Virus record (IMG/VR): IMGVR_UViG_3300031952_000001
Location: 62,001 to 126,000 of that record
Reading direction: 5' to 3' (one strand)
DNA length: 64,000 nt
In this document: positions 1-64,000 of the stretch, piece after piece
Layout: each line of letters starts with the position of its first letter
Position numbering within the stretch: position 1 is the stretch's first letter
Made by a program: the position numbers and the translations under genes
The notes under the pieces: model-generated
The model's database searches: none
Told to the model about the DNA's origin: nothing
The model's input: only the letters and a program-made list of their open reading frames with translations

Positions 1-1
1 G

Positions 2-1462
2 TTCAACCGGCCGGACGGCAGCACGGGTTTCGCTTCGGTACTCTGCCCCCTCGGCACCAACAAGTACCTTCAGGAGTCCTTGGGACGCGGTCCGTTGTTC
101 GAGCAGCCCGTGCGTTGCGCCCACTGCGAGGAGTCGCAGCGTCAGTGGGATCTCTTCAACGCCCGGTGGGAGGCTCTCGGGATCGACAAGAAGGCTCTCT
201 CGTCGGACGGCTACCGGGACATGTGCACGCGGGATCCTGTCTTGGCGGTGACGAAGAGGGCTGCGAAAGACATCGGAGCTTGGGACAAGTATTTCTTGGC
301 GATTTTCGACCACGACAAGTTCGTGGGGGCGCGTCCCTTGGGTGAGGGCGACGATCCGGCCACGCTGCACCAGGCGTGGTTCGCTCCGAAGTCGGTGCAC
401 TCGAAGCTGCTCCGGCTGTTCGATGGCGGGGCTCAGTCTGGTGGGGCTCCGCAAGGACTTCGGTTCTTCGAGAACACTCAGGGCGGATTCCCGATCATCT
501 CCATCGTGAAGGACACGAGCAAGTGCAAGAAGAACAACCTGCGGGACACGGAGTACGATGCCGTGTTCAACAATCGGTTCTTCCAGTACCCGCCCGAGTG
601 GCTCGCGTACATCCAGAACTACGCCGCGTTGGTCGATCCGACGGAGACCCTGGTTCACCTTGTCACCTACGAGGAAGGGCTCCACTACGTCAGCCAGACG
701 AAGTCCTCGGGGAACGACTACCAGCAGGCGCAGCAGCAGATGACCGGCGGGGCAGCCCCTGGTGGGATGCCTCCGGGGATGGTCGGGGCCCCACAGGGAC
801 AGCCCCCGTATGGCGCTCCTCCGGGCAGCCCTCCGGCAGCCGGTTGGGCGGGCGCGACGGGGTACCCTCCGGTCGGGAACGCCGGCCAGATGCCCATGAT
901 GCCTCCTCCGGGAATGCCCGCTGGTCTGCCCCCCGGTGCGAACCCTCTGGGGGCTCCTCCGGGACAGCCTCCGATGGGACAGCCTCAGTACGGCCAGGCC
1001 CAGCCCCCGGCGCAGCAGATGCCCTACCAGGCCCCTCCGGGCCAGGCTCCTGGGCCGGCTCCGTACCCGGGCATGGCTCCGGTTCAGCAGGCTCCGGCTC
1101 CGCAGTATCCGGCGCAGCAGCAGTACAACCCAGCTCCTGGGCAGATGCCCCAGGGAATGCCTCCAGGAGCGCCCCCAGCGGCTCAGCAGCCTCCGCAGCA
1201 GTACGGGCAGCCCCAAGGTCAGATGCCCCCGGGGACGCCCCCCATGGTCGGTGGAGCCCCTCCGCAGGGGATGCCTCCGATGGCTCCGCCGCCCCAGCAG
1301 TCGTACGGTGGGGCTCCGGTGCCGAATCAGCCGCCGGCCGTTCCCCCTCCGGGCACGGTTCCGCCGATTGGGGTGGTGCCCGGCTTCGCTCCGCCGCCGC
1401 CCGACAGGGCTCCGACGCCACCCGCTGAGGGTGCTGGTGGTCCGCCGATGCGGCAATGGTAG
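2..1462 (+). CDS. 5'-truncated protein, possibly gp32-like ssDNA-binding protein, with a long Pro/Gly/Gln/Met-rich C-terminal tail
   Basis: Frame is open from the window start. A globular N-terminal part with Cys/His residues is followed by about 250 aa of low complexity. It lies directly upstream of recA. The SSB call rests mainly on context. Confidence 0.4.
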
Positions 1463-3795
1463 GAAGGGGGCCTCTCGTGGTGAAGGACAAAGAGAAGAAG
1501 GCCGCGGAATCTGTGGTCGAGCCGGCAGTGGACATTCTCCGCAAGATCCAGGCGGAGAAGGAAAGCCAGGTGTACGGGATCCAGATGCTGGAGGGCACGA
1601 AGATCGAAAACGTGCCACGGTCTTCTTCCGGCATCTTGAGCGTCGACATCGCTCTGGGGGGTGGGTATCCCTTGGGTCGTGTCGTTGAGATCTACGGATC
1701 TGAGGCCTCCGGGAAAACGACCCTCACCCTTCATGCCATCGCAGAGGTGAATCGCAAGGGTGGGACCGCGGCGATCATCGATCTGGAGAACGCCTTGGTC
1801 CCTGCGTACGGGAAGGTGCTGGGTGTCGACTGGTCGAAGACCTTGATCTCGCAACCCGATAACGCAGAGGTCGCGCTGAACCTGGTCGAGCACCTTTGCG
1901 GCCACATGAAGTCGGGCGACATGATCGTCGTGGATTCGGTGGCTGCGCTCACCCCCGAGGCTGAGATGAGCGGGGAGATGGGGGACTCGCACATGGGTCT
2001 CCAGGCGCGGCTCATGAGCCAGGCGCTGCGGAAGCTGACGCACATCGTTTCCACCTCTGGAATCATCCTGATCTTCATCAACCAGATTCGTTGTCTCCCC
2101 TTGGATTCGTTGATATTGCGCAATGGCGCTCTTTCCCGTTTGAAGGATCTTCGGATGGGTGACGTAGTACCCTACTGTTGTGAGTCCAGCACTACCGTTC
2201 AAGGTCTTCACATCGCCGGAGTTGTTCCCGGCAAGAAGTTACAGCCAAAGAATTGCCCACCTTTTAGTCTCAGTAACTTGCATTGGCAGCCTGTCGTGGA
2301 TTGTAGGGGGCAGGTTATTAACAAGCAAGGTTCCGACATTGCAGTGGGTGATTGGCTTATTCAGCCCCTCTTGAAGAAGAGCCAGCAACTTTCTGATGCT
2401 GCCGGCTATATCGACCTTTCCGATGTGATTCAGTCGGTGGGAGAGGCGTTGCCGTCTAACGCTGCCAAAGTGCAGCTTCCAAGAATTCTTGATGAAGACC
2501 TGGCATTCTTCCTTGGGTGTTGTTACTCAGACGGAAACTTATATCAGGATGTCGATAACAGCGACTATCGTATGCAATTTACAGAGAACAGTGTTGATCG
2601 TCACACTCTGATAAAAGACTCCTGTGAGAAAGTATTTCCAGGGCTGTCTTTTGTCTCTGAGAACAAGGTGGCTCTTTACGGGAAGGCTATTTTTCTATTT
2701 CTTAAAGGTCTTGGTTGCAAAGAGCACGGGTCTGAGAAAATCATTCCAGAAAGGATACTACAATCTCGGCGCAGCGTCGTTAGGGAGTTCTTGCGTGGTT
2801 CTTTGTTTGATTCTCATGGGTTCGATAGCCATGGTTTTATTTTTACGCATGAGAATCTTGAAGCGGCTTATGAGTTTTCTAAGGTTCTGTATTACTTTGG
2901 AGTTTCTGCGGATGTTCGTGATGGGTATCTCTACATCACCGGAGCCGATGCTTTGACTTTTTCTGAAATTATAGGGTTTTCTGAACAATATAAACTAAAG
3001 AAGTCTAAGTTGTTTATTGAGACCCCCAATGCTCGCGGTAAGTATGATGTCGTGCCTTTTGAACTTTCAGAGGCCATCTTCAAGTTGATAAAGACCCTGG
3101 GGGTAAAGGGTATCTCTGGTATCCCCTATTACAATTCTTTCAAGATGTGCTTATTCAAGAGGCTTAACACTTCCAGGTTAGGGTTGATCTCGTTTTTGCG
3201 GGAGATTCAAGAGAGTCCGACGCCGTACTCTGAAATCCAGAACTTTTTGGATTTACTTAGTGATAACAGATTCTACCAGATTGAGAGCTTGGAGGATACT
3301 GAGTTCGATGCTCTGGATGTAGAGACTGGTTCAGGTCTTTTTATATCGGATAGATTCTTGACGCATAATAGCAAGATTGGTGTAGTGTTCGGCAACCCAG
3401 AGGTAACTACCGGAGGGAACGCGCTCAAGTTCTACGCCTCTCAGCGCATCGAAGTGCGTGGCGGCACCAAGCTCAAAGGCGTCGGGGAGGGCTCTCCTCC
3501 GGTGGGCCAGATCACACACATCAAGGTGGTGAAGAACAAGGTCTCTATGCCGTTCAGGAACACCGATGTGGATTTGTACTACGGCTGGGGTTTCCTCCCG
3601 GCAGCGGACATCTTCGTGACCGGGAAGCGCTACGGTGTCATCGAGGCATCCGGATCCTGGTACTCGTTCAACGGTGAGCGCCTGGGGAACGGAGAGGTCG
3701 CTGCGAAGACATTCCTCGGTCAGAACAAGGAGATGCAGGAAGCCATCAAGAAAGCGGTCCTGGAGAAGGAAAATGCACCCGCAACCGCAGGTTGA
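1456..3795 (+). CDS. recA: RecA recombinase interrupted by an intein
   Basis: Walker [10 protein letters not shown], Walker [63 protein letters not shown]. Confidence 0.97.
2092..3369 (+). mobile_element. Intein with LAGLIDADG homing endonuclease (426 aa) in RecA
   Basis: Starts CLPLDS and ends FLTHN with a +1 Ser. LAGLIDADG-like blocks [10 protein letters not shown] and [14 protein letters not shown] is visibly more AT-rich than the exteins. Confidence 0.93.
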
Positions 3796-4054
3796 GAATA
3801 GGTACCGCGAGGTCGTGCGGGCGGCCCTGGAATGCCTCGGAGACGAGCTTCTGCTGGAGGACGCGGACGTGTTGTGTGAGTACCTCGTGCTGCGCTTCTT
3901 GAAGACGTCCCCGAGGGTCACCTCGGGGTCCTCTCTGGAGGACTCGCTCGTGGAGCTTCAGGAGTTCGTCCGGAAGCTCTACCCGGTGCTCCTCACGTTC
4001 GTGTCCATGGTCAACACGTCCGCGATGCCGCGGTCGGAAAGTGCCAGAGCATGA
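3773..4054 (+). CDS. hypothetical protein
   Basis: ATG overlaps the recA end and the stop overlaps the next ATG. Confidence 0.6.
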
Positions 4055-5178
4055 AGACCATCCGGTTCATAGCGTACGGAGACATCCACCACGACCGGAA
4101 GGCCGCCCGGTGCCTCACGATGCAGGATACTCTGGGGATCGAGCAGCAGGTGCACCAGCGTGTCGCCGAGGGCAAGTTCGACTTCTCGGTGTTCGTCGGG
4201 GACCGCTACCTGAAGCGTGAGCCTGAAGATGAGATCAAGGTTACCGCGGATCGTGCGCTCGCGTACTTCCTCTCGCAGCGTCCGAACGCTCCGCACTACC
4301 ACCTCGTGGGGAACCACGACTGGACGCGGAACAACCGGTCGTGGCACACGTCGGAGTCCTTGAGGTCGGTCCCGAACCTCTTCGTTCTGGACAAGCCTGG
4401 AACGCCGTTGTTTCCCGGGCGTGAGAACGATGACTACATCATTCATGCGCTCCCTGCGGATGCTCCGTTCGACGAGAAGATCTACCAGCCTACTCACGGG
4501 AAGCCCTTCTTCAACTTGTTCCTGTTCCACGGCATCGTGAAGGGCTCGTTGATGTCGGACACCTCGTCTCGGGTGTTCGACAACGGGATCGACATCGCGC
4601 AGCTCGACCGGGACTGGTGGGACTTCGTGATCGGAGGGGACATCCACGTTCCTCAAAAGATCCCATTCACGAACACCTCAGGGGGCTACACAGGCTCCGT
4701 CTTGCAGAGGACGCGCGCAGACGCTGACAAGCCCCGCGGGTGGATCGAGGTGACGGCCGTCTGGGACGATACGAAGTGGACGGTCACTACGGAGTTCCGA
4801 GCGACACGGAACTTCTTCCACCGGGAGATCTGGCAGGTCGGTCCAGAGACCCAGTACCCGGAGATCAAGATCAACGAGACCTACATCACCGACCAGGCTG
4901 TCGAGGTGAAGCTCGTAGGGAACCGGAAGGATGTCGACCGCGTGGCGGACGATCCTCGCTGGAAGAACTACAAGGACATCATGCTCGCGAGGAGCGTCGA
5001 CATCATCCGCGAGTACAAGGTCGAGAACGAGACCGCCATCGTGGACTTCAGTACCTCCCGCGGGGTGCTCGACGACCTGACGCTCTACATGCAGAGTGGG
5101 TTCGCAAACGTTGGAGGGCTGTCGCCTGACAGGATCAGCGCGATGGTGACGAAATTGAGGGAGGTTCAGAATGGTTGA
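4051..5178 (+). CDS. SbcD/Mre11 (T4 gp47-like) metallophosphoesterase nuclease
   Basis: GDIHH, FVGD, VGNHD, FHG, GDIHVPQ and YTGS motifs; close to an SbcC-like gene. Confidence 0.88.
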   Translation: MKTIRFIAYGDIHHDRKAARCLTMQDTLGIEQQVHQRVAEGKFDFSVFVGDRYLKREPEDEIKVTADRALAYFLSQRPNAPHYHLVGNHDWTRNNRSWHTSESLRSVPNLFVLDKPGTPLFPGRENDDYIIHALPADAPFDEKIYQPTHGKPFFNLFLFHGIVKGSLMSDTSSRVFDNGIDIAQLDRDWWDFVIGGDIHVPQKIPFTNTSGGYTGSVLQRTRADADKPRGWIEVTAVWDDTKWTVTTEFRATRNFFHREIWQVGPETQYPEIKINETYITDQAVEVKLVGNRKDVDRVADDPRWKNYKDIMLARSVDIIREYKVENETAIVDFSTSRGVLDDLTLYMQSGFANVGGLSPDRISAMVTKLREVQNG

Positions 5179-5476
5179 GCCCATGAAGAAGTGGAAGATC
5201 GTTTCGGACGGAACGAGCCACGGAACCAAGATCATCAGCCCCTCGGGTGAGATGGTGGGCCTGGTTCAGAAGCTCTCCATCTTCATCGAGTGCGGGGAGC
5301 CTTTCGTGAAGGCGGACATGTCGGTCATCCTTCCGCAGCTCGACGTGGAGGTTCTGGAATCCTCGTTCTCGAACAACCTGGCGGACTGCAAGAACTGTGA
5401 TCCCGTCTGTGACAACGGAGCTGAGGCCTTGAAGCGCTTCGCGGAGTGCCATGCCGAAGGCAAGAAGGAGGGCTGA
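5171..5476 (+). CDS. hypothetical protein
   Basis: Operon-coupled ORF. Confidence 0.65.
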   Translation: MVEPMKKWKIVSDGTSHGTKIISPSGEMVGLVQKLSIFIECGEPFVKADMSVILPQLDVEVLESSFSNNLADCKNCDPVCDNGAEALKRFAECHAEGKKEG

Positions 5477-5477
5477 G

Positions 5478-6119
5478 ATGGTAGACGTCATCAAGCCGTG
5501 GGCGCGCATCGAGGACGAGTTCGACGGGAACGAGATGCTGAAACGCATCGAGCGCGCGGGGCGCACCTGCTACAAGAGCGAAGACCGAATCACCGAGGAG
5601 AGTGCTCCGGCGTTCGTGAAGAAGATCAAAGCCATGGGGCACGAGTCCGTGCTCGAACACGAGAAGGTCACCGTTCGCATCGTCTGCGACCGCGGTGTCA
5701 CTCACGAGATCGTGCGTCATCGCCTCTGCGCTTTCAGCCAAGAGTCGACGCGGTACTGCGACTACCACAAGGCCGGTGAGATCCAGGTCATCGTTCCATG
5801 TTTCTGGAGAGATCCGAGCGACCCGGCGAAGAAGATCCCGAAAGCACAGGTCTGGTACGATTCCATGCTCGCGGCCGAGAAGGCGTACAACAAGCTACGT
5901 GAGTTAGGAGCATCTCCACAAGAAGCTCGCTCGGTGCTTCCTAACAGCCTCAAGACGGAGATTGTGGTGACGGCCGACCTGCGTGAGTGGCACCACATCT
6001 TCACGCTCCGCACGTCGAAGAAGGCGCACCCGCAGATGCGGGAGATCATGATCCCCCTGCTTGCAGAGTTCAAGAGTCGTATTCCCGTCGTCTTCGACGA
6101 CATCGTGGTGGAGGACTGA
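5478..6119 (+). CDS. thyX: FAD-dependent thymidylate synthase
   Basis: GHESVLEH, HEIVRHRLCAFSQESTRY (RHRx7S), EARSVLPNS, LREWHHIFTLR, AHPQMR. Confidence 0.96.
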   Translation: MVDVIKPWARIEDEFDGNEMLKRIERAGRTCYKSEDRITEESAPAFVKKIKAMGHESVLEHEKVTVRIVCDRGVTHEIVRHRLCAFSQESTRYCDYHKAGEIQVIVPCFWRDPSDPAKKIPKAQVWYDSMLAAEKAYNKLRELGASPQEARSVLPNSLKTEIVVTADLREWHHIFTLRTSKKAHPQMREIMIPLLAEFKSRIPVVFDDIVVED

Positions 6120-6120
6120 C

Positions 6121-6306
6121 ATGGCGAAGATCGTCGAGTACGTGTGCCCGAACGAGGCCTGCTGTGGATCCACGGTTGAAGAGATCTTCAACGACACGGA
6201 GAAGCAGCCCCAGGTTCACCCCGAGGCGGAGTGCGAGCACTGCAAAGGGCCGATGACGCGCGGGGACAATATCAAGAGCAACTGCCAGGTGTGGAAGAAC
6301 GTCTGA
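6121..6306 (+). CDS. small zinc-ribbon protein (FmdB-like)
   Basis: EYVCPNEAC ... ECEHCKG. Confidence 0.55.
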   Translation: MAKIVEYVCPNEACCGSTVEEIFNDTEKQPQVHPEAECEHCKGPMTRGDNIKSNCQVWKNV

Positions 6307-8366
6307 TGCTCGTCATCAAGTCAGCGAACCCTACTGGGTTGTTTTCGTACGGCCGGTCTCCGGACATCGACGTGCAGCGTCGTGGTCTCGTCAACCTCAT
6401 CGGGGTGAACGAGGACAAGGGTGGCGACTCGAACGGCGCGGGGAAGACCTCCCTCTTCAACGCTCTCTGCGAGGTGCTCTTCGGAGACAATCCAACTGGC
6501 GTAAATGGCAACGAAGTCGTGAACCAGGTCCTCAACGAGGGCTACGCCGGCAGGGTCATTTTCTCTTCTTGGGAAGGTGTCGACTACCGGGTGACCTACT
6601 GCCGCGGGTGGAAGGAAGACTACTACCCGGTCGACAACAACACGAAGACCTCCTACAAAGGCACCGCGCTGTTCTTCGACAAGCTCGAAGGCGCTCAATG
6701 GGTCGACTGCCGCGGCGCAACGATGGCGGAGACCCGTACACTTGTTCAGGTTGCTGTGGGAGTCACCTACAGCCGGTTCCTCTCCATCTCGTATCTGAGC
6801 CACCGGGTCGGTTCGACCTTCTTGAGGGGGACGAACAAGGACCGGATGGACATCATGGCCGGCATCACGGGCGTCGAGGATTGGGACGAGATCCTGGTCT
6901 CCGCTCGGGCGAAGAAGCTCGCCGTCGGCCAGGACATCTCGTCGGTGCAGCAGCGCATCGCCTACGACGAGGGTGCTCTGGAGCAGATGCGGAGCGCTCT
7001 CTCGCAGCTGAAGAACGCCGACTGGGGGCAGGTCCTCATCAAGTGCGATCTGGACACTGCATCGGCGCAGGACCAGCTCAAGCTCGCGGAGGACCACCGG
7101 CTGAAGCTCCAGAACGAGTGGGCAGCCCGGAAGATCACCCAGACGGAGGCGTACAACCGTTCGGGCTCGGGAGTCCTTTCCCAGGAGATCTCGGATCTGT
7201 CCGTCCAGCTGAGCGACCTCAAGAACCCCATGTTCGCGGATCCCTCGCTGCCGGAGTTCGACTTGTCGTTCGCTCAGCGGGTGGAGAACAAGCGCGGCGA
7301 GCGCGACATGGCTCTCGGGGAGCTGCGCGCCCTCGTCTCCGGCAAGGACCTCCGCAGCGTGGACAAGTGCCCGACCTGCGGGGCGACCATCTCGGCCAAG
7401 GCCAAGGCCTCTATCACGGAGAAGATCACTGTACTAGAGTCCAGGGCCTCCACCCTCGAAGTGGAGCTGAAGGCGCTCACGAAGGCCAAGAATGAAGAGG
7501 AGGAGCGCATCCGACAGGCTCGGGCTCTGCGTCATCGGGAGCGGTTGCAGCAGGCCATCTCGGTAGAGGCCCAGATCGCGGAGAAGAAGGCTCTCCTGCG
7601 GCAGAGCGCGCTGGAGTACGAGCGCATCACCGGGGAGATGCAGGCCCTGGAGGTCGAGGGTCGGAAGGCCCATGAGCTGTGCACGCAGTACACTCAGAGG
7701 ATCACTCAGATCGCGGCCTACAAGGATGACGTCGAGAAGCGCCTCGGGGAGATCCAGCGTGTGGAGCACAACGTCGCAGAGCGGGAGGAGGCCATCGTGA
7801 AGTCGAAGGCCTCCATCTCCGAGGCTCTGGAAGACGTCAAGGTGCTGGAGTGGATCATCTCCAACATCCCCTACATCAAGCTGCACCGCATGTCCGTGGC
7901 GATGACTCAGCTGTCGGAGAAGGTGAACCACTACCTGTCCGAGATGGGCGACACGATCCGGGTGAACATCACCTCCTTCGAGGAGAAGAAGGCGAAGAAG
8001 GGTGCCGGCGACATCAAGGACGCGCTCAAGTCCGAGGTCAAGGTCGAGGTGGTCGACGGGGAGAAGAACATCGATCCGAGGCTCTACTCGGATGGGGAGA
8101 CCTCGAAGATCTCCAACGCGGTGATCCGCTCTCTGCACGACATCGCCGTCCAGGCGGGGCACGGGTGCAACCTCGTGCTCCTCGACGAGATCTTCTCGTT
8201 CGTGGACGCGAACAACTCGCAGAAGCTCGCGGACAGCTTCAACGACGTGAGCACCGGGACCACGTTCATCACGGACAACTCGGGTCACGTTGAGGACTTG
8301 ATGGATTTCGATGAGGTCTGGATCGCCAGGAAGACTGGCGGCGTCACAACAATCGAGGTGCGATAA
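6306..8366 (+). CDS. SbcC/Rad50 (T4 gp46-like) SMC-family ATPase
   Basis: Walker A SNGAGKTS, coiled coils with a central CPTC zinc hook, signature variant YSDGE, Walker B LVLLDE. Confidence 0.9.
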   Translation: MLVIKSANPTGLFSYGRSPDIDVQRRGLVNLIGVNEDKGGDSNGAGKTSLFNALCEVLFGDNPTGVNGNEVVNQVLNEGYAGRVIFSSWEGVDYRVTYCRGWKEDYYPVDNNTKTSYKGTALFFDKLEGAQWVDCRGATMAETRTLVQVAVGVTYSRFLSISYLSHRVGSTFLRGTNKDRMDIMAGITGVEDWDEILVSARAKKLAVGQDISSVQQRIAYDEGALEQMRSALSQLKNADWGQVLIKCDLDTASAQDQLKLAEDHRLKLQNEWAARKITQTEAYNRSGSGVLSQEISDLSVQLSDLKNPMFADPSLPEFDLSFAQRVENKRGERDMALGELRALVSGKDLRSVDKCPTCGATISAKAKASITEKITVLESRASTLEVELKALTKAKNEEEERIRQARALRHRERLQQAISVEAQIAEKKALLRQSALEYERITGEMQALEVEGRKAHELCTQYTQRITQIAAYKDDVEKRLGEIQRVEHNVAEREEAIVKSKASISEALEDVKVLEWIISNIPYIKLHRMSVAMTQLSEKVNHYLSEMGDTIRVNITSFEEKKAKKGAGDIKDALKSEVKVEVVDGEKNIDPRLYSDGETSKISNAVIRSLHDIAVQAGHGCNLVLLDEIFSFVDANNSQKLADSFNDVSTGTTFITDNSGHVEDLMDFDEVWIARKTGGVTTIEVR

Positions 8367-8854
8367 TGTCCGATCAGGAAAACGACCAGCAGATCCCTCC
8401 TCCCGCGCCCACACTGTTCGAGGTGTTCCAGCAGCTCATGGGTGAGATCCCGCTCCCGAGCCCCCTCAGGGGCATGGAGCAGACAGTGATGATCATCGGG
8501 ACCTGCGGCGGGGGTCGTGGTGTCATCGGGAGTGTGCACGACTTCCCGGAGTTCCTGAATGACGTCTGGGTTCACTACCCACTCGCCTTCGGTGAGGTCA
8601 TCCAGAGAGACCCACGAGGTCAGCCTCTGGGGGTAGCCTTCTCTGCCGGCAGGATCTTCAACACACTCTCGTTGCCGAGGATGTCTCGGTTCAATTTCGA
8701 CTACCTCACCATCTTGAAGGCCGATTCCAACAAGGACAAGGAGGCCCGTCAGATCTACGAAGACGCCATGAAGGCGTACACGGTGGACGACGCTGGTCTC
8801 ATCATGGCTCCGCCGGGAGCGCTGTCGAACCTGAAGGACCTCGGCAGGCCATGA
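8366..8854 (+). CDS. hypothetical protein
   Basis: Operon-coupled ORF. Confidence 0.7.
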   Translation: MSDQENDQQIPPPAPTLFEVFQQLMGEIPLPSPLRGMEQTVMIIGTCGGGRGVIGSVHDFPEFLNDVWVHYPLAFGEVIQRDPRGQPLGVAFSAGRIFNTLSLPRMSRFNFDYLTILKADSNKDKEARQIYEDAMKAYTVDDAGLIMAPPGALSNLKDLGRP

Positions 8855-9099
8855 GCGGTCCGGCGAGCATGGCCCGCCGGGACAAGGCGGAGAAGAAGGC
8901 GAAGCGCGTCAGGGCGAACTCGATCAAGTACCAGGTCGACAACGGCGACATCGTCTTCCTGGAGGGGCCCTACGGTGGTAAGTACGCTTCGCAGGTCTTC
9001 CAGATGGGGGTCAAAGAACGGGACTACGTGATCAACAACTTGTGGTTCACGAACGATGAGAAGGTGATGGATATTCTTCGAAAATGGATGTGTCGGTAA
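8851..9099 (+). CDS. hypothetical protein
   Basis: ATGA overlap with the previous gene. Confidence 0.65.
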   Translation: MSGPASMARRDKAEKKAKRVRANSIKYQVDNGDIVFLEGPYGGKYASQVFQMGVKERDYVINNLWFTNDEKVMDILRKWMCR

Positions 9100-9599
9100 C
9101 AGAGCCTCGTCCCATCCGGATTCCCATCGAGGAGTACCGGTTCAAGATCCCCGGCAAGCCGTGGGTGCAGAAGAACAACCTTATCATCCGGTACAAGAAC
9201 CCCCGTGCGAAGTCGGGTCCGTTCATCGGCCACTCTGCCGAGATGTCTCACGCCAGGGAGCGCCTGGCGAACGAGATGTACTCGCAGTTCCAGCGCCAAG
9301 GTGGTAAGAGACCTCTCGACTTTCATGTGGAGGTCGACTTTGTTTTCTACGTGGCAAGGGGCCACGAGCCCGATCTGGACAACCTGCCGGCCATCGTCTG
9401 TGACGCAATGCAGGGCATCCAGGTGAAGGGCGCAGCAGGGGTCAAGGTCGCATCGGTCTTGCAGAACGACATCAGCATTCGCAAAGGAACGATCCTGAAG
9501 ATCGTGGAAGGAGACATTGACTATGTCGGAGAACCTCGAACAGAAATCATCGTCCGAAGATACCTCGGTGCCTGCTGCGGAATCGCTTCTCCCAGCTGA
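9084..9599 (+). CDS. RusA-like Holliday junction resolvase
   Basis: IPGKP, PDLDN..VCDAM and QND motifs. The usual Lys after DLDN is Ala here. Confidence 0.72.
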   Translation: MDVSVTEPRPIRIPIEEYRFKIPGKPWVQKNNLIIRYKNPRAKSGPFIGHSAEMSHARERLANEMYSQFQRQGGKRPLDFHVEVDFVFYVARGHEPDLDNLPAIVCDAMQGIQVKGAAGVKVASVLQNDISIRKGTILKIVEGDIDYVGEPRTEIIVRRYLGACCGIASPS

Positions 9600-10863
9600 G
9601 GAGGCCGCGCTCGCCCCTCCCGAGGAGTCCATCATCCCCGCCGACGCGGTGAGGATCGAGACTCCGGAGGCGGACGCGATGGTCGAGGAGAAGCTCCATG
9701 AGCCCATCATTGAACCGATGGCACCGCCCTACAGGGTGGTGTTGTGGTTCAAGTACGACGAGCTTCGGGAGGCCTTCGATCAGTTCTGGAAGGAGAACTC
9801 GAAGGCCATCATCGCGAACCTCGGTCTGAAGGGGAAGAAGGGCGCGGGGGGATCCATGCCCGGTGCCCAGGGTATGGCGGAGAAGCGGCTCCCCTTGAAG
9901 GCCTTGTACCAGCAGGTGCTCGTGGGCAAGATCCGGGAAAAGGTGCCGAACATCTTCTTCCTGGAGGGGTTCGAGCTGTTCAACTTCGAAAAGGGGCAGC
10001 GCCCGCACATGGTCTCCATCGTCTACTTCTACCCGAAGCTCACGCTGAAGCAGGAGATCAACTGGGCCTGCAAGAAGCCGAAGGAGCCCTCGCGGCAGGT
10101 GCAGTTCGAGGCCCGGCTCCGGGAGTTGCAGATGCAGTTCCGGAAGCTCGAAGACGATCCGGAGGGCGCGATCACGGAGCTGAGCAACATCCAGCTGGAC
10201 GTGATCGCGAGCATCGACGGGAAGCCCTACATCAACGGGACCCTCCAGCGTGCGTGGGTGGACATCTCTAGCATCCCGAAGGATCTGTCGGCGCAGTTGA
10301 TCGGCCACAAGGTCGGTGATCTCTTCGAGTGCGACTACCTGGCGAGCCCCCGCGACACGGAGAATGCCGGGAAGACCGTGCACGCGGCGATCAAGATTCA
10401 CAACCTCCAGAAGATCATCATTCCTCCGGTGGATGACGATCTGGCGAAGGACGCGGAGTTCGATGATCTGAAGGCCTTCGAGGCGCGCTTCCATCAGGAT
10501 TTCGATGGCTATGTTCGGAACATGCACAAGTCGGTGGTCGCCGATCATGTGATCGGCCACATCGTGCAGAATTCCGTGATCCCGCCGGTTCCCCAGGGCT
10601 GGCTCGACTCCGCGATCAAGGGGATGTCCGACTACCACCTTCGGAACTTCGGTGGGAACAAGAAGGCCGCGATGAAGGCCATCGGCGCTCAAACCGAAGC
10701 GGACTTCGTGCACCGTTTCACTGGTCAGGCGTACCGTGAGATGATGCAGGATCTGGCGACTCGGAAGTACGGGGAGCTGTTCAACGTGGCCCCCGGCTCC
10801 GATGAAATGTTCGAGAGCATGCTCGACAATGTTCGGTGGGTCAACGAGGAGGAAAAACCATGA
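9523..10863 (+). CDS. tig: trigger factor homologue (FKBP-type domain plus C-terminal domain)
   Basis: LDVIASIDGKPY..AQLIGHKVGD..AGKTVHAAIKIHNL..PPVDDDLAKDAEFDDLKAF follows the trigger factor pattern. The GFRxGxxP ribosome-binding loop is not recognisable. Confidence 0.75.
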   Translation: MSENLEQKSSSEDTSVPAAESLLPAEEAALAPPEESIIPADAVRIETPEADAMVEEKLHEPIIEPMAPPYRVVLWFKYDELREAFDQFWKENSKAIIANLGLKGKKGAGGSMPGAQGMAEKRLPLKALYQQVLVGKIREKVPNIFFLEGFELFNFEKGQRPHMVSIVYFYPKLTLKQEINWACKKPKEPSRQVQFEARLRELQMQFRKLEDDPEGAITELSNIQLDVIASIDGKPYINGTLQRAWVDISSIPKDLSAQLIGHKVGDLFECDYLASPRDTENAGKTVHAAIKIHNLQKIIIPPVDDDLAKDAEFDDLKAFEARFHQDFDGYVRNMHKSVVADHVIGHIVQNSVIPPVPQGWLDSAIKGMSDYHLRNFGGNKKAAMKAIGAQTEADFVHRFTGQAYREMMQDLATRKYGELFNVAPGSDEMFESMLDNVRWVNEEEKP

Positions 10864-11297
10864 CGCAGAAGCGTAGCTGGAGGGACTGGGCGATCAACTT
10901 TGTGCGGGAGACCAATGCGTGTGTCGGTGAGGTGCCGGCCACGGGCCTCCCTACGGACATGATGACCGAGGACGAGTTCAAGATGACGGTCAGTCACTCC
11001 CACAGCGCAGAGCACTGTCCGCACTTCCTGAACGAGAGGCTGGCGATCCCCGTGTCGCCCGACCTGCGGGAGATCCGCGGGATCGATGCTTCACCGATCA
11101 CGGAGGACGACGTCGCTCGCGGGAAGAAGACCTTCGTGAAGAGCGGGGAGCCCCTCAGCGCGGTGGATCGCCTCAAGCGGGCGCTTCACACCTACGTGGA
11201 CCTCATCGAGATCAAGGAGGGTGGGCGTCTCAGCGTGCCCCAGCAGCTGATGAAGTTCGAGGTGTTCCTCCACGAGTTTTTCGACGTTAAGGGGTAG
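10860..11297 (+). CDS. hypothetical protein
   Basis: Operon-coupled ORF. Confidence 0.65.
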   Translation: MTQKRSWRDWAINFVRETNACVGEVPATGLPTDMMTEDEFKMTVSHSHSAEHCPHFLNERLAIPVSPDLREIRGIDASPITEDDVARGKKTFVKSGEPLSAVDRLKRALHTYVDLIEIKEGGRLSVPQQLMKFEVFLHEFFDVKG

Positions 11298-11307
11298 CTG
11301 ATCGGCC

Positions 11308-12270
11308 ATGAACAAGTGCGATACCCCGTACTGCCCCCGGCTGATACCTTCGGCACGCCTGAAGCGCGCGACGAAGGAGGGGTACCACTTTTGTGATCGG
11401 TGCCGGGGTGAGCACTCGTACAGGGTTCTCGTTGCGCAGACGCAACACGGCATGCCGATCAAGGAGCTGCTCCTGGAGGCCAGCTCCTTCCAGTCGGCCG
11501 GCAGCATGGCGGACTACGTCGGGGTGAGCTTCGTCACGGTCTACCACTGGATCCTGCGCTACTACGACATGTCCTTCCAGGAGTTCCGCAGGAGGTACAT
11601 CTGCAAGAAGTCGTCTCGCGGTCAGTGCTACCACCTCGACCTCGGGCGGTCGACGTACAGCCGGAACGACTACGTGGTGAAGAAGATCAAGGCCAAGAGG
11701 TTCTGCGCGTGCCTCAACGCCCTGGAGCGGAACCTGATCATGACGAACGCTCCGCTGCACGTCATGCAGTCGGTGCTCCGGGGGAAGCCCAGGATCGAGA
11801 AGATCTCGGACGATGTCTTTGCCCTCGTGCCTGATCCGATCATGTTCATCTTGGAGCGCCCGGTGTACCTCGATCTGCACCAAGGCGTTCCAGCCAAGAA
11901 GTCCAAGAAGTCCAAGAAGCGCGATCACGTACAGAAAAAGAGACTCCCTCGGGTACCCGGAACCCTGAAATTCCGTGAAAAAGTCCTCACAGCCCTGCAT
12001 GCGCTTGGGGGCTCCGCAACCGTCGATACGATACGCTTCAGCATCCTGACTTGCGAGGGTGAACACCCCCGGGCGAACAACACGAGACGCCTGCTGTACC
12101 AGCACGCCGCGCTCTTCAAGCTCTCTTCGGACGACAGCAAAGTGATCGAGCTGACGGACTTCGGGATACAGGTGGCGGAGGCGCTGATCAAGGCCTCTGA
12201 GGTGGGCGGCGGTCCCGCGGTTGTTAAGGAGGACACGAAATTTAAAAAATCGAAAGGACCTGTCGTATAG
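11308..12270 (+). CDS. putative DNA-binding regulator (Zn-finger, HTH and a wHTH-like C-terminus)
   Basis: CDTPYC..CDRC; MADYVGVSFVTVYHWI looks like an HTH; C-terminal KVLTALHALGGSATVDTI. Confidence 0.45.
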   Translation: MNKCDTPYCPRLIPSARLKRATKEGYHFCDRCRGEHSYRVLVAQTQHGMPIKELLLEASSFQSAGSMADYVGVSFVTVYHWILRYYDMSFQEFRRRYICKKSSRGQCYHLDLGRSTYSRNDYVVKKIKAKRFCACLNALERNLIMTNAPLHVMQSVLRGKPRIEKISDDVFALVPDPIMFILERPVYLDLHQGVPAKKSKKSKKRDHVQKKRLPRVPGTLKFREKVLTALHALGGSATVDTIRFSILTCEGEHPRANNTRRLLYQHAALFKLSSDDSKVIELTDFGIQVAEALIKASEVGGGPAVVKEDTKFKKSKGPVV

Positions 12271-12280
12271 TAGACTCGTC

Positions 12281-12607
12281 ATGGGACCAGTTACGGAAAA
12301 ATTTCTACTGGACTTCATGGGGCACGCGAAGGCGCTGAGCCTCTACAGAGGCAAGCGTGCTTCGAACCCAGCGGAAAATCCGTACTGGATGAACCTCCTG
12401 GAGGGTGCGGCAAAGGCGTTGACTGTTGTTGCCATCGGGACCTTGGACTGGAAGCTCGGAGCGATTTCGAAGTTGCTTGAGTCCTGGCTCGATGATAAAC
12501 GTAGGGAGTATGCGGAAACGCAGAGAAAAACTGAGTACGGTTACAACGTGAACCTGATTCAGAACGTCCCTTCGAGTGACAGCAGCTGGAGCCACACGTA
12601 CTACTAG
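12281..12607 (+). CDS. hypothetical protein
   Basis: ORF filling the gap; relatively AT-rich. Confidence 0.55.
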   Translation: MGPVTEKFLLDFMGHAKALSLYRGKRASNPAENPYWMNLLEGAAKALTVVAIGTLDWKLGAISKLLESWLDDKRREYAETQRKTEYGYNVNLIQNVPSSDSSWSHTYY

Positions 12608-12618
12608 GGTACGGAGAG

Positions 12619-13470
12619 ATGACGATGAGAACGGAACGACGCATCGCTGATCACCACGAAGATCCTCGGGTCGCTCACCACCTGTGGGCCGCTGATGAGG
12701 ACGAGGGTGGCGTTCACGTCCGTCGCAACAGACAGGAGCCTGAGATGTTCCCTGGAGAGCCGAAGACCGCGAAGACCGCGGCGACGTTGTCGCAGAAGAT
12801 TGCGGCCGAGAAGTGCGTGGCCTGCCTGGGGCTGTTCGGTGCGGATCTGGTCGACGATCCGACCCTGAACAGTGACCTCCCTGTCGGGGTCGTGGGTCGC
12901 TTCAACGCGGCAGTTCGCGATGAAGGGGCTCCGAAGGTCCGTGACTGGGACGAGCTGCGCAGGGCGTTCGGGCCCGAGAAGATCGCGCACGCCCGGAAGG
13001 CCATCGGTCGCGGGATGCAGACCCGTCTGACTTCGAAGGCGTGGAACCTCCCGTTCCTGATGACGTCGGACATCCTGGACCAGTTCCCGAGCGTCCCTCT
13101 GGAGCGGGTGGCCCAGGCGGTCGAGTTCATCCGGTCGACTCCTCCCGATAGGCGGGTAGGGTCCACGATGGACTTCATCGCGCGTCGGGTGGCGAAGATC
13201 TTCGAGGAGTACAGCGATCCGAGTTCGCGCCGGCTCGCGGTCGACGAGAAGGCTTCGGCCTACTGGCAGTCCTACTACGGCCCATTCGGCAAGGAGCTGG
13301 TCCGTGAGGTGCAGAAGCGCGTCCGCGCCGACCTCGCCGGCATCTGGCTCCGGAAGAACGGGGTCGATGAGGTGGCGGCCGAATACTGGAGGAAGTATTT
13401 CGGTGAGTACGGAGACAAGTGGGTCACCGTGGTCCCGAAGAAGCTGTCCCCCTCGAACGCCAAGCGGTAG
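12619..13470 (+). CDS. hypothetical protein with two VDExAxxYWxxY[FY]Gx[FY]G modules
   Basis: Internal repeat shared with ORF 14556..18617. Confidence 0.7.
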   Translation: MTMRTERRIADHHEDPRVAHHLWAADEDEGGVHVRRNRQEPEMFPGEPKTAKTAATLSQKIAAEKCVACLGLFGADLVDDPTLNSDLPVGVVGRFNAAVRDEGAPKVRDWDELRRAFGPEKIAHARKAIGRGMQTRLTSKAWNLPFLMTSDILDQFPSVPLERVAQAVEFIRSTPPDRRVGSTMDFIARRVAKIFEEYSDPSSRRLAVDEKASAYWQSYYGPFGKELVREVQKRVRADLAGIWLRKNGVDEVAAEYWRKYFGEYGDKWVTVVPKKLSPSNAKR

Positions 13471-13472
13471 AA

Positions 13473-13817
13473 ATGCCGCTCGAAACCCCCGAAAATTTCC
13501 AGGAAATTCTGAAAGACTTCGTAGAGAAGCACGGTACCGGCAAGGCCAAGGGCCTCTCCGAGCTGCTGGCCCTCATGAAGAAGGCCAAGGCGAAGAAGCC
13601 TCCCGCAGCTCCTGAAGAGAAGAAGCCCGAGAACGACTGTCCTGAGGACGTTGAGGACTGTTCGGACGTCGTTAGTCCCTGTTGTAACGTTCCGGTATCG
13701 ACTGTCTTTGGAACTTTGCCTTTGAAGGTCAGTTGCAGGCAGTGCGGGAAGGAATACCTGCTGGGGGTGCTCATGAGGGGCCTTCTGAGGAAGTCGAAAA
13801 CGCCTGCCGTACTTTAG
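13473..13817 (+). CDS. hypothetical zinc-finger protein
   Basis: SPCCNVP ... CRQCGK. Confidence 0.6.
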   Translation: MPLETPENFQEILKDFVEKHGTGKAKGLSELLALMKKAKAKKPPAAPEEKKPENDCPEDVEDCSDVVSPCCNVPVSTVFGTLPLKVSCRQCGKEYLLGVLMRGLLRKSKTPAVL

Positions 13818-13874
13818 AACTTGGCAAAGACCTTGTGCTAGAGTTGCCTGCGAAGCTGAGATTCTTTGTAGACA

Positions 13875-14516
13875 ATGGAGAGGAAAATGAACCCATTCGG
13901 ACGCAACGTGTGCCAGGACCTCGCGGACCTCGCTGGACAGGACGTGCACGGCATCAACATGAGCCGACTTGCGGCTCGGTACTCCCAAGCCGCTGCCGAG
14001 CGCCACGCCCGGGATGAGGCCAACCAGGAAGAGTTCAACCTGAACCTTCCGATGGTGGAGATGGTCCAGAAGAGGATCGCGGAGCAGCTCGCTGCCGAGG
14101 CGGACGAGGTCAACGGCCACCTCCCCATCGCGTCCGTCTTCGATGCCTACCAGATCGTGAAGGCGCGGAAGGACGTGGACAAGGATCCGGGTCTGCGAGC
14201 GCTGTACGGGCACCTGGAGGCGATGTGGAAGAAGAACCGCTCGGCCTCCATCTCCGCGAACAGTTACCTCCGCCTCCACGATCACTACAAGAGCCGCTAC
14301 CCCAGGTCTGCCGCGGTGGAGGTGATCGAGGAGATCGGTCACAAGGGGTACGCCACGCTGCCGCTGTCCGATCTCACTCGCATCGCGTCGACCATCGAGA
14401 GCCAGGCGGACTTCGACAAGGCGATGATCTACTACGGGCTGGGTGGGCCGGCTCCGCATCAGGTGAAGGCGCGTCGGTACATCCTCGCGCTGCTGAACGG
14501 CGAGGACGCGGAGTAG
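13875..14516 (+). CDS. hypothetical protein
   Basis: Long ORF with genome-typical codon usage. Confidence 0.75.
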   Translation: MERKMNPFGRNVCQDLADLAGQDVHGINMSRLAARYSQAAAERHARDEANQEEFNLNLPMVEMVQKRIAEQLAAEADEVNGHLPIASVFDAYQIVKARKDVDKDPGLRALYGHLEAMWKKNRSASISANSYLRLHDHYKSRYPRSAAVEVIEEIGHKGYATLPLSDLTRIASTIESQADFDKAMIYYGLGGPAPHQVKARRYILALLNGEDAE

Positions 14517-14555
14517 TTCTTGGATTTCACGTCGTAGACGAAAAGGATAAGGAAC

Positions 14556-17500
14556 ATGCCGAACACGAGGACGCAAGGACACAAGGCCGACCGGCTTCAG
14601 CCCAAGAAGGTCGCGGAAGCTCTGTACCACGACGTGCCGGTGGAGCACCGGGGGTGGTTGATCCGCATCAACTCGAAGACGGACACCATCGAGGTGTTCC
14701 CCCCCAAGGGGGACACGCGGCATCAGGCGTTCGAGACCGACCTGTGCCACCTGGATCGGGCGGTCAGGGACTTCTGCAAGCTCGCGGACATGCCGATCCC
14801 CGGGGTGAACAAGCACCCCAAGGACCAGGTCAGTGTGGGCTCGCCTTCGAAGGTCCTCGGCCCCGACTCGTCCGTGGGTGAGGGCTGGAAGAACCCGAAG
14901 ATCAACGAGCGTCCGACCGGTCTGGATCAGAAGGGCACCTCGGCTCCGAACAAGAACCTCGGCGTCGACACCTCCAGCGAGAACGTTCCCCACTTCAATC
15001 CGCAGATCACCAAGCGCCCGAAGGATCCGGTCGGCCGCGGTGGGCTCCCGGACACGAGCCTCGGCGAGGACACCTCCAGCGCTCCGACGCACTGGAGGGA
15101 CCGGATCGTGAAGGTTCAGGAGGACGGCCGTACGGGTCGTCACGAGGCGCTCCACCCGGCCCAGAAGCCCCGCCGCGGCCCCGGCCAGCTCGGGTACGGC
15201 AAGGCCCAGATGGGTGAGGAAGCCGCTCCCATGGTGGACGGCTCCGGTCCGACGGACGGCATCATGGCGCGTCGTCGTCGCGCCGACTCCGATCCCTTCG
15301 ACGTCACCCCGGTCGAGGAGCCCGGCAAGAAGCTGAACAAGGGTGAGGATCCGTCCGATCCGGACGAGGTCATCTCCACCGAGCAGGGCGAGGGCGAGGA
15401 GCTGCGGACCGAGACGGAGGGCCAGCACGACAAGGAGGGCCGCTTCACGGACTCCTTCCAGTTCCCGAAGGTCGACGCTTCCGAAGCCTACCGCCAGATG
15501 ACGGCGAAGCGGCCGAGCGCGGAGCTTCTGAAGGACATCCTGGACCCGAAGAAGTGGGCCGCGGGGAACCTGATGGACCCCGCCGGCACCTTCGACGACT
15601 CCAACGAGCTGGAGCCCCTCCCTGACGAGGACATGCCGGGTCCGGTCGAGGACTCGGACGGTGGCTACTTCGAGCCGGACGCGGACGAGCTGGTCCTGTA
15701 CATCACGAACGACAACGACCTGTACGAGCGCAACCTCATGCCCATCGTCAAGAATCTCATGCGGAAGGTGAAGAACGGCACCTTCGACGAGACCCTTTCG
15801 GTCAAGCTCTGGGGGTACCTGGCGGAGGCCGGTGCGCAGAAGTACGCCAAGGAGATGGAGGGTTCCGTCCGCCCCATGCCATGGCACAAGCTCTTCCCGA
15901 CGTCGGTGAGGCAGCAGGCCGCGCAACAGCTGGCCGAGCACTACAACCCGGCTATTCTCGCCGGGGAGTTCGGCGACGTCTGGCCGAAGGCCGGTCAGGC
16001 AGCTCTTCCCGTCGAGGCCGATGGGGACGTCGAGGGTTGCTCCGATGGCAGCGCCAAGAAGGCTGTCCCGCCTTCCGGTGTCGACCAGGGCACGTTCCAA
16101 GGTGCCGAGGATGTCCCCCCGGGTGCGATGCCTGTGAGGGGCCGCCGTCAGGCAGGTCCCCGCCTCCGCGAGAACTGGGGTGCGGCCGGCGAGTATGGCC
16201 GTGATCTCGAAGCCGAGTCCGGTGAGGAGCTGCACGCTCTGACGCTGGCGCTCGGAGGGCAGGAGGTCGACTGGACTCCGTTCCGTCCGACCATGCCAGC
16301 TGGTGGGGAGGTCGAAGAGGGCGAGGAGCAGAAGAGCACCCAGCCTGAGGGCCCGAAGGCTCAAGGTGCAGGGGTTCCGGCCCCCGCGCCGGCAGCTCCG
16401 ATGACCGCTCGGATGCGTGAGGAGGTCGCGGGGAGGGGCCTGGGTTTTTTTAGCCAACGGGCCCCCTCCAAGGATGCCAGGCTCGACCCCAACGGCTTCA
16501 TGCAGCCGGACATCCAGAAGGGGACTTGGATCATTCTCGAAGGGGACAATCATGGAGAAGTGATCCCTGCGGATCTCGTCGACATGACAGAAGTTCAGGA
16601 GATGCAGCGGGTTCTCGCTGAGGATCCGAACGAGGTCATCGATCTGAAGGGTACCGATCTCGGTCAGTACACCGAGAACAACCAGCTGTACTCCATCGAG
16701 ATCAAGGATGGCTTCGGTGCCCGCTTGAGCGCTCCGGGCTACATGGATGCGACCGAGTGGGCGGTCTTCGACACCGAAGAGGAGGCGATGGCCTACCTCG
16801 AAGAGACCTACGGTGACGACGACTTCGAGGAGGAAGAAGAGGGTGAAGAGCACCTCGCTTCTCGTACCGCAGGTCCCGCCGACTTCATCGATCCGAACGA
16901 GCCCAAGCCCCAGGGCAATCCGACGGACGAGTTCCTCCACTCCGAGGGCAACCCCCCGGTCGACGAGGGTCAGCAGATGGGTGCTGGCAGTCCGGTCAAG
17001 CAGGGTCGCCGTCGCGCTCAGATGGGGAAGGGCGTGTACGAGGTTGTCGTCGGCAATATCGGTTCAGTCTATTACGGGAGCGATGAGCAAGAAGCCCATG
17101 ATGACTTCGTGGAGTACGTGGACCAGTCCAAGAGTGGTTACGGTCGAGCAAGTGGTGAGGACGTCACACTATTCTTGGATGGAGAGATCATCGAAGAGCA
17201 TCTGGGTGAGGTGAATCCAGAAGAGCAGTCGGGGGCTGGTCTTGGAACCGGTGGTGGTCCCGAGAAGCGGGTAAACTGGACGGATGAAGGCCAGGGCCCC
17301 TACCGCAACAAGAACTCACGCCGTCAGGCCGGCGGGTTCTACGAGGACGACGAGGTACCGGCTGGCGCTGGGGGGTCTTCCCAGAGCGTTGCGGACAACT
17401 ACATCAACGGCAACTGGGAAGACGTCATCAACGCCATCCAGGGGAACGTCAAGCTGGCCTTCGATGTTCTCGAAATGCTCCCTCCGGAAGCTCACGACGA

Positions 17501-18617
17501 GTACATCGAGTTCGTGAAGAAGGTCGCCTCGAAAGAGGCGGTCGACGAGAAGGCCAAGGACTACTGGGGTGGCTACTTCGGCGAGTACGGCAAGGACCTG
17601 ACCGAGGAGAAGAAGCTCACGAAGCCGCCGTCGGGTGGGTCCAAGAAGAAGGAAGACCCGAAGGAGGCTCGTCGGCAGGCCATGCTGAGGGCTCGGAAGC
17701 TCGCCCAGGCCGCGGCCCCGATAGCCCAGCCAGCTCCTCCGGCACTGTCACCGACCAACCCTCCGGCGAGTGGCGCAGCCCCGGCCGCCCCCGGCGCTCC
17801 CGCGGCTCCCAAGCCGGCCCCAGGCGCTCCTGGAGCGGCTCCTGGAGCGGCCCCGATGACCACCAAAGCGCCTCCGAGTCCCATGCCCGCGGGCTCGGGT
17901 GACGCCGGGTTGCAGACTCTCGGCTGGACGGCCGAGGAGATCAGCCTGATGGACGAGGAGGACAAGAAGAAGATCCTCCAGATCAAGCTCTCGAAGCCGG
18001 GTTCGGGCTCCAAGCCGAAGACGCCAGGCTCTGATTCCAAGGCTCCGGCAGGTCCGGGAGGCCCTGGGGGTGGTGGCAGCGGTCCCGTAGCGCCCACCAT
18101 CCCACCGTCGCCCCTCGCGCCGACCCCGGGCAACGTTCCGGCAGGTGCGACTCCGGCCCCGGGCGCTCCGAAACCGACCGCGGCTGTTCAGCAGCGTCTC
18201 GCGGCCATGATCCTGAAGAAGGTGGAGCGCCGCCGGGCGATCCGCGCCCAGGTCACTCCGCCGGGGTCGGCCGATCCGAACATGACGCCCCCGGTGGGCA
18301 CTTCCACGGCTGCCCAGCCAGGGGCTCCGGTTGCCGGCCCTACGGCCGGTCCGGGCAAGAGCGCCCCGGGTGCTGCTGCCACTCCTCCGAAGGCTCCTCC
18401 TCCGGGCGGTGAGGGCTCCGCAGACCAGAAGGCATTCGACATCCTCCAGGCGGTGCAGCAGGCTCCCGTGTCCGCCGCGTCTCCGGAGCAGGTTCTGAGC
18501 GCGAAGGTGTCGGAATTGGCTCGACGACTGCTCACTGAAATTGGTATGACGACCAGTGATGCAAAGCAGTTGTTCGGGATCCCGTCTGACGGCGGGCTGG
18601 ACAAGCTCTTCCAGTAA
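14556..18617 (+). CDS. 1353-aa acidic/Pro-rich multi-module protein (putative virion cargo polyprotein)
   Basis: Globular-looking modules separated by RR[QR]A/KAQ junctions; Pro/Ala/Gly-rich C-terminus. Confidence 0.75.
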   Translation: MPNTRTQGHKADRLQPKKVAEALYHDVPVEHRGWLIRINSKTDTIEVFPPKGDTRHQAFETDLCHLDRAVRDFCKLADMPIPGVNKHPKDQVSVGSPSKVLGPDSSVGEGWKNPKINERPTGLDQKGTSAPNKNLGVDTSSENVPHFNPQITKRPKDPVGRGGLPDTSLGEDTSSAPTHWRDRIVKVQEDGRTGRHEALHPAQKPRRGPGQLGYGKAQMGEEAAPMVDGSGPTDGIMARRRRADSDPFDVTPVEEPGKKLNKGEDPSDPDEVISTEQGEGEELRTETEGQHDKEGRFTDSFQFPKVDASEAYRQMTAKRPSAELLKDILDPKKWAAGNLMDPAGTFDDSNELEPLPDEDMPGPVEDSDGGYFEPDADELVLYITNDNDLYERNLMPIVKNLMRKVKNGTFDETLSVKLWGYLAEAGAQKYAKEMEGSVRPMPWHKLFPTSVRQQAAQQLAEHYNPAILAGEFGDVWPKAGQAALPVEADGDVEGCSDGSAKKAVPPSGVDQGTFQGAEDVPPGAMPVRGRRQAGPRLRENWGAAGEYGRDLEAESGEELHALTLALGGQEVDWTPFRPTMPAGGEVEEGEEQKSTQPEGPKAQGAGVPAPAPAAPMTARMREEVAGRGLGFFSQRAPSKDARLDPNGFMQPDIQKGTWIILEGDNHGEVIPADLVDMTEVQEMQRVLAEDPNEVIDLKGTDLGQYTENNQLYSIEIKDGFGARLSAPGYMDATEWAVFDTEEEAMAYLEETYGDDDFEEEEEGEEHLASRTAGPADFIDPNEPKPQGNPTDEFLHSEGNPPVDEGQQMGAGSPVKQGRRRAQMGKGVYEVVVGNIGSVYYGSDEQEAHDDFVEYVDQSKSGYGRASGEDVTLFLDGEIIEEHLGEVNPEEQSGAGLGTGGGPEKRVNWTDEGQGPYRNKNSRRQAGGFYEDDEVPAGAGGSSQSVADNYINGNWEDVINAIQGNVKLAFDVLEMLPPEAHDEYIEFVKKVASKEAVDEKAKDYWGGYFGEYGKDLTEEKKLTKPPSGGSKKKEDPKEARRQAMLRARKLAQAAAPIAQPAPPALSPTNPPASGAAPAAPGAPAAPKPAPGAPGAAPGAAPMTTKAPPSPMPAGSGDAGLQTLGWTAEEISLMDEEDKKKILQIKLSKPGSGSKPKTPGSDSKAPAGPGGPGGGGSGPVAPTIPPSPLAPTPGNVPAGATPAPGAPKPTAAVQQRLAAMILKKVERRRAIRAQVTPPGSADPNMTPPVGTSTAAQPGAPVAGPTAGPGKSAPGAAATPPKAPPPGGEGSADQKAFDILQAVQQAPVSAASPEQVLSAKVSELARRLLTEIGMTTSDAKQLFGIPSDGGLDKLFQ

Positions 18618-18627
18618 AGGAGTAGTC

Positions 18628-19176
18628 ATGGAGTCATTCGTTCTTCAGAATACCGGTCGAGGGCAGATCGCCTTCATGCTCAACCCTCCAGTCCACATGG
18701 AGGAGGGGATGCCGAAACACAAGAGGCGCAAGGCTCTCCGCGAGAACGTGCAGAGCATCGTGATCCCCCAGGCCGGCTCCGTCGACCTGGTGGAGAAGAC
18801 GGGCCTCTCGGTGAAGGTCTTGCGGCAGCTGCCCGAGATCCTCACCATTCTGCGCAACCCGAACGTGCGGTGGGTCGAGGATGTGAACGCACCGACCACT
18901 CCTCCAGCCGAGCCGAAGCCTGCGCCGCTACCTCCGGTGGAAGCTCCAAAGCCAGTTCCTGTTCCGGTCGAGCCCGAGCCCGCCCGTGAGGTGGTCGTTC
19001 CGCCTCCGCCGGCTCCGGTTGTGGAAGCGCCTCCGGCTCCGGAGCCCGAGAAGGCTCCAGAGGCTCCCCCGGCAGCGATGCCGGCCGGTCTGCCTCCGGG
19101 AGCGTCCCCAGAGCCGGTTCGTACGGGCAAGACCAAGGGTGGGTACAACAAGGCAAAAGGGAACTCGAAGCCCTAG
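18628..19176 (+). CDS. hypothetical protein with Pro-rich tail
   Basis: SD AAGGAG before ATG 18628. Confidence 0.7.
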   Translation: MESFVLQNTGRGQIAFMLNPPVHMEEGMPKHKRRKALRENVQSIVIPQAGSVDLVEKTGLSVKVLRQLPEILTILRNPNVRWVEDVNAPTTPPAEPKPAPLPPVEAPKPVPVPVEPEPAREVVVPPPPAPVVEAPPAPEPEKAPEAPPAAMPAGLPPGASPEPVRTGKTKGGYNKAKGNSKP

Positions 19177-19188
19177 TGGAGGTTCCTT

Positions 19189-19800
19189 TTGCTCGTCAAG
19201 CTCAACACCCGTGCTTTCGTGGACGACTTCGGGCTCCTCGTCGAGGGGCCCGAGCCTTTCATCCACATGTACGAGTCCGGTGTCGTGCGGGTGACCTCGG
19301 GCATGAAGATCATCCCGGTCGTGAAGGTCAAAGGCCGGTGGGTGGAGAAGGACGCCAAGCTCACTTGTGAGGTGGCCGACACCCACGAGAAGAAGATCCG
19401 CGGCTTGCAGATGCACACGGCCCTGGGGCGGAACAGAGGTCTGTTCTTCCCGTACGCAGGACCCACCGACGTCACCTTCCACCAAGGCACGGTCCCCTTC
19501 CCACTCGACATCATGTTCATCCGGGAGGGTTCCGTGATCCAGATCGAGCGCAACACGAAGGTGGGCGGTTCTGATCGGTGGTCCTGCAAGGGGTGCGACA
19601 GCGTGATCGAGGTGACCGCCGGATTCTGCGAGGACAAGAAGATCAACGTAGACGATCAGCTCATCTTCTTCGCCTACTCCGATCAGGACATCCAGGCCTA
19701 CGAGGCGGACAGGGTCGCGATCCAGAACGAGGAAGTGATCAACCCGAGCGAGTGCATCGCCAGCCTGGCGAGCGCGATAGTGGGTGGTGAAATTGACTGA
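19189..19800 (+). CDS. DUF192-family domain protein
   Basis: CEVADT..IRGLQ..RGLFF..TFHQGTVPFPLDIMFI..SVIEVTAG. Confidence 0.75.
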   Translation: MLVKLNTRAFVDDFGLLVEGPEPFIHMYESGVVRVTSGMKIIPVVKVKGRWVEKDAKLTCEVADTHEKKIRGLQMHTALGRNRGLFFPYAGPTDVTFHQGTVPFPLDIMFIREGSVIQIERNTKVGGSDRWSCKGCDSVIEVTAGFCEDKKINVDDQLIFFAYSDQDIQAYEADRVAIQNEEVINPSECIASLASAIVGGEID

Positions 19801-20167
19801 CAAGCTCCCAGATACGCTGTTCGGCTACATCCTGTACTTCGACGGTTCGGTGATGCGGGCTCTCTCTGATCGCAACACCGCAGAGAGCGTCTGGGAGGCG
19901 GTGTTCTCGGCGCGGGCGAAGCCGAGATCGATCATCAAGTTCTGGAACCCACCGAACGGTGGGAAGTACACGGACATCTGGGTGGACGCGACCAAGGTGA
20001 TCGCGGTGCGTACCGCTGACGAAGAGATCTCGATAGCGCAGCCCAATCTGGAGTTGCAGCGCAGGGCCGATCAGCAGCGGCGTGAGGCCCAGCATGCAGC
20101 CCAGCGGGGCGGTCGCGTGACCATAGGGCAGGAAGCCATCCCTCATGGGGCTGGTAGAAAAAGGTAG
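19784..20167 (+). CDS. hypothetical protein
   Basis: Operon-coupled ORF. Confidence 0.6.
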   Translation: MVKLTDKLPDTLFGYILYFDGSVMRALSDRNTAESVWEAVFSARAKPRSIIKFWNPPNGGKYTDIWVDATKVIAVRTADEEISIAQPNLELQRRADQQRREAQHAAQRGGRVTIGQEAIPHGAGRKR

Positions 20168-20173
20168 GGGACG

Positions 20174-23100
20174 ATGTCGAAGTTCAACCAGCTGATGGAA
20201 AAAGAGCACGTTCGGAACCACCCGATGTTCCGAGGCTTCGATGATCGCCTCAAGGCGGCTCGCGAGAGGCTGAGCCGGAAGTCTGCCGCCCCCGATCTGA
20301 GGGACGTCTTCTCCTCCCAGAAGGCGGTGGGTCTCGGGACGAACGACCGCTCGGTGCGGGCGTACATCCAGGAGGCCGCCCTGTCGGCGCGCTCGGTGCT
20401 CGACATGTGCGAGTTCCCGATGCTGCCGCAGATCTCGTTCAACAACGTGAAGAGTGTCAAGATGGCCGCCCACGACGACAGCCAGGTCGTCGATGCGGAG
20501 ATCCTCTTCAACGTGCGCATCTGCACGAAGTCGGGAGCGATCCGGCAGGCGCTCATCCCCGTGGTCGTGTCCCGAGGCGTGGTCGTGCCGCCGTCGACCC
20601 TCATCTACGATCAGCAGATGAAGGTGATCGCGCAGAGCACCATCGACGAGATCGTCCAGCGGAACACCTCCTACCAGCTGCCGCCGATGCGCCGGATGTA
20701 CGATCCGCCGCTGCGCGGCGAGGAGCTGGATCGCGCCGCGTCCGAGCGGAACACGCTGGGCTGGATGCCGCGCGAGGTGGTCACGGACGGGATGGGGATC
20801 CGGCACAGCCGGCGTGAGGCCGCCTTCGAGTCCTACGCAATGAGTCTCACGGGCCAGGACCAGACCAACCCAGGCACGCCGAGCAGCCTGGCCGGTCAGC
20901 CTCCGGCCGGCGTCACGCAGAGTGACGCCACGCAGCTCTCGAACCCTGCGACGGATCCAACCATGGCTGGTGTTCCCGGTGGGGAGAAGACCCCCTACGG
21001 CCAGTACGCCGAGTCGGGGAGCGCGACGGACAGCTTGTACCGGCAGATCCTGGCGCAGCCGACGATCATGCAGCAGGTCCAGGACATCCTGACCCCCTCG
21101 CGGGAGACCCTCATTGACAACATCTCGCAGATGATCAGTCCGATGATGTCGGTGCTCGGTCTCCGGACGGAAGATGTCGAGTGGGACTTCCTGCTCGACG
21201 ACCTGAAGGCCGGGCTCGGCGGGACGACCGCCTCGAAGATCGGCAAGGCCGAGGTCCGCAAGGTCGCGCTCATGATCGCCGAGTACGCGACCGGCCGGCG
21301 CAGGTTCGGCCGGAGGCGGGCGGCAGCTGACACTGCGACCGCGCTCGCTGAGATGACGACCTACCTCCAGAGCGCGCAGGACACCTTCAAGCCGGACGAG
21401 CTGGCCTACTACCAGCAGATCGCGCAGGAGGCCCAGTCCGCGCTCCAGGGCGGCGACGAGCAGACGGCGAGGGACCTCCTGGTGGAGCTGGAGAACGCCT
21501 TCTCCTTCACCGACGTCCCGCAGGAGCAGGAGGTCCCGACCGACTACTGGCAGACCTTCACTGCGAACTGCAAGAAGCTCGCGCAGCAAACCAACCTCGT
21601 GAAGGAGCTGGAGGTCGACGAGGACGACAACCGGCCGATGAAGCGGTACATGCCGGCCGGGTACGATCTCGTGCTCGAAGACATGGTCAAGGCGGAAGAG
21701 GGCGGGCTGGACACGTTCCCGCGGCCGTACTCGCACATCGAGCGGAACTACATCCTCCGCAGGTACCCGACCTGCTCCCGGGACAAGTGGCTGCCGCACC
21801 TCATCAACGACGGCTTCGCGCTGAACCCGTACGGCAAGGGCCCGAACCGTGGTCGGCCGGTGCGGGAGGGCTCGAAGAAGGCAGGGCAAGCTCCCAACAT
21901 CATCGCCAACCTGGGGGATGTGAACTACATCGATTACGGCGGCCTCCTCATCGTGGACAACGGGGGTGGCCCGCAGGGCTGGCTTATCGAGGTGGACGAT
22001 TCCGACAGTGGTGGTGGTTGGCAGTGGGAGAAGACCGCGAAGTGGATGCTCTACAGGTTCGACATCGAGAAGTTCAAGATCGCCACCGACGAAAGCGGTT
22101 CGTATCTGGTTCCTGACTCCTACCAGCCCGAGTGGGGCCCCGCGTCGAAGTACGAGGAGTGGTTCGCGGACAAGCTGGGCGACGTAGCCGGTAGCTCGGG
22201 GTTGCCTGACCAGGACTTGATCTCAGATCTGACTTCAGATGATCCTGTGGTGCGCGGCGGGGCCTACAGAGAAATCATCGGCTACTTCGGTGCTCACGAG
22301 TTTGATTCGTACCCGGAGACGTACAACGCCAAGGAGATTCATGCGCTCTTTGGCGAGGAGTACCACGGCGGCGAAGACGAAGAGCTGGAAGAGGAGCCCG
22401 AGGAAGGCTTCGGCGAGGAGCCCGAGGCCCCCATCGAGCCCAAGCTCTCGCGGTCGGCTCAGATGGACGACGAGGGCGAGGAAGAGTCCTGGGAGCCGAA
22501 CGTCCGGGCGAAGAAGGACCTCAGGACTTCCGATGGAGACCGCATCAAGGCGGGCACCGGAGGGTTCCTGATGTGGGCTCGGGGGGACATGATCGAAGTG
22601 CTGGTCCCGCCCTCGATCCAGGACTCCTTCAAGCGGGAGGACTGGGAGGACATCGGTCCGGTGTCTCCGCGGTCCGCTCAGAACGAACCGTACCCGGGGA
22701 TGGCTGTTTCTATGGCTGTGGGCCAGGCCAAGCAATCCGGGGGCTCCGAAGAGGATGCGCTTCGGATTGCCCTGGAGAGCCCCGTGCTGAAAGGGGTACC
22801 TCGGGATCAGGTTGCCGAGATGATCCGTAAGGAGTGGTCCTGGGAGCCGAAATCTTCCACCCCTTCGACGGGGGGTCCTGGTTCCTTGGACGACGAGTTC
22901 GAGGAAGAGGATGAGATCGATCCGAACCTCAACCCCGTCATCTATCTCGACAACATGGATCACGAAGATGGGATGGTCACGGTGCACATCGCTGACCCCC
23001 GCGCAGGGGAGTTCGCGGAGAATGATCAGAGCATCCAGGGCTCCAACTGGGAGTCCGATGGTCCGGACTTCGCGTACGCGATCATCATGGACTCCCCGAC

Positions 23101-23203
23101 GCTCGTGGAAGACCTGAAGAAGGACGGGTACAACGTCAACGACGACGAATACTACCCGATGACAGCAGAGGAGCTTCAAGCTCTCGACCCCATGAACAGG
23201 TAG
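20174..23203 (+). CDS. 1009-aa multi-module acidic protein (putative virion cargo polyprotein)
   Basis: Junctions RREAA, RRRAAA, KKLAQ and RSAQ (twice). Confidence 0.75.
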   Translation: MSKFNQLMEKEHVRNHPMFRGFDDRLKAARERLSRKSAAPDLRDVFSSQKAVGLGTNDRSVRAYIQEAALSARSVLDMCEFPMLPQISFNNVKSVKMAAHDDSQVVDAEILFNVRICTKSGAIRQALIPVVVSRGVVVPPSTLIYDQQMKVIAQSTIDEIVQRNTSYQLPPMRRMYDPPLRGEELDRAASERNTLGWMPREVVTDGMGIRHSRREAAFESYAMSLTGQDQTNPGTPSSLAGQPPAGVTQSDATQLSNPATDPTMAGVPGGEKTPYGQYAESGSATDSLYRQILAQPTIMQQVQDILTPSRETLIDNISQMISPMMSVLGLRTEDVEWDFLLDDLKAGLGGTTASKIGKAEVRKVALMIAEYATGRRRFGRRRAAADTATALAEMTTYLQSAQDTFKPDELAYYQQIAQEAQSALQGGDEQTARDLLVELENAFSFTDVPQEQEVPTDYWQTFTANCKKLAQQTNLVKELEVDEDDNRPMKRYMPAGYDLVLEDMVKAEEGGLDTFPRPYSHIERNYILRRYPTCSRDKWLPHLINDGFALNPYGKGPNRGRPVREGSKKAGQAPNIIANLGDVNYIDYGGLLIVDNGGGPQGWLIEVDDSDSGGGWQWEKTAKWMLYRFDIEKFKIATDESGSYLVPDSYQPEWGPASKYEEWFADKLGDVAGSSGLPDQDLISDLTSDDPVVRGGAYREIIGYFGAHEFDSYPETYNAKEIHALFGEEYHGGEDEELEEEPEEGFGEEPEAPIEPKLSRSAQMDDEGEEESWEPNVRAKKDLRTSDGDRIKAGTGGFLMWARGDMIEVLVPPSIQDSFKREDWEDIGPVSPRSAQNEPYPGMAVSMAVGQAKQSGGSEEDALRIALESPVLKGVPRDQVAEMIRKEWSWEPKSSTPSTGGPGSLDDEFEEEDEIDPNLNPVIYLDNMDHEDGMVTVHIADPRAGEFAENDQSIQGSNWESDGPDFAYAIIMDSPTLVEDLKKDGYNVNDDEYYPMTAEELQALDPMNR

Positions 23204-23206
23204 GTC

Positions 23207-23464
23207 ATGAAGCTCGGCCTCAACAGCGCTGCTCTGAGACGGGTCGCCCAGGCTCTTCGCTTGGGCCAGGCCGCCGAGCAGCAAGGCCTCGATTGGAGGG
23301 ACCTCCAGGACCTCTCCGTCGAGGTCACCGCCGCGGTCGAGCAGCAGGACCTGCGCCGGCTCATGGAGGCCGTCGAGGACATGACGAGCCTCATACTCTC
23401 CAACATCCAGATGCCGGCGGAGACGGACGTCAGCGGGGCCTTCCCTCGTACAGGGAGCAGGTAG
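23207..23464 (+). CDS. small protein with the shared N-terminal leader
   Basis: MKLGLNSAALRRVAQ. Confidence 0.65.
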   Translation: MKLGLNSAALRRVAQALRLGQAAEQQGLDWRDLQDLSVEVTAAVEQQDLRRLMEAVEDMTSLILSNIQMPAETDVSGAFPRTGSR

Positions 23465-24502
23465 ATGCTCTCTATCGGCATTCAGGATCAGGGTCTTTTT
23501 CGTCTTGCGCGGAAGATGGGGATGGGGTTCCTCGCGGATCCGCCGATCCCCTACGGTGAGAAGTACAAGGGCGTCATCGAGTATCCAGGCTTCCACACGA
23601 CCAAGGACTTCGACATCGCAGCTGCCTACGCCGGCCAGAGGGTGTACTACTCGTACACGAGCCAGGACGAGGACGGCACCCACTACGTCACGGACTACCC
23701 CGTGGTCGTGGCGCTCAACATGGCCGGGCACCACGCTGTGACCGACTACGACGCCATCGAGATGGTGAAGCCGGGGCTCATGACCGCCCTGGGTGAGATC
23801 GTGAAGGGCGGGTACGGCGAAGACGGCCTGACGGAAGACTCTACCGATGATGAGATCCGGAATGCTGCCGACCACTACACGGAGATGGCAGGCGATTCCG
23901 AGAGGGATCAGCAGGACGATCCCATAGGGTACATCACGGAGGATGCGTTCTCTCACTTCGGGAATGCCCTTTGCATGATCCAGGAGGACGAGAGGTTCCC
24001 GGATGCCGTGCGCCTCTTCATGCAGACCGGGGAGTTCCCGGACGAGCTTCTGATCGAGGCGACGAATCAGTTCCGCTACGAAGAGGATGTGAATGAGAAG
24101 CGTGTCGTAGGTGTCTGGTACCTGACCCCCATGGCAGGGGAGGCCGTTACCTATGACGCTCAAGAGACCGACGAAGGGGATGAGAACAGCGAAGTTTCTA
24201 TCGATTCTCGGTGGCCTGGGTTCGATGTGCCTTTCGAAGATGACCTGATGGGAGGGATGGAGAGTTTCAACTCTCAGCAGGTCTACGAAGGTGAGGCTTC
24301 TGGGATCCAGGAGGAAGGCCCCCAGCTCCCTCTGTTCACTCCTGAGCAGCTCCCGCCACCAGAGCCTGACATCCAGTACCACGGGACCACATACCTGAGA
24401 CTCCTTCAGGCGGCCCCCTTCTTGGCTGATATACTGCCGGTACCTCCAAGCCCTCCGTTCCGAGCGGAGGAGCAGGAGATGTCCCAGGCGGTTGGAGAGT
24501 AG
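23465..24502 (+). CDS. putative circularly permuted ADP-ribosyltransferase-fold protein with the shared leader
   Basis: GFHTTKDFDIAAAYA near the N-terminus and YHGTT near the C-terminus. Confidence 0.45.
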   Translation: MLSIGIQDQGLFRLARKMGMGFLADPPIPYGEKYKGVIEYPGFHTTKDFDIAAAYAGQRVYYSYTSQDEDGTHYVTDYPVVVALNMAGHHAVTDYDAIEMVKPGLMTALGEIVKGGYGEDGLTEDSTDDEIRNAADHYTEMAGDSERDQQDDPIGYITEDAFSHFGNALCMIQEDERFPDAVRLFMQTGEFPDELLIEATNQFRYEEDVNEKRVVGVWYLTPMAGEAVTYDAQETDEGDENSEVSIDSRWPGFDVPFEDDLMGGMESFNSQQVYEGEASGIQEEGPQLPLFTPEQLPPPEPDIQYHGTTYLRLLQAAPFLADILPVPPSPPFRAEEQEMSQAVGE

Positions 24503-24503
24503 A

Positions 24504-25928
24504 ATGAGCACCGATTCCTTCACGACCATGATCCGCGGGTTCGACGTGACGGTCGAAGCCGCTGAGTCCTCGGATACCTACAAGGTCCACGTCGTCGAGG
24601 GTGGCGGTGTTCCCTGGACGGTGGAGCTTCCGATCAACCTGGAGAACTTCGAAGGTCAGGAAGATGATGACGTCGATGGTTCCAACGAGCTGCTGACCCT
24701 GGTGGCCGAGGCGGCTGTGGACTTGTTCGAATCTTCCCGCGATACCCTGGGGCAGGGTGCCGGTGCGTTGGAGGTTGCTGCAATGAAGAAGACTCAAGGT
24801 ACGATCACGGCGTGCGGCAGCGAGTGGCAGGACTACTACCTCCAGCTCAAGGGCACCACCTTCGAGGGCAAGGCCGAGGAGCTGGTCAAGCAGTGGCTCG
24901 ACCTCAACCTCAACGAGCCCGAGTGGGAGGACAAGACCAAGGACCTCCGCAAGGAGAAGCAGAAGCTCATCTACGAGCTGAACCTGCTGGAGCTGGAGCT
25001 GCTCAAGAACAGCCCCGAGCAGCAGATGCTCATCATCATGGCGGGTCGCAAGAGGGCCTACCTGAACGACATCGAGATCCCACTCTACCTGGACATCTTT
25101 GCAGGTAGCCCGCAGGAGGCCGAGGCCGTCAACATCATGAAGGGGATCCTCGACATCGACGAGCGCATCCAGAGCACCAACGACACCTGCGAGGGGTGGG
25201 ACGAGCACTGGAAGCAGGTGGAGTCCATAGAGATGCAGCTCCAGGACCTCATCCTCACCTCGGTGCAGGAGCACGCGATCCACACCCCCTCGGGCGCAGC
25301 CGGCGCTCCGAACATGGCGAACGACATCGCCGAGCTGATGGAGGGGATCGATCTGCACGCGCCGCTGTCGGCTCGCAAGAGGGCACAGCTGCTGGCTGAC
25401 GACGGGTTCGAGAGCGTAGAGCGGTTCGGTCCGGACGAGAGTGCCGATCCCTATGAGGATGGATACCAGGCGGGTCTGAAAGGATCTTCTCCTGCGGACA
25501 ACCCCTACCGTGGCGATTCTGGGGGTTTCGATCAGTGGGTGGAAGGCCTCAACGACGCGAGAAGCAAGAAGCGGTCTCGCCGCGCCTTCGAGGAGTTCGA
25601 AACTGCCGAGGACCGCGAGACCGAGGGCGGCGAGATCCGGCACGACCTCGACACCGGCTGCATCGACCCCGAGGACTACAAGTTCGAGCCGAACCAGAAG
25701 GTGACGCTCAACAAGAAGCTGGAACTCATGATCGGCGGCGGCGTGCCCAAGGACTACGCCAAGGGCACCTCGTGCGTGGTCGAGTCTCGCTACGACGGCG
25801 AGGGAGACTTCTACTACGTCCGCTTCGAGGACGGCCAGATGGCCCGAGTCCTCTTCAGCGACCTCACGGGAGGGAAGAAGAAAGAGTCCTCTTTCTTCGG
25901 CTACATGGAAGGCCTGCTGGAGGCGTAG
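24504..25928 (+). CDS. acidic multi-module hypothetical protein
   Basis: Long ORF; RKRAQ junction; SH3/KOW-like C-terminal segment. Confidence 0.7.
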   Translation: MSTDSFTTMIRGFDVTVEAAESSDTYKVHVVEGGGVPWTVELPINLENFEGQEDDDVDGSNELLTLVAEAAVDLFESSRDTLGQGAGALEVAAMKKTQGTITACGSEWQDYYLQLKGTTFEGKAEELVKQWLDLNLNEPEWEDKTKDLRKEKQKLIYELNLLELELLKNSPEQQMLIIMAGRKRAYLNDIEIPLYLDIFAGSPQEAEAVNIMKGILDIDERIQSTNDTCEGWDEHWKQVESIEMQLQDLILTSVQEHAIHTPSGAAGAPNMANDIAELMEGIDLHAPLSARKRAQLLADDGFESVERFGPDESADPYEDGYQAGLKGSSPADNPYRGDSGGFDQWVEGLNDARSKKRSRRAFEEFETAEDRETEGGEIRHDLDTGCIDPEDYKFEPNQKVTLNKKLELMIGGGVPKDYAKGTSCVVESRYDGEGDFYYVRFEDGQMARVLFSDLTGGKKKESSFFGYMEGLLEA

Positions 25929-25929
25929 C

Positions 25930-26244
25930 ATGCTGGCGTTCGGCATCACCGACTCTGGGCTCCTTCGTCTGTCGCAGCTCTTGGCTCCTGCCGCGGAGCA
26001 GGAGAGTGCTCAAAACCCTCAAGTCGAGATCTACTGGTGGGAGGAGGACAACCCCCTCGAAGGCGGTTGGGTCTGGCACTTCGTAGGGGTAGACGAGCTT
26101 GTACATCCCATCGAAGGCAAGCTGGGCAAGAATCCTTCTGCGGATGACGAGGACCTGAAGTTCGAAGCCACCATGGATCCGGAGTTTCCTGGCGGCGACG
26201 TTCGGTTCGTGGTAGACCGGGACAACACTCCGATCTTCGGGTAG
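25930..26244 (+). CDS. small protein with the shared N-terminal leader
   Basis: MLAFGITDSGLLRLSQ. Confidence 0.65.
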   Translation: MLAFGITDSGLLRLSQLLAPAAEQESAQNPQVEIYWWEEDNPLEGGWVWHFVGVDELVHPIEGKLGKNPSADDEDLKFEATMDPEFPGGDVRFVVDRDNTPIFG

Positions 26245-26250
26245 GACACC

Positions 26251-26466
26251 ATGACGAGACACTTCATAGGACTCCTGATCGTGACCGCCTTCTTGACCCT
26301 CCTGTTCTTCCACGGCTGCACCAACCCCATGGTGCCCCTCGTGCAGGCGAAGTACCCCGAGTGCCAGCTCATCTCCTACGACGAGCTGGGCGGGGGCTAC
26401 CTCGAAGCGAAGCTCCAGTGTGGCCCCGTGATCAAGGTCGTCAAGATGCGGGATAGTCGCCAGTAG
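26251..26466 (+). CDS. putative lipoprotein
   Basis: Hydrophobic N-terminus ending FFHG-C. Confidence 0.5.
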   Translation: MTRHFIGLLIVTAFLTLLFFHGCTNPMVPLVQAKYPECQLISYDELGGGYLEAKLQCGPVIKVVKMRDSRQ

Positions 26467-26469
26467 ACA

Positions 26470-26865
26470 ATGTTCGAGACCTACCAGCTGGACCAGCGGC
26501 AGTCCCTCCCTTTGGAGTCCAAGATCCGCCTGGCGATGATGCGCATCAAGGCTTGGCACGATCACTGGGACGGCGAGGGCCTGGTGGTCGTCGACAACGG
26601 CTCCTTGGCCTCAAAGGTACTTGTACACTTGTCCAGTGAGTTGGACCCGGGCATCCCGAGCATCTACCCCAACGACAGGTCTCCCGCCTACCACCCTATC
26701 GTGCCTTTCATGGTGGGTGGCGACCTGGAGAGCAAGAGGGATTGGCTGAAGAACGGATGCAACTCCCTGGGCTCTGAATGCCCTCAGTGCCGGCCGCTCA
26801 GTGTGTGGCTGGACGAAGACATCCACAAGTACGTTGTCGAAGTCATGGGGAAATCGGACGTGTGA
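26470..26865 (+). CDS. internally deleted PAPS-reductase-family-like protein
   Basis: N-terminal QRQSLPLESKI..RIKAW and C-terminal GCN..RPLSVWLDEDI; SGGKDS is degenerate. Confidence 0.5.
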   Translation: MFETYQLDQRQSLPLESKIRLAMMRIKAWHDHWDGEGLVVVDNGSLASKVLVHLSSELDPGIPSIYPNDRSPAYHPIVPFMVGGDLESKRDWLKNGCNSLGSECPQCRPLSVWLDEDIHKYVVEVMGKSDV

Positions 26866-26869
26866 CCTC

Positions 26870-26898
26870 TTGACATCCTGCTTAGGCATGTTTATATT
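26870..26898 (+). promoter_or_regulatory. sigma70-type promoter
   Basis: TTGACA-N17-TATATT. Confidence 0.7.
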
Positions 26899-26938
26899 GC
26901 GAAGGCAGGGGCATCATGCCCGGGAAGAGAGGGACGAG

Positions 26939-27406
26939 ATGGCACGGAAGGTGAAAGTCGAGATCAGCGAGGACGGGAAGGTTCTGGAGTCGGCGGTAGC
27001 GCTCAGCTGGATGGCGTTCCTGAACGGGAAGTGGACGAAGGAGCGCCCGGAGCGTCCGGGCAAGTACGTCATTGCCAACCGGGCCGGCCGGGTCACGGGC
27101 GAGGTGTTCGTCTTCTACGACGCCGAGACCAAGGAGCTGACGGCGCGGGTGCGCGACGGCGCGCTGTGCACGATCAAGGAGCTGGACGGGGAGCACATCT
27201 GGTGGTGGTCCCGGGCCATGCCCCAGCTGATGCCGGCCGCGGTGCCGAGGAAGCTGGGAGAGCGCGTGACCGAGGAAGACGTGTTCGGCACGCCCTCGGA
27301 GATCGAGAACCACCGCAAGTGGCTCCAGCAGCGCGAGAAGAACTACCGGGAGTCCGGGAGATCGCACCTGGTGGCCGTTCCGGAGGCGGGTCCTGAACTC
27401 AATTAG
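26939..27406 (+). CDS. hypothetical protein
   Basis: Follows the promoter; SD GAGAGGG. Confidence 0.7.
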   Translation: MARKVKVEISEDGKVLESAVALSWMAFLNGKWTKERPERPGKYVIANRAGRVTGEVFVFYDAETKELTARVRDGALCTIKELDGEHIWWWSRAMPQLMPAAVPRKLGERVTEEDVFGTPSEIENHRKWLQQREKNYRESGRSHLVAVPEAGPELN

Positions 27407-27432
27407 ACAGCTCGGCCCGCTCGACTTCTATG

Positions 27433-27546
27433 GGGTCCTGCGGTTGGAGACGGCTCCGACGCTGTTCTACCCGCCGTACGCCGCAGGACCCTCACCACAG
27501 ACCTGCCACAAGTTCGTGTATGCTATACACCCACATTACGGGTGGG
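27433..27546 (+). ncRNA. candidate structured RNA or leader
   Basis: Perfect 11-bp stem 27433-27443/27481-27491 plus two further hairpins in a 190-nt intergenic gap. Confidence 0.35.
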
Positions 27547-27600
27547 CGAGTGATAGCCCTCCCGAGAAGAGCACCTTCAAACAAGAGGAGAAGAAGATCG

Positions 27601-27786
27601 ATGGGGAAGCAGATAACTCACGAAAGTCGTCCCACCGGTCCGCGGGCCGCTAAGATCGCGTGGACCTACTTTGAGAGCACCTACGGGATGCCGCCGATGC
27701 AGCTGCACTTCGACGTGATGGCTCGTCAGTGGGTGGGGACGTACGAAGACGAGGAGCACAGGATGCCGGCTGAGGAGCCGGCCTGA
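27601..27786 (+). CDS. hypothetical protein
   Basis: SD GAGGAG upstream. Confidence 0.55.
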   Translation: MGKQITHESRPTGPRAAKIAWTYFESTYGMPPMQLHFDVMARQWVGTYEDEEHRMPAEEPA

Positions 27787-27793
27787 GGGGCAC

Positions 27794-28015
27794 ATGCAAA
27801 AAGGCACTTCCCATCAGACGATCTACTTGCTGACCTTCGAGGAGGTCATCGAACTCATCAAGGCGCACATCGAGGAGCAGGAGAAGAAGCCTCTCAGCGT
27901 ACCCTTGAACGTGAACATCAACCCCGACAAGAAGATGTTCGAGGTCACCGAGGGGGTCCGCCTCATCAAGATCGATGGGCCCTCTCAGATGTCAGGTGGG
28001 GGGAATCTCAACTGA
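27794..28015 (+). CDS. hypothetical protein
   Basis: Operon-coupled ORF. Confidence 0.6.
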   Translation: MQKGTSHQTIYLLTFEEVIELIKAHIEEQEKKPLSVPLNVNINPDKKMFEVTEGVRLIKIDGPSQMSGGGNLN

Positions 28016-28350
28016 TGCACCCTGGTGAGGCACGGGTCGGAGGGTTCGTGTACTTCCCCGTCGAGGGCACTCGGGACGGGGAGGCCGTGGTCCGCATCGC
28101 CCGTGCTCAGGTCGAGTGCATCATCTTCCCGGGCACCACGAACGAGAGCTACAGCCTGATCGAGCTGTCGTCGGAGGGCAAGTCCAAGGCCTACGAGCTG
28201 AAGCCGGCGGACTGCTACTCGACCGCCGAGGCCGCCCGGAAGGATCAGATCCTGGGGATCTACGTCGAGCTGGAGGTTCTGCGGAGCAAGCTCCAGGCAC
28301 TCGGGGACCACTCCCTGACCGATAGTCGCTGGGGCAGGAGGGGCCAATGA
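28015..28350 (+). CDS. hypothetical protein
   Basis: Operon-coupled ORF. Confidence 0.6.
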   Translation: MHPGEARVGGFVYFPVEGTRDGEAVVRIARAQVECIIFPGTTNESYSLIELSSEGKSKAYELKPADCYSTAEAARKDQILGIYVELEVLRSKLQALGDHSLTDSRWGRRGQ

Positions 28351-28480
28351 CCTACAATCTCGTTCTTCTGGGTGTGGTATTGATCATCCTGGGCCGCTGG
28401 GTGTACATTACATTCAGCCACACCCACCGCATGCGCCTGGCCTTGCTGGGCCTGGAGGAAGCACTGGAGAGGAGCGCACT

Positions 28481-29023
28481 TTGGGACAACTCTACAAGCC
28501 ATTCTGGAAAGTCGATCACTACGACGCTCATGACATCCCCGAGGGAGCCGCTTTCTGTATCGAAGGCTTCCGACGGCGGATCCGATTCGAGGTCGAAGGT
28601 GGTTCGTCTGGTGCGAGCATCCGGATCATCGAATCGAAGCTGAAGAAGAAGGTCCCCGATCCGGTCTTCTTCTGGCAGGTCGGCAAGGGCGTTCGTCACG
28701 AGATGCCTGAGCTGGCGGTGGTCCGTTTCAAGATCGATCCGCTCGTGGCCTGCATGCTGATGATGACGGGCCCGTTCGCCGTTCTGGAGTTCTACCGAAG
28801 GCAGAGCCCGAAGAAGGGCAAGGACGTCGTGGTCTCCACAACGGGTCCGGGAGACCAGGGGGTCCTTCTCGCGATCCCGTACCACAAGGGCTTCAAGACC
28901 ATCCGGTCTATGGCCTGGTGCCTGGACGACCCCAGGCTCGATGCCGTCGAGAAGGAAGTCAAGAAGGGGAAGACCTGGAAGCCGGTCGAGCAGCCGGATC
29001 CGTTCGTCTTCGTGGAGGACTGA
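28481..29023 (+). CDS. hypothetical protein
   Basis: TTG start after GAGGAG; overlaps ORF 28347..28643. Confidence 0.6.
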   Translation: MGQLYKPFWKVDHYDAHDIPEGAAFCIEGFRRRIRFEVEGGSSGASIRIIESKLKKKVPDPVFFWQVGKGVRHEMPELAVVRFKIDPLVACMLMMTGPFAVLEFYRRQSPKKGKDVVVSTTGPGDQGVLLAIPYHKGFKTIRSMAWCLDDPRLDAVEKEVKKGKTWKPVEQPDPFVFVED

Positions 29024-29024
29024 C

Positions 29025-29228
29025 ATGGCAAAGTGCGCGCAGTGTGGCAAGGAGTTTCCCTGGTACCAGCTGTTCCCCAGGAAGAAGGACGGACGGGACA
29101 TCTGTACAGTATGCAGGACACCCCCGATCCGGAGCCAGAAGGAGATCAGAGTCTCCCCACGGAGGCAGATGACTCAGGCGGACGTCGACCTTCAGGTGCT
29201 CGCCAACGAGATGGACAGGGAGGCGTAG
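29025..29228 (+). CDS. small zinc-finger protein
   Basis: CAQC ... CTVC. Confidence 0.6.
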   Translation: MAKCAQCGKEFPWYQLFPRKKDGRDICTVCRTPPIRSQKEIRVSPRRQMTQADVDLQVLANEMDREA

Positions 29229-29483
29229 ATGGAAGAGGCTTACGCAGAAGACAGTGCTCCGGAGCCCGAGAACTCCACCCCCATGATCCGTCAAGTCATC
29301 GACTGTCCGCGGTGTAACCGCCGCGGTCTGATGGAGGTCCCGGACATCCAGGACTGGGCGGAGTACACCTGCCTGAAGTGCGGGTACACCGTGAAGGAGC
29401 ACTCGTGGAGTGCTCGGGACGCCGTCCGCAGGCTGGTCAAGGCGGTCCACGATCAGGCCCGCAAGAACAGGATCTCCGCATGA
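29229..29483 (+). CDS. small zinc-finger protein
   Basis: CPRC ... CLKC. Confidence 0.6.
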   Translation: MEEAYAEDSAPEPENSTPMIRQVIDCPRCNRRGLMEVPDIQDWAEYTCLKCGYTVKEHSWSARDAVRRLVKAVHDQARKNRISA

Positions 29484-29761
29484 GCGACGAGCACAACCTT
29501 GCGGTGCCGTTCACGGTGCGCTGCGGGCACCTGGTCTGCGCGTTCAAGAGCCCCAAGGTCGGCCGTTTGGTCCTGTGCGAGCACTACAGCCACCGCAGCA
29601 AGCAGATCGGGCACTGCTCCCTTACAGGGGAGCGCCTCATCGTGAGGGCGAACCTCGATGGAATCCCTATAGCGAAGCGCGGCTGGAGGTGCCTGGAGGG
29701 TGAGCACCTCTGGGAGAAACTTCAGAGTTCCGACTTCGCCAGTGATACAGTAGCTCCCTGA
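29480..29761 (+). CDS. small Cys/His-rich protein
   Basis: ATGA overlap with the previous gene. Confidence 0.55.
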   Translation: MSDEHNLAVPFTVRCGHLVCAFKSPKVGRLVLCEHYSHRSKQIGHCSLTGERLIVRANLDGIPIAKRGWRCLEGEHLWEKLQSSDFASDTVAP

Positions 29762-29769
29762 AAGAGAGG

Positions 29770-30288
29770 ATGACGACCATGCCGAAGAAGAAGACCACCA
29801 TACCGCCGGACGGGCCCGATCTCACGCCGGTTGTAGAGACCCCAGCTCCGGTTCTGCACGAGAGGAACTACCCCAGGGGGCCCGCCTTCATGCGGGTCAA
29901 CGTGAAGGTCCTAGCGGAGGACGGTGAGACGCTCCTCCGCACCGAGGTCTGCGATGTCTATCTGGAGTGCGACTGCTCCTACAAGGAGTCCGAGCTGGAG
30001 GCTATTGGCAGTTCTGCTGAAGCCGCTCGCTTCTTCGTGTGGAGCACGGGTTTGGACAAGCTGATTGCCCCCCCTGAAGGGACCCACCCGGAGCAGACTC
30101 TCAAGGCCATTCAGCGGCAGACGATCCGAGTTCCTGTTCCCGGGGAGGCCATCTCCTTGGAGGAGGCTCGAAGGCGGGATCTCGGCAATGAGGACTTCAG
30201 CCCGCGCTTTGCGAAGCGTAAGGATGACATGGAGTCTCATAAGAGGCCCAAGCCAGCCCCCAACCCGTTCATCCCACCCGCAGAATAG
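29770..30288 (+). CDS. hypothetical protein
   Basis: SD GAGAGG. Confidence 0.6.
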   Translation: MTTMPKKKTTIPPDGPDLTPVVETPAPVLHERNYPRGPAFMRVNVKVLAEDGETLLRTEVCDVYLECDCSYKESELEAIGSSAEAARFFVWSTGLDKLIAPPEGTHPEQTLKAIQRQTIRVPVPGEAISLEEARRRDLGNEDFSPRFAKRKDDMESHKRPKPAPNPFIPPAE

Positions 30289-30291
30289 CCC

Positions 30292-30319
30292 TTGACAGCC
30301 GGAATCTCATGTATATATT
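30292..30319 (+). promoter_or_regulatory. sigma70-type promoter
   Basis: TTGACA-N16-TATATT. Confidence 0.7.
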
Positions 30320-30341
30320 AGAGGTGGCTAGGAGGGACACC

Positions 30342-30893
30342 ATGAGAACCATTTTTCTTGCCTGTATCGCGATTGGATCGTGCCTGTTCGTGGACTCTTT
30401 GGATGCCCAGTGCTGCCGGGTCCAGCTGGCTGTGAGCGGCCAGAACCAGAACGTGGTCGGGATCATCGTCGGCATGTCGGAGGCCAACGCCACGCCCGGC
30501 AAGGTCGTGGCTGTGGCAGAGGGTGCGGCCAAAGGGGCAACGTGCGTCGACTACACGTTCCTGAAGGACGCGCGGGGCAAGATGACCGAGTGCAAGTACG
30601 ACTGCTACCTCATCTTCGGAGGGGCCGTCTGCCGGGAGAACATCTGCGACTACGTGATCTGTAATGAGCCACTTGGTAGCTATTGCTCAAACCCAACGGG
30701 CCCGAATCCCGGGAAGTTGCTCACGATGGCGAGCGGCGGCATCTGCGATCCGACCGGAGATTTCGCCCCGATTCCCGGGGAGTGCTACTACCCGGAGATC
30801 GAGATCGACTGCGGGAGCGCTGAGGCCTGCGTGACTGTTGGTTGGGGGAGAGACTTCTGTCGGGTTCTTCCACCGAAGAAAGATCGTCGGTAG
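30342..30893 (+). CDS. secreted Cys-rich protein
   Basis: Signal peptide ending SLDA-Q; 14 Cys in the mature part. Confidence 0.6.
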   Translation: MRTIFLACIAIGSCLFVDSLDAQCCRVQLAVSGQNQNVVGIIVGMSEANATPGKVVAVAEGAAKGATCVDYTFLKDARGKMTECKYDCYLIFGGAVCRENICDYVICNEPLGSYCSNPTGPNPGKLLTMASGGICDPTGDFAPIPGECYYPEIEIDCGSAEACVTVGWGRDFCRVLPPKKDRR

Positions 30894-30984
30894 GGATGAG
30901 GGCGCTCTCGCCTGGTTCAGAGACGTCCCCCCTGAGCTTGGGAGTGCCTTCTTCCGTGCCGACGACGAAGGGTTGAGGATCTGC

Positions 30985-31683
30985 ATGGCTAAAAACATTG
31001 CGAAGGGCGGCCGAGACAACTACCCAACACCCCAGATCTACGCGGACTGGGCCATCGAGCGGGCACTCGGGCTGATGCCTGGCACTCCGAACCCCGTCCT
31101 TGGCTTGGAGCCCGGGTGTGGAGCCACGGCACCCTTCCTGTCGGCCTTGGTCGACCAAGCTCCTGCGAGGGGTGTCGGGGTCGAGTCGGAGGTCTGGGTG
31201 CCGAAGCTCTCCGCCGTGACGGGGGAGAACCTGAAGATCCGGATGGGGACCGACTTCTTGGACCCCTCGTGCGATCACCTCTGGATGCCGGAGCCCGACA
31301 CGAAGTTTTTCCTCATCGCGACGAACCCTCCCTTCTCTCTCTGCGAGGAGTTCATGGACAAGTCCCTGAGGCTCCTGCACCCGATGGGGGTCATGGTGTT
31401 CCTGCTCCGCATGGCGATCATGGGTTCAAAGAAGCGGCTGGACTTCTGGAAGAAGCACATGCCTCTGGAGATCGCCCACTTCGTCCGCAGGATCAGCTTC
31501 GACGGCACGAGCACGGACTACGCCGAGTATGCCTGCTTCTTCTGGGCCGGCGAGGAGCTGGAGGACATGTGGCACCGCCACCGCGGCAGCTGCTCGACAG
31601 CGTTCTATCTGGTGAACAATGTGATGGAGAGTGTCAACGAGAAGGGCTGCCTGGAGGAGATCGGGGCACCACCGTTTGTATGA
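30985..31683 (+). CDS. N6-adenine DNA methyltransferase (orphan)
   Basis: DNYPTP, LEPGCG (SAM-binding), TNPPF (catalytic), YACFFW. Confidence 0.85.
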   Translation: MAKNIAKGGRDNYPTPQIYADWAIERALGLMPGTPNPVLGLEPGCGATAPFLSALVDQAPARGVGVESEVWVPKLSAVTGENLKIRMGTDFLDPSCDHLWMPEPDTKFFLIATNPPFSLCEEFMDKSLRLLHPMGVMVFLLRMAIMGSKKRLDFWKKHMPLEIAHFVRRISFDGTSTDYAEYACFFWAGEELEDMWHRHRGSCSTAFYLVNNVMESVNEKGCLEEIGAPPFV

Positions 31684-31701
31684 GAAACCATAGGAGGAAA
31701 C

Positions 31702-31989
31702 ATGTCAGTTGAAGCGTTGGGGAAGAAGAAGATCGAAGAGATCATCCAGCTGCGAAGCAAGGGCAAGACGATCTCGGAGACGGCGTGGACGCTCGGGATC
31801 GCCCCGTGGCATGTCGCGTACATCTCCAGGTTCCTGAAGCTGTGCGTGACGGCCGAGGAGTTCCAGTGGATCGAGGAGGAGGCCGAGGCCAACAACTTCG
31901 GCACGGTGGGCGAGTTCGTCATGGACGTGTTCAACCGGACCTACGAGGAGTTCTACAAGAAGGCTCCGCGCAAGAAGAAGTCCGCCTGA
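31702..31989 (+). CDS. small HTH protein
   Basis: LRSKGKTISETAWTLGI. Confidence 0.55.
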   Translation: MSVEALGKKKIEEIIQLRSKGKTISETAWTLGIAPWHVAYISRFLKLCVTAEEFQWIEEEAEANNFGTVGEFVMDVFNRTYEEFYKKAPRKKKSA

Positions 31990-32708
31990 TGGGAAAGAAG
32001 GCCGCCAAGAGAGACCCTTCTGTAGTTGTTGGGTATGTGCGGGTTTCGATGGACCGTCAGAAACTAGGACCTGTGGTCCAGAGAAAGATTCTGGCTGGGT
32101 GGTGCGTCTTGCGAGGTTTGCATCTTGCTGCGGTATTTACGGACAAGGGTGTTTCTGGAGGGCTCCAGGTAGACCAGAGACCAGGGTTACAAGAGGCCCT
32201 CGTTGCGGTACGGGCTTATAATGCTGGCACCCTTCTTGTTGCTAGCCGGGATCGTCTTTCCCGCGACATCGTAACTGCTACGATGATTGAGAGAGGCTTG
32301 AATCGTTCGGGCACCTCTATTGTATCAGCAGATGGCCTTGGCAACGGAGACAGCCCTGCGGAGGTGTTCATTCGTACGGTTGTGAATGGCATGGCGCAGT
32401 ATGGACGTGCTGTTATATCTGAAAGAACCCGCGCCGCTCTGAGATTGAAGGTCTCTCGTGGAGAGAAGACGGGTGGTGCCGCCCCTTATGGATACCAGTT
32501 AGCAAGAGACGAAATTCATCTCGTTCAAATGAAGGAGGAGATGAAAGTAATTGCGAGGATACAAAAACTTCATAAAGAGGGGCTTTCGATTCGAAGAATT
32601 GCAGACTTACTGACTGAAGAAGAGACTCCTAGTCGAGGACATCGGTGGCATCGTACCACGGTTGAGCGTTTGCTCAACCGAGACGATAGGAAGAGGGATG
32701 GTGCCTGA
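31989..32708 (+). CDS. serine recombinase (resolvase catalytic domain plus short recombinase/HTH domain)
   Basis: GYVRVS, DKGVSG, RPGL, SRDRLSR, ISERTRAAL, GGAAPYGY; AT-richer DNA. Confidence 0.88.
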   Translation: MGKKAAKRDPSVVVGYVRVSMDRQKLGPVVQRKILAGWCVLRGLHLAAVFTDKGVSGGLQVDQRPGLQEALVAVRAYNAGTLLVASRDRLSRDIVTATMIERGLNRSGTSIVSADGLGNGDSPAEVFIRTVVNGMAQYGRAVISERTRAALRLKVSRGEKTGGAAPYGYQLARDEIHLVQMKEEMKVIARIQKLHKEGLSIRRIADLLTEEETPSRGHRWHRTTVERLLNRDDRKRDGA

Positions 32709-33076
32709 TGGACAAGCCTCCCGTCACCTACGACAAGCCTCTCTGGAGGCAGCTCGACCCCGAGCGTGCGAAGGCCTACGATGCCCTCCCGGAGGAGCAG
32801 CGGCAGAAGCTCAACGAGGCGGCTGCGAAGACCTTGGAGACCTCCGTCTTCGATGTCCTCGATCCCGACTTCTTCGGCGACGAGGAGGTCGACGACGAGA
32901 ACGACGAGAACACCTTCCAGTGCTCGGAGTGCGGAGACGATGATCCGTCCTCTCTCAAGAACTGCGAGGTGTGCGGGGGTTTGATCTGTCCCACATGTAG
33001 GTCTACGAACCGCCTTCGCGTCTTATGCACCGGATGCGATCCAGACTGCCTGGACTCATGCAGGGATAACGATTAG
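32708..33076 (+). CDS. acidic Cys-rich hypothetical protein
   Basis: Several CxxC motifs. Confidence 0.6.
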   Translation: MDKPPVTYDKPLWRQLDPERAKAYDALPEEQRQKLNEAAAKTLETSVFDVLDPDFFGDEEVDDENDENTFQCSECGDDDPSSLKNCEVCGGLICPTCRSTNRLRVLCTGCDPDCLDSCRDND

Positions 33077-33182
33077 TCTTTTCGGTGGAGTCTGTCGGGT
33101 GTAGGGGCTTCTAGCTCAAAATTTCCGAGAAGCTCGAAGGGTGTGGTATGATCCCCGGTACCGTTATGGAGAGGAGGTTTGG

Positions 33183-34334
33183 ATGTTACCTAGAATTCTC
33201 ATAACGTTCGTTCTGTTCGGGATGGCGTCGTTGACGGTCAGCGAAGCCGCATTGAGCGAGGCCGCTCCCGACGCGCCGTCCGGGCTGACGGCCGAGGAGC
33301 AGACCACCTTTGAGTCGATGATCGAGCAGGTGAACGTCACCGAGGCCGTGGAGGAGCCAGGAAACGAGGAGGAGAGCGCTGAGGCAGTGGTATTGGAGGG
33401 CCTGGAGCCCGTCGTGGTGCCCGACAGCGTGAACGTGACCTTGGAGACTGTGTGGGAGAAGTCCCCGGACGACATGCCCCTCCTGGACCGGCTGGTGAAG
33501 GGTGTCCTGAGGGCCCGGACCCTCCCGTTCGAGAAAGACAAGGATGGGAAGAAGAAGCCTCCGAAGTTCTACTGGGAGAGTGGCGGGGTGCCGATCCCCG
33601 AGGAAGAGATGATCCCGCTGGCGACTCAGTGGGCCGCAACCTTCCTGGCTTCTGTGGAGGAGGTGAAGAAGCACACCGGTATCCAGCTCCCTCTCTGGGG
33701 AGCCTTTGCGACCCTGGCGAACGAGGGTGGCTTCTACGGGTGCAGTCTGAACTTCGAGGCCCGCAAGTGGGCATCCACGCACTCCTGCAAGAAGCTGACG
33801 ACCGAGACCTGGCACGGGAAGACCGTGCGACGGAAGATCGAGACGAAGCTCGTCGACAAGTTCCGCCAGACCTACACATGTGAGGAAGTGTGGGACATTA
33901 TCCACGACCCCCACTACAAGGACGCCAAGGTCGAGGTGAAGGGTCGGGACGGCAAGATGAAGTGGGTGAAGCTCGCGAACAAGGCCGACGGCGGTCCCTG
34001 GCAACAGAGGTTCAGTGTCAAGACGATGACCCGGGAGCGGTTCGATCTGCTCATGTCCATGCAGCCGGGGGTGTACATCGGCGCGGAGGAGATGGCCCGT
34101 AGGTCAATATCCTACATGCCTCGGTTCAAGGCCAAGGAGCCCCACCCAAGGCCTTGGATGCTCTGGCCGGGTTGGAACCCTTACACGAGCAGGGCGTTCT
34201 CGTACGATTCCAAGATCACGATGATAGCTCGTCTCCTCGGGGCCAGAAAGACCGAGATCGAGCGGGGGGCCTTGGTACCCGACCCCAGGGAGAAGCGCCG
34301 GCAAGAGTACGAGGCTCGGAAGGCCCAGCACTAA
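33183..34334 (+). CDS. exported protein, possibly lysozyme/SLT-like
   Basis: Signal peptide; ATLANEGGF (possible catalytic Glu) and DGGPWQ resemble SLT motifs I and II. Confidence 0.35.
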   Translation: MLPRILITFVLFGMASLTVSEAALSEAAPDAPSGLTAEEQTTFESMIEQVNVTEAVEEPGNEEESAEAVVLEGLEPVVVPDSVNVTLETVWEKSPDDMPLLDRLVKGVLRARTLPFEKDKDGKKKPPKFYWESGGVPIPEEEMIPLATQWAATFLASVEEVKKHTGIQLPLWGAFATLANEGGFYGCSLNFEARKWASTHSCKKLTTETWHGKTVRRKIETKLVDKFRQTYTCEEVWDIIHDPHYKDAKVEVKGRDGKMKWVKLANKADGGPWQQRFSVKTMTRERFDLLMSMQPGVYIGAEEMARRSISYMPRFKAKEPHPRPWMLWPGWNPYTSRAFSYDSKITMIARLLGARKTEIERGALVPDPREKRRQEYEARKAQH

Positions 34335-34408
34335 CTTTAGAAATCCTCCGCCTCTCAGTGCTATACTCTGGCGGGTTATCAATCTAACAGAACGCAGCGG
34401 GACAGAAC

Positions 34409-35593
34409 ATGATCCGCACCTGCAAAGTGAAGCTCGGTCGTGCGCCAAAACAGGAGGCGAAGCTCACTTACGTTTTGGGTCTCTGTTGTGACCTCTACAA
34501 CGCAGCTCTCCAGCAGCGACGGGATGCCTGGGCTAAGCAGAAGGTCTCGCTTTCGTACTATGCGCAGACCAAGGAACTCACTCAGCTCCGTGCAGATGAT
34601 GAGGAGTACCGGCGGCTGCCGGCTCAGATGACTCGCATGACGTCACTATACCGCGTAGATAGGGCCTTTCAGGGGTTTTGCGGACGGTGTAGACGCGGTG
34701 AGAATCCCGGCTTCCCTCGGTTCCGCAGCCGAGATCGTTTCTCTACTTTGATGTTCTCTACGCAGGATTGGCGCATCAAGGGCAAGAGCCTGATATTGAA
34801 GAACGATGCAGATCCTATTGTCTTGCAAATGCGTAACACGATTCATCATGAGGGCCAGATCAAAGGTCTTCGTGTTGTCCGAAGTGCAACGCGATGGTGG
34901 GCGCATTTTCTTGTGGATGTAGGCCCTACCCCAGCTGTAAAGAAGTCCGATCACGGCGTCGGGATCGACGTTGGTCTTCGAACTTTCGCGACTCTGTCCG
35001 ACGGTAACGTCGTCGAACATCCGCGGTTCTTGAAGCAGAGCCTGGAGCAGCTGAAGTCGGTCCAGCAGGAGCTGAGCCGGAAGAAGAGGGGCTCCAAGAA
35101 CCGCGCGAAGGCGAAGCTCGTCGTCGCGCGGGTACACGAGAAGATCGCGAATCGTCGTCGAGACTTCGTACATCAGACCGTGTCCTCCTTGGTGAAGAAG
35201 TACGACGGGTTTGCGCTGGAGAAGCTCGACGTTTGCGCCATGACAAGCACGGAGCGCAAAGTCGAGGGTTTGGACAAGAAGCAATCTCGTGGTCTCCGAA
35301 GGGGGATCATGGACTCTGGCTGGTCTCTGTTCGGTGCACACCTGGCCTCCAAAGCGGAAGAAGCTGGGCTGCCGGTTGTGCACGTCGATCCGAAAGGCAC
35401 TTCGCAGAGATGTTCGGCTTGCGGAACCATAGTGCGAAAAACACTTCGGGACCGTGTGCACGAATGCTTTGCCTGTGGTCTCGTGCTGGATCGGGATGAG
35501 AACGCAGCCAGGAACATCTACGACCTGGGGCTCAGGTCGGCGTCCGGAAGCGCAGCAACAGCTAGTTGTGCTGAAGGCGCGGAGGTTCTGTGA
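34409..35593 (+). CDS. tnpB: TnpB RNA-guided endonuclease (IS200/IS605 family), no TnpA
   Basis: LYNAAL, PRFRS, RuvC residues GIDVG, FALEKL and DRDENAARNI, zinc finger CSAC/CFAC. Confidence 0.93.
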   Translation: MIRTCKVKLGRAPKQEAKLTYVLGLCCDLYNAALQQRRDAWAKQKVSLSYYAQTKELTQLRADDEEYRRLPAQMTRMTSLYRVDRAFQGFCGRCRRGENPGFPRFRSRDRFSTLMFSTQDWRIKGKSLILKNDADPIVLQMRNTIHHEGQIKGLRVVRSATRWWAHFLVDVGPTPAVKKSDHGVGIDVGLRTFATLSDGNVVEHPRFLKQSLEQLKSVQQELSRKKRGSKNRAKAKLVVARVHEKIANRRRDFVHQTVSSLVKKYDGFALEKLDVCAMTSTERKVEGLDKKQSRGLRRGIMDSGWSLFGAHLASKAEEAGLPVVHVDPKGTSQRCSACGTIVRKTLRDRVHECFACGLVLDRDENAARNIYDLGLRSASGSAATASCAEGAEVL

Positions 35594-35603
35594 AATGGGA
35601 ACT

Positions 35604-36119
35604 ATGTCTCGCGTGTACAAAGGGATCTCTGGTTCAGCTCTCGGTCGGGTGGCTTCTGCCATGGGGTTGTCCACACGCACTTTCCGCCGAGGTCGCGTTG
35701 CCCATCGGATCACGGCGATGGGGGACCCCGAGCTGACGGAGCTGGGAGGGAACGGGGTCAACCTGACCATCCGCTCCGCCGAGCACCCCGAGTTCCCGCC
35801 GCTCAACCCCAACCAGGTGGACATGCCGAACCCCAGGGATCACTACGTCGTCGTGGAGGACACGGCGAACGGTCCGTGGGTCACGGCCGGCGGTATCATG
35901 GTCTCCGTGTACCAGGTGGAAGACGACGGGACAATCGTTCAGGAGATCCCAGGGGACTTCGCCCCCGAGTACGACGACTACCTGGAGACCATGGAAGAGC
36001 CTGTAGGCCAGGGTGAGGACTGGGCGCGGGTTCTCGACTACTTCAACCTGGACGTGGCCGACATCGACCGCTGGAAGAACGAGGTTCTGGACAGCCTCAA
36101 GACGGGGCGGAGCTTTTAA
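35604..36119 (+). CDS. acidic protein with the shared leader
   Basis: MSRVYKGISGSALGRVA (an alternative ATG lies at 35595). Confidence 0.65.
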   Translation: MSRVYKGISGSALGRVASAMGLSTRTFRRGRVAHRITAMGDPELTELGGNGVNLTIRSAEHPEFPPLNPNQVDMPNPRDHYVVVEDTANGPWVTAGGIMVSVYQVEDDGTIVQEIPGDFAPEYDDYLETMEEPVGQGEDWARVLDYFNLDVADIDRWKNEVLDSLKTGRSF

Positions 36120-36216
36120 GAACCCCAGGCAAGGTCGAGTAAACTGGTGGTCCATGCAGCTGACAGCGAAATCATCTCGAAAGACGGCCCGTCCGTACGG
36201 CGGTAGGCGGAAGCAC

Positions 36217-36783
36217 ATGAATCGATACCAGGAAACCCTTTGCAAGTACGCTCAAGATCTGTCAACGGAGACCGTCACTCCAAGCTCCCAGACCGACTCC
36301 TCGACGATGGATCCCTCCCAGCTCCAGCCGGGGCAGCCGGTCTACTCCCCCGAGGGCAAGGAGTTCGTGGTCCTGAACAACCCCGCGGGGGAGTCGCAGA
36401 AGGTGGTCATGCCTTCGGATCAGCAGGGTTCACAGCTCCCGCAAGGGGTGACGACCCTTGACGATACTGAGCTGTCGACGGAGTACACACTCTCATCCCC
36501 CTCTACCGAGACAAAGATCCAGTCCTCTCGCAAGAGGGCCGCGGAGCACATGAACCTGCCGTCCGGGTACGCGAAGAGCATCTCGACCGGCGAGGGCAAG
36601 AAGACGGAGACGGCCGGCCTGAGGATCGGACAAGAGGGCTACGTCGACATCATGACCTCGATCCAGGACATGGTCGAGGCCGGGTACGACACGGTCGACG
36701 TGGTCTTGAACATTGGCGAGCTGTACCCCCGGGACCTCGGTGAAAGGGTCCTGGAGGAAGCTCGCGAAAGAGGGATACTCTGA
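36217..36783 (+). CDS. hypothetical protein
   Basis: RKRAA junction; acidic. Confidence 0.65.
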   Translation: MNRYQETLCKYAQDLSTETVTPSSQTDSSTMDPSQLQPGQPVYSPEGKEFVVLNNPAGESQKVVMPSDQQGSQLPQGVTTLDDTELSTEYTLSSPSTETKIQSSRKRAAEHMNLPSGYAKSISTGEGKKTETAGLRIGQEGYVDIMTSIQDMVEAGYDTVDVVLNIGELYPRDLGERVLEEARERGIL

Positions 36784-37256
36784 TGCGTAAAGGGATCTCG
36801 GATCAAGGGCTGAAGAGACTTTCCGCTGCCGTCAGGAAGAACGGCTGGAATCCTGCGAACCCCCACTGGGATCCTTCCAAGGAGCCTTCCAAAGAGCAGT
36901 GGAAAGAGATCGACGAGGGCCGTCGGAAGAACGCTCCGCCTGAGCCGGGGGAGGGGAAGGGGCATCTCTCTCAAGGTTCTACTATTCGTCTTGAGAGCGG
37001 AGACTTTGGGTGGGACTTCCTCATCGTCAACGAGGACACTGGAGAAGACATTCTCATCCAGACGGACTGGGACTACCCCGGGGTTGCGACTACGTTCGGG
37101 TGGCCTGGTCACGAGCACGATTCTACCGATGGAACCATCGACTGTCCCGAATGTGGCAAGAGCGCGATGGAAATGATCAACGAAGCCCGGGAGTGGCTCA
37201 GTGATCACATTGGGGACGTTGCCGAGGACCCTGGGTACTTCGGCGGGGACGAGTAG
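36783..37256 (+). CDS. acidic protein with the shared leader
   Basis: MRKGISDQGLKRLSA. Confidence 0.7.
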   Translation: MRKGISDQGLKRLSAAVRKNGWNPANPHWDPSKEPSKEQWKEIDEGRRKNAPPEPGEGKGHLSQGSTIRLESGDFGWDFLIVNEDTGEDILIQTDWDYPGVATTFGWPGHEHDSTDGTIDCPECGKSAMEMINEAREWLSDHIGDVAEDPGYFGGDE

Positions 37257-37270
37257 GAAGGAACTTCAAG

Positions 37271-38932
37271 ATGCGTAAAGGCATTGTGGACGATGGGTAC
37301 GGCAGGATCGCTGGGAGCGTTCTGAAGAAGACTGCCTTGATGGAGGACGAGTACGCCCAGGATCTCGCTGAGAAGCTCGTCGGCAACTGGCAGAAGTTCG
37401 AGTCGTTCGGGTGGGGCAGCCAGCCCGAGGAGAACCCGGAGAACTGGACCATCGTCTACACCTCGAACAGGGACTCGGGGCTCACCGATCAGGCGAACGC
37501 TGCGGCCATCGAGGAGATCATGGGCCAGTTCCCCGAGGACCAGGTCGTGGCGGAGAGCCACGGGCACTGGGCTGTCGGTCATGTGGACGGCTACTCGATC
37601 CGTGTGTACGAGCCCGACGGTACCCTCACCCCGGCGTTCAAGGCGTGGTCTGAGATCCAGACGTCCTTGGAGAACTACCCTGTTCTCGATGAGAGCAAAT
37701 ACTCTGAGATGGAGTACGAAGCCTCTCTCAAAAACTGTGCGCAGGCTGTCGCGCACTACATGAACCGCCATCCCGACGAGAGGGTGCAGGACTTCTACAC
37801 GGATGCGGATGATGAGCAGCTTGGGGCGGAGTTCTACCAGTGGGCTTCCGATTCAGGGGTCGACACTTCCAGCAGCGACGATCAAGGGTACTACCCTGAC
37901 GACAGCGACATCGAGGAGTGGGTTCAGGAGGTCATCGTCCCAAAGCTCCGTGCGTGGGAGCCCGGTGAGGAAGGCTACGAAGAACCCGATCCCCTCGCGG
38001 AGGGCTTCGCCACGGGTCCCGTGCCCGTAGACCCCCGACAGACCTCGCTCCCCTTCAAGGGTGGCCGGCGCAGGGCCCAGGCAGCCCCACAGCTCCCCTC
38101 GGACGAGGAGGAGCTGAACCCCGACGAGATGGAGGAGATGTCCCCTACGCCGGAGCAGCAGGGCCTGGAGAAGTTCGACTGGAACGACTACATCTGGGGT
38201 CCGTTCCGCAAGAAGCCCGGTCTGCGTCTCAGGGCCCAGATGAGCACTCAGGACGACGCCATCGTACGGATGGTCGAGCAGGAGGATGCCCGTCTGGTGA
38301 AGTACCGCGGCGGGTTCGCACTCGTTCCGGTCGACGGTTACGCCTATCCGGTCGATCAGGCCGGCGCGGAGCTGGCGCTCGCTCACGGGGCCGAGGACTA
38401 CACCCAGCCGAAGCAGAAGGCTGGTGCAAGGGAGGTAGGAATGTACAAAGGGGTTCCGGACGAGGGCCTGGAGAGGCTCGCAAGGATCTTCAAGGCGCAG
38501 TCGGATCCGGGCGTGAGCCCCGCCGGCCCGCTTCCCGGTGATGAGGATCTGGACGAGGCCGAGTCCGAGGGGGAGGCCGAGGAGCGCGGAGAGATGATCT
38601 CCCCCGAGCAAGCTCTGTCAAAGGCGAAGGAGCTGTGGGACGAGGACACCGCGGCGCACATCGTCTCTGCCCAGGGTCAGAAGGGGTACGATGCCTGGTT
38701 CATTGAGGCCGAAGTCTTCGTCCCGAGCGAGGAGATGGCGGACTTCCTTCAGTTCATCGAAGCTCCGGGTCTGGAGGAGTGGAAGGACGCTCTGTACGAG
38801 GCTTACGACGATCAGCCCGGTGTCGAGGGCAACCCTGGTCGGTGGGCTCATACTAGCTCCGTGAGCAACGTCATCGAGGAGAGCAACGGCATCAGGTTCA
38901 CGCTGACCTACAGCGCGTTCATGGACATCTGA
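37271..38932 (+). CDS. multi-module acidic protein with the shared leader and an internal second leader/start at 38441
   Basis: MRKGIVDDGYGRIA; RRRAQ and RLRAQ junctions; internal MYKGVPDEGLERLA. Confidence 0.75.
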   Translation: MRKGIVDDGYGRIAGSVLKKTALMEDEYAQDLAEKLVGNWQKFESFGWGSQPEENPENWTIVYTSNRDSGLTDQANAAAIEEIMGQFPEDQVVAESHGHWAVGHVDGYSIRVYEPDGTLTPAFKAWSEIQTSLENYPVLDESKYSEMEYEASLKNCAQAVAHYMNRHPDERVQDFYTDADDEQLGAEFYQWASDSGVDTSSSDDQGYYPDDSDIEEWVQEVIVPKLRAWEPGEEGYEEPDPLAEGFATGPVPVDPRQTSLPFKGGRRRAQAAPQLPSDEEELNPDEMEEMSPTPEQQGLEKFDWNDYIWGPFRKKPGLRLRAQMSTQDDAIVRMVEQEDARLVKYRGGFALVPVDGYAYPVDQAGAELALAHGAEDYTQPKQKAGAREVGMYKGVPDEGLERLARIFKAQSDPGVSPAGPLPGDEDLDEAESEGEAEERGEMISPEQALSKAKELWDEDTAAHIVSAQGQKGYDAWFIEAEVFVPSEEMADFLQFIEAPGLEEWKDALYEAYDDQPGVEGNPGRWAHTSSVSNVIEESNGIRFTLTYSAFMDI

Positions 38933-38942
38933 GGAGTCGATC

Positions 38943-39260
38943 ATGAAGATGCACAGAGGCGTTTCGGACGAGGGGCTGAGAAGGGTTGCCCTGAGCCTCA
39001 CGGACGAACCCGCCTACATCCCGGACATCCAGCCCGACACCCGGGAGGAGGACTTCAGCGACATCCAGGAGGGCTTGGAGCGGTACGAAGAGTACCTGCG
39101 GGCCTCCTTGGCAGCGATCCAGACCATCGATTTCGAGGCTATCGAGGGGGCTGCGAACGGTTCGAACCCCAGGACGCTGACCGAAGCCATCAGGGCTCTC
39201 AGAGAGAGTTCTGAAGGGATGCAAGGTCTCCTGCACAACATCGACGTTTTCGGAGCCTAA
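38943..39260 (+). CDS. acidic protein with the shared leader
   Basis: MKMHRGVSDEGLRRVA. Confidence 0.7.
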   Translation: MKMHRGVSDEGLRRVALSLTDEPAYIPDIQPDTREEDFSDIQEGLERYEEYLRASLAAIQTIDFEAIEGAANGSNPRTLTEAIRALRESSEGMQGLLHNIDVFGA

Positions 39261-39275
39261 GATCTATCTAACCTC

Positions 39276-39304
39276 TTGACATCTCGCTCATCCAGCCCTA
39301 TATA
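39276..39304 (+). promoter_or_regulatory. promoter for the tmRNA/tRNA cluster
   Basis: TTGACA-N17-TATATA about 40 nt upstream of tmRNA. Confidence 0.55.
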
Positions 39305-39344
39305 GGTAGCTGCTCCGCTCATTGACAATTCGGTAGTCTATCAT

Positions 39345-39713
39345 GGGCCGGAAAGGTTTCGACAGCGGATGTGACGGTGTTCACTGCGTGTACCGCTTGT
39401 AAGTCAGCGGTTTAAAACGACTTTCAACAGACAAATGCCGATGCAGATGTCATCCCCTTCCCGAAGATGGCCGTTCCGTCGCTCCAGCGAGAGGCGGCTT
39501 AGGGAACGTCGGACGTGCGAGGTGCTCGTAACTCGCACGGCCGGCGCAATTCGAGACGAGCAACCCACGGTTTGACAGGTCGCACCGAGAAGCAGCCTGG
39601 ACCCTGGGAGTGCAGTCGTGCGGCACTCTCTGAGACCTTCAGCGCGACCACACACGTAACGAAGTGAACGCTCGACTCTACTGGACGGGGTTTCGATACC
39701 CCCCGGTCCACCA
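39345..39713 (+). ncRNA. ssrA: tmRNA (transfer-messenger RNA)
   Basis: 5' GGGCCGGAAAGGTTTCGAC; 3' GACGGGGTTTCGATACCCC-CCGGTCC-ACCA; acceptor stem with G3.U wobble; tag ORF 39437-39502 reads ADADVIPFPKMAVPSLQREAA*. Confidence 0.92.
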
Positions 39714-39733
39714 CTAATGTACAGAGGTGTGTA

Positions 39734-40105
39734 ATGTCCTATAAAAACGAAGACGAACAGAGAGCCTATCAGAAGGCATGGGTGAAGAAGCGCAGGGCCG
39801 ACTGGATCAGGTCTCATGGGTTGTGCTCGAAGTGCGGATCTTCTGAGAAGCTGAATGTCCATCATGTGGACAAGAAGCAGAAAGTGGACCACAAAGTGTG
39901 GTCGTGGAGTGAAGTTCGTCGTGAGGAGGAATTGAGCAAGTGCGTGGTTCTTTGCGTTGCATGTCATGCCCGCCTTCATGGAGACGAAGTTCCGGAACCA
40001 CCCCATGGCACGATGATTCGGTACAAGAGCAAACGGCATCCGTGCAGGTGTGTTCTCTGTAGAGAAGCCAATACAGCCTACGAGAGTGTTCGTAGACCTC
40101 GATGA
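39734..40105 (+). CDS. HNH endonuclease
   Basis: CSKC..NVHHVD..CVVLCVACHARLH; AT-richer DNA. Confidence 0.85.
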   Translation: MSYKNEDEQRAYQKAWVKKRRADWIRSHGLCSKCGSSEKLNVHHVDKKQKVDHKVWSWSEVRREEELSKCVVLCVACHARLHGDEVPEPPHGTMIRYKSKRHPCRCVLCREANTAYESVRRPR

Positions 40106-40192
40106 TTTCGTTGTTGGCAGCAGCAGGTCAAAGGCTCGGTAACGTCGTGCGCTCACAGGACGGGTCAAGAAGGGACGCACGGGACCAATCAT

Positions 40193-40264
40193 TGCGGGGT
40201 GGTCAAGTGGCAAGACACCAGGTTCATACCCTGGAGACCGTGGGTTCGAATCCCATCCCCGCTA
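40193..40264 (+). tRNA. tRNA-Met (CAT), 1:72 mismatch
   Basis: Anticodon arm CCAGG-TTCATAC-CCTGG; T arm GTGGG-TTCGAAT-CCCAT; CCA not encoded. Confidence 0.9.
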
Positions 40265-40267
40265 CTA

Positions 40268-40415
40268 GGCCGACCAGTCCGAGGGGTGAGGTTGTGCAGT
40301 TCCGTCTCACTGCACAGGGTGACCGGTTTCCGGGAACCCGTGGAAGAGGGGCTCTGGGTCCAGAGTGAACGGATGTGACCTGGGTATGCCGTGTAGGGCT
40401 GGTTGGCCTTTTTTT
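40268..40415 (+). ncRNA. unassigned structured RNA closed by a 13-bp stem and followed by a T-tract
   Basis: GGCCGACCAGTCC (40268-40280) pairs with GGGCTGGTTGGCC (40396-40408); three internal hairpins. Confidence 0.55.
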
Positions 40416-40433
40416 AATACCGAGGTGATTGTC

Positions 40434-41045
40434 ATGGTGCATTCTCTACGAGAACAGGCCGTCACCCTTCGAGAGAAGGGTCTTTCTTATTCCGAGATAA
40501 GAGATCGTCTAGGCATCGCAAGAAGTACCCTTAGCTACATGCTGAAAGATATTGTTCTTACGGAAAAACAGAAGAAACGATTAGAAAAGAAGAAGAAAGA
40601 CGGACAGAAAGTTTTGCGGGCTTGGTCCGAGACTCAACCTCCAGAGGTCCTAGCAGCTGTTAGCTCCCGTGGAGGGAAAGTGTGCCAGGAGCGTCATTCG
40701 GAGGCTCTTCGTAAGCACTTGTCCTTGGGTTGGAAGGCTGCCATGCTGACTTATCGAAAGGATGAGCTGCCTATTAAAATTTCTTTAGAAAAAATCTATA
40801 ATAGAGTTTTTTCCAAAGAACTGATAGGTAGGCGGGCCATAGACTTCGCATGTAAAGATCTTCTTATAGAACACACATCAGACCCCACCCACGGAGTGTT
40901 TGATCTCGTTAGGAGGTTTGAAGACGTTGTTTCTGATCCTCGCAAGAAGATAGCCTATCTGGATGTTTCCAAAATAGGTCCTTCTACTAGGAAACGGTTG
41001 GAGAACCTCGGCGTCCTGGTTTTAGATTTTCGGGCACTGGCCTAA
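40434..41045 (+). CDS. HTH plus PD-(D/E)xK-like putative homing endonuclease
   Basis: LREKGLSYSEIRDRLGIARSTLS; IDFACKDLLIE; AT-rich; stop codon lies inside tRNA-Pro. Confidence 0.5.
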   Translation: MVHSLREQAVTLREKGLSYSEIRDRLGIARSTLSYMLKDIVLTEKQKKRLEKKKKDGQKVLRAWSETQPPEVLAAVSSRGGKVCQERHSEALRKHLSLGWKAAMLTYRKDELPIKISLEKIYNRVFSKELIGRRAIDFACKDLLIEHTSDPTHGVFDLVRRFEDVVSDPRKKIAYLDVSKIGPSTRKRLENLGVLVLDFRALA

Positions 41046-41104
41046 CCTGGTAAGGCACATGCTTTGGGTGCATGGGATTCAGGGTTCAAATCCCTGGTGT
41101 CCGA
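41031..41104 (+). tRNA. tRNA-Pro (TGG)
   Basis: Acceptor CGGGCAC/GTGTCCG; anticodon arm CATGC-TTTGGGT-GCATG; T arm CAGGG-TTCAAAT-CCCTG. Confidence 0.93.
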
Positions 41105-41136
41105 CCCAAATGATCTCAAACCGCTCATTTTCCCTC

Positions 41137-41164
41137 TTGACAACCTCCCTCTAGTGGATAGACT
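41137..41164 (+). promoter_or_regulatory. early-type promoter
   Basis: TTGACA-N16-TAGACT. Confidence 0.65.
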
Positions 41165-41185
41165 GTGCCCGAGTAGGAGGTCCTC

Positions 41186-41416
41186 ATGAAGAACTTCGTC
41201 GTGGTGGTGTGGGCCTTTGGGAGCGGAGCGAAGGTGAAGTTCCACTTCATCTCCGAAGAGCACCCGGTCAAGGCCATCATCAAGGGCGTCGAGACGCCTG
41301 ACGTGTGGGACGACATGCTCGCGGAGTACCCCTGCACCGATGAGGGGCTGGAGCAGCTGATCTCGTACTACAGCGACGGCGATGTCATGGTGGCTGCGTC
41401 CGAGCTGCCGCACTGA
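41186..41416 (+). CDS. hypothetical protein
   Basis: SD AGGAGG. Confidence 0.7.
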   Translation: MKNFVVVVWAFGSGAKVKFHFISEEHPVKAIIKGVETPDVWDDMLAEYPCTDEGLEQLISYYSDGDVMVAASELPH

Positions 41417-41422
41417 GGGCTC

Positions 41423-41896
41423 ATGAGCTACGAAGGGTACATAGTCTACTACTGCGAGAACGGCCACAAGGTCGACATCAGGGACTGCTACGAAGGGGGC
41501 GACGAGGATCTTGTCTGTGAGGTCTGTGGATCGAAGGAGATGGTTAGGGACCACGTCGATCAGACGAACGGCTGCTGCTGCTCGCAGATTCCCGAGAAGT
41601 TCCGTCCGTGTCCTTGCCACGAGAAGGACCTGAAGCAGCTCGGGTGGGACTCGTTCGAGTGCAACTACTGCAAAGGGGGTGGTATTGCAGAGCGCATCAT
41701 TCACTACTACCCTGAGGACTGCGAGTGCAAGGGTGGGGATCCTGCGTGTCGCAAGTGCCACGGCACGGGGCAGAAGCACGAGCCCTCTACTTGGGATAAC
41801 ACTACGCACTGTACGCCTTGTAGGGGCACAGGGAAGCTCTGGGAAGAGCGTTACGACATCACCCCTCTGAGGAGAGGGAAGAAGGACACGAGGTAG
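41423..41896 (+). CDS. protein with DnaJ-type CxxCxGxG zinc-finger repeats
   Basis: CNYCKGGG, CRKCHGTG, CTPCRGTG. Confidence 0.65.
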   Translation: MSYEGYIVYYCENGHKVDIRDCYEGGDEDLVCEVCGSKEMVRDHVDQTNGCCCSQIPEKFRPCPCHEKDLKQLGWDSFECNYCKGGGIAERIIHYYPEDCECKGGDPACRKCHGTGQKHEPSTWDNTTHCTPCRGTGKLWEERYDITPLRRGKKDTR

Positions 41897-41899
41897 ACC

Positions 41900-42370
41900 A
41901 TGGAGAAGAATCAGCGTCAGTGCGACATCCTGAACACCCAGACGGGCAAGTGGGAGCCGGCGGAGTTCGAGGCCATCAAGAGGGGGTCGGTCTTCCGGCT
42001 GTTCGATCCCCCCGGTCCCGGGCGCGTCGAGTTCGGCGTTCCGAACCTCGCGCTCGCGGACGCCACGAAGACCTCCGAGGGGGTCGGCACCGTGAACTGC
42101 GAGCAGCTCAACTGGACGGGGGATGACTCCCCCACGCCTGTCGACTTCGCCACGGTCATCCGTGAGCTGAAGGCGTTCCCGGGGAAGAAGTTCCGCAGGG
42201 CCGGCTGGAACGGCAAGGGTATGTGGATCGCCCTCCAGAAGCCGGACGTGAACTCGAAGATGACCCTGCCGTACATCTTCATGAAGACCGCCCAAGGCGA
42301 TCTCGTTCCGTGGCTCGCCAGCCAGACGGACATGCTCGGAGAGGACTACGAAGAGGTCATCGAGCCCTAG
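41900..42370 (+). CDS. DUF2829 / Tad2-like anti-defence sponge domain fused to an unknown N-terminal domain
   Basis: DFATVI..GKKFRRAGWNGKGMWI..PYIFMKTAQGDLVPWLASQTDMLGEDY. Confidence 0.75.
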   Translation: MEKNQRQCDILNTQTGKWEPAEFEAIKRGSVFRLFDPPGPGRVEFGVPNLALADATKTSEGVGTVNCEQLNWTGDDSPTPVDFATVIRELKAFPGKKFRRAGWNGKGMWIALQKPDVNSKMTLPYIFMKTAQGDLVPWLASQTDMLGEDYEEVIEP

Positions 42371-42423
42371 AGATCTTGTGATAGGATCTCCCTCACCATT
42401 CTCTGCCCAAAGGGAGGCATCCA

Positions 42424-43146
42424 ATGCGTCTCATACACGTCAGCGATCTGCACATCAAGGCCCTCCCGAGGGAGAACAAGGCGGTCCGCGAAAAGCTGCA
42501 CGGGGCTCTAAAGCTCGTCGGCTCGACCGATAAGCTCGTCATCACGGGCGACATCACCGACGATGGCTTGGAGAGCCAGTACGCACAAGCCTTGGAGATG
42601 CTCCTGCCGTTCAAGGGGCGCATCGTCATGTGCCCGGGGAACCACGACTACGGTCTCCTGGGCTCCTTCTTCGATGTCAAGTCCGCGAGGCGCTGGTACC
42701 GGCTCTGCGAGGATCTGGAGGTCCACGACCTCACCGAGCTGAAGGTCGACGGGTTCGTGGTCGGGCAGATCCTGGCTCTGGACACTTGTCTGGGTCACGG
42801 AAGCATCATCGATTTCTCCCAGGGCCGGGTTGGGTTCTGGCAGCGGCGTGAGCTGAAGAAGTTCCTCGCGCGGACGTACAAGAGCCGGATGGTCAGCATC
42901 GTCATCATGCACCACACTCCCTTCTACGCGGAGTGGTTCTGCCGTCTCCAGGACGCCAAGAAGTTCTTCGATACGGTGCTCGGCCAGGCGGACTACGTCC
43001 TGATGGGTCACGAGCACAAGGAGAAGCGATCCCACTACCCGATGAAGGAGCCCGAGGAGAGAGCCATCACGCAGTTCTACTGTGCAGGTGCCTTGTTCCA
43101 GGACAAGACCAGCCCCACCATCATCCATCTGCACGACGCTCGATGA
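42424..43146 (+). CDS. calcineurin-like metallophosphoesterase (CpdA/Icc-like)
   Basis: SDLH, TGDITD, PGNHD, MHH, GHEH. Confidence 0.85.
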   Translation: MRLIHVSDLHIKALPRENKAVREKLHGALKLVGSTDKLVITGDITDDGLESQYAQALEMLLPFKGRIVMCPGNHDYGLLGSFFDVKSARRWYRLCEDLEVHDLTELKVDGFVVGQILALDTCLGHGSIIDFSQGRVGFWQRRELKKFLARTYKSRMVSIVIMHHTPFYAEWFCRLQDAKKFFDTVLGQADYVLMGHEHKEKRSHYPMKEPEERAITQFYCAGALFQDKTSPTIIHLHDAR

Positions 43147-43153
43147 TTGCCTC

Positions 43154-43181
43154 TTGACTTTCCCCCAGGCATACCTATAGT
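43154..43181 (+). promoter_or_regulatory. early-type promoter
   Basis: TTGACT-N16-TATAGT. Confidence 0.7.
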
Positions 43182-43224
43182 GTGAAACCTAGCTGCGTAT
43201 AGCTACAACATCCGGAGGGACGAG

Positions 43225-43800
43225 ATGAACGAGAAGACGGGGAAGACCGAGAAGGCCGAAGAGAAGGTGATCGCTGCCAAGTCCGAGGGCTCGCCCAAGG
43301 CTACCCTGGGGGATGTCGCGGAGGTGGTGCCGCTGAAGCATCTGGAGGCAGAGAAAGATCTGCACGCGATCACTCTCAACCTCTTGAAGAAGGCCGAGAC
43401 CGAGCTGGCGGCGGCGAAGTCCATCGTGTCCGACCGGGACGAGGTGATCAAGGCTCACGACAAGATCTTTCGCGAAGTCGAAGACATCCGCAACCTGGCG
43501 GTCAAGGAGACCTGCGAGGCGAAGAGCAAGCTCGTGGTCGCCAACAAGGTCATCGAGAGCCTGAAGACGGACATTGAGAACCTCAAGCTCGACGTGGAGA
43601 GGAGGAGGAGCAAGGTCAAGCTGGCTACGGCGATGGCGGTGGAGTACCGGAGAGAGTCCGCGAAGCTGCACGCCCGGCTCACCTCCGAGGGCATCCCGCT
43701 GGAGCCGCTGTCCGAGGAGCCCGTTCTCGACGAGGAGGAGTACCCCGTCGAGGAGGGCACGATGCCGGTGCTAGAGGCCCAGGTAGTCGTGCCCGAGTAG
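43225..43800 (+). CDS. coiled-coil protein
   Basis: Heptad-rich K/E sequence. Confidence 0.7.
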   Translation: MNEKTGKTEKAEEKVIAAKSEGSPKATLGDVAEVVPLKHLEAEKDLHAITLNLLKKAETELAAAKSIVSDRDEVIKAHDKIFREVEDIRNLAVKETCEAKSKLVVANKVIESLKTDIENLKLDVERRRSKVKLATAMAVEYRRESAKLHARLTSEGIPLEPLSEEPVLDEEEYPVEEGTMPVLEAQVVVPE

Positions 43801-43803
43801 CCG

Positions 43804-44037
43804 GTGATCCACCTCAAGGAACAGCTCTCCCCGAAGAAGGGTGGCGAGGACTCCTGGATCTGCGGCCGGTGCTTCTTCTGCGGGGCCCCAACACGCTACT
43901 GGCACGAGAAGACCTCGACCCCGGTGTGCCTGCCATGTGGCAATAAGCGCCTCGTGGTGGAGCTGCCAGAGCCCTCAGAACCGATCCAGAGGTTGAAGCC
44001 GCAGGAGCGGCTCAAGGAGCGTCGAAAGACCTCTTGA
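43804..44037 (+). CDS. small zinc-finger protein
   Basis: CFFC ... CLPC. Confidence 0.5.
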   Translation: MIHLKEQLSPKKGGEDSWICGRCFFCGAPTRYWHEKTSTPVCLPCGNKRLVVELPEPSEPIQRLKPQERLKERRKTS

Positions 44038-44061
44038 CTTCTCAACAGGGCTGGCTATAGT
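44034..44061 (+). promoter_or_regulatory. early-type promoter
   Basis: TTGACT-N16-TATAGT. Confidence 0.7.
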
Positions 44062-44083
44062 TCGGAGAGAGCATGGAGGAATC

Positions 44084-44362
44084 ATGACGACCAAGTACGA
44101 GGAGGCGCAGAAGCGCGTCACCGAGAAGAACCCTTGCGGGCTGACTCTGAGGCAGCGTCTGAAGGTTTGGTTCTGGGGGACGCGAGTGGGTGTTGCCCTC
44201 CATGCTCTGATGGGCAGGCCCACGGCGTACAAGCTGACCGTTCAAGGCACCTTGTGCCTCAAGTCGAACTCTTTGATAGTAGGCTGTAGGATCTACCCTC
44301 CGCTAGACCTCCCGAGGCTGATCGGCCCTACTTCGGAGTGCATGGAGCTTCGCCGTGGCTGA
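44084..44362 (+). CDS. hypothetical protein
   Basis: SD GGAG downstream of the promoter. Confidence 0.6.
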   Translation: MTTKYEEAQKRVTEKNPCGLTLRQRLKVWFWGTRVGVALHALMGRPTAYKLTVQGTLCLKSNSLIVGCRIYPPLDLPRLIGPTSECMELRRG

Positions 44363-44771
44363 GGTGTGCCCACTCTGCGGGGAGAACCTGGAGCCTGGGG
44401 GTGCAGCTCGCCGGGCTGGATGGAAGGTCTGCACCCACCACCGCATTCTGATCATGGCTTCGAAGTACGAGACCCGGTGCAACGAGTGCATGGGCCGGAT
44501 CATGCTGGGCGAGGAGATCCTGCTCTGGAAGGATGGCGAGGGTGGGAGCTGGGTGGTGCTGCACAAGAAGGAGCGCTGCAAAGGCGCAGTGAACTTCGTG
44601 GAGAACGCCCCTGCCGGTCCCTGGGCCACGCTGTACCTGGTTCCAGGAGCACCGACCGAGGTCGTGAAGGCGGCCTACCGTGCGCTGGCGCAGAAGTACC
44701 ATCCCGACCACGGAGGAGACACAGCCAAGATGCAGGCGCTCAATGCGGCGATGGGGAAGCTGGTGAAGTAG
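44355..44771 (+). CDS. zinc-finger plus C-terminal J-domain protein
   Basis: CPLC/CNEC; LYLVPGAPTEVVKAAYRALAQKYHPDHGG (HPD motif). Confidence 0.8.
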   Translation: MAEVCPLCGENLEPGGAARRAGWKVCTHHRILIMASKYETRCNECMGRIMLGEEILLWKDGEGGSWVVLHKKERCKGAVNFVENAPAGPWATLYLVPGAPTEVVKAAYRALAQKYHPDHGGDTAKMQALNAAMGKLVK

Positions 44772-44987
44772 ATGGACAAGCCGAAGACCCAGGTCGAGGA
44801 AGCCAAGGAGCAGATCAATGCGCTCGTGCACGAAGCACTCGGTCTCGATCCTGCTTTGAATCCCTACGCAGAGGTGGGTAAGGTTTTGGCTGACAACTAC
44901 ATCGCTCGGCGGGATGCGTATCGGAAGTTCCAGGAAGATCTGCACAAGATTTTCAATAAGATGGGGATCCCCGAGGAGAAGAAGTAG
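44772..44987 (+). CDS. hypothetical protein
   Basis: Operon-coupled ORF. Confidence 0.6.
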   Translation: MDKPKTQVEEAKEQINALVHEALGLDPALNPYAEVGKVLADNYIARRDAYRKFQEDLHKIFNKMGIPEEKK

Positions 44988-45416
44988 ATGTCGATCATCT
45001 GGGTATTCACTATCGCGTGCATCATCCTCTTCGGTGGAGGCTTCATCTGGGGCTTTGTCGTGCGTGGTTGGGAGGTGAAGAAGCTGGAGAAGAAGTACGA
45101 TGACTACTTCCAGCTCTCCATTGCGCGCATGTGTGATACCGACGATGAACTGCATTGCTACCGTGAGGACGCCGTTCGACTCTGGAACGAGGTCATCAAG
45201 TACGACAAGACCATCCCGTCGAGAGGACAGGTCTGGATCGACAAGGCGACGTCACGAAGCGGCAGGCCGCGTTCACAGGTGGAAGTCATTTGCGCGTTAC
45301 TGGATTGGATGAGAGAGGGAGTGGACGAATACGTTTGTTCCGAGCCAAGGTATATTGGCTCAATTCCTCCGAGGGTTGAGCTACCCTGTACACCTAAAAA
45401 GAAGGAGGCGAAATGA
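44988..45416 (+). CDS. membrane-anchored hypothetical protein
   Basis: N-terminal transmembrane helix. Confidence 0.6.
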   Translation: MSIIWVFTIACIILFGGGFIWGFVVRGWEVKKLEKKYDDYFQLSIARMCDTDDELHCYREDAVRLWNEVIKYDKTIPSRGQVWIDKATSRSGRPRSQVEVICALLDWMREGVDEYVCSEPRYIGSIPPRVELPCTPKKKEAK

Positions 45417-45697
45417 AGCCGTACACCTGGAAAAAGATCGCAGAGGCGTCGAAGGCGGAGAAGAAGCTCATCGTCGAAACGTACGGGTTGCTCGGGGCGG
45501 TCGCCATCGAGCTATCTCATGCGATGACTGGCGCTTTGCTGGTGGACAGCATGACGGCTTGCGCGGTTCACAAGCATCTTCGCCTCTGCGGACTCTGTGT
45601 ATTCGAAACTCAGAGTTGCGACTATGAAGGCGCGAGGAAGAACAACTGGATCAAGTGGTACGCCGAGCTGCACAAGGCCTCCAGGAAGAAGAAGTGA
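45413..45697 (+). CDS. hypothetical protein
   Basis: ATGA overlap. Confidence 0.6.
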   Translation: MKPYTWKKIAEASKAEKKLIVETYGLLGAVAIELSHAMTGALLVDSMTACAVHKHLRLCGLCVFETQSCDYEGARKNNWIKWYAELHKASRKKK

Positions 45698-46494
45698 GCA
45701 CCGACCGGCGCAAAGCCCTGATCGAGAAGATCCGCCTCCTCTTCAACAGAGCGGAGCGCGCGGTCATCGATGCAGACGACCCAGCTTCCGTAGACCATGA
45801 AGCTCAGCTCGCGCTGGAGACGGCGCGTCGGCTGATGCTCCAACACGGCATCGAGGAGTCGGAGCTGGAGGGTACCACCGTCCGTCGAGGAACCCCTGCC
45901 GAAGGCAGCGCTTTGACGGTTACATTGTCAATGTCCAAGCCGGCGAAGTGGGTGCTGTCCCTGGCGGTCGTCATCGCGGACTACTTCTCATGCAAGGCGA
46001 TCTACATCCCAGCCACGAAGAAGCTGAAGGGTGAGATCATCTTCTGCGGTGTCAACATAGGCATCGAGGCCTCCGCGTATGCCTTCGACTCCGTCCTGAA
46101 CCAGATCCGGGTGCTCTCCAAGAAGTACAAAGTGGACAATCGGAGTTGGGAATACTCTAGGCTCCTGCAACTCCGCTTCCGCACCTGGGAGGAGTACAGG
46201 GCCAAGGCCAAGTCCGAATACTGCTTCGGCATCGTGGTGGGGCTCAACGCTCGGCTGGAGGAACTGCGAAAGCAGGAAGCCGCTACTCCCGAGGACGCGC
46301 CCACCACGGCGTTGGCGATCTCGTACTCGACGGTCGCGGATGAGATCGCGCTGATGGTTGATCCCGATCTGTCGGAGTTACTACCTCCACCTCCGATGTG
46401 GACGGGGAACAAGCACCTCCAGGCCGGGATAGAAGACTCGAAGGATGTCCATATCACCCGGGGGCTCGGGGCTCCTGAGGAGGAGACCAAGTGA
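45694..46494 (+). CDS. DUF2786-like domain protein
   Basis: LIEKIRLL..HEAQLALETARRLMLQHGI. Confidence 0.65.
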   Translation: MSTDRRKALIEKIRLLFNRAERAVIDADDPASVDHEAQLALETARRLMLQHGIEESELEGTTVRRGTPAEGSALTVTLSMSKPAKWVLSLAVVIADYFSCKAIYIPATKKLKGEIIFCGVNIGIEASAYAFDSVLNQIRVLSKKYKVDNRSWEYSRLLQLRFRTWEEYRAKAKSEYCFGIVVGLNARLEELRKQEAATPEDAPTTALAISYSTVADEIALMVDPDLSELLPPPPMWTGNKHLQAGIEDSKDVHITRGLGAPEEETK

Positions 46495-46871
46495 AGTTCC
46501 GAGTCCTCAAGCCGGTGGCCTCCGAGTGGGTCGAGTCCGAGGGATCCGTCGAGGACGCCATCCAAGGCCATCATGCAGACGCTCCGGAGAACTTCGCTCA
46601 CGGTGACGGCAGCACGTACCGGATTTATCTCTCCGAGGAAGAGAGCACTGAGGATGTTCGCGAGATCATGAGCTTGAGGCTCTACGAGACCGAGGACGGG
46701 CAGAAGCTCATCTCGACCATCTACCACACAGGGATCTTCCGACAGGGTGGTTTCAAGGACAAGCCTCTAAGAGACCGTACCATTCAGAAGATCTGTGAGG
46801 AGTTGGGTACGACACGAGAGAAGCTGTTCGCTCGTAACCCTGGAGAAGAAAAATACAGGTGGTCGAAATGA
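46491..46871 (+). CDS. hypothetical protein
   Basis: GTGA overlap. Confidence 0.6.
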   Translation: MKFRVLKPVASEWVESEGSVEDAIQGHHADAPENFAHGDGSTYRIYLSEEESTEDVREIMSLRLYETEDGQKLISTIYHTGIFRQGGFKDKPLRDRTIQKICEELGTTREKLFARNPGEEKYRWSK

Positions 46872-47449
46872 ATGCTCTCCTTCTCATCCTGGCCTTCGCC
46901 CTGTTCCAGCCCACCGACACGGTGGTCTTCGTGGGGGACAGCATCACGGCCGGGTACTACCCTGAGATCGCGGCCAAGGCCTTGCACACGCCGCTGTACC
47001 GGTACGCGGTGCAGGGGGCACGGATCAAGCGGATCCACAAGCTGGTCGACAAGGCGCTCGCGAGGAGGCCCACCTACGTGGTGCTGTACGCCGGTCTCAA
47101 CGACTGCGCGGATGCGAATTCGGATCCCTACATCGTCTTCAACAGGCTTGAACGTCTGGTGCGGAAGATCGAGTTCTCAGACTCGACGCCCGTCGTAGTG
47201 AAGCACCACGGATGGTTCGGGGAGCCGAAGTCGTGGCATGGTTCTGCCTGCTCGTACCTGCTCAACTCGATGATGGAGTCGCGCTGGGAGGGCTACATCC
47301 GCATGGTCGACACCCGGTATCTCGCGGACCAGGAAGACACCCTGCTCAAGGAGTACGACGCCGGGGATGGGCTACACCTCAACTACCGGGGTCACAAGGC
47401 TCTTGCCGAGATGGTGGTCGACGAGCTGAGGAAGAAGGGTGGCAGGTAG
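46868..47449 (+). CDS. SGNH/GDSL hydrolase with signal peptide
   Basis: FVGDSIT, GARI, AGLND, DGLHLN. Confidence 0.85.
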   Translation: MNALLLILAFALFQPTDTVVFVGDSITAGYYPEIAAKALHTPLYRYAVQGARIKRIHKLVDKALARRPTYVVLYAGLNDCADANSDPYIVFNRLERLVRKIEFSDSTPVVVKHHGWFGEPKSWHGSACSYLLNSMMESRWEGYIRMVDTRYLADQEDTLLKEYDAGDGLHLNYRGHKALAEMVVDELRKKGGR

Positions 47450-47699
47450 TTTGGAACTGGATTGCTTCAACCTTGATCGTCTTGTAGTCCTGGAGTACCT
47501 CTGGAGGAATAGAGGTGAATGGCGTACGGGCTTTTCTGTGGTCACCTGGTGGCAGTCCAGGTGCCTCATGAAGCACATGACCGGCTCTAACGGTGAGCGC
47601 CCCATTTTCCCTGGGTGTTGGCTCGTACGGATTCACTCTGATCCTCACATAGAGTGCTGGCCTGCTTCGGAGCGCTTCTTTCGGAAGCATGCTGCATAA
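47439..47699 (+). CDS. hypothetical protein
   Basis: Short ORF filling the gap before a promoter. Confidence 0.4.
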   Translation: MAGSLELDCFNLDRLVVLEYLWRNRGEWRTGFSVVTWWQSRCLMKHMTGSNGERPIFPGCWLVRIHSDPHIECWPASERFFRKHAA

Positions 47700-47713
47700 G
47701 GGGTTGAGAGGTC

Positions 47714-47741
47714 TTGACACTTCGCAAGTGATGGTTAGATT
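47714..47741 (+). promoter_or_regulatory. early-type promoter
   Basis: TTGACA-N16-TAGATT. Confidence 0.7.
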
Positions 47742-47758
47742 GGCCGTGGAGGGTTCAG

Positions 47759-48073
47759 ATGGTTAAAGCTGCGGGCAGGATGCACGGGTCCTTCGAGGAG
47801 CGGATGTTGAACAACCTGGAGAAGAGCACCAAGAAGAAGCGGTCGGGTGGGAAGCTCACGCGACAGCAGGTGATCCGCGCGCTGAAACGTCTCGAACGGG
47901 GCTGGCCCGAAGACCTATGGATCTTCGCAGCGGATTCGCAGTTGCATTTGATGGAGAAAAAAGACGGCTCCCACGCAATGACGGACAAGGAATCTCATTG
48001 GGGGGAGGGCGTCGATAGAGTGTTCATAGTTGATAGTTTTGATGGCATCGACGCTTCTGGAGGAGACTGGTAA
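47759..48073 (+). CDS. hypothetical protein
   Basis: First gene after the promoter. Confidence 0.6.
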   Translation: MVKAAGRMHGSFEERMLNNLEKSTKKKRSGGKLTRQQVIRALKRLERGWPEDLWIFAADSQLHLMEKKDGSHAMTDKESHWGEGVDRVFIVDSFDGIDASGGDW

Positions 48074-48075
48074 CC

Positions 48076-48990
48076 ATGCGTGAGGCCTTCATCACAGGCA
48101 AGGATTTCAAGAGGGATGCTCTTGAGATCATCGAGCGGTGCAACGAGATCCTGAACGAGTTCGCCGCTCAGGGCATAGACCTGTCCTTGCGCGGTCTCTA
48201 CTACAGGCTCGTCGCCCGGGGGTACATCCCCAACACCGACCAGAGCTACAAGCGCATCGGCAACATCGTGAGCGATGCTCGGCTCGCCGGCCTGATCGAC
48301 TGGGACCGCATCATCGACCGCGTCCGCGAGACCGTGACCCCGTCGCACTGGGAGAGCCCGGCCGAGATCGTTCGGGTAGCTGCCCGGCAGTTCGCCATCG
48401 ATAAGTGGGAGAACCAGCCGACACGGGTCGAGGTGATCGCTGAGAAGGATGCTGTTTCCAGCATCTTGGAGCCGGTGTGCCGCGAGCTGGACATCCCATA
48501 CACCGCGAACCGTGGGTACGCCTCCTCGTCCTTGATGTACCAGCGGGGCAAGGCCCTCGGGAAGATCCTGCGTGGAAGCCTGGAGAGGGGCGGTGGTCAG
48601 CACGTCCTGGTGCTCTACTTCGGCGACCACGATCCGAGTGGACTCGATATGGACAGGGACGTCGAGGATCGCCTTAGGCAGTTCGCGAAAACCAGTCAAT
48701 GCACTCACGAGCTGAAGGTGGTTCGGCTCGCGCTGACCTGGCCGCAGATCGAGGAGTACGAGCCCCCGGCGAACCCGGCCAAAGTCACAGACTCTCGCGC
48801 TGCCTCGTACATCACTCGGCATGGCGACGAGTCGTGGGAGCTGGACGCTCTGGACCCCATAGTCCTGAGTAATCTGGTGCGGAAGCACGTCCTGGAGGTC
48901 CGGGACGAGGAGCTGTGGGACGAGGCCGTAGAGCGCGAAAACGAGATGCGCAGCAAGCTGGGTGCAGCCATCGAGGCCATGGAGGACTAG
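48076..48990 (+). CDS. Topo VI-A/Spo11-like (Mini-A type) wHTH-Toprim protein
   Basis: LSLRGLYYRL (candidate catalytic Tyr), VIAEKDA, YFGDHDPSG, WELDAL. Confidence 0.7.
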   Translation: MREAFITGKDFKRDALEIIERCNEILNEFAAQGIDLSLRGLYYRLVARGYIPNTDQSYKRIGNIVSDARLAGLIDWDRIIDRVRETVTPSHWESPAEIVRVAARQFAIDKWENQPTRVEVIAEKDAVSSILEPVCRELDIPYTANRGYASSSLMYQRGKALGKILRGSLERGGGQHVLVLYFGDHDPSGLDMDRDVEDRLRQFAKTSQCTHELKVVRLALTWPQIEEYEPPANPAKVTDSRAASYITRHGDESWELDALDPIVLSNLVRKHVLEVRDEELWDEAVERENEMRSKLGAAIEAMED

Positions 48991-48991
48991 G

Positions 48992-49417
48992 ATGAGCCAC
49001 CCCGACGAACCGAGGTTCAACTACCCGCCGTGCCCTACTTGCGGAGGTAAGCAGGTTCGCATGAGCGCAACCGTTGCCAATCCGATCTGCCCGGTCTGCA
49101 TGCTCGACCAGGCCAAGTTCAAGGCTCTCGGAATCCCCAAGGAGGTTCTCGAAGAGGATACCCCGGCAGCGATTGCCCGAGAGTACGAGCAAAGGAAGGG
49201 TAGGATGCCCGTCTACCTGGAAGTCAAGCGCATCACCATCGTCCGCTCCGGGACGGACAAGGTGATCCTGCATGTCGGTCTCCCTGAGGGCTGCTACCCG
49301 TTCAAGGGGGATGCCTCGGTGACCATGGACGTGGCGCAGGGAAACGGAGTGGCCTACTGCCTGGATCACTTCCCTGGCGTACCCATCGAGGATCTGACTC
49401 ATCTGAAGGAGGGCTAA
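48992..49417 (+). CDS. zinc-finger hypothetical protein
   Basis: CPTC ... CPVC. Confidence 0.6.
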   Translation: MSHPDEPRFNYPPCPTCGGKQVRMSATVANPICPVCMLDQAKFKALGIPKEVLEEDTPAAIAREYEQRKGRMPVYLEVKRITIVRSGTDKVILHVGLPEGCYPFKGDASVTMDVAQGNGVAYCLDHFPGVPIEDLTHLKEG

Positions 49418-49418
49418 G

Positions 49419-49769
49419 ATGTCGAACGTGTTGATTCTCGAAGCGTCTGTGATCAAGGAGCACCTCAAGGACTTCAAGGGCGATCTGAAGGAGAAGCTGC
49501 GCTTCGCGATGCAGGAAGCTCACAAGGGTGTGGTCGGCATCGCGATCCTCTCTCCCGACGAGAAGTTCCGGGCTGCGGTCGCGGCTACGATCCTGGCCTC
49601 CGAGGGTGAGGAGAAGGAGCGCCTGGAGTGGGAGTCGAAGTGCCTCCAAGCCTTGTCCGCCGGGATAAGTGGCCTTCCGGTGAACATAGGGTTCGTTCTG
49701 GAGGAGGGTACATCACGGGGGTGGGAGCCTCTGGGCTTCCTGGCTCTCTGGAGAGAGGTGGTGGGGTAG
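49419..49769 (+). CDS. hypothetical protein
   Basis: Operon-coupled ORF. Confidence 0.6.
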   Translation: MSNVLILEASVIKEHLKDFKGDLKEKLRFAMQEAHKGVVGIAILSPDEKFRAAVAATILASEGEEKERLEWESKCLQALSAGISGLPVNIGFVLEEGTSRGWEPLGFLALWREVVG

Positions 49770-49771
49770 GC

Positions 49772-49954
49772 ATGGAAAAAGACTGCACCCACTGCAAGCC
49801 CAGCGTCTGCCCTCTCTGCCAGGGCTGGGGTGAGGTACGCGATCCCAACCGAGCCGCAGGGCTCCAAGGCTCCTACCAGACGGACAAGAAGGTGGTCTGC
49901 CCGGCGTGTACCGGTACCGGAGTTGTCTGGCCTCCGTGTTCAGAAGGATGTTAG
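49772..49954 (+). CDS. DnaJ-type zinc-finger mini-protein
   Basis: CPLCQGWG, CPACTGTG. Confidence 0.6.
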   Translation: MEKDCTHCKPSVCPLCQGWGEVRDPNRAAGLQGSYQTDKKVVCPACTGTGVVWPPCSEGC

Positions 49955-49962
49955 ATCACCTC

Positions 49963-49990
49963 TTGACTCACTGAGTAGTATGGTTACATT
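49963..49990 (+). promoter_or_regulatory. early-type promoter
   Basis: TTGACT-N16-TACATT. Confidence 0.75.
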
Positions 49991-50021
49991 GGGGTTGTGG
50001 CCGAGTGCAAGGAGGTCTGCG

Positions 50022-50420
50022 GTGGCTGAGATGTTCGATATTGAGGATGTTGTGCCCTCCACGCCGGAGGAGCTTCGCCGTCAGGAGATCGACGAGCTGA
50101 AGGCTGGCTGGGCCTCGGACCCTTGTTTCGACATCGAGGATACCGAGGGCTTCGAGGATGTCCGAGAGGAGCTGGACAGCTTCCGTGTCGAGATGGAATA
50201 CAAGTGGGCGGAAGAGAAGGAAACCAGGCTCCGCCATTTGGCAAAGAAGTTCGGGTTCAACCTCGTAGGGGATGGGTTGTATGAGGGGGACACCCCCACC
50301 CACGTCATCCCCAGGATGTTCGCTTCGGAAATGGAGAAGCTCCTCGACCGCATCAATGGTCTGGAGGACAGGCTCGAACGGGTTGAGAACAGGATCGACG
50401 GTATAGAGGGGAACGACTAG
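50022..50420 (+). CDS. acidic hypothetical protein
   Basis: SD GGAGGT before GTG. Confidence 0.6.
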   Translation: MAEMFDIEDVVPSTPEELRRQEIDELKAGWASDPCFDIEDTEGFEDVREELDSFRVEMEYKWAEEKETRLRHLAKKFGFNLVGDGLYEGDTPTHVIPRMFASEMEKLLDRINGLEDRLERVENRIDGIEGND

Positions 50421-50687
50421 ATGGGCACGAACTACTACATCGGTGACCTCACGGTAGATGATGACGAGGATGACCCCAAGTTCCACATCGGGAAGGTGTG
50501 TACCCTTCATGAAGGACGGCTGCACTTCGTCTGGGCGCAGCGGATGACCAAGGCCCTCAAGGCTCGGATCGCGGAGAAGGGGGTCCTTGATGACTGCGGT
50601 AGGCGCTACAACGAAGCGGAGTTCCGTGACGTGCTCAACGATTGCCACACTTCCGACTTCAATAGTGCCGGCAAGAAGTTCTGCTGA
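50421..50687 (+). CDS. hypothetical protein
   Basis: MGTNYY..FHIGK start; operon-coupled. Confidence 0.65.
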   Translation: MGTNYYIGDLTVDDDEDDPKFHIGKVCTLHEGRLHFVWAQRMTKALKARIAEKGVLDDCGRRYNEAEFRDVLNDCHTSDFNSAGKKFC

Positions 50688-50753
50688 CCTCTTGACTTCC
50701 TAACAAACAGTGGCTATATAGTTCAGCAGGGCTCGCACTATCAAGGAGAGGGC

Positions 50754-51530
50754 ATGGCAACGAAGAAAAAGACGACCAAGAAGGACAAGGGGTTGCTCTC
50801 GGAGATCCTGCGGGATGACCGGGACAAGGAGATCGAGGTCCTGAAGGAGGAGGTCGAGCGGGTGAGCCTCGCCAACTTGGATCTCGACCGACGCCTCCAG
50901 TCCATGACGGGAGCCTGGACCGTCAGCAATCAAGATCGGCGTCAGGAGTGCGAAGACCACACCGCGGCCTTGCGCCGGCTCAACACCAACCACGCCGAGG
51001 CGACCCAGAAGAACCAGGAGCTGCTGGACTCCAAGAACCGAGAGATCGCCAAGCTGAGGGAGCGCATCAAGGCGTACGAGAGCTGGGTGAGCAGCATCCG
51101 GAGGCTGGACCTTATGATGCTCCCGGCGGAGTCGGCTCTCTCCCACACGGACATGTCGTTGAGCCTGCTCATTTCGTCTCTGAAGGGTGCGACCTTGGAG
51201 CAGGCGATGCAGGATCTCGGGTACATCGAGACGGTGTTCGGCTTCGAGGCTCCCAGGACCTCCAAGTTCATCGTTCATCTCACGAAGACGGACGGGCTCT
51301 ACAAGAGCGTGGAGGGATCGCAGCGTCAGCCTTCCTCGACCCAGATCTACGCGATCAAGGAGTTGCGCCAACATCTCAATATCGGGCTGAAGGACGCCAA
51401 GGAGATCACGGACACCCTCTACGAGGGGAAGCCCAGCGAGATCGAGTTCTCCAGCCGCGAGGGCGCGGAGAAGGTGGCGGAAGCCCTGCGGATCTGCGGG
51501 TACTTCTACGTCGCCATCATCGAGAGGTAG
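50754..51530 (+). CDS. coiled-coil protein with a C-terminal ribosomal protein bL12 (L7/L12) CTD-like domain
   Basis: IYAIKELRQHLNIGLKDAKEITD..SREGAEKVAEALR. Confidence 0.65.
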   Translation: MATKKKTTKKDKGLLSEILRDDRDKEIEVLKEEVERVSLANLDLDRRLQSMTGAWTVSNQDRRQECEDHTAALRRLNTNHAEATQKNQELLDSKNREIAKLRERIKAYESWVSSIRRLDLMMLPAESALSHTDMSLSLLISSLKGATLEQAMQDLGYIETVFGFEAPRTSKFIVHLTKTDGLYKSVEGSQRQPSSTQIYAIKELRQHLNIGLKDAKEITDTLYEGKPSEIEFSSREGAEKVAEALRICGYFYVAIIER

Positions 51531-51533
51531 GAC

Positions 51534-52364
51534 ATGCTCAAGAAGATAGTACCCATCGAGCGTTCGCAGAAAGGCGGACTCCCCGGGGAGACTGTCGAGC
51601 GTCACCCGTCGTTCGGGCTGGTGGGGTTGTTCAAGACCTGCGGATCTCAGCCGCTCTTCGGGAGCCCGTTGGAGGTCAACAACGGCTACGTCACCATCAA
51701 GATCAGCCACGGGGAGAAGATCCACTCGGGGCACGGGTACGACCGGTACTTCCCCCGCAACACCGTCGTCGAGGTCATGATCAGCGAGGCCCAGTTCGCT
51801 CAGCTCATCACGAGCTGGAACTCGGGCGAGGGCGTTCCCTGCACGTTCGACTTCATCGCCCCTGGTGGCGAGGGAAGCGTGCCGGGCTGGCCGGACGACG
51901 ACTACGTCTCCGACACCGAGCAGGTCCGCAACGAGTTCAAGGACCGGATCTCCGACGTGAAGAAGAAGGTCGAGACCGCGATCACCTCGATGAACGCGAT
52001 CCTGGGGAAGAAGGGCGCGCTCACGATTGCGGAGAAGGATTCGATCCGAGAGGGCATGATCGCCCTCTCCCGGCTCCTCGACGACTCCGCCCCCTTCATG
52101 GCCGAGCAGTTCGTCGAGGTGACCGAGAAGGTCGTCCAGAAGGCCATGACCGAGATCGATGCCTTCGTCACCAAGGTCGCCGTCCACACGGGCCTGGAGA
52201 GCCTGAAGAAGATGGAGGTCTCGGGGCTGAAGCTCGCGGATGGTAGCACACCGAAGAGACTCTCGACGGGGGATCTGGAACTCGATGAGAACCTCATGTA
52301 CAGGCACGTCGACAAGGTCACGTCCGCCGATCCCGAGCAGGGCTGGGAGGACGACGATGCGTGA
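51534..52364 (+). CDS. hypothetical protein
   Basis: Long ORF with typical codon usage. Confidence 0.7.
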   Translation: MLKKIVPIERSQKGGLPGETVERHPSFGLVGLFKTCGSQPLFGSPLEVNNGYVTIKISHGEKIHSGHGYDRYFPRNTVVEVMISEAQFAQLITSWNSGEGVPCTFDFIAPGGEGSVPGWPDDDYVSDTEQVRNEFKDRISDVKKKVETAITSMNAILGKKGALTIAEKDSIREGMIALSRLLDDSAPFMAEQFVEVTEKVVQKAMTEIDAFVTKVAVHTGLESLKKMEVSGLKLADGSTPKRLSTGDLELDENLMYRHVDKVTSADPEQGWEDDDA

Positions 52365-52719
52365 CGAACGGAAGTGTAGCTGCGGCGGGATCGACATCGG
52401 GGTCGGTGTGATGCACGAGCCGATCTGCGAGCTGAATGACGCGGGGTGGATACACAAGCTGGAAGAGGACATCAGAGACCTAGAGGGTAGGGGTAGTTCC
52501 GGTCGAACCGTCTTCATCGTCTCTCGCCACAAGTGCACGACTCCGGACGGTGACCACCTCTTCGAGATCCAAGGTGTGTTCACCTCCGAGGAGAAGGCCA
52601 TCGCGGCTTGCCGTGACGAGAACTACGGCTACGGACCCGAGGTGCTCGACCAGGAGCTTCCGCACGAGAGCACTCCCTGGCCGGGCTACGTTTACCCGCA
52701 CGCGCCCAAGGTCGATTAG
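52357..52719 (+). CDS. hypothetical protein
   Basis: Overlaps the previous stop. Confidence 0.6.
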   Translation: MRDERKCSCGGIDIGVGVMHEPICELNDAGWIHKLEEDIRDLEGRGSSGRTVFIVSRHKCTTPDGDHLFEIQGVFTSEEKAIAACRDENYGYGPEVLDQELPHESTPWPGYVYPHAPKVD

Positions 52720-52722
52720 CAC

Positions 52723-52750
52723 TTGACAGCGCCTCCCAGGTGGTTACATT
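52723..52750 (+). promoter_or_regulatory. early-type promoter driving a non-coding transcript
   Basis: TTGACA-N16-TACATT. Confidence 0.75.
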
Positions 52751-52755
52751 TAACA

Positions 52756-52917
52756 CTGAACGGAGCGCAGAGACATCACGCTCCAACAGGACCAGGGCAC
52801 CTGTTCAGAATGCCCTAAGGGCTTCGGCCCTGTCACTGAGGAGGCCGGAATAGTCACCCGGCCACTACCCTCGGCCCCTGGCGGTGTTCTCCTTGTCGCC
52901 GCCGGGGGCCATTTTTA
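52756..52917 (+). ncRNA. unassigned ~160-nt structured RNA with a possible pseudoknot and its own terminator
   Basis: Five helices, a C(UUCG)G tetraloop, no ORF between promoter and terminator. Confidence 0.6.
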
Positions 52918-52918
52918 T
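52873..52918 (+). terminator. intrinsic terminator
   Basis: 12-bp stem GGCCCCTGGCGG/CCGCCGGGGGCC followed by ATTTTTAT. Confidence 0.7.
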
Positions 52919-52932
52919 GAATCCAAAGTCCG

Positions 52933-53430
52933 ATGTGGTATAAAAAGGCCATGCGCGGCATCCCCCCAGAAGGTTTCGTCCGTCTCGCCAGGTTCGTGGC
53001 GCAGCTCGACGAACAGCTCTCGATAGAGTGGACGTCGCCGGATCTCTCCGACGAGGTGGATGAGTACACAGAGAACCCTTGGAACCAGGTGTACATGAAA
53101 GGCAGGGGGATCGAGCTGGGGAGCGCCGACGAGGTGATCGAGTTCCTGAGCACCGGAGCCATGACCCCATTCTCCGCTGATCAGCTCCCCCAAGTCGAGA
53201 ACGTGACCTTGGGTGGGGAAGCCTTTGCCTCTGAGATAGAAGATCCTGGATACCGGGAGTCCTTCGACTCGATGGAGGAGGAGCTGTCGACGAAGGGGTC
53301 CATCACCCTCCCGGCTCCGATCCTGTTGAAGCTCGGGGGTGCCTACTACTGCTTTGCGGGAAACCGGCGGATCAACCTGGCCTTCAAGTATGATCTCCCC
53401 TTGGAGGTCTGGCTCGTTGAGGTTCCATGA
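52933..53430 (+). CDS. acidic protein, possibly ParB/Srx-like fold
   Basis: PAPILL..YYCFAGNRRINLA. Confidence 0.4.
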   Translation: MWYKKAMRGIPPEGFVRLARFVAQLDEQLSIEWTSPDLSDEVDEYTENPWNQVYMKGRGIELGSADEVIEFLSTGAMTPFSADQLPQVENVTLGGEAFASEIEDPGYRESFDSMEEELSTKGSITLPAPILLKLGGAYYCFAGNRRINLAFKYDLPLEVWLVEVP

Positions 53431-53612
53431 ACCGCGAGGATGATGATCCCACTCGTCCGATTACGTTAATCCCCAGACCCCGCTGCGCCAAGCCTCCAGA
53501 GTCCCCCTGCGCCTTCAAGGACGAGGAGGGGTTCTGCTCTAAAAGATATACCACTTGCCGATGGAAAGCTCTCTCGAACCCTCCATCTAGGTCGAAACGC
53601 GATCAATCCTGA
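53427..53612 (+). CDS. small Cys-rich hypothetical protein
   Basis: ATGA overlap; last + strand gene before the strand switch. Confidence 0.45.
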   Translation: MNREDDDPTRPITLIPRPRCAKPPESPCAFKDEEGFCSKRYTTCRWKALSNPPSRSKRDQS

Positions 53613-53697
53613 GCCCTCCAGGAGCCGTTCTAAGGCCCTGCCGGCGTTCAGGCTGTCCGAGTGCGGGTTTTTGGTCGAAAGGCTTAGAGGGGCTGCG

Positions 53698-53907
53698 TCA
53701 GGAGTTCCTGTGCCGGGTAGCGTTGTACTCCTCCCAAGCGGTCGAGAATTCTGAGTAGTTTTCCCAGACTGCGTAGAGGTGGCCGCACTTGGGGCAGAAC
53801 TTGTTCTGATCTTCGGGCTTGGTCCAGAAAGACGAGTGCGGACCCGGGTGATCTTCCCAATGGTATCCGCAACTTAGACAGCGGAGCTTGGCGAGCTTCT
53901 CCTTCAA
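53698..53907 (-). CDS. small zinc-ribbon protein
   Basis: CLSC ... CPKC; SD GGAGG before TTG. Confidence 0.65.
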   Translation of the reverse strand: MKEKLAKLRCLSCGYHWEDHPGPHSSFWTKPEDQNKFCPKCGHLYAVWENYSEFSTAWEEYNATRHRNS

Positions 53908-53916
53908 GGACCTCCC

Positions 53917-54228
53917 TCAGTGCCCGTAATTGAAGCCGTACCTGAACCTTCGAATCTTGTCACCGTCTTCGTGGTCTGTGAACGTGAACTCACGTCCAAA
54001 GCTGCCTCAACAGCCCTCGGCGGCGATCTCCTTGTAGGCCTCCATCTCTTTCTCGTTCCCCACCTCCGCGAGGCGAAAGTGGCTGGTGCACGCATAGCCC
54101 TCCCGGTGGACCTTGGCGATCCGGGCGGTTAAGAAGTCCGCGAGCTTTGGGTTCTTGTACCGCTTGAAGATCCACTCCCAGGTGGGACCGAGGTAGGAGT
54201 CCCGGTCGAAGCTCTCCTTGCGGCTCAT
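53917..54228 (-). CDS. candidate selenoprotein (UGA at 54009-54007 read as Sec; ...AEGC-U-GSF...GFNYGH)
   Basis: Reading through the TGA gives 29 more sense codons ending at the next gene's SD; a SECIS-like hairpin follows the UGA. Confidence 0.65.
53976..54001 (-). promoter_or_regulatory. bacterial SECIS-like hairpin
   Basis: mRNA UGA-GGCAGCUUU-GGACGUG-AGUU-CACGUUC: 7-bp stem, apical loop 16 nt after the UGA, G at loop position 2. Confidence 0.55.
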
Positions 54229-54231
54229 GGT

Positions 54232-54426
54232 TTAGACCTTCTCATCGCCGGGAACCGCCACGCCCGCCTTGATGATCTCCAGGCAACGTTCGTAGGTGCA
54301 CCTCTGGAGTCCGCAACAGAACGTGCACCAAGGGTTCCTCGAAACCTCCTTGGATCTGTAGCGGCAGGTCTTGGCCTCTTTCCGCCAGTCCAGGACAGCC
54401 TTGCCGTACTTTCGTTTCGGGATCAT
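54232..54426 (-). CDS. small Cys-rich protein
   Basis: Operon-coupled ORF. Confidence 0.55.
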   Translation of the reverse strand: MIPKRKYGKAVLDWRKEAKTCRYRSKEVSRNPWCTFCCGLQRCTYERCLEIIKAGVAVPGDEKV

Positions 54427-54429
54427 CGT

Positions 54430-55038
54430 TCACCTCACTTGGCCCCTGCCGGTACCGTTGCAGTCGGGGCAGGTCGTGTACCCCGGAGTCACGCAGCATT
54501 CGATCCCCGGGAGAGATGCTCCTTGCGCCCCGTAGGCCTGTCCGCTTCCCTTGCATCGAGGACAGCTCCGGTAGTAGACGTCGAGGTCCTCATCGCCCAG
54601 CTCTTCCCGTAGCCGCGCGTTTTCGGTTTCCAGGGAGGCCAGTGACTTCTCACCGAGCCGAGCTGCCGCCTGGAGCGCCTCGATTCGGGATTCCCGGAGA
54701 CGCATTCCCGCTATGGCAGAATTGAGTTCTCTTTGGGCGAGTTCCAGAGAGAGGCTGATCTCTGCCGTCATCGCACGCGCAGCGGCGAGGACGTGCTCCG
54801 CAGCCTCACCGATAGTCTCGTTGTCGTCCGCCGCCAGCGCAGACCGGGCTTCCTCGATCTGCGTTTTGCAAGCCATGAGGTCATCGAAGACGAGGTCCCG
54901 CTCCTCTTGGATCTGCTTGATCTCGGCCTTGTACTGGGCCTCGATCTCGTGGATCGCGATCCACACCCGACCTTGAGGGACGGTTGTGCCGTACAGAAGA
55001 TCCGTGATCCTGTTTCTGATCTCGTTGAGGTCCATCAT
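54430..55038 (-). CDS. coiled-coil protein with a C-terminal DnaJ-type zinc finger
   Basis: CPRCKGSG, CPDCNGTG. Confidence 0.7.
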   Translation of the reverse strand: MMDLNEIRNRITDLLYGTTVPQGRVWIAIHEIEAQYKAEIKQIQEERDLVFDDLMACKTQIEEARSALAADDNETIGEAAEHVLAAARAMTAEISLSLELAQRELNSAIAGMRLRESRIEALQAAARLGEKSLASLETENARLREELGDEDLDVYYRSCPRCKGSGQAYGAQGASLPGIECCVTPGYTTCPDCNGTGRGQVR

Positions 55039-55289
55039 CCCACCTTCTTTGCCTTGCCCCAGCAGTCGTCACACAGTTCGAAAAGCTCGTCGTCGCACCC
55101 GTAGCACCACCCGACCGTGCGCCCACAACCCGGGCACACGAACGTCCCGCCGCAGTCGTGGCCCCCGGGCCGGAACCTGCCCTTCTTGTCCCTCTCGGGC
55201 GGGACGAACGGGGTGAGCAGGTAGCGTCGATAGTAGCAGCCCGGCTGATGAATGGCTTGAGGCACTAGCCGTTTCCCTTCTCCATCAAT
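55035..55289 (-). CDS. small Cys-rich protein (start uncertain)
   Basis: CPGC..WCYGC..LCDDC; 3' part of track ORF 55035..55445. Confidence 0.45.
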   Translation of the reverse strand: MDGEGKRLVPQAIHQPGCYYRRYLLTPFVPPERDKKGRFRPGGHDCGGTFVCPGCGRTVGWCYGCDDELFELCDDCWGKAKKVG

Positions 55290-55572
55290 CCACCTCCTTC
55301 GGCACCGTGCGGAACGCCTCGCAGAAGTTCTCGTAATCGACCGTGTTGTCGCCCGTACCGCTCGGGAGCTGCCGCAGCCGGTTGATGGCGTCCTCGAACG
55401 TCGTGGTGTACGAGCACCACTCGTCGTAGAGGCGCACGACACCATCCTTCATGAGATCCTCGGTGCAGCAGACGCAGGTCGGCCCCATGTCACCGAACCC
55501 CATCCCCACCCTGTTGAGCTGCCGCGTTAGTTCGTCCCGGAGCTTCTCTCGCTGCGATCTGATTTCTCCCAC
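55285..55572 (-). CDS. hypothetical protein
   Basis: Operon-coupled ORF. Confidence 0.6.
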   Translation of the reverse strand: MGEIRSQREKLRDELTRQLNRVGMGFGDMGPTCVCCTEDLMKDGVVRLYDEWCSYTTTFEDAINRLRQLPSGTGDNTVDYENFCEAFRTVPKEVD

Positions 55573-55581
55573 AGTGCCCTC

Positions 55582-55767
55582 CTACAGATCCAGCAGCTCG
55601 TCGAGGGCTGCCTTCACGTCCGGGTGCTTCGGGCACTCGGGGTTGAAACAGGCCTTGCCGGTCGGCTCGTTCGGATCGAGCCCCTTCTCGGAGCACTCCT
55701 TGGCCGTGTAGGCATCCCGGATGTAGAGCGTCGTCAGCTTCCCTCCGCAGCGGTCACAGTTCTTCAT
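55582..55767 (-). CDS. small zinc-finger protein
   Basis: CDRC ... CFNPEC. Confidence 0.6.
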   Translation of the reverse strand: MKNCDRCGGKLTTLYIRDAYTAKECSEKGLDPNEPTGKACFNPECPKHPDVKAALDELLDL

Positions 55768-55770
55768 GGT

Positions 55771-55992
55771 CTACTCCTCGTCCTCGTGATTGTCGCCGTA
55801 GCGGTCCTCATCGTATTCATCGTCATCGGGACCCTCATCGTCATCGGGACCCTCATCGTCATCGGGACCCTCATCGTCATCGGGACCCTCATCGTCATCG
55901 GGACCCTCATCGTCATCGGGACCCTCATCGTCATCGGGGCCCTCATCGTCATCGGGGCCCTCATCGTCATCGGGACGTTTGTAGATGTCCAT
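55771..55992 (-). CDS. 73-aa hyper-acidic repeat protein (PDDDEG)x8-PDDDEY
   Basis: SD AGGAG; first gene after promoter 56040-56067. Confidence 0.7.
   Translation of the reverse strand: MDIYKRPDDDEGPDDDEGPDDDEGPDDDEGPDDDEGPDDDEGPDDDEGPDDDEGPDDDEYDEDRYGDNHEDEE
55813..55974. repeat. 18-bp tandem repeat (8 full copies plus 1 degenerate)
   Basis: Unit [AG]CCCTCATCGTCATCGGG, head to tail with no spacers. Confidence 0.97.
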
Positions 55993-56039
55993 GATCTTCT
56001 CCTTGTTCAGCGAGGGTCAGCTCGCTTCTCCTACTTGGG

Positions 56040-56067
56040 AATATAACTACTATAGTGAGGCTGTCAA
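56040..56067 (-). promoter_or_regulatory. early-type promoter
   Basis: TTGACA-N16-TATATT. Confidence 0.75.
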
Positions 56068-56070
56068 GAG

Positions 56071-56340
56071 CTAACCGCAGAAATCCTGCATGAACTTCGA
56101 GCGCCTCGAAGCGTAGGCTTGCGCTAGCTCGTACACGTAAGCATTTGCGTACTCGGGACCGTGCTTGTCTGTGAGGAGTTTTCTCAGTTGGTTCAGTGCC
56201 GTGGAGACGGAGTCACTCCCGGAGAACGACCGCGCCATGAGCATCATGAAGACCTTGAATTCCGGGGGCACATTGACCCCGGGAGACTTTACGACCGGCT
56301 CACTTGGTCTTGTGGAGTCGGTCAAGCAGGGCTTTTTCAT
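56071..56340 (-). CDS. hypothetical protein
   Basis: ORF ends just before a promoter. Confidence 0.5.
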   Translation of the reverse strand: MKKPCLTDSTRPSEPVVKSPGVNVPPEFKVFMMLMARSFSGSDSVSTALNQLRKLLTDKHGPEYANAYVYELAQAYASRRSKFMQDFCG

Positions 56341-56608
56341 CCTTCAGTTCCTCCGGTGTCGGGACGTGGCAAGTGCGCCTATACGTGTTCAAATTGCAGT
56401 TGCAACCCGCGCCGAATGCGAGATAGAATTTCATACGCTCTTTCACCTTCGTATCGGGCTCTTCGACGTACTTTCCGCACACCCACCGAGTGCCGTCCCA
56501 CAAGAGGTGCGGGCACCCGTGCCACGCTGCCCAATCTTCGAGCTGGTAGAAACTGCACGGACTTTTGCGGCAACAAAATCCGCAACCTATACACTCGTTC
56601 GATTTCAT
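56300..56608 (-). CDS. YkgJ-like cysteine-cluster protein
   Basis: CIGCGFCCRKSPC..CPHL..CGKY. Confidence 0.6.
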   Translation of the reverse strand: MKSNECIGCGFCCRKSPCSFYQLEDWAAWHGCPHLLWDGTRWVCGKYVEEPDTKVKERMKFYLAFGAGCNCNLNTYRRTCHVPTPEELKDEKALLDRLHKTK

Positions 56609-56844
56609 TCTTGCACTTCGACTTCATACTCTTCTATGATGTGGGCGTTGATAAGAACCCATGCCGTACTTCTGATATCCGACGAACCCCGGCGGAGGTA
56701 ATATTCTCTAACCCAACGGAATGCCGGAGCCCATTGTCCGTCTATGAGTGCGAGCTGGCAGTCGTCGGGGAGCCCGAGCTTCTCTGCTCTTTCTAAGAGG
56801 TCGTCTCCTTGGACGATACGGTGCATCTTGACTTTCAAAGTCAC
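56605..56844 (-). CDS. hypothetical protein
   Basis: Overlap-coupled ORF. Confidence 0.55.
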   Translation of the reverse strand: MTLKVKMHRIVQGDDLLERAEKLGLPDDCQLALIDGQWAPAFRWVREYYLRRGSSDIRSTAWVLINAHIIEEYEVEVQE

Positions 56845-56999
56845 TTTGCTCTCGTCGGCTGGAGGTTGAGGACGTCACCCAATTTCGGCAACCAGGATCG
56901 TACCCTCTTCTCGACCGGCTCTACCGGCTCGATCTCCTCGACCAGCTCTTCGAGCGCCAGCTTGTCACTCTTCGCACGTCGTTTCTTCTCGGTGTCCAC
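56841..56999 (-). CDS. 52-aa hypothetical protein (not in the ORF track)
   Basis: SD AGGAGG, GTG start, MDTEKKRRAK...; follows promoter 57017-57044. Confidence 0.55.
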   Translation of the reverse strand: MDTEKKRRAKSDKLALEELVEEIEPVEPVEKRVRSWLPKLGDVLNLQPTRAK

Positions 57000-57016
57000 G
57001 CTGTCCTCCTACCTGG

Positions 57017-57044
57017 AATGTAACCACTCGGGAGAGGCTGTCAA
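57017..57044 (-). promoter_or_regulatory. early-type promoter
   Basis: TTGACA-N16-TACATT. Confidence 0.8.
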
Positions 57045-57050
57045 GGGCTA

Positions 57051-57272
57051 CTACCAGGAAAGAATACCCACCTTGCGCGTGCCCTCTCCGTCACTCACGT
57101 CGTCCATTGGGAATCCGTCATTTACCCAGCCTTTATCGGACTCCCTACGAAGGCTCTGTACCTCACAGGAATGCTTCCCTGCATGACCGGCTTTCCGTGT
57201 GCAATAGAACTCCACGAGGGCATCGGGGCCTATCGATGCATTCTTTACGAATTGGTCGCGGCACAGTTTCAT
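57051..57272 (-). CDS. hypothetical protein
   Basis: Operon-coupled ORF. Confidence 0.5.
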   Translation of the reverse strand: MKLCRDQFVKNASIGPDALVEFYCTRKAGHAGKHSCEVQSLRRESDKGWVNDGFPMDDVSDGEGTRKVGILSW

Positions 57273-57514
57273 TTCAGCCCCCTATCTGCCCCGACGAACA
57301 GACCCATTGCTGCCGCCATGACCAGCCGCGCGTTGGCTCGCTTCTTGTCCTTCTCGTGCCACACCTTCCGCTGGGATTCCTTCTCCTCTTCGGTCAGGCC
57401 CTCCCACCACTTGCGCGCGTCTTCTCTCTTGGCCTCCTCGGCGGCGGCCTTGCGCGCGATGCTCTGAGCTGCACGCTCCTCTCGGGTTGCCGCTCGACGT
57501 CGCGCCTCGCCCAT
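57269..57514 (-). CDS. basic hypothetical protein
   Basis: MGEARRR start; operon-coupled. Confidence 0.6.
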   Translation of the reverse strand: MGEARRRAATREERAAQSIARKAAAEEAKREDARKWWEGLTEEEKESQRKVWHEKDKKRANARLVMAAAMGLFVGADRGLK

Positions 57515-57518
57515 CGGT

Positions 57519-57794
57519 CTACCTCACCGCGTTGCCGGTCTTCGTGAACCGGACCTTCTCCAGAGCCACGAGCACGTCTCCCAGCTCCCGCCGGGCCATC
57601 TCCATGACGCGGATCGCCTCGGCTACCTGCGCCTCGTCGGTCGCGCCCTCGTCGAACGTGTCCTTGACCTCCCGGGCGATGAAGAGTGCCAGCGTGTCCC
57701 CCAGGCTGCCCTCGTCGCCTTCCTCGAAGGACGCCTTCACCAGCCCGTCCGGGTATCCCTCGTCCACGATCTCGATCAGCTTGTTCAGGTCCAT
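57519..57794 (-). CDS. acidic hypothetical protein
   Basis: SD AGGAG; follows a promoter. Confidence 0.7.
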   Translation of the reverse strand: MDLNKLIEIVDEGYPDGLVKASFEEGDEGSLGDTLALFIAREVKDTFDEGATDEAQVAEAIRVMEMARRELGDVLVALEKVRFTKTGNAVR

Positions 57795-57843
57795 GTTCGT
57801 CTCCTTGTTCAGTGCGAGTAGTCACCCCGCATTTCCTTCTACC

Positions 57844-57871
57844 AATGTAACCATGCCTGTCGGGGAGTCAA
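57844..57871 (-). promoter_or_regulatory. early-type promoter with a leader hairpin (loop GTGACTA)
   Basis: TTGACT-N16-TACATT; hairpin at 57814-57830. Confidence 0.8.
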
Positions 57872-57889
57872 GGGCCGGGTCGGTCGATT

Positions 57890-58642
57890 CTACTGTCCCT
57901 CGTAGGAGTACATCTCGGCCTCGGAAGCGAGGTTCGAACGGAACTCCTCGCGCTTCTCGTCGATGGCCTCGACGACCTTCTCCTCGAACTCCTCGGGAGT
58001 GAGCCCCTGCTCGACGTAGCTCTCGGTCAGCTCGGTGTACCACCAAGCCTCGTCGGCTACGGGGTCGGGGCACTGGAGATCTTTCTTGTCCCTCTCGGCG
58101 TTCTCCTTGGCCTCCGCGCGCAGTCGGGTCATGACCTCTTCGGTCAGCTCCTTCAGGTGCACGTCGTCGATGTCGAGTGTCTCCAGGGCCTCCTCCCGCC
58201 AGGTGTCCTCGTCGAAGTCCCTGTCGGTGCCGTCCAGGCTGTCCGCGCATTCCCGGCACCCGTCCGCCCGCTCCTGGAGCATCTCGCCCGTGCTGCCCTG
58301 CTGGAGCCCTTCGGGCATGTTGTTCAGCTTCTCCTCGCAGTCGTCCGCGAGCGAGTTGTACTCTTCCACGAGGTTCTCGATCTCGCTCACCAGCTCGTCC
58401 AGATCCGTGATGTTCGTCAGCTCGGACACCCGGTCGTTCAGATCGTAGACCTGCGACAGGAACTCCGAGTTCGTCTTGTCCGACGCCTTGAAGTCGCAAT
58501 CCCCATGGGTGCAACGGATCTTCCGACCACCGAACTTGATCTTGAGCCACCGGTAGGGATCGCCCTTTCTGATTTCGACCCCGCACTTCCCGCAGGTGCC
58601 CTGGTCCTTCTGAGCCTTCGCGACGTGGTTGATCTTCGGCAT
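57890..58642 (-). CDS. zinc-finger plus acidic coiled-coil protein
   Basis: CGKC..CTHGDC; very acidic C-terminal half. Confidence 0.75.
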   Translation of the reverse strand: MPKINHVAKAQKDQGTCGKCGVEIRKGDPYRWLKIKFGGRKIRCTHGDCDFKASDKTNSEFLSQVYDLNDRVSELTNITDLDELVSEIENLVEEYNSLADDCEEKLNNMPEGLQQGSTGEMLQERADGCRECADSLDGTDRDFDEDTWREEALETLDIDDVHLKELTEEVMTRLRAEAKENAERDKKDLQCPDPVADEAWWYTELTESYVEQGLTPEEFEEKVVEAIDEKREEFRSNLASEAEMYSYEGQ

Positions 58643-58643
58643 C

Positions 58644-58856
58644 TCAATCCTCCTCCGGCTCTCCCGCTACCGGCAACCCGAACAAGAATCCCGGACCGTT
58701 GCCTTCCTCATCGCGCGACACCTCGATGACGAACTCCTCACCCTCCTTGGTTCGCACGGTGAACCGGGGGAACTCCGCACCCCCGTCCACATCCACAATC
58801 GTCGCCCCTTCGAGCTGGGCATAGTACCTCTTGTAGAACTCGCTCCTGCGGTGCAT
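58644..58856 (-). CDS. hypothetical protein
   Basis: SD GGAGG; follows a promoter. Confidence 0.65.
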   Translation of the reverse strand: MHRRSEFYKRYYAQLEGATIVDVDGGAEFPRFTVRTKEGEEFVIEVSRDEEGNGPGFLFGLPVAGEPEED

Positions 58857-58890
58857 CTCAGTCCTCCAGGTTCTCTTCTTGCCTACCCCT

Positions 58891-58918
58891 AATGTAACCA
58901 TCCCTAGCAGGGAGTCAA
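58891..58918 (-). promoter_or_regulatory. early-type promoter
   Basis: TTGACT-N16-TACATT. Confidence 0.8.
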
Positions 58919-58922
58919 GGGG

Positions 58923-59159
58923 CTATTTGTACTTCGTGGTGAGGGCGCGGAGCGCCTCCTGCCCACACAGGGAGATCCGGCTCGCCCACATGCCGACCAG
59001 GCTCTCGGCGGCGCTCGCCGCGTGCTGTAGGTAGGTCGCCTCGTCGTATGCCTCTATGTACCGATCCTCTTCGGTCGTCGCCGCGAGCGCCCTGTCGTGT
59101 GCGAGACGCGCCCGCTCCCGGTACATCTCATACGTCTCCTCGTGCGTCGTGACGGGCAT
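58923..59159 (-). CDS. hypothetical protein
   Basis: SD GGAGG before MPVTT. Confidence 0.55.
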   Translation of the reverse strand: MPVTTHEETYEMYRERARLAHDRALAATTEEDRYIEAYDEATYLQHAASAAESLVGMWASRISLCGQEALRALTTKYK

Positions 59160-59160
59160 C

Positions 59161-59373
59161 TCAGTCCTCCTCGCCGCTCTCGACGATGTCTTCGATGCGG
59201 AAGGTGGCGGTCCACTCCTTGCCGCAGTCGTGGCACTCGACGGTGACCTTCTTGACGTCGTCCTCGTCGGCACTGTCCTCGACCGTGTGCTCCCAGGTGT
59301 TGTACTTCCCGCAGTACGGGCACTTCGATCCGCCGCTCGCCAGGCACTCGTCTTTGAAGTTCATCTTCAACAT
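59161..59373 (-). CDS. small zinc-ribbon protein
   Basis: CPYC ... CHDC. Confidence 0.65.
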   Translation of the reverse strand: MLKMNFKDECLASGGSKCPYCGKYNTWEHTVEDSADEDDVKKVTVECHDCGKEWTATFRIEDIVESGEED

Positions 59374-59392
59374 GTTCGTTTCTCCTGCTTGG

Positions 59393-59420
59393 AATGTAAC
59401 CACTAGGGAGAGACTGTCAA
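59393..59420 (-). promoter_or_regulatory. early-type promoter
   Basis: TTGACA-N16-TACATT. Confidence 0.8.
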
Positions 59421-59605
59421 GAGGTGTGGTTCTTAATCTCTTCTACCGCCCACAACCTGTCGAGGAGGTCATCCTCGTACTGTGGATCTTCATGGATCTC
59501 GGATTCGCCCTTCTCGGCTTTGTATCGGGCTTTGTTTGCGTCTTCGGCTTCGACGAGGACACGCTGCCGCCAGATCTCCTTTTTCGTCACTATGAAGAGT
59601 GGCAC
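59417..59605 (-). CDS. hypothetical protein
   Basis: GTG start; 3' part of track ORF 59417..60175. Confidence 0.5.
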   Translation of the reverse strand: MPLFIVTKKEIWRQRVLVEAEDANKARYKAEKGESEIHEDPQYEDDLLDRLWAVEEIKNHTS

Positions 59606-59823
59606 TAGACGCCCGTCTCCAGGTGCTCTTCCTGGTTCGGATCGTCCTCTTCGAGGGCGAACTGCGCATCCTTCAAGAGATCGAGGGCGGCCTTGAGTGC
59701 CTCGTCGGCGCACTGGGTAGAGTTGTCCTCGACCTTGAGCCCGTCCCGGACCTCGTCGAGCTTCTGAGACAGCCTCCAGATCTTGTCCGCGAGCATCTGC
59801 CTGTCGGTCATCGGCTTGCCCAT
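59605..59823 (-). CDS. acidic hypothetical protein
   Basis: Operon-coupled ORF. Confidence 0.6.
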   Translation of the reverse strand: MGKPMTDRQMLADKIWRLSQKLDEVRDGLKVEDNSTQCADEALKAALDLLKDAQFALEEDDPNQEEHLETGV

Positions 59824-59832
59824 GACGCCCTC

Positions 59833-60384
59833 CTACCTCTCCGTGAAGACGACCTTCGAAGTCTTCTTCTGCTTGGCCTTGTTCGGGGTCGTGAGGACGA
59901 ACTCCTTGCCTCTCCTCTTGAATGTCATCCCGTCCTCGAAGGGCATCTCGGTGCGGAGCATCCCGGTCTTGCCCGTGCCCTTGGGGTCGTCTCCCGCCGT
60001 CCACATGGACGTGAGGGTGAACTTCTGGTCGTGCAGGGTGTCGCCCATCTGCCTCGGGATGCCGTAGACGCCGCGCACGGATGAATCCCTCTTGTACGTG
60101 AACCGCACGGCGAACCCCGTTCGCAGGTGGAAGAGCACCGCGTTGATCCTGTCGGCGGTCGTCTTCGTGATCCACCCGCCGGAATTCACCACGACCGACA
60201 TGACCGCGTAACCCGCCTTGTTCAGGTACAGCTTCACGACGTCCGTCGTGTGGTACCGGACCGCGATCATGAGCCCCTCGTTCTCCAGGCCGAGAACCTC
60301 GACCTTCGTCACCTTGGGGTAGCCCCCCAGAGCCCGCCGGATCTCCTTCTTCAGCTCGTTCGCGACCTTCATTCTCGCGTCCAT
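59833..60384 (-). CDS. hypothetical protein
   Basis: SD GGGAGG; VRYHTTDVV..NSGGWITKTTADRIN. Confidence 0.7.
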   Translation of the reverse strand: MDARMKVANELKKEIRRALGGYPKVTKVEVLGLENEGLMIAVRYHTTDVVKLYLNKAGYAVMSVVVNSGGWITKTTADRINAVLFHLRTGFAVRFTYKRDSSVRGVYGIPRQMGDTLHDQKFTLTSMWTAGDDPKGTGKTGMLRTEMPFEDGMTFKRRGKEFVLTTPNKAKQKKTSKVVFTER

Positions 60385-60418
60385 GATGTCCCTCCCGTTG
60401 TTCTTCTCGCCTATCCCC

Positions 60419-60446
60419 AATGTAACCATCGGGGAGCGGCTGTCAA
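60419..60446 (-). promoter_or_regulatory. early-type promoter (copy 1 of a duplicated cassette)
   Basis: TTGACA-N16-TACATT, identical to 60729-60756. Confidence 0.8.
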
Positions 60447-60449
60447 GTG

Positions 60450-60695
60450 CTACTCGTCGAGATCGTTCCCCTCGTCATCGAGACTGAGGAACTCGGGGTC
60501 GGAACCCTGCGCGATAAGCTCTTTCACCATTTCCGGCCCGGTGAGGCATTCCTCTTTCTCTCGCCGAACCACCCCGGAAGCCTCACCTTCGGAGATCTCG
60601 TGCGCGATACTGCTCAGGTTGCTCCTGGTGAAAGGGCCTTCGGTCAACACCTCGACCATGTAGGTCGTTTTGTAGAACTTGCGGTCGCTCGCCAT
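60450..60695 (-). CDS. acidic protein, paralogue of 62278..62532
   Basis: RKFYK..IAHEISEG..SGVV..KELIAQGSDPEF. Confidence 0.75.
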   Translation of the reverse strand: MASDRKFYKTTYMVEVLTEGPFTRSNLSSIAHEISEGEASGVVRREKEECLTGPEMVKELIAQGSDPEFLSLDDEGNDLDE

Positions 60696-60728
60696 GTTGT
60701 CCTCCCGTTGTTCTCTTTGCCTACCCCC

Positions 60729-60756
60729 AATGTAACCATCGGGGAGCGGCTGTCAA
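60729..60756 (-). promoter_or_regulatory. early-type promoter (copy 2 of the duplicated cassette)
   Basis: TTGACA-N16-TACATT. Confidence 0.8.
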
Positions 60757-60759
60757 GTG

Positions 60760-61251
60760 CTAGGCGGCGCGTTTCCTCGACAGCTCCATCCCGTACAGCT
60801 CAAGCCACGACGTGAGGCACTCCAGGCTGGTCGTGGACGCGGCGCATTCCCGCGCGATGGTCTTACAGGTGTCGTCGTCCAGGTTCTTCCCGGAGTCGTC
60901 TAGGAGCTTCCCCAAGGGGTCCGGGTCGTTCATGTCCACGATCCAGTAGTGACCGTCGAGCGTGTCTTTGCACGCCGCTAGATCGTCATGAAGGTTCGAA
61001 CCGGTGATCTGCTCGATTCCGTCCCGGAGCGTACCGCGCTCGTGGGTGCCCGGATTGGACCCTTCCCACAGGTCGTTGATCTGATCGTACAGCTCGGCCC
61101 ACCGGGCGTCGAACGCCTGTCGCTGCTCGGCCTCGGCCTGGCGCTTCTCACGCTCGGCCTTGCGGCGCTCGTCGGCGATCCGCCGCTCCTCGTCGCGGCG
61201 AAGCTCCTCGGCCCGGTCCAGCTCGATCTGGGCTTTCGTTCGGCGTGCCAT
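60760..61251 (-). CDS. hypothetical protein
   Basis: Operon-coupled ORF. Confidence 0.65.
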   Translation of the reverse strand: MARRTKAQIELDRAEELRRDEERRIADERRKAEREKRQAEAEQRQAFDARWAELYDQINDLWEGSNPGTHERGTLRDGIEQITGSNLHDDLAACKDTLDGHYWIVDMNDPDPLGKLLDDSGKNLDDDTCKTIARECAASTTSLECLTSWLELYGMELSRKRAA

Positions 61252-61252
61252 G

Positions 61253-61705
61253 CTAGGCCCCCTTCTCGACCGGCTTTCCGACCAGACAATCCCATGTCTC
61301 GGAGTTGCAGACGAGGTACTCGATGTGCTCCTCCATGACCTCTTCGTAAAGCCTCTGCGCCTCTTCGGGGTCGTCTGCCTTGGGGCGCGGCTCGACCGTG
61401 TAGGGGTGCCCCTTGATCCTGCCGTCGAAGTATTCGACGCGCGGCTCCTCGCGGTTCGCTTCCCGGAGGTACTCGTCCACCGCTTCCAGCTCTTCGTCGG
61501 TCAGGTCGCGCGTCGTGGTGAACGTGTGGCCGATGTAGTAGCACTCCTTGTTCGCTTGGAACGAGCAAATATGCACGTCCAGGTTCGCGTCGAAGAGGTG
61601 CGCCGAGAAGATCCGGTCCACACCGTCCGGGATGCCGTTGTAGAACTCCGTCTCATCGTCGATGAAGATCCGCAGATCCATCGGGATTTTCGTCTTCTCG
61701 TCCAT
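61253..61705 (-). CDS. acidic hypothetical protein
   Basis: SD AGGAG; follows a promoter. Confidence 0.7.
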   Translation of the reverse strand: MDEKTKIPMDLRIFIDDETEFYNGIPDGVDRIFSAHLFDANLDVHICSFQANKECYYIGHTFTTTRDLTDEELEAVDEYLREANREEPRVEYFDGRIKGHPYTVEPRPKADDPEEAQRLYEEVMEEHIEYLVCNSETWDCLVGKPVEKGA

Positions 61706-61752
61706 CGGGTTCTCCTTGTCGTTGCCGGCGGGTAGTCATCCCGCCTATCCCC

Positions 61753-61780
61753 AATGTAACCACCCCTAGCGGGCTGTCAA
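61753..61780 (-). promoter_or_regulatory. early-type promoter with a leader hairpin (loop ATGACTA)
   Basis: TTGACA-N16-TACATT; hairpin at 61728-61744. Confidence 0.8.
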
Positions 61781-61796
61781 GGGGTTGCGCGGTCTT

Positions 61797-62051
61797 TTAG
61801 TCCCCGTACAGGTGATTGAGCCGCTTGACGGCTGACTTCGACAGGCGACCGTTCCGCGCCGCGAAAGACCTCTCGTCGGGCCACAGATCGTCTGCGTAGA
61901 TGTCGAAATCGGAATCCCAACACGCGCGAATGAGCTTGATCGTCTCCTCGACCGAGAGATCGTCGAACACCTCCTCGTTCGTGGAATTCGCCACCTCGAC
62001 GAGCCGACGAAGGAACTCGATCCCGGTTTCTTCCTGTTTCTTCTCGGTCAT
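61797..62051 (-). CDS. hypothetical protein
   Basis: SD GGAGGG. Confidence 0.65.
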   Translation of the reverse strand: MTEKKQEETGIEFLRRLVEVANSTNEEVFDDLSVEETIKLIRACWDSDFDIYADDLWPDERSFAARNGRLSKSAVKRLNHLYGD

Positions 62052-62060
62052 GTTGCCCTC

Positions 62061-62276
62061 CTAGTCGCCCTCGTCGGGGAGCGGAATGCCGCCGATCTCG
62101 AAGTAGGACACGGCGAGCACCTTCCCGTTCCCGTTGTCGAACTCGGTGCACATCTTGGGGTTGTAGCCCTCGGGTGCGACGATGATCAGGTTCAGCCCAC
62201 CTTCGTCGACTCCGATCACGTCGTCCCCGTCCCACCCGGACAAGTACATTCGAAGCTCTTTCACCGTGCACGCCAT
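62061..62276 (-). CDS. hypothetical protein
   Basis: SD GGAGG. Confidence 0.6.
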   Translation of the reverse strand: MACTVKELRMYLSGWDGDDVIGVDEGGLNLIIVAPEGYNPKMCTEFDNGNGKVLAVSYFEIGGIPLPDEGD

Positions 62277-62277
62277 C

Positions 62278-62532
62278 TCAGACCTCCTCGGTATCTTCGC
62301 CGTTCTCGGTTATCTGGAAGAACTCGGGATCGGACCCCTGCGCGACCAGCTCTTTCGCCATTTTAGAGGCGGTCAGGATCTTTTCCCCTTCGTCGATGAC
62401 GACCCCTGAACAGTGGCCCTCGCTCATCTCGTAAGCGATGGTTTCCAGGCTCAGATCGTCTCGAAGCGGCTCCTCACTCAGAAGCTCGATCTTGTAGGTC
62501 CGCTTGTAGAACTTGCGTTTGCTCTTCGCCAT
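62278..62532 (-). CDS. acidic protein, paralogue of 60450..60695
   Basis: RKFYK..IAYEMSEG..SGVV..KELVAQGSDPEF. Confidence 0.75.
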   Translation of the reverse strand: MAKSKRKFYKRTYKIELLSEEPLRDDLSLETIAYEMSEGHCSGVVIDEGEKILTASKMAKELVAQGSDPEFFQITENGEDTEEV

Positions 62533-62541
62533 GTCGTCCTC

Positions 62542-62760
62542 CTAGTCGTCCTCGTCGTCGAGGGGGGAGAGCTGACCGACGATCTCTGCGATCCAACGCA
62601 GACCCCCATTATCCGCGAGATATTCGAATTGCCCCTCGGGGCCGCTGTTGTTGATCGTCGCAGCCTCTTCGTTTTTGAGATCGCGCACGTACTCGTCGAG
62701 CGCGCCCTCGGATAGTTTCAGAGCCCGCTGTCGCAGAGCTTCTTTTCTGTCGTTGTTCAT
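62542..62760 (-). CDS. hypothetical protein
   Basis: SD AGGAG; follows a promoter. Confidence 0.65.
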   Translation of the reverse strand: MNNDRKEALRQRALKLSEGALDEYVRDLKNEEAATINNSGPEGQFEYLADNGGLRWIAEIVGQLSPLDDEDD

Positions 62761-62805
62761 CGTCTTCTCCTTGTTGTGAGTCGGGTAGTCATCCCGCCTT
62801 GCCCC

Positions 62806-62866
62806 AATGTAACACAGGCAAATCGGCGGTCAAGGGGCTTGACTCTCTTTTCCCGGTGGTTACATT
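62806..62866. promoter_or_regulatory. back-to-back divergent promoter pair
   Basis: Minus strand TTGACC-N16-TACATT (62833-62806); plus strand TTGACT-N16-TACATT (62839-62866). Confidence 0.8.
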
Positions 62867-62905
62867 TCCCGCTAGGCAGGGCAACGACCAAACGAGGAGG
62901 ACGAC

Positions 62906-63349
62906 ATGGCGGTCAACTGGACAGCGAAACCGGTTCTCACGGACGAGATGGACGAGGGTTTCCGTGTGGTAACGGTGGACGGGGTCAAGCTCAAGTGGTC
63001 GGGCACGCTAGACGTCCCGGATCTAGGAGAGCAAATCCACGTCACGTTCAACGGGTTCGGTCGTGGGTTCGTGCGCGGCTACTGCTACATGGACGGGTTC
63101 GCCGCGCTGCTCGTCGAGCCGGAGAAGTTGCCCGATTGGTACGTCAAGCAGTCAAAGACAACGCACTACAAGCCGGAAATGCCCATGAAGATCATCACCG
63201 TCTTCGGAATCGAATTCAAGACCGTAGATGATCCCTTCCGGTGCCGGTACGACGACTGCTCGAAGGGATACCCGGTCGCCACGGACGACGAACACGTAAC
63301 TTGCCCCGCGTGTCGGAAGGATATGGGCCTGCCTCCCTTGACAGCCTGA
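62906..63349 (+). CDS. hypothetical protein with a C-terminal zinc ribbon
   Basis: SD GAGGAGG; CRYDDC..CPAC. Confidence 0.7.
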   Translation: MAVNWTAKPVLTDEMDEGFRVVTVDGVKLKWSGTLDVPDLGEQIHVTFNGFGRGFVRGYCYMDGFAALLVEPEKLPDWYVKQSKTTHYKPEMPMKIITVFGIEFKTVDDPFRCRYDDCSKGYPVATDDEHVTCPACRKDMGLPPLTA

Positions 63350-63365
63350 AACCGGTGGTTACATT
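63338..63365 (+). promoter_or_regulatory. early-type promoter
   Basis: TTGACA-N16-TACATT. Confidence 0.8.
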
Positions 63366-63399
63366 GGGTAGCAGGGACAGCGAACAACGGGAGGGCAAC

Positions 63400-63639
63400 A
63401 TGGCAACACAGGTCATCGTGAAGAAAAAGAAGTTGTCGGACGGTTCCGAGGTGTTCAACGTTGTGCTCGTGTTCCCCCTTGGTGGTCGTGTGACGTGCCA
63501 CATGGACAGCGAGAAGTCGGCGGAAGATCTGGAATTCCAGTTCAACCGGATTTTCGATCCTGAGAAGACCGGGATACCCACCTTCGGGAAGGCGAACGGG
63601 ATCATCGAAATTTGGGTCGACGGCGACGACTTCAAGTAG
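63400..63639 (+). CDS. hypothetical protein
   Basis: SD GGGAGGG. Confidence 0.65.
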   Translation: MATQVIVKKKKLSDGSEVFNVVLVFPLGGRVTCHMDSEKSAEDLEFQFNRIFDPEKTGIPTFGKANGIIEIWVDGDDFK

Positions 63640-63645
63640 AAGCCC

Positions 63646-63673
63646 TTGACAGCCTGAAACCGGTAGTTACATT
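63646..63673 (+). promoter_or_regulatory. early-type promoter
   Basis: TTGACA-N16-TACATT; spacer nearly identical to that of 63338. Confidence 0.8.
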
Positions 63674-63709
63674 CCCAGCCAGGGGAAACGAACAACCGAG
63701 GAGGACCGC

Positions 63710-64000
63710 ATGAGCATCGGGGAGAAGGGCACGCTTCCGGCCGAAGTCGTCAACGATATGAAGAAGTCGGCACTCATGGGCGGCATGGTGCCCAAGTCGT
63801 TCGTCGAGTACCACCTGGCGCTCGCCAAGCGGGCGCTTCCGGCCCTGGTGAGCCGGTTCAGGGTCGAGATCGTGACGACGTTCGTCAAGTCGGGCGGGTG
63901 GTTCGACGGCATGAACAACCTGCGCGCGATCCTTCGGAAGTCGGACAACACGCTTCTGGAGATCGTGTGGTACGCATCGGACGGATCGGGCTACTGGATG
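63710..64000 (+). CDS. hypothetical protein, 3'-truncated by the window edge
   Basis: SD GAGGAGG; frame MSIGEKG... is open to the end. Confidence 0.65.
   Translation, partial: MSIGEKGTLPAEVVNDMKKSALMGGMVPKSFVEYHLALAKRALPALVSRFRVEIVTTFVKSGGWFDGMNNLRAILRKSDNTLLEIVWYASDGSGYWM

What the first reader, a model, noticed from the sequence alone, without database searches (positions are those of the whole stretch)
40268..40415. Unassigned 141-nt multibranch RNA directly behind tRNA-Met
Seen: 13-bp closing stem with two G.U pairs, then T7; internal hairpins TGTGCAG/CTGCACA, GGGT..CCGG-TTT-CCGG..ACCC and CTCTG/CAGAG; a possible loop pairing TCCGT/ACGGA. It begins 3 nt after the tRNA, so tRNA processing would release it. 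I do not recognise it as SRP, 6S, Y or tRNA-Sec RNA.
Basis: seen in the sequence. Interest (0 to 1): 0.7.

Follow-up and report, generated by a model that had tools for sequence, protein, structure and literature searches.

The report
Orphan structured RNA beside phage tRNAs
A 141-base, tightly folded RNA gene of no known family sits between the tmRNA and tRNA genes of a 212-kb sediment phage and its relatives; it appears real and its fold is kept in evolution, but its expression is untested and its job is unknown.

Summary
Window 40268-40408 forms a 13-bp closing stem, with two G.U pairs, around a multibranch core and is followed by T7. It matches no Rfam 15 family and is not a tRNA.

The window lies in a complete 212-kb phage whose only RNA genes are a tmRNA, tRNA-Met, tRNA-Pro and this element, "X".

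- **Identical copies:** X is 141/141 identical in related sediment phages whose tmRNA is only 63-93% identical. There it lies tmRNA - X - 10 nt - tRNA-Pro, with no tRNA-Met.
- **Second allele:** a 205-kb phage (G001) carries a 75%-identical copy at the same position.
- **Fold kept:** 33 of 35 window-predicted pairs are kept in G001 (26.8 expected, P about 0.003), with three two-sided compensatory changes. All five indel columns are unpaired and break any reading frame.
the closing stem and hairpins A and B are supported. Hairpin C is not; a GGGC/GUCC hairpin replaces it.

Best reading: an orphan stable RNA cut from the tmRNA/tRNA transcript by tRNA-processing enzymes, analogous in placement to T4 species 1 and 2 RNAs. 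An invariant 5' strand carrying GUCCGA hints at Y-RNA-like protein docking, but neither phage encodes Ro60. Expression could not be tested.

The parts
39345..39713 (+). Phage tmRNA (tag ADADVIPFPKMAVPSLQREAA). It is the first gene of the RNA island that contains X.
   Evidence: ARAGORN; Rfam RF00023, 82.3 bits
39734..40105 (+). HNH endonuclease ORF, 123 aa. It is an insertion absent from the L029/L030 relatives. G001 carries a different HNH ORF at the same place.
   Evidence: phrog_4234 E 1.4e-31 and a weak Pfam HNH match; synteny
40106..40192 (+). Spacer conserved with G001. It has no significant structure.
   Evidence: alignment; fold z = +0.27
40193..40265 (+). tRNA-Met (CAU) with a U1xU72 mismatch and no encoded CCA. 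It sits directly 5' of X in this strain only.
   Evidence: absent in L029/L030 and reduced to a 36-nt minihelix in G001
40268..40408 (+). X RNA, 141 nt, the conserved unit.
- Closing stem P1: 40268-80 with 40396-408.
- P2: 40290-93 with 40377-80.
- Hairpin A: 40294-40315.
- Hairpin B: 40317-40339.
- Hairpin C': 40349-40361.
- Possible pseudoknot: 40302-05 with 40369-72.
- Invariant internal loop: GA (40281-82) opposite GUGUA (40391-95).
   Evidence: 141/141 identity in L029/L030, with the identity block ending exactly at P1; CM hit in G001 of 67.9 bits (R1) and 150 bits (R2); pair counts
40409..40415 (+). U-rich tail (T7). Relatives have GTTTTTCTT or TTTTCTTT here. It could be a terminator tail or a single-stranded processing or binding tail.
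   Evidence: the terminator scan finds only a weak local hairpin
40434..41045 (+). ORF with an N-terminal HTH and a C-terminal PD-(D/E)XK-like domain, 203 aa. It is probably a free-standing homing endonuclease that travels with its own tRNA-Pro. It is an insertion relative to L029, L030 and G001.
41031..41104 (+). tRNA-Pro (UGG). In relatives a different tRNA-Pro (64-66% identical) starts 10-12 nt after X.

Best explanation
X is a gene for a small, stable, highly structured non-coding RNA of an undescribed family. It belongs to the RNA-gene island (tmRNA - X - tRNA-Pro) of a lineage of roughly 205-212-kb sediment phages.

**Shown**
- X is a discrete 141-nt unit on the tRNA-sense strand.
- It has a 13-bp closing stem, an irregular second stem, and a four-way junction bearing three hairpins.
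- These helices are kept between two alleles that differ at a quarter of their positions.

**Inferred**
- X is transcribed with the neighbouring tmRNA and tRNA genes.
- RNase P cutting at the 5' end of the downstream tRNA-Pro would free its 3' side.
- RNase Z or RNase E cutting behind the upstream tRNA or tRNA-like helix would free its 5' side.
- The closing stem would protect it from exonucleases, as for T4 species 1 and 2 RNAs.
- It would then act in trans as a protein-binding RNA using a host partner, just as the phage tmRNA must use host SmpB.
- The most likely docking site is the invariant 5' strand of P1 with the adjoining invariant GA/GUGUA internal loop.
- The partner and the biological effect are unknown.
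For: **Context**
- The phage is complete and carries only a tmRNA, tRNA-Met and tRNA-Pro besides X.
- X has the same strand and the same position, between tmRNA and tRNA-Pro, in four genome contexts.

**Conservation**
- X is invariant in seven sediment runs.
- It is 141/141 identical in L029 and L030 while tmRNA identity is 93% and 63% and flanking blocks are 83-97% identical.
- The identity stops exactly at the ends of P1.

**Second allele in G001**
- 74.7% identical; CM score 67.9 bits, E about 1e-10.
- 33 of 35 pairs predicted from the window alone stay canonical, against 26.8 +/- 2.2 expected (P = 0.0025).
- All five indel columns are unpaired.
- Two-sided changes: X28:47 U-A to C-G, X57:65 C-G to A-U, X20:119 U-A to C-G.
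- RNAalifold recovers P1, P2, A and B.

**RNA rather than protein or DNA**
- The indels of 1, 1, 1 and 2 nt rule out a conserved ORF.
- No protein homologue of the overlapping ORF was found.
- G.U pairs and fold energies favour the sense strand.

**Placement precedent**
- T4 has tRNA-Arg, then rnaD (119 nt) 1 nt later, then rnaC (139 nt), with the homing endonuclease segB inside the cluster.

**Reliance on host partners**
- Neither G000 nor G001 encodes SmpB.
Against: - There is no expression evidence; no RNA run was listed.
- Only two distinct alleles exist, so covariation is thin. A nested alternative fold fits about as well by percentage paired.
- The 100% identity across phages with 63%-identical tmRNAs, and the 75% identity against a phage with 91%-identical tmRNA, show cassette exchange. 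The identity therefore cannot be read simply as purifying selection.
- A U-tract directly before tRNA-Pro is awkward if P1 terminates transcription.
- The G001 allele alone folds only modestly better than shuffles (z = -1.8).
- No partner protein is encoded nearby.
Confidence: 0.6

Rival explanations
1. X is a Y-RNA-like tether or decoy. It would bind a host Ro60/Rsr ring protein through the GUCCGA-containing 5' strand of its terminal stem and present its branched module to an effector such as PNPase, redirecting or blocking host RNA surveillance.
For: - The architecture fits: a terminal stem formed by the 5' and 3' ends, a branched module and a 3' U tail.
- X9-15 reads AGUCCGA, against the GGUCCGA contacted by Ro60.
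- Ro60 contacts mainly the 5' strand (PMC4201824). Here X1-15 is invariant between the alleles while the 3' strand of P1 has 4 changes.
- Some phages do encode Y RNAs (PMC4201824).
Against: - X gives no hit to the Rfam Y_RNA or YrlA models, even at E<=10 on X alone.
- It lacks the near-invariant T- and D-arm-like loops of YrlA.
- No TROVE or RtcB gene occurs anywhere in G000 or G001, whereas reported bacterial and phage Y RNAs lie within 4 kb of rsr (PMC4201824).
- A 6-nt motif match is weak evidence.
- The complex prediction was not run by the tool.
Confidence: 0.1
2. X is a purely cis-acting element of the RNA island. It would be a large structured spacer that terminates or attenuates transcription after the tmRNA or tRNA-Met, or that guides or insulates precursor processing. 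It would have no function as a free RNA.
For: - P1 is followed by a U-rich tract in all three contexts.
- X always lies between RNA genes.
- In the window it sits just upstream of the endonuclease ORF's ribosome-binding site.
Against: - A terminator or spacer needs neither 115 nt of internal helices kept by compensatory change nor invariant unpaired blocks such as GUGGAAGAGGG and CGUGUAGG.
- In relatives tRNA-Pro starts 10-12 nt after the U tract and would be silenced by efficient termination.
- The simple terminator scan does not call P1.
Confidence: 0.15
3. X is a ligand- or factor-sensing aptamer whose closing stem plus U tract acts as a conditional terminator, controlling read-through into tRNA-Pro (or, in this strain, the endonuclease ORF).
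For: - A four-way junction with a possible loop-to-strand pseudoknot is a typical aptamer architecture.
- P1 directly abuts the U tract.
Against: - No riboswitch model matches.
- The downstream 'gene' differs between contexts and is a tRNA in most of them.
- No alternative antiterminator pairing is conserved.
Confidence: 0.05
4. X is a DNA-level feature, such as a homing-endonuclease target or recombination cassette, or a MITE-like mobile element bounded by 13-bp inverted repeats.
For: - Homology breaks exactly at the X borders.
- The phylogeny of X is discordant with that of the tmRNA.
- Endonuclease ORFs lie on both sides in the window.
Against: - X is single-copy in both complete genomes, and no target-site duplication is seen.
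- The inverted repeats are imperfect in the way that gives G.U pairs only on the sense strand, and fold energies are strand-asymmetric.
- Internal helices are kept by compensatory changes, which DNA recognition would not require.
Confidence: 0.05

Closest known systems
Phage T4 species 1 and species 2 RNAs (rnaC 139 nt, rnaD 119 nt)
   Same: - They are small stable RNAs of unknown function inside a phage tRNA cluster.
- They start 1-6 nt behind a tRNA or each other, and are similar in size.
- A homing endonuclease gene (segB) lies in the same cluster.
- They are not in Rfam.
   Different: - There is no sequence or structure homology; model R2 finds nothing in the T4 locus.
- T4 rnaC ends in a canonical T-arm, GGGUUCGAAUCCC. 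X has no T-loop.
- X is closed by a 13-bp stem and sits next to a tmRNA.
Y RNAs / bacterial YrlA and Yrn1 (Ro60/Rsr partners)
   Same: - A terminal stem made from the two ends, a branched module, a U-rich 3' end and a size near 80-130 nt.
- A GUCCGA-like motif in the 5' strand (PMC4201824).
   Different: - No CM match.
- No tRNA-like T or D loops.
- No TROVE gene in the phage.
- X is 141 nt.
tRNA-precursor-derived small RNAs (for example the 3'ETS-leuZ type; from my own knowledge)
   Same: They are released from a tRNA transcript by the tRNA-processing nucleases and end in a hairpin plus U tract.
   Different: Those are about 50-nt leftover spacers that act by base pairing. X is a 141-nt multibranch unit kept as a discrete cassette.
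GOLLD and ROOL large ornate RNAs of prophages (from my own knowledge; both are Rfam families)
   Same: They are structured RNAs of unknown function that often lie next to phage tRNA genes.
   Different: They are 4-6 times larger, and neither matches X in the Rfam scans.

Membership tests
Any Rfam 15 family | Covariance-model score at or above the family's gathering score | tested here: not met
   No hit on X at gathering score or at E<=10 in the window, in X alone, or in the G001/L029 copies
tRNA / tRNA-Sec | Cloverleaf with a T-loop and D-loop, recognised by ARAGORN or RF00005 | tested here: not met
   ARAGORN and Rfam call only the tmRNA, tRNA-Met and tRNA-Pro. Relaxed ARAGORN gives only wrap-around artefacts.
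Y RNA / YrlA | Long stem formed by the 5' and 3' ends plus an internal or branched module | tested here: met
   P1 and P2 enclose a four-way junction
Y RNA / YrlA | Ro60 contact motif GGUCCGA (animals, Yrn1) or GNCGAAN0-1G (YrlA) near the 5' end (PMC4201824) | tested here: inconclusive
   X9-15 is AGUCCGA, matching 6 of 7 positions of the animal motif. It does not fit GNCGAA. It is invariant in both alleles.
Y RNA / YrlA | Near-invariant T-arm- and D-arm-like stem-loops (PMC4201824) | tested here: not met
   No UUCGAAU-type loop is present. Loop A is UUCCGUCUCA or ACCGUCUCA. No YrlA CM hit.
Y RNA / YrlA | Encoded within about 4 kb of a TROVE (Ro60/Rsr) gene on the same strand | tested here: not met
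   PF05731 is absent from the whole of G000 and G001, and the control genomes ring correctly
Y RNA / YrlA | Binds Ro60/Rsr | not testable with these tools
   The complex job was not folded
T4 species 1/2 RNA type | Small RNA gene lying directly behind a tRNA in a phage tRNA cluster | tested here: met
   X is 2-3 nt behind tRNA-Met in the window and 10-12 nt before tRNA-Pro in relatives. T4 layout.
T4 species 1/2 RNA type | Homology to rnaC or rnaD | tested here: not met
   R2 finds nothing in T4 locus L062. rnaC has a T-arm that X lacks.
Retron msr-msd RNA | Flanking inverted repeats plus an adjacent reverse transcriptase | tested here: not met
   Inverted repeats are present, but no RVT_1 gene occurs anywhere in G000 or G001
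TnpB omega RNA | Overlaps or abuts the 3' end of tnpB | tested here: not met
   tnpB lies at 34409-35593, 4.7 kb away. No TnpB occurs in the relatives' loci that carry X.
Intrinsic terminator | G+C-rich hairpin immediately followed by a U tract | tested here: inconclusive
   P1 plus T7 fits only if a stem enclosing 115 nt counts. The scan calls just a weak 6-bp local hairpin. The U-rich tract is kept in relatives but is followed at once by tRNA-Pro.

The most novel reading that the evidence does not exclude
X is a phage RNA that is cut out by the host's tRNA-processing enzymes and then captures a host RNA-surveillance or defence protein. The candidate is a Ro60/Rsr-type ring, or another factor that reads the invariant GUCCGA strand and the GA/GUGUA loop. 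This would make X the first Y-RNA-like decoy carried by a phage that does not encode the protein itself. Its two 75%-identical alleles, swapped as exact cassettes within genomes that are otherwise about 90% identical, would be the trace of an arms race.
Probability: 0.1. Interest if true: 0.8.

Novelty: new variant of a known kind. Interest (0 to 1): 0.5.

Why it matters
- Huge phages carry tmRNAs and tRNAs to reshape host translation, and tRNA clusters are now linked to counter-defence.
- Orphan stable RNAs in such clusters have been known since T4 species 1 and 2, but none has a function.
- X is a compact, cleanly bounded example with two natural alleles that already outline its fold. It also has an invariant strand that suggests a docking site.
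- It is therefore a tractable entry point to what these RNAs do.
- It adds a candidate family to RNA databases.
- It shows that single RNA genes are exchanged between related phages as exact cassettes, probably under homing-endonuclease pressure.

Tried and rejected
**Homologue searches that found nothing new**
- tRNA-Met 3' end as an anchor in IMG/VR: 19 loci, none with X.
- Exact 19-mer of X in IMG/VR.
- Single-protein searches with the two flanking ORFs.
- Homologues of the HTH ORF lie in tRNA arrays but carry no X.
- Homologues of the 157-aa ORF and their contigs.
- The 105-aa ORF has no relatives.
- The 'spurious ORF' trick: a protein search with the antisense ORF across X.
- Two conserved-block patterns in IMG/VR found only G001 and one chance hit in a coding region.
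- One pattern in 185,579 species genomes gave 20 chance hits, none passing the CM.
- CMs R1 and R2 over all held loci and five virus records.

**Other tests that led nowhere**
- RNA-run search: none listed.
- Complementarity of the conserved loops to the phage genome: only chance-level 8-mers.
- The motif GTTGGCAGC upstream of X is not a repeated promoter.
- The spacers upstream of X are not significantly structured.
- Ro60-X complex prediction: not folded, so it is no evidence.

**Identities rejected**
- tRNA, tRNA-Sec, SRP, 6S, 5S, riboswitches and ribozymes (Rfam).
- Retron RNA (no reverse transcriptase).
- Omega RNA (not adjacent to tnpB).
- Protein-coding (frameshifting indels).
- MITE (single copy).

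Full report
**What is at the coordinates**

A 13-bp stem pairs 40268-80 with 40396-408. It includes two G.U pairs and encloses 115 nt that can form several hairpins. T7 follows at 40409-15.

ARAGORN and Rfam place a tmRNA at 39345-39713, tRNA-Met(CAU) at 40193-40264/5 and tRNA-Pro(UGG) at 41031-41104, all on the + strand. The element, here called X, therefore begins 2-3 nt behind tRNA-Met.

The 153-nt stretch folds to -71.5 kcal/mol, z = -3.7 against dinucleotide shuffles. A 13-bp long-range stem by itself is not unusual. Nine such stems occur in the window, against about seven expected by my own estimate. The case for X therefore rests on the whole fold and on comparison with relatives.

**What it is not**

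No Rfam 15 family matches X:
- at gathering score;
- at E<=10 in a 2.2-kb stretch;
- at E<=10 with X alone;
- in the homologous copies.

Relaxed ARAGORN gives only artefacts.

**Genomic setting**

The window is bases 62001-126000 of a 211,982-bp IMG/VR virus record rated complete. It comes from sediment metagenomes. The whole phage has only three ARAGORN-detectable RNA genes: the tmRNA, tRNA-Met and tRNA-Pro.

The RNA island also holds:
- an HNH endonuclease ORF at 39734-40105, between the tmRNA and tRNA-Met;
- an ORF at 40434-41045, between X and tRNA-Pro, with an N-terminal HTH.

Nearby lie a Tad2-like ORF and, 4.7 kb upstream, a TnpB gene.

**Relatives with an identical X**

One metagenome scan with a 22-mer of X returned the source contig, a same-strain fragment and two other contigs, L029 and L030.

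- In L029 and L030 the order is tmRNA, about 110 nt of spacer, X, 10 nt, tRNA-Pro. There is no HNH ORF, no tRNA-Met and no HTH ORF, and the tRNA-Pro is a different one.
- X is 141/141 identical. Identity begins one base before the closing stem and ends at its last base.
- Logan contigs from seven sediment runs show the same invariant X in these two kinds of context.
- By contrast, tmRNA identity to the window is 93% for L029 and 63% for L030. Flanking blocks are 83-97% identical.

**A divergent allele**

A degenerate DNA pattern for the tmRNA tag peptide found one further phage, G001 (205,564 bp, terminal repeats, complete).

- A covariance model built from X hit G001 once, at 67.9 bits and E about 1e-10. 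The hit lies between its tmRNA and its tRNA-Pro.
- This copy is 136 nt and 74.7% identical to X, with five indel columns of 1, 1, 1 and 2 nt.
- Its tmRNA is 91% identical to the window's, and its flanks are 83-98% identical.
- The phylogeny of X is therefore discordant with its surroundings in both directions. X is exchanged among these phages as a cassette.
- In G001 a different HNH ORF precedes a spacer homologous to window 40106-40192. The tRNA-Met position is occupied by a 36-nt acceptor/T-loop-like minihelix that ends 2 nt before X.

**Structure from the two alleles**

I took only helices predictable from the window sequence: P1, P2, hairpin A, hairpin B and a GGGC/GUCC hairpin C'.

- 33 of 35 pairs remain canonical in G001. 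The expectation is 26.8 +/- 2.2 if the same number and spectrum of substitutions fall at random (P = 0.0025). Conditioning on the number of substitutions in paired columns gives P = 0.004.
- All indels fall in unpaired columns.
- Two-sided changes are X28:47 U-A to C-G in hairpin A, X57:65 C-G to A-U in hairpin B, and X20:119 U-A to C-G.
- The tandem G.A/A.G of hairpin B becomes G-C/U-A.
- Several G.U pairs become Watson-Crick pairs and vice versa.
- RNAalifold independently returns P1, P2, A and B.
- The loop-A-to-strand pairing (CCGU with ACGG/GCGG) stays possible, with one U-A changing to U.G.
- A fully nested alternative fits about as well by percentage paired, but it loses pairs to the indels. 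The inner topology is therefore not settled.
- The sense strand folds 10-19 kcal/mol better than the antisense strand in both alleles.
- The frameshifting indels, and the empty protein search with the overlapping ORF, exclude a coding function.

**Conserved unpaired blocks**

Invariant between the alleles:
- X1-15, which is the whole 5' strand of P1 plus GA. The 3' strand has four changes.
- CCGUCUCA in loop A.
- GUGGAAGAGGG between hairpins B and C'.
- CGUGUAGG opposite the GA.

X9-15 reads AGUCCGA. According to PMC4201824, Ro60 contacts GGUCCGA, mainly on the 5' strand of Y RNAs. Bacterial and phage YrlA RNAs carry near-invariant T- and D-like arms and lie within 4 kb of rsr.

X fails the last two criteria. 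It has no such loops and no CM hit, and neither phage has a TROVE or RtcB gene. The Y-RNA reading is therefore a minority rival. The attempted Ro60-X complex prediction was not folded and counts for nothing.

**Other partners excluded**

Neither phage has a reverse transcriptase, which argues against a retron RNA. Neither has SmpB, so the phage tmRNA must already rely on a host protein. The relatives' loci that carry X contain no TnpB.

**Most likely mechanism**

*Shown:* X is a discrete, strand-specific, structurally constrained unit in an RNA-gene island.

*Inferred:*
- Co-transcription with the tmRNA and tRNA genes.
- 3' release by RNase P cutting at tRNA-Pro, 10-12 nt downstream in three of four contexts. 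In the window's own arrangement, 3' release would be by termination at T7.
- 5' release by tRNA 3'-end processing behind tRNA-Met or the G001 minihelix.
- Stabilisation by the closing stem.
- Action in trans through a host protein.

The nearest precedent in layout is T4. There rnaD (119 nt) and rnaC (139 nt) follow tRNA-Arg at 1-6-nt spacing, and segB sits inside the cluster. There is no homology, and rnaC carries a true T-arm.

**Why the borders are so sharp**

The ORF downstream of X has homologues (40-53% identity) that abut a tRNA-Pro(UGG) in all eight loci recovered from other phage tRNA arrays.
- Its C-terminal half has a conserved D...E-x-T block.
- Its AlphaFold model (pLDDT 87) best matches PD-(D/E)XK nucleases, at weak scores.

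With HNH genes upstream, X lies between homing-endonuclease-type insertions. This would explain cassette-like replacement of its neighbours and of X itself.

**Limits**

- Only two alleles are known.
- There are no expression data; none was listed.
- The host is unknown and no partner has been identified.
- Pattern scans can only find near relatives. All further searches were empty or gave chance hits.

**Verdict**

X is a real, conserved, structured RNA gene of an undescribed family in a phage tmRNA/tRNA island. Its function is unknown. Confidence in the processed-stable-RNA reading is about 0.6. Interest is moderate (0.5).

Noticed in passing
window 40434-41045; loci L021-L028: An ORF family with an N-terminal HTH and a C-terminal PD-(D/E)XK-like domain. 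In 8 of 8 loci it abuts a tRNA-Pro(UGG) inside phage tRNA arrays, often overlapping its first 15 nt. It is probably an undescribed free-standing homing endonuclease tied to tRNA-Pro.
   Followed up: partly
window 40193-40265; L039 1637-1672 (-): The phage tRNA-Met(CAU) has a U1xU72 mismatch at the top of the acceptor stem and no encoded CCA. In phage G001 the same position holds a 36-nt acceptor/T-loop-like minihelix, apparently an internally deleted tRNA.
   Followed up: partly
window 39345-39713: Phage tmRNA with the unusual tag ADADVIPFPKMAVPSLQREAA. Relatives carry ...QRAA, and a 63%-identical tmRNA has ANEAEVIPFPTMAVPSLQKAA. Neither complete phage has SmpB.
   Followed up: partly
window 34409-35593: A TnpB (IS605 OrfB / Cas12f-like) gene inside the phage (Pfam E 1e-29; phrog_506 E 1.6e-86). 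Its own guide RNA was not looked for.
   Followed up: no
window 41423-42370: A Cys-rich 157-aa protein (CxxC repeats; weak Anti-TRAP / DnaJ zinc-finger names in relatives) followed by a Tad2-like (Thoeris anti-defence) ORF. Both are conserved just downstream of the RNA island.
   Followed up: partly
L034 about 5480-5790: In a 158-kb relative, a tRNA-Leu-like gene appears to be split by about 250 nt of structured sequence after the anticodon region. It looks like a group I intron, and ARAGORN did not call it.
   Followed up: no
L021 423-797: An RRM_1-domain protein is encoded beside a 33-tRNA array in a distant phage that carries the HTH-nuclease ORF.
   Followed up: no
window 52873-52910 and 27432-27492: Two other perfect 13-bp hairpins. 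The first is followed by ATTTTTAT and looks like an ordinary terminator.
   Followed up: no

What the first reader, a model, noticed from the sequence alone, without database searches (positions are those of the whole stretch)
41900..42370. Tad2/DUF2829 sponge fused to an unknown 80-aa domain
Seen: the C-terminal half (from ~42140) has the DUF2829 pattern and the N-terminal half is unrelated. Known: Tad2 proteins sequester Thoeris gcADPR signals, and some bind cyclic dinucleotides. Inference: the extra domain may be a new sponge or anti-defence module, making a dual-specificity protein.
Basis: partly seen in the sequence, partly recalled or inferred. Interest (0 to 1): 0.68.

Follow-up and report, generated by a model that had tools for sequence, protein, structure and literature searches.

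The report
Tad2 sponge fused to small phage domain
A jumbo phage from sediment encodes one protein that joins a well-supported Tad2 immune-signal sponge to a small all-beta domain; that domain otherwise occurs as a free ~70-residue protein in other large phages, which makes it a testable but unproven candidate for a second counter-defence module.

Summary
Window 41900-42370 (+) is one intact 156-aa ORF. Residues 82-153 match Pfam PF11195 (Tad2-like/DUF2829) at E 6.9e-21. The model superposes on solved Tad2 structures (TM 0.83-0.86), and every gcADPR-contact residue of HgmTad2 is conserved. The loop that forms the cyclic-dinucleotide pocket in HgmTad2 is only ~10 residues here, so that pocket is not expected.

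The N-terminal 80 residues are coding (GC3 0.92; only synonymous changes against a sister phage). They are not an orphan. An exhaustive HMMER search and a profile search found about 25 clusters of mostly free-standing, acidic 64-86-aa proteins sharing a KKGD(I/V)FRLFD motif. These come from large lytic phage contigs and have no Pfam family and no significant structural match. The domain models confidently as a small beta-barrel (pLDDT 85).

Only this phage and one 92%-identical relative fuse it to Tad2. It rests here on a single fusion event, and no binding or oligomer evidence was obtained.

Verdict: a real Tad2 fusion with a new partner domain of untested function.

The parts
41137..41164 (+). 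sigma-70-like promoter (TTGACA-16-TAGACT) ahead of a four-gene unit
   Evidence: 10 of 12 matches; 2 such sites in 2.5 kb against 0.3 expected from shuffles. A consensus match only.
41186..41416 (+). 76-aa gene of unknown function, first gene of the unit; conserved in sister phage L002
   Evidence: 83.5% nt identity to L002 5152-5399; GC3 0.90
41423..41896 (+). 157-aa Cys-rich protein with three CxxCxGxG (DnaJ-type zinc-finger-like) repeats; absent from the sister phage
   Evidence: sequence; no family; no match in L002; GC3 0.77, lower than its neighbours
41890..41893 (+). Shine-Dalgarno GAGG, 6 nt before the ATG of the fusion gene
   Evidence: read from the sequence
41900..42370 (+). fusion ORF, 156 aa (P0001): N-domain, linker, Tad2 domain
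41909..42109 (+). N-domain (aa 4-70): small all-beta domain of the 'KKGD(I/V)FRLFD' family; invariant W18, F32, R33, F35, A51
   Evidence: family; AF2 pLDDT 84.7, pTM 0.71, five strands; profile E 1.6e-26
42110..42139 (+). linker (aa 71-80, NWTGDDSPTP), rich in Pro, Ser, Thr, Asp and Gly; lies where free-standing N-domain proteins end and before free-standing Tad2 proteins begin
   Evidence: (pLDDT falls to 55-59)
42140..42358 (+). Tad2/DUF2829 domain (aa 81-153) with conserved W103-N104-G105 and W138-L139-A140-S141-Q142-T143-D144; short beta2-beta3 loop (aa 114-123)
42275..42370 (+). 3' patch of the gene that is only 76% identical to the sister phage, while 41900-42274 is ~98% identical: a recombination mosaic inside the Tad2 domain
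42424..43146 (+). 240-aa calcineurin-like metallophosphoesterase, last gene of the unit; weak resemblance to CpdA/SpdA cyclic-nucleotide phosphodiesterases
   Evidence: PF00149, E 2.2e-17; NF008359 E 6.9e-8 and NF050112 E 5.5e-5, both far below their cut-offs; no PDB sequence match
43154..43181 (+). next sigma-70-like promoter (TTGACT-16-TATAGT), marking the end of the unit

Best explanation
The gene encodes a genuine two-module protein of a ~212-kb sediment phage.

Module 2 (aa 81-153) is a Tad2-family sponge. By homology it should form a homotetramer with two pockets at protomer interfaces. These pockets would sequester ADP-ribose-derived signals made by TIR enzymes (3'cADPR/gcADPR, possibly His-ADPR or N7-cADPR), so that Thoeris effectors are not switched on. 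Its beta2-beta3 loop is too short to build the separate cyclic-dinucleotide pocket seen in HgmTad2 and SptTad2.

Module 1 (aa 4-70) is a small acidic beta-barrel. It comes from a rare family that normally exists as a free ~70-aa protein in large lytic phages, and it is joined to module 2 by a 10-residue flexible linker. I think it most likely is a second, independently acting counter-defence module, displayed in four copies on the Tad2 tetramer. It could be a ligand-binding, sponge-like unit that uses its conserved basic and aromatic residues (R6, K27, K28, R33, W18, F23, F32, F35). Or it could be an acidic protein-binding inhibitor.

The gene lies in a four-gene unit behind a host-type promoter, together with a phosphodiesterase-like metallophosphoesterase, which fits early expression.

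Shown: the ORF, both domains, the family, the fold class, and conservation of the Tad2 contact residues. Inferred: tetramer formation, ligands, any activity of module 1, and early expression. My odds are about 0.85 that the C-domain is a functional Tad2-type sponge, about 0.5 that the N-domain has a counter-defence role of any kind, and about 0.25-0.3 that the N-domain is specifically a nucleotide-signal sponge.
For: Tad2 half:
- PF11195 at E 6.9e-21.
- The only significant PDB fold matches are Tad2 structures (24 chains; SPO1 Tad2 E 1e-7, TM 0.83-0.86, rmsd 1.6-2.3 A), with pLDDT above 90 for aa 81-156.
- The HgmTad2 residues whose mutation abolishes gcADPR binding (W21/N22; S90/T92/D93), plus G23, W87, L88, M76 and V84, align with W103/N104, S141/T143/D144, G105, W138, L139, M128 and V136. 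Most of these are invariant in 63 homologues.
- The tested homologue Tad2_71 carries the same LQxPDxxSKMTxPYIF and VPWLASQTDMLAEDW motifs. It inhibits Thoeris types I, II and IV and binds 3'cADPR and N7-cADPR.

N-domain:
- It is coding and under constraint.
- It has about 25 homologous clusters, mostly 64-86 aa and free-standing.
- It gives a confident all-beta model.
- Its nearest structural neighbours are uncharacterised 64-126-aa phage proteins.

Precedent: Tad2-Acb4 fusions block two systems, and Sequestin was discovered as a Tad2/Acb4 fusion partner.

Context:
- sigma-70-like promoters bracket 41186-43146.
- The gene behaves as a mosaic cassette with unrelated flanks in the sister phage, as accessory and anti-defence genes often do.
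Against: - No experiment or prediction here shows that the N-domain binds anything. The homodimer prediction gave no answer.
- The fusion to Tad2 is one event in two 92%-identical phages, against 60-91 fusion instances for Sequestin.
- The family is acidic (median core pI 4.7, mean net charge -3.7), whereas known sponges have positively charged pockets.
- Free-standing members lie next to DNA methyltransferases, a UvsW-like helicase, RecA, a Cas4-like nuclease or a metallophosphoesterase, never next to a known sponge.
- DUF2829 is fused to many unrelated N-terminal modules: 42 of the 119 closest hits that carry the GWNG motif. That sample excludes proteins under 86 aa. Fusion alone is therefore weak evidence.
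- The host is unknown, so it is unknown whether it carries Thoeris.
Confidence: 0.5

Rival explanations
1. The N-domain has nothing to do with immunity. It is a small accessory protein of phage DNA metabolism (replication, recombination or modification), or a protein-binding adaptor. The fusion is then either neutral or merely tethers Tad2 to a cellular or viral partner. Only the Tad2 half acts against defence.
For: Free-standing homologues sit between DNA methyltransferases and a UvsW-like helicase (L010, L013, L014). Others follow an intein-containing RecA, a Cas4-like nuclease (L009) or a 237-aa metallophosphoesterase. Some members carry zinc-ribbon-like extensions (P0132, P0138, L031) or strongly acidic C-terminal tails (P0127, P0138), as seen in proteins that dock onto replication machinery. 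Weak fold resemblances are to generic small barrels such as the EF-P/eIF5A N-domain and phage neck proteins (Z 3-4).
Against: No neighbour is conserved across contexts, so the association is with early or middle regions in general rather than one pathway. The domain is acidic, which is unusual for a nucleic-acid binder. Methyltransferase neighbourhoods are themselves anti-restriction regions. The characterised Tad2 fusion partners are sponges.
Confidence: 0.28
2. The N-domain is itself a nucleotide-signal sponge with a specificity different from Tad2, so the protein is a dual-specificity sponge like the Acb4-Tad2 fusion.
For: Published precedent and discovery logic. The domain is small, phage-restricted and mostly free-standing. 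Conserved Arg/Lys and aromatic residues (R6, K27, K28, R33, W18, F23, F32, F35, Y/F56) are the kind that line nucleotide pockets. c-di-GMP-binding PilZ barrels recur among the weak fold matches, but none is significant.
Against: There is no oligomer support (no answer). There is no significant similarity to any solved sponge or nucleotide-binding domain. The PilZ motifs RxxxR and D/NxSxxG are absent from the alignment. Net charge is acidic. The fusion is a single event.
Confidence: 0.27
3. The N-terminal 64-80 codons are not part of the functional product. Translation starts at the in-frame GTG (V65, 42092-42094), which follows a GAGGGGG Shine-Dalgarno-like run (42077-42083), and gives an ordinary 92-aa Tad2. 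The fusion would be an annotation artefact, or both products are made.
For: The sequence shows a plausible internal ribosome-binding site with an 8-nt spacer. The 92-aa product would have the usual Tad2 size (85-100 aa).
Against: Codons 1-64 have GC3 0.92 and in-frame codon usage as strong as the neighbouring genes. All internal differences from the sister phage are synonymous. The region matches a protein family at E 1.6e-26. V65 lies inside the last conserved strand of that domain. The annotated start has its own Shine-Dalgarno and abuts the upstream stop codon. An additional short product is not excluded.
Confidence: 0.05
4. The DUF2829 half acts as an anti-CRISPR (AcrIIA7-like) rather than as a Thoeris-signal sponge.
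For: AcrIIA7, a DUF2829 protein, was reported to inhibit Cas9. PDB entries 8kbi and 9kzr carry that name, and both are sequence matches.
Against: Li et al. could not reproduce any Cas9 inhibition by HgmTad2/AcrIIA7 or other Tad2 homologues. Yirmiya et al. argue that the family is anti-Thoeris. All gcADPR-contact residues are conserved here.
Confidence: 0.04

Closest known systems
Tad2 (Thoeris anti-defence 2; Pfam PF11195/DUF2829), e.g. SPO1 Tad2 (PDB 8SME/8SMF), and Tad2_71 of Hadary et al. 2025
   Same: The C-terminal 75 residues have the same fold: an alpha1 helix followed by an antiparallel sheet. They share the GWNGKG and PWLASQTDML ligand-contact motifs, a full-length Pfam match, and a short-loop architecture with the LQxPDxxSKMTxPYIF motif of Tad2_71.
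   Different: The protein carries an 80-residue N-terminal extension. The loop between beta2 and the next core strand is only ~10 residues, against 24 in SPO1 Tad2 and 41 in HgmTad2. As a result the alpha2 element of the SPO1 dimer interface and the HgmTad2 cyclic-dinucleotide pocket are probably missing. Tetramer formation and ligand binding were not tested.
Acb4-Tad2 fusion of Pasteurella phage Pm86, and Tad2-Sequestin (PF21825) fusions (bioRxiv 10.1101/2025.07.12.664507)
   Same: The architecture is the same: a Tad2 domain fused in one polypeptide to another short domain that also exists as a free-standing phage protein. The logic is the same too: one protein, possibly two targets.
   Different: The partner here is neither Acb4 (PF13876) nor Sequestin (PF21825, alpha-helical). 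It is an all-beta, acidic domain with no Pfam family. The fusion is known from one lineage only, and no activity has been shown.
phrog_19340 (PHROG family of unknown function)
   Same: Three of 13 N-domain family members match it (best E 1.4e-5), so it probably covers part of the same family.
   Different: The window's own N-domain does not reach the threshold. The PHROG family has no annotation, so the match adds no function.
PilZ c-di-GMP-binding beta-barrels (e.g. Alg44 PilZ 4RT0, PA0012 8U0I)
   Same: They are small six-stranded-type beta-barrels, and they are the top but non-significant Foldseek rows. Several also appear in the VIA list at Z ~3.
   Different: TM is 0.36, E is 0.7 and rmsd is 5-7 A, which is within noise. 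The RxxxR and D/NxSxxG motifs are absent. This is not a member; it is only a lead for which ligands to include in a panel.

Membership tests
Tad2 / DUF2829 (PF11195) | Sequence match to the family model above the curated cut-off | tested here: met
   75 bits against a cut-off of 25, E 6.9e-21, profile positions 2-73 of 73; the whole-genome scan finds this single copy
Tad2 / DUF2829 (PF11195) | Tad2 fold (N-terminal helix plus antiparallel sheet) superposable on solved Tad2 structures | tested here: met
   AF2 pLDDT above 90 for aa 81-156. Foldseek against PDB gives 24 significant chains, all Tad2 or AcrIIA7 (the HgmTad2 protein), with E 1e-7, TM 0.83-0.86 and rmsd 1.6-2.3 A
Tad2 / DUF2829 (PF11195) | gcADPR-contact residues (HgmTad2 W21, N22, G23, W87, L88, S90, T92, D93) | tested here: met
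   These align with W103, N104, G105, W138, L139, S141, T143 and D144 (with residue roles). Most are invariant in 63 homologues
Tad2 / DUF2829 (PF11195) | Homotetramer with pockets at protomer interfaces | not tested
The tetramer is inferred from homology
Tad2 / DUF2829 (PF11195) | Binds the TIR-made signal and relieves Thoeris defence | not testable with these tools
   Needs biochemistry and plaque assays. The nearest tested relative by motif is Tad2_71
Cyclic-dinucleotide-binding Tad2 subgroup (HgmTad2, SptTad2, SaTad2) | 35-41-residue insertion between beta2 and beta5 that forms the cyclic-dinucleotide pocket (R31, S47, F70, N85 in HgmTad2) | tested here: not met
   Only ~10 residues (aa 114-123) lie between the two strands. 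The GWNG-to-SQTD distance is 39 residues in 116 of 117 close homologues
Known Tad2 fusion partners: Acb4 (PF13876) and Sequestin (PF21825) | Match of the N-domain to either Pfam model; alpha-helical fold for Sequestin | tested here: not met
   No Pfam hit for aa 1-80 or for family members. Neither family occurs anywhere in the phage genome. The model is all-beta
Phage 'sponge' class as defined by shared traits (bioRxiv 10.1101/2025.07.12.664507) | Short, phage-encoded protein | tested here: met
   Free-standing members are mostly 64-86 aa, on phage-like contigs
Phage 'sponge' class as defined by shared traits (bioRxiv 10.1101/2025.07.12.664507) | Confident homo-oligomer | tested here: inconclusive
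   Dimer prediction score 0.19 against a mark of 0.42, verdict 'no answer'. Higher oligomers were not tried
Phage 'sponge' class as defined by shared traits (bioRxiv 10.1101/2025.07.12.664507) | Conserved positively charged pocket at an interface | not testable with these tools
   No coordinates or oligomer model were available. The domain is acidic overall but has conserved R6, K27, K28 and R33
PilZ domain | RxxxR and D/NxSxxG c-di-GMP motifs and a significant fold match | tested here: not met
   The motifs are absent from the 27-sequence alignment. Foldseek E is 0.7 with TM 0.36, and VIA Z is ~3

The most novel reading that the evidence does not exclude
The 'KKGD(I/V)FRLFD' beta-barrel proteins are a previously unrecognised family of phage counter-defence proteins: a new sponge for an immune nucleotide, or a new inhibitor of a defence protein. 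This fusion is the natural 'Rosetta stone' that reveals it, and it gives the phage a single early protein that disarms two signalling steps or two systems at once.
Probability: 0.27. Interest if true: 0.75.

Novelty: new variant of a known kind. Interest (0 to 1): 0.52.

Why it matters
Fusions to Tad2 have already led to a new sponge family, Sequestin. That survey used only Pfam-annotated partners. This case shows that unannotated partner domains exist, and it defines one as a family: an alignment, a motif, a confident fold model and about 25 clusters. That gives a concrete, cheap candidate for defence-inhibition screens. If the N-domain is active, it adds a new counter-defence family and a second natural example of multi-target anti-defence proteins. 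If it is inactive, it shows that fusion to a sponge is not by itself a reliable predictor. The Tad2 half also adds a short-loop, sediment-phage member close in motif to the pan-Thoeris inhibitor Tad2_71.

Tried and rejected
1. Homodimer prediction of the N-domain: score 0.19, 'no answer'. It counts neither for nor against.

2. Full-length AF2 with a Tad2-dominated alignment: the N-half came out at pLDDT 43-61 and was unusable. It was redone with the family alignment.

3. PDB sequence and profile searches for the N-domain, Foldseek PDB and exhaustive VIA (best Z 4.0): no meaningful match. The PilZ and EF-P/eIF5A rows are noise-level leads only.

4. Three long proteins from the exhaustive search (P0122, P0128, P0135): rejected as spurious, because the family profile does not match them at all and they are repetitive or cytochrome-like.

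5. Test of whether the N-domain is a divergent copy of the module most often fused to DUF2829 ('GYxVxYxDGYESWSP'): hhalign probability 0.06%. The two are unrelated.

6. Conserved-neighbour search across 12 loci: nothing is shared except the domain itself.

7. Motif scans of 185k species genomes gave only chance matches. A metagenome scan gave two new members (one with a zinc-ribbon-like extension), one partial and one locus already held, and no further Tad2 fusion.

9. No RNA runs hold the phage, so expression could not be checked.

10. The internal GTG start was considered and judged unlikely to be the sole start.

11. The host was not identified.

No other genetic code was used. Read laying was given 1,961 letters.

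Full report
**What is at the coordinates.** Window 41900-42370 (+) is a single ORF of 156 codons (P0001). Its ATG follows a GAGG Shine-Dalgarno by 6 nt and lies 3 nt after the stop codon of the upstream gene. The window is bases 62001-126000 of a 211,982-bp IMG/VR virus record that CheckV rates complete. It carries a tmRNA and two tRNAs, has 60% G+C, and is found in several sediment metagenomes.

**The C-terminal half is Tad2.**
- Pfam PF11195 (Tad2-like/DUF2829) matches residues 82-153 end to end (E 6.9e-21, 75 bits, cut-off 25). PHROGs 1048 and 872 match the same half. It is the only copy in the phage genome.
- Sequence search of the PDB finds SptTad2, HgmTad2/AcrIIA7, SPO1 Tad2 and ModTad2.
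- The AF2 model has pLDDT above 90 over residues 81-156. Its only significant PDB fold matches are 24 Tad2 chains (SPO1 Tad2 E 1e-7, TM 0.83-0.86, rmsd 1.6-2.3 A).
- Li et al. (bioRxiv 10.1101/2023.11.15.567273) list the gcADPR contacts of HgmTad2 as W21, N22, G23, M76, A78, V84, W87, L88, S90, T92 and D93. After allowing for a one-residue offset in the PDB chain, the HMMER alignment pairs them with W103, N104, G105, M128, T130, V136, W138, L139, S141, T143 and D144. Most are invariant across 63 homologues.
- The same paper shows that cyclic dinucleotides bind in a 35-41-residue insertion between beta2 and beta5. Here that segment is ~10 residues (aa 114-123). The GWNG-to-SQTD spacing is 39 residues in 116 of 117 close homologues, so a pocket of that type is not expected.
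- In the supplementary table of Hadary et al. (bioRxiv 10.1101/2025.08.24.671296), the tested homologue Tad2_71 carries the same LQxPDxxSKMTxPYIF and VPWLASQTDMLAEDW motifs. It inhibits Thoeris types I, II and IV and binds 3'cADPR and N7-cADPR.
- Binding and tetramer formation of this particular protein remain inferred.

**The N-terminal half is real, and it is a family.**
- Codons 1-80 have GC3 0.91-0.92. Their in-frame codon log-odds of +0.40 equal those of the neighbouring genes.
- The only full-length relative is P0002, 92% identical, on a 205,564-bp phage contig from another sample (L002). It differs in this half by a start-codon change (ATG to GTG) and four third-position synonymous changes.
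- Contigs from other sediment metagenomes carry the same frame: X2 over 41667-42284, X4 across the whole gene.
- A word-based search and tblastn against phage genomes found no other relative of residues 1-80.
- The exhaustive HMMER search of 1.84 billion representatives found 12 convincing relatives of 64-160 aa (E 8e-10 to 9e-4, 36-49% identity). It also found three long proteins, which the family profile later rejected.
- A profile search and a metagenome motif scan raised the family to about 25 clusters.
- The alignment (A4) shows the signature R-x-[VC]-E ... W ... F-x-[DE]-[IL]-K-K-G-D-[IV]-F-R-L-F-D ... E-x-G-x-P-x-x-A ... D-A-Y ... T-[IV]-x-C-E. W18, F32, R33, F35 and A51 are invariant.
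- No member has a Pfam domain. Three members match phrog_19340, a family of unknown function.
- With this alignment AF2 gives a confident all-beta model (pLDDT 84.7, pTM 0.71, strands 7-12, 17-21, 31-35, 45-51 and 67-69).
- Foldseek against PDB has nothing below E 0.7. An exhaustive structural alignment peaks at Z 4.0. BFVD and the ESM Atlas return only uncharacterised phage proteins of 64-126 aa (TM 0.55-0.70).
- The family is acidic (median core pI 4.7).
- Free-standing members end just after the C-E motif, where the P/S/T/D/G-rich linker (aa 71-80) begins in P0001. Free-standing Tad2 proteins begin a few residues before F83. The protein therefore looks like an end-to-end join of two complete units.

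**How unusual is the architecture?**
- Among the 120 best DUF2829 hits, 42 of the 119 that carry the GWNG motif have an N-terminal extension of 40 residues or more. The length window of that search excluded proteins under 86 aa, so this fraction is inflated.
- The extensions are very diverse. They include a recurrent 'GYxVxYxDGYESWSP' module, DUF3310 and DUF7768. The N-domain here is unrelated to the recurrent module (hhalign probability 0.06%).
- Only P0001 and P0002 combine the FRLFD domain with DUF2829.
- The literature already describes Tad2 fused to Acb4, a fusion shown to block both Thoeris and CBASS. It also describes Tad2 fused to PF21825, and those fusions led to the discovery of the Sequestin sponges (bioRxiv 10.1101/2025.07.12.664507).
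- Neither PF13876 nor PF21825 is present in this protein or anywhere in the phage genome.
- This is therefore a new partner in a known type of architecture.

**Context.**
- Two sigma-70-like promoter matches (41137-41164 and 43154-43181; 2 found against 0.3 expected) bracket four closely spaced genes. These encode a 76-aa protein, a 157-aa Cys-rich protein with CxxCxGxG repeats, the fusion, and a 240-aa metallophosphoesterase (PF00149).
- The metallophosphoesterase has weak, sub-threshold similarity to the cyclic-nucleotide phosphodiesterases CpdA and SpdA over most of its length.
- Compared with the sister phage, the gene is ~98% identical from its first codon to 42274 and then 76% identical to its end. 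The sequences immediately upstream and downstream are unrelated. This is the mosaic pattern of a mobile accessory cassette, with a recombination breakpoint inside the Tad2 domain.
- Free-standing N-domain genes occur in phage early or DNA-metabolism regions:
  - after a 237-aa metallophosphoesterase in a T4-like contig;
  - between DNA methyltransferases and a UvsW-like helicase;
  - after an intein-containing RecA;
  - after a Cas4-like nuclease in a 245-kb AT-rich phage;
  - within runs of small unknown genes.
- No neighbour is shared across these loci, and none is a known sponge.

**Interpretation.**
- The Tad2 half can be filed as a member of the family with high confidence. It most likely sequesters TIR-made ADPR-type signals as a tetramer.
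- For the N-domain I commit to a second counter-defence module riding on the Tad2 tetramer, at about 0.5 for any counter-defence role and about 0.27 for a true nucleotide sponge.
- Points in favour are the validated fusion precedent, its small size, its mostly free-standing and phage-restricted distribution, its conserved basic and aromatic residues, and the cassette-like, probably early, genomic setting.
- Points against are the single fusion event, the acidic charge, the DNA-metabolism neighbourhoods, the lack of any oligomer support (one search gave no answer) and the general promiscuity of DUF2829 fusions.
- The main rival, at about 0.28, is that the domain is a DNA-metabolism accessory or docking module without an immune role.
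- An internal GTG start at V65 with a GAGGGGG upstream could yield a plain 92-aa Tad2 as well. It cannot be the whole story, given the coding signatures of codons 1-64.

**Verdict.** This is a new variant of a known kind and a good, inexpensive candidate for defence-inhibition assays, but not yet a discovery.

Noticed in passing
window 39345-39713 (+); tRNAs at 40193-40265 and 41030-41108: The phage carries a full-length tmRNA (Rfam RF00023, 82 bits, model 1-374 of 374; ARAGORN tag peptide ending ...SLQREAA), plus tRNA-Met and tRNA-Pro just upstream of the Tad2 unit.
   Followed up: partly
window 41423-41896 (+): A 157-aa Cys-rich protein has three CxxCxGxG repeats, the DnaJ zinc-finger motif, but no Pfam, PHROG or NCBIfam hit. 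Its GC3 (0.77) and codon score are lower than its neighbours', and it is absent from the sister phage L002. It looks like a recent insertion directly upstream of the fusion gene.
   Followed up: partly
window 42424-43146 (+); ENA contig holding P0124: A metallophosphoesterase with weak CpdA/SpdA-like (cyclic-nucleotide phosphodiesterase) similarity directly follows the Tad2 fusion here and in L002. A free-standing N-domain homologue (P0124) directly follows a 237-aa Metallophos gene in an unrelated T4-like contig. This may be a recurring pairing and a possible signal-degrading enzyme; neither was tested.
   Followed up: partly
window 42275-42370 versus L002 6376-6471: A sharp drop from ~98% to 76% nucleotide identity occurs inside the Tad2 domain. 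Contigs of other DUF2829 genes in the same metagenomes overlap the conserved core (loose ends at 42206, 42284, 42303 and 42337). This suggests recombination among co-occurring Tad2 alleles.
   Followed up: partly
window 1456-3795 (+): A 779-aa RecA/UvsX-like ORF matches, in two segments, the RecA fragment on the contigs that hold the free-standing N-domain homologue P0130 (41-65% identity). A sister contig of those encodes an 823-aa RecA with an intein and a LAGLIDADG domain, so the window's copy probably carries an intein too.
   Followed up: no
L002 2459-5161 and 11997-12471: At the place where the window has an HTH protein and tRNA-Pro, the sister phage encodes a 900-aa protein with major-vault-protein shoulder and Vault_3 domains. 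Further on it carries an IS605 OrfB/Cas12f-like TnpB.
   Followed up: no
window 45655-46494 and 46859-47449 (+): A DUF2786/DUF7168 protein and a GDSL-like lipase/acylhydrolase lie downstream. Both are conserved in the sister phage.
   Followed up: no
P0132, P0138, P0127; L031 8738-9229: Some N-domain family members carry zinc-ribbon-like CxxC pairs, before or after the domain, or long poly-acidic C-terminal tails. These are the only other architectures seen for the family.
   Followed up: partly

What the first reader, a model, noticed from the sequence alone, without database searches (positions are those of the whole stretch)
52723..52918. Stand-alone early ncRNA gene: promoter, pseudoknotted ~160-nt RNA, terminator
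Seen: consensus promoter with no SD or ORF behind it. Helices: CTGAAC/GTTCAG (52756/52803), GGAGCG/CGCTCC, AACAGG/CCTGTT (competes with the first, so a possible switch), loop AGGGCA pairing with TGCCCT (H-type pseudoknot), AGGGC-TTCG-GCCCT, GGCCGG/CCGGCC, then a 12-bp terminator. Inference: an abundant early RNA acting as regulator, protein decoy (RNA anti-CRISPR or antitoxin mimic) or ribozyme.
Basis: partly seen in the sequence, partly recalled or inferred. Interest (0 to 1): 0.76.

Follow-up and report, generated by a model that had tools for sequence, protein, structure and literature searches.

The report
Phage small RNA aimed at early leaders
This is a real, conserved, pseudoknotted RNA gene of about 160 nt in an uncultured 212-kb phage, matching no catalogued RNA family, and its two unchanging loops are complementary to the leader hairpin and ribosome-binding site of a subset of the phage's own early mRNAs, so it most likely switches off their translation.

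Summary
Window 52723-52750 is one of about 28 near-identical sigma-70-type promoters in a 211,982-bp sediment phage. It is the only one followed by a structured, non-coding stretch of about 160 nt and a 12-bp intrinsic terminator.

Seven homologues were found in related phage contigs, giving five lineages. They keep P1, P2, the pseudoknot, P4, P5 and the terminator through compensatory changes: 12 pairs changed on both sides against at most 1 in slid controls, and 4 of the 6 pseudoknot pairs covary. The proposed CTGAAC/GTTCAG switch helix is not conserved. Rfam gives no match. In a sister phage the RNA body differs at 1 of about 160 positions, while its flanks cannot be aligned.

Two loops do not vary:
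- The P5 loop, UAGUCA, is the exact complement of the loop of a leader hairpin, UGACUA.
- The terminator loop, UUCUCCUUGU, complements the Shine-Dalgarno region, ACAAGGAGAA.

Both target motifs sit in the same class of early mRNA leaders, in all four genomes or contigs where leaders could be read.

Best explanation: a trans-acting antisense RNA that represses a set of early genes through two contacts. This resembles the P1/P7 c4 RNA and the OxyS-fhlA interaction in mechanism but is not a member of either. Expression and function are untested, because no RNA run was listed. The role of the 5' pseudoknot domain is unknown.

The parts
52723..52750 (+). Sigma-70-type promoter (TTGACA, 16 nt, TACATT), a member of the phage-wide early promoter family.
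   Evidence: It is kept in front of every full-length homologue.
52757..52916 (+). Predicted transcript of about 160 nt. The 5' end is inferred from the -10 box and the 3' end from the terminator's U-run.
   Evidence: The covariance model R1 matches once per genome. There is no expression data.
52762..52784 (+). P1 hairpin: GGAGCG, an 11-nt variable loop, CGCTCC.
   Evidence: Four different arm pairs occur in the homologues and all pair, for example GGGTCGG/CCGGCCC and GAGGCGA/TCGCCTC.
52785..52816 (+). H-type pseudoknot. S1 is AACAGG/CCTGTT (52785-90 / 52800-05). S2 is loop AGGGCA (52794-99) pairing with TGCCCT (52811-16).
   Evidence: In S2, 4 of 6 pairs changed on both sides and 95% of cells pair. 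Five distinct arm pairs all pair. S1 covaries once the register is set by hand, AGAGGG/CCCTCT.
52818..52831 (+). P4 hairpin: AGGGC-UUCG-GCCCU.
   Evidence: Compensatory variants GGAGC/GCTCC and GGGCCG/CGGCCC.
52838..52872 (+). P5 hairpin: GGCCGG 52843-48 / CCGGCC 52858-63. The loop at 52849-57 holds the invariant UAGUCA (52851-56). An outer GAGG/CCUC helix (52838-41 / 52869-72) is present in only some lineages.
   Evidence: Stem positions 2 and 3 show G-C, C-G, U-A and C-G, U-A. UAGUCA is invariant in all homologues. It is the complement of the leader hairpin loop UGACUA.
52873..52916 (+). Intrinsic terminator: a 12-bp G+C stem, a 14-nt loop (52885-98) and U5. The loop core UUCUCCUUGU is the predicted anti-SD seed.
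   Evidence: 98.8% paired, with several G-U pairs that fit only the + strand. The loop core TCCTTGTC is invariant. GTTCTCCTTGTCG is a 13-nt perfect complement of the leader at 61721-61709(-).
52919..52944 (+). Conserved box just after the terminator: GAATCC, about 10 nt, then TGGTATAAA. It may be an extended -10 promoter for the next gene.
   Evidence: Kept after the terminator in 6 of the 7 sequences aligned, although the next gene differs. TGNTATAAA occurs only twice in the genome. Function inferred.
61703..61752 (-). Predicted target 1: an early leader with hairpin GGCGGG-AUGACUA-CCCGCC (UGACUA at 61738-33) and CGACAAGGAGAAC (61721-09), ending at the AUG at 61705.
   Evidence: It has the best accessibility-corrected energy of all leaders, -18.0 kcal/mol.
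62758..62805 (-). Predicted target 2: an early leader with loop UGACUA (62791-86) and ACAAGGAGAA (62774-65).
57792..57843 (-). Predicted target 3: an early leader with GGGUGACUA (9 nt complementary to the P5 loop and stem) and ACAAGGAGA (57808-00).
   Evidence: The orthologous leaders in G001, L030 and L032 keep both motifs.
55990..56039 (-). Predicted weaker target: an early leader with ACAAGGAGAA (56006-55997) whose hairpin loop is CUGACCC, matching only 4 nt of the P5 loop.

Best explanation
This is a stand-alone gene for a small non-coding RNA of about 160 nt in a large uncultured phage. The host RNA polymerase is expected to transcribe it from one of the phage's roughly 28 near-identical sigma-70-type promoters, ending at a strong intrinsic terminator.

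The RNA has two parts:
- **A 5' domain** made of hairpin P1, an H-type pseudoknot (P2 plus the loop pairing) and hairpin P4. Its shape is conserved but its sequence is not.
- **A 3' domain** with two hairpins whose loops never change: the P5 loop, UAGUCA, and the terminator loop, UUCUCCUUGU.

I propose that the 3' domain is an antisense module acting in trans on one class of the phage's own early mRNAs ('class B' leaders). The P5 loop would kiss the 7-nt loop (A/C)UGACUA of the leader hairpin. The terminator loop would pair with the single-stranded ACAAGGAGAA, which contains the Shine-Dalgarno sequence 5-7 nt before the AUG. This would block 30S binding and shut off the first genes of several early operons as the RNA accumulates.

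**Shown:** the promoter family, the lack of an ORF, the structure with covariation, the conservation, and the two complementarities and their recurrence.

**Inferred:** that the RNA is made, when it is made, that the contacts form, and that the effect is repression.

The 5' pseudoknot domain has no assigned role. Stability or binding of a protein are guesses.
For: **A real RNA gene.**
- The promoter family.
- It is the only copy without an SD and start codon behind it.
- Fold z = -4.45.
- Homologues were found behind the same promoter in L011, L012/L030, L016, L026, L025, G001 and L032.
- 93% of cells pair. Twelve pairs changed on both sides, against 0-1 in six slid controls. Four of six pseudoknot pairs are compensatory.
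- Indels are not multiples of three, and G-U pairs fit only the + strand.
- There is one copy per genome.
- Between G000 and G001 the RNA body differs at 1 position. The promoter differs at about 9 of its 28 positions, and the flanking genes are unalignable or 84% identical.

**The targets.**
- The leaders fold into hairpins that present UGACUA and leave the SD free.
- Longest perfect complement between the RNA and the 70-nt leaders: 13 nt in G000 (2 of 200 shuffles reach it), 13 nt in G001 (1 of 200) and 14 nt in L030 (0 of 200). It always joins the terminator loop to the SD region.
- Cognate pairs are longer than non-cognate pairs (13/13/10 against 9/9/14). The bases flanking the shared core differ in step: UUGUCG with CGACAA in G000, UUGUCCUCGC with GCGAGGACAA in L030.
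- Leaders carrying the complements of both loop cores: 3 of 27, 2 of 22, 1 of 6 and 3 of 18 in four genomes or contigs. Only 0-3 of 5000 motif shuffles reach this.
- Four of the five best accessibility-corrected energies belong to class-B leaders.
- Duplex energies are -26.9 and -29.6 kcal/mol for terminator loop with SD, and -6.2 to -14.9 kcal/mol for the kissing contact.
Against: - There is no expression evidence at all. No RNA run was listed, and the phage is known only from sediment metagenomes.
- Perfect complements of 12-13 nt between the RNA and the whole genome are expected by chance about 1-4 times, and two others fall in coding regions. The case therefore rests on where the matches fall and on their recurrence.
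- Any C/U-rich loop will match Shine-Dalgarno sequences.
- In lineage L032 the longest perfect run is only 10 nt, which 26 of 200 shuffles reach.
- Class-B leaders within a genome are paralogues, and G000 and G001 are close kin, so the counts are not independent.
- The two contacts are not colinear, so a topology with two separate helices has to be assumed.
- The L025/L026 lineage has UUAUCCUUGU in the loop. No leaders from that lineage could be obtained to see whether the targets follow.
- The model does not explain why an elaborate pseudoknot domain is conserved.
Confidence: 0.55

Rival explanations
1. It is a protein-binding or decoy RNA. The conserved pseudoknot domain, the invariant loops, or both are recognition sites for a host or phage protein (a chaperone, an RNase, a defence sensor or a polymerase factor). 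On this view the complementarity to the leaders is a by-product.
For: A conserved multi-helix fold in which shape is kept but sequence is not is typical of protein-binding RNAs. The antisense model leaves the 5' domain unexplained. The invariant loops could equally be protein contacts.
Against: It does not account for two separate invariant loops each matching a separate motif in the same leaders in four genomes. No partner protein can be named. No GGA-type or repeat-type decoy motif is conserved.
Confidence: 0.17
2. It is a cis-acting leader, attenuator or riboswitch that controls read-through into the gene after the terminator (52951-53427).
For: The order promoter, structured leader, terminator, ORF is the classical one. 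The next ORF starts 35 nt after the U-run. H-type pseudoknots occur in several riboswitch classes (own knowledge).
Against: The downstream gene differs between homologues: a 159-aa ORF here, the 61-aa Cys-rich ORF in G001 and a protein of 264-273 aa in L011, L012, L016, L025 and L026. The only candidate alternative helix is not conserved. No conserved anti-terminator pairing was found. A conserved -10-like box follows the terminator. There is no riboswitch match in Rfam.
Confidence: 0.08
3. It is only the structured 3' end, terminator or insulator of the upstream rightward operon, and the promoter in front of it is incidental.
For: No terminator separates the upstream genes from the element, so upstream transcripts would also end here. 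It sits where the rightward and leftward blocks converge.
Against: The promoter is kept in front of every full-length homologue even though the upstream gene changes. A terminator does not need five covarying helices or invariant loops. The body is near-identical between G000 and G001 while the flanks diverge.
Confidence: 0.06
4. It is a ribozyme, an RNA anti-CRISPR or an antitoxin mimic, as the first reader also proposed.
For: Only the presence of a compact pseudoknotted fold.
Against: There is no match to any ribozyme, CRISPR-related or ToxI-type family in Rfam. There is no tandem repeat architecture. The host and its CRISPR repeats are unknown. The order of helices is not that of HDV-like ribozymes (reading).
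Confidence: 0.04

Closest known systems
c4 antisense RNA of phages P1 and P7 (Citron and Schuster 1990, as summarised in PMC12197685; the Rfam family name 'C4' is from my own knowledge)
   Same: It is a phage-encoded small RNA that acts in trans on the phage's own mRNA. Short exposed segments pair with two separate target sites, one covering a ribosome-binding site. Specificity follows the matching sequences of RNA and target.
   Different: No sequence or structure match appeared in the Rfam scans. c4 is processed from the same transcript as its target and governs immunity in temperate phages. This RNA has its own promoter and terminator, carries an extra pseudoknot domain, is predicted to hit several early operons, and lies in a 212-kb phage of unknown lifestyle.
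OxyS-fhlA two-site kissing complex in E. coli (own knowledge)
   Same: Two hairpin loops of one small RNA contact two separate sites of one mRNA. One site is at the Shine-Dalgarno sequence, and translation is repressed.
   Different: OxyS is a host stress RNA with no sequence likeness to this one. Here one of the contacts is loop to loop with a dedicated leader hairpin, and the other uses the terminator loop.
T4 RegA and RegB (protein translational repressor and GGAG-cutting endoribonuclease of early mRNAs; review PMC3014915 appeared but was not read, so this is from my own knowledge)
   Same: The predicted outcome is the same: post-transcriptional shut-off of a subset of early phage genes by acting at their ribosome-binding sites.
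   Different: Those are proteins. Here the agent would be an RNA.
Lambda OOP and P22 sar antisense RNAs (PMC12197685)
   Same: Short phage RNAs with their own promoter and terminator that down-regulate phage genes by pairing.
   Different: Those are encoded opposite their target and are fully complementary to it. This RNA is encoded 3-15 kb from its predicted targets and has only short seeds.

Membership tests
Any Rfam 15 family | A covariance-model score at or above the family's gathering threshold. | tested here: not met
   The whole window gives only a tmRNA and two tRNAs elsewhere. A permissive scan of 52650-52990 gives only sX13 at 13.9 bits against a threshold of 50, E = 2.4. Scans of four homologue loci gave nothing below E = 0.3.
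Trans-acting base-pairing small RNA (kind, not a sequence family) | Its own promoter and a Rho-independent terminator, with no ORF. | tested here: met
   Both signals are conserved in the homologues.
Trans-acting base-pairing small RNA (kind, not a sequence family) | A conserved, exposed seed complementary to the translation-initiation regions of its targets. | tested here: met
   The invariant terminator loop is unpaired in the fold. It has complements of 13, 13 and 14 nt at leader SD regions, and class-B leaders rank highest after accessibility correction. Support is weaker in L032, at 10 nt.
Trans-acting base-pairing small RNA (kind, not a sequence family) | The RNA is expressed as a discrete species and changes target expression. 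| not testable with these tools
   No RNA run was listed for this sequence. Only DNA contigs from sediment metagenomes hold it.
H-type pseudoknot | A hairpin loop pairs with a downstream strand, supported by compensatory changes in both stems. | tested here: met
   S2: 4 of 6 pairs changed on both sides and 95% of cells pair. S1 and S2 each show five arm-pair variants that pair, apart from one C-U mismatch at the outermost S1 position in G001. The loop lengths (3 nt, 0 nt, 5-7 nt) are sterically plausible, which is an inference.
c4-type phage antisense RNA (P1/P7) | Sequence and structure homology to the C4 family. | tested here: not met
   No C4 match appeared in the permissive Rfam scans.
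c4-type phage antisense RNA (P1/P7) | Two exposed segments complementary to two target sites, one of them at a ribosome-binding site. | tested here: met
   UAGUCA pairs with UGACUA, and UUCUCCUUGU pairs with ACAAGGAGAA, in the same leaders. This shows that it works like c4, not that it is a member.
c4-type phage antisense RNA (P1/P7) | Processed from the transcript that also carries its target, and controls an antirepressor or immunity. | tested here: not met
   It has its own promoter and terminator. The predicted targets lie on the other strand, 3-10 kb away within the window, or on the same strand about 15 kb away just beyond the window's end. No antirepressor or repressor gene was recognised next to it.
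Riboswitch or transcription attenuator | A conserved alternative (anti-terminator) pairing and a conserved regulated gene downstream. | tested here: not met
   The only competing helix, CTGAAC/GTTCAG, is absent from four of the five lineages. The downstream gene differs among homologues.

The most novel reading that the evidence does not exclude
The RNA is a two-domain riboregulator. The conserved 5' pseudoknot domain senses a protein or small molecule, or acts as a timing or stability device. It gates the 3' two-loop antisense module, so that one RNA sets the early-to-middle switch of a large phage by silencing a whole class of early operons. That would be an RNA counterpart of the T4 RegA/RegB shut-off.
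Probability: 0.12. Interest if true: 0.85.

Novelty: new member of a known kind. Interest (0 to 1): 0.6.

Why it matters
Few small RNAs of large or virulent phages have a known function. Most characterised phage RNAs come from temperate coliphages and act opposite their target or on host genes (PMC12197685).

Here the sequence alone yields a new conserved RNA family with a covariation-backed pseudoknot. It also yields a concrete, falsifiable target set: four to five early leaders per genome that share a dedicated hairpin and an extended Shine-Dalgarno region.

If confirmed, it would show that a phage can use an RNA rather than a protein to shut off part of its early programme. It would also provide a compact two-contact antisense design (kissing loop plus SD masking) that could be tested and reused in vitro even without the unknown host.

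Tried and rejected
**Searches that found nothing.**
- DNA searches of the phage collection, near and distant modes: no match.
- RNA sequencing runs: none listed.
- The genome contigs pattern scan, meant to catch prophage copies: no match.
- The distant relative G002, only 57% complete: no R1 match, and a short leader at the syntenic promoter.
- Pfam and PHROGs on the predicted target genes and on the RNA's neighbours: nothing informative apart from DUF7336 upstream.

**Leads that did not help.**
- Laying contigs from four DNA runs gave only fragments. One contig covers the RNA with a single difference, so it offered no useful variants.
- The first pattern scan returned two AT-rich gut contigs, L014 and L015. 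These are chance matches and were discarded.
- Contigs for P0002 and P0005, which probably carry further copies, could not be fetched because the sample files are too large.

**Readings rejected.**
- A coding reading: the only ORFs that start upstream begin before the transcript, and the indels break the frame.
- A minus-strand RBS reading of ACAAGGAGAA: no start codon follows it.
- HDV-like ribozyme topology: the order of helices differs.
- A pRNA-like loop-loop self-pairing: the two loops are not complementary to each other.
- Functional meaning for the 16-nt identity to 58593-58608(-): it is same-sense, and only 7 nt are shared in L030.

Full report
**Context**

The window is bases 62001-126000 of a 211,982-bp IMG/VR virus record, rated 100% complete by CheckV. 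The record was assembled from a sediment metagenome. It has about 60% G+C and carries a tmRNA and two tRNAs. It has no close relative among 50,697 deposited phage genomes. Proteins next to the finding have only distant hits, below 32% identity, in phages of varied hosts, so the host is unknown.

**Checking the observation**

- **Promoter.** The promoter at 52723-52750 (TTGACA, 16 nt, TACATT) is real as a motif. With at most one mismatch it occurs 16 times in the window against 0.05 expected. It occurs 25-28 times in the genome, clustered in a region of small divergent operons.
- **What follows it.** Almost all other copies are followed within 15-50 nt by a strong Shine-Dalgarno sequence and an ATG. 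The copy at 52723 is not. It is followed instead by about 160 nt that fold far better than shuffles: -78.7 kcal/mol, z = -4.45, 0 of 200 shuffles as good. This stretch ends in a 12-bp G+C hairpin and a run of T.
- **ORFs.** No ORF with a start signal lies inside the transcript.

**Homologues**

I reached related contigs through the flanking proteins and through one DNA pattern scan. This gave seven further copies:

| Copy | Position | Source |
|---|---|---|
| L011 | 1016-1228 | JGI metagenome contig |
| L016 | 1038-1252 | Logan contig |
| L012 (same contig as L030) | 4327-4535 | Logan contig |
| L026 | 685-866 | Logan contig |
| L025 | 1-172 | Logan contig, cut at the 5' end |
| G001 | 85875-86055(-) | complete 205,564-bp sister phage |
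| L032 | 18874-19064(-) | JGI metagenome contig |

They fall into five lineages, 73-99% identical to the window copy.

- All full-length copies keep the promoter and the terminator.
- The genes on both sides differ. Upstream is a DUF7336 gene here, the 276-aa homologue in L011, L012 and L016, and something else in G001. Downstream is a 159-aa ORF here, a 61-aa Cys-rich ORF in G001, and a protein of 264-273 aa elsewhere.
- Between this phage and G001 the RNA body differs at one position, whereas the promoter differs at about 9 of its 28 positions. The neighbouring DNA is 84% identical or cannot be aligned. That points to strong constraint on the transcribed part, or to recent exchange of the cassette.
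- There is one copy per genome.

**Structure**

I aligned seven sequences to covariance model R1.

- 93% of cells form standard pairs.
- Twelve pairs have changes on both sides, against 0-1 in each of six slid controls.
- The covariation score exceeds all 500 shuffles.

The pseudoknot helix is the best supported. Four of its six pairs are compensatory, and five different arm pairs all pair: AGGGCA/UGCCCU, GGGCGC/GCGCCC, GGGGG/CCCCC, GGGCG/CGCCC and GGGGCA/UGCCCC. P1, P4 and P5 also covary. P2 does so once a one-base loop indel is set right by hand.

Several G-U pairs would be C-A on the other strand, which fixes the RNA to the + strand. The indels are of 1, 4 and 9 nt, so the stretch is not coding.

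The GAGGAGG box and the outer GAGG/CCUC helix are likewise missing in two lineages.

Rfam has no match for the window copy or for the homologues.

**What stays constant**

Loop and junction sequences mostly vary. Two loops do not: UAGUCA in the P5 loop, and (G)UU-(C/A)UCCUUGUC in the terminator loop. A loop that does not vary in a terminator is unusual and calls for an explanation.

**The predicted targets**

The phage's early leaders fall into two classes. Class B has two features:
- a hairpin whose stem varies (GGCGGG/CCCGCC, GCGAG/CUCGC and others) but whose 7-nt loop reads (A/C)UGACUA;
- about 8-15 nt further on, a single-stranded ACAAGGAGAA, 5-7 nt before the AUG (folds).

UGACUA is the exact complement of the invariant P5 loop. 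ACAAGGAGAA is the exact complement of the invariant terminator-loop core.

In this window the class-B leaders follow the promoters at 61780, 62833 and 57871, and more weakly 56067, all on the minus strand. A fifth lies just outside the window at genome position 129542-129565.

The tests gave these results:
- **Length of complement.** The longest perfect complement between the RNA and the set of 70-nt leaders is 13 nt in G000 (null 8.8 ± 1.1; 2 of 200 shuffles), 13 nt in G001 (1 of 200) and 14 nt in L030 (0 of 200). It always lies in the terminator loop and at the SD region.
- **Cognate against non-cognate.** Cognate pairs beat non-cognate ones (13/13/10 against 9/9/14), because the bases beside the shared core change in step. 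G000 has ...UUGUCG against CGACAA... L030 has ...UUGUCCUCGC against GCGAGGACAA....
- **Both motifs together.** Leaders holding the complements of both loop cores number 3, 2, 1 and 3 in the four genomes or contigs. Only 0-3 of 5000 motif shuffles reach these counts.
- **Energies.** After correcting for accessibility, four of the five best leaders are class B, with 61780 far ahead at -18 kcal/mol.

**Limits of the target evidence**

- Genome-wide, complements of 12-13 nt arise by chance a few times, and two lie in coding DNA.
- A C/U-rich loop is biased towards matching SD sequences.
- In L032 the perfect run is only 10 nt (26 of 200 shuffles).
- Leaders within a genome are paralogues.
- G000 and G001 are close kin.
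- No leaders could be obtained for the lineage with the loop variant UUAUCCUUGU.
- Nothing shows that the RNA is made. No RNA run was listed.

**Mechanism proposed**

I propose a trans-acting antisense RNA made from an early-type promoter. It would dock on class-B leaders by a loop-loop kiss (P5 loop with the leader hairpin) and mask the Shine-Dalgarno region with its terminator loop. This would repress translation of the first genes of four or five early operons. The products of those genes have no recognisable family.

Because the two contacts are not colinear, they would form as two separate short helices, as in the OxyS-fhlA complex. The 5' pseudoknot domain is conserved in shape but takes no part in this pairing, and its role is open.

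I put about 0.9 on 'a genuine structured RNA gene' and about 0.55 on the antisense mechanism.

**Rivals**

- **Protein-binding or decoy RNA (0.17).** This fits the conserved fold but not the double complementarity.
- **Cis attenuator or riboswitch (0.08).** This is contradicted by the changing downstream gene, the missing conserved alternative helix, and a conserved -10-like box (GAATCC, about 10 nt, TGNTATAAA) after the terminator.
- **Mere terminator or 3' end of the upstream operon (0.06).** This does not explain the conserved promoter or the five covarying helices. Upstream transcripts probably do end here as well.
- **Ribozyme, anti-CRISPR RNA or antitoxin mimic (0.04).** No evidence supports any of these.

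**Comparison with known systems**

In mechanism the closest are the c4 RNA of P1/P7, which has two exposed segments and two target sites, one at a ribosome-binding site (PMC12197685), and OxyS-fhlA (own knowledge). In outcome the closest are T4 RegA and RegB (own knowledge).

It is not a member of the C4 family. There is no model match, it has its own promoter and terminator rather than being processed from the target transcript, and it has no immunity context.

I therefore file it as a new member of the known kind 'phage-encoded trans-acting antisense RNA'. It forms a new sequence and structure family with an added pseudoknot domain.

**Verdict**

The RNA itself is solid, and the target model is specific and cheap to test. 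But it rests on sequence alone, in an uncultured phage.

Noticed in passing
window 47714-63673, continuing to genome position about 131000: An array of about 28 near-identical sigma-70-type promoters (TTGACAGCC, about 9 nt, GGTGGTTACATT) drives short divergent operons of small ORFs. Their leaders fall into two conserved classes: class A reads ...GAACAACCGGGAGG..., and class B has a hairpin with loop UGACUA followed by ACAAGGAGAA.
   Followed up: partly
window 52919-52944: A box (GAATCC, about 10 nt, (C)ATGNTATAAA) directly after the RNA's terminator is kept in 6 of the 7 sequences aligned, although the downstream gene differs. TGNTATAAA occurs only twice in the 212-kb genome. It may be an extended -10 promoter that travels with the RNA cassette.
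   Followed up: partly
window 52788-52803 (+) and 58593-58608 (-): A 16-nt same-sense identity (AGGACCAGGGCACCUG) links the RNA's P2/pseudoknot loop to the coding sequence of an early 250-aa protein (E about 0.04). The orthologue in L030 shares only 7 nt with its own RNA, so this is probably chance or a local conversion. It remains unexplained.
   Followed up: partly
window 39345-39713, 40193-40265, 41030-41108: The phage encodes a one-piece tmRNA (82 bits; tag peptide ADADVIPFPKMAVPSLQREAA) plus tRNA-Met(CAT) and tRNA-Pro(TGG).
   Followed up: no
window 34409-35593 (+): A TnpB-like ORF (OrfB_IS605 plus the Cas12f1-like TNB domain; PHROG transposase, E = 1.6e-86) lies inside the phage genome. 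A similar gene sits in the related contig L018 at 1072-2280. Any associated guide RNA was not looked for.
   Followed up: no
window 1456-3795 (+): A RecA/UvsX-like gene of 779 aa has its N-terminal RecA core (aa 39-212) and its RecA C-terminal domain (aa 719-771) separated by about 500 residues. This coincides with a G+C dip to 0.50 at 2001-4000, so an intein or other inserted element is likely.
   Followed up: partly
window 53427-53612 (+); G001 downstream of its RNA; L012:5380-5634: A small Cys-rich protein (about 61 aa, ...PRCAKPPESxCAFxDEEGFC...) is the last rightward gene before the convergence point in all three phages where that region could be read.
   Followed up: no
L009:5290-5500 (record G002): Tandem repeats of about 30 nt (GGAGTCCAGCCAGCCGCACGTGG...) lie inside the ORF that follows the syntenic promoter of the distant relative.
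   Followed up: no
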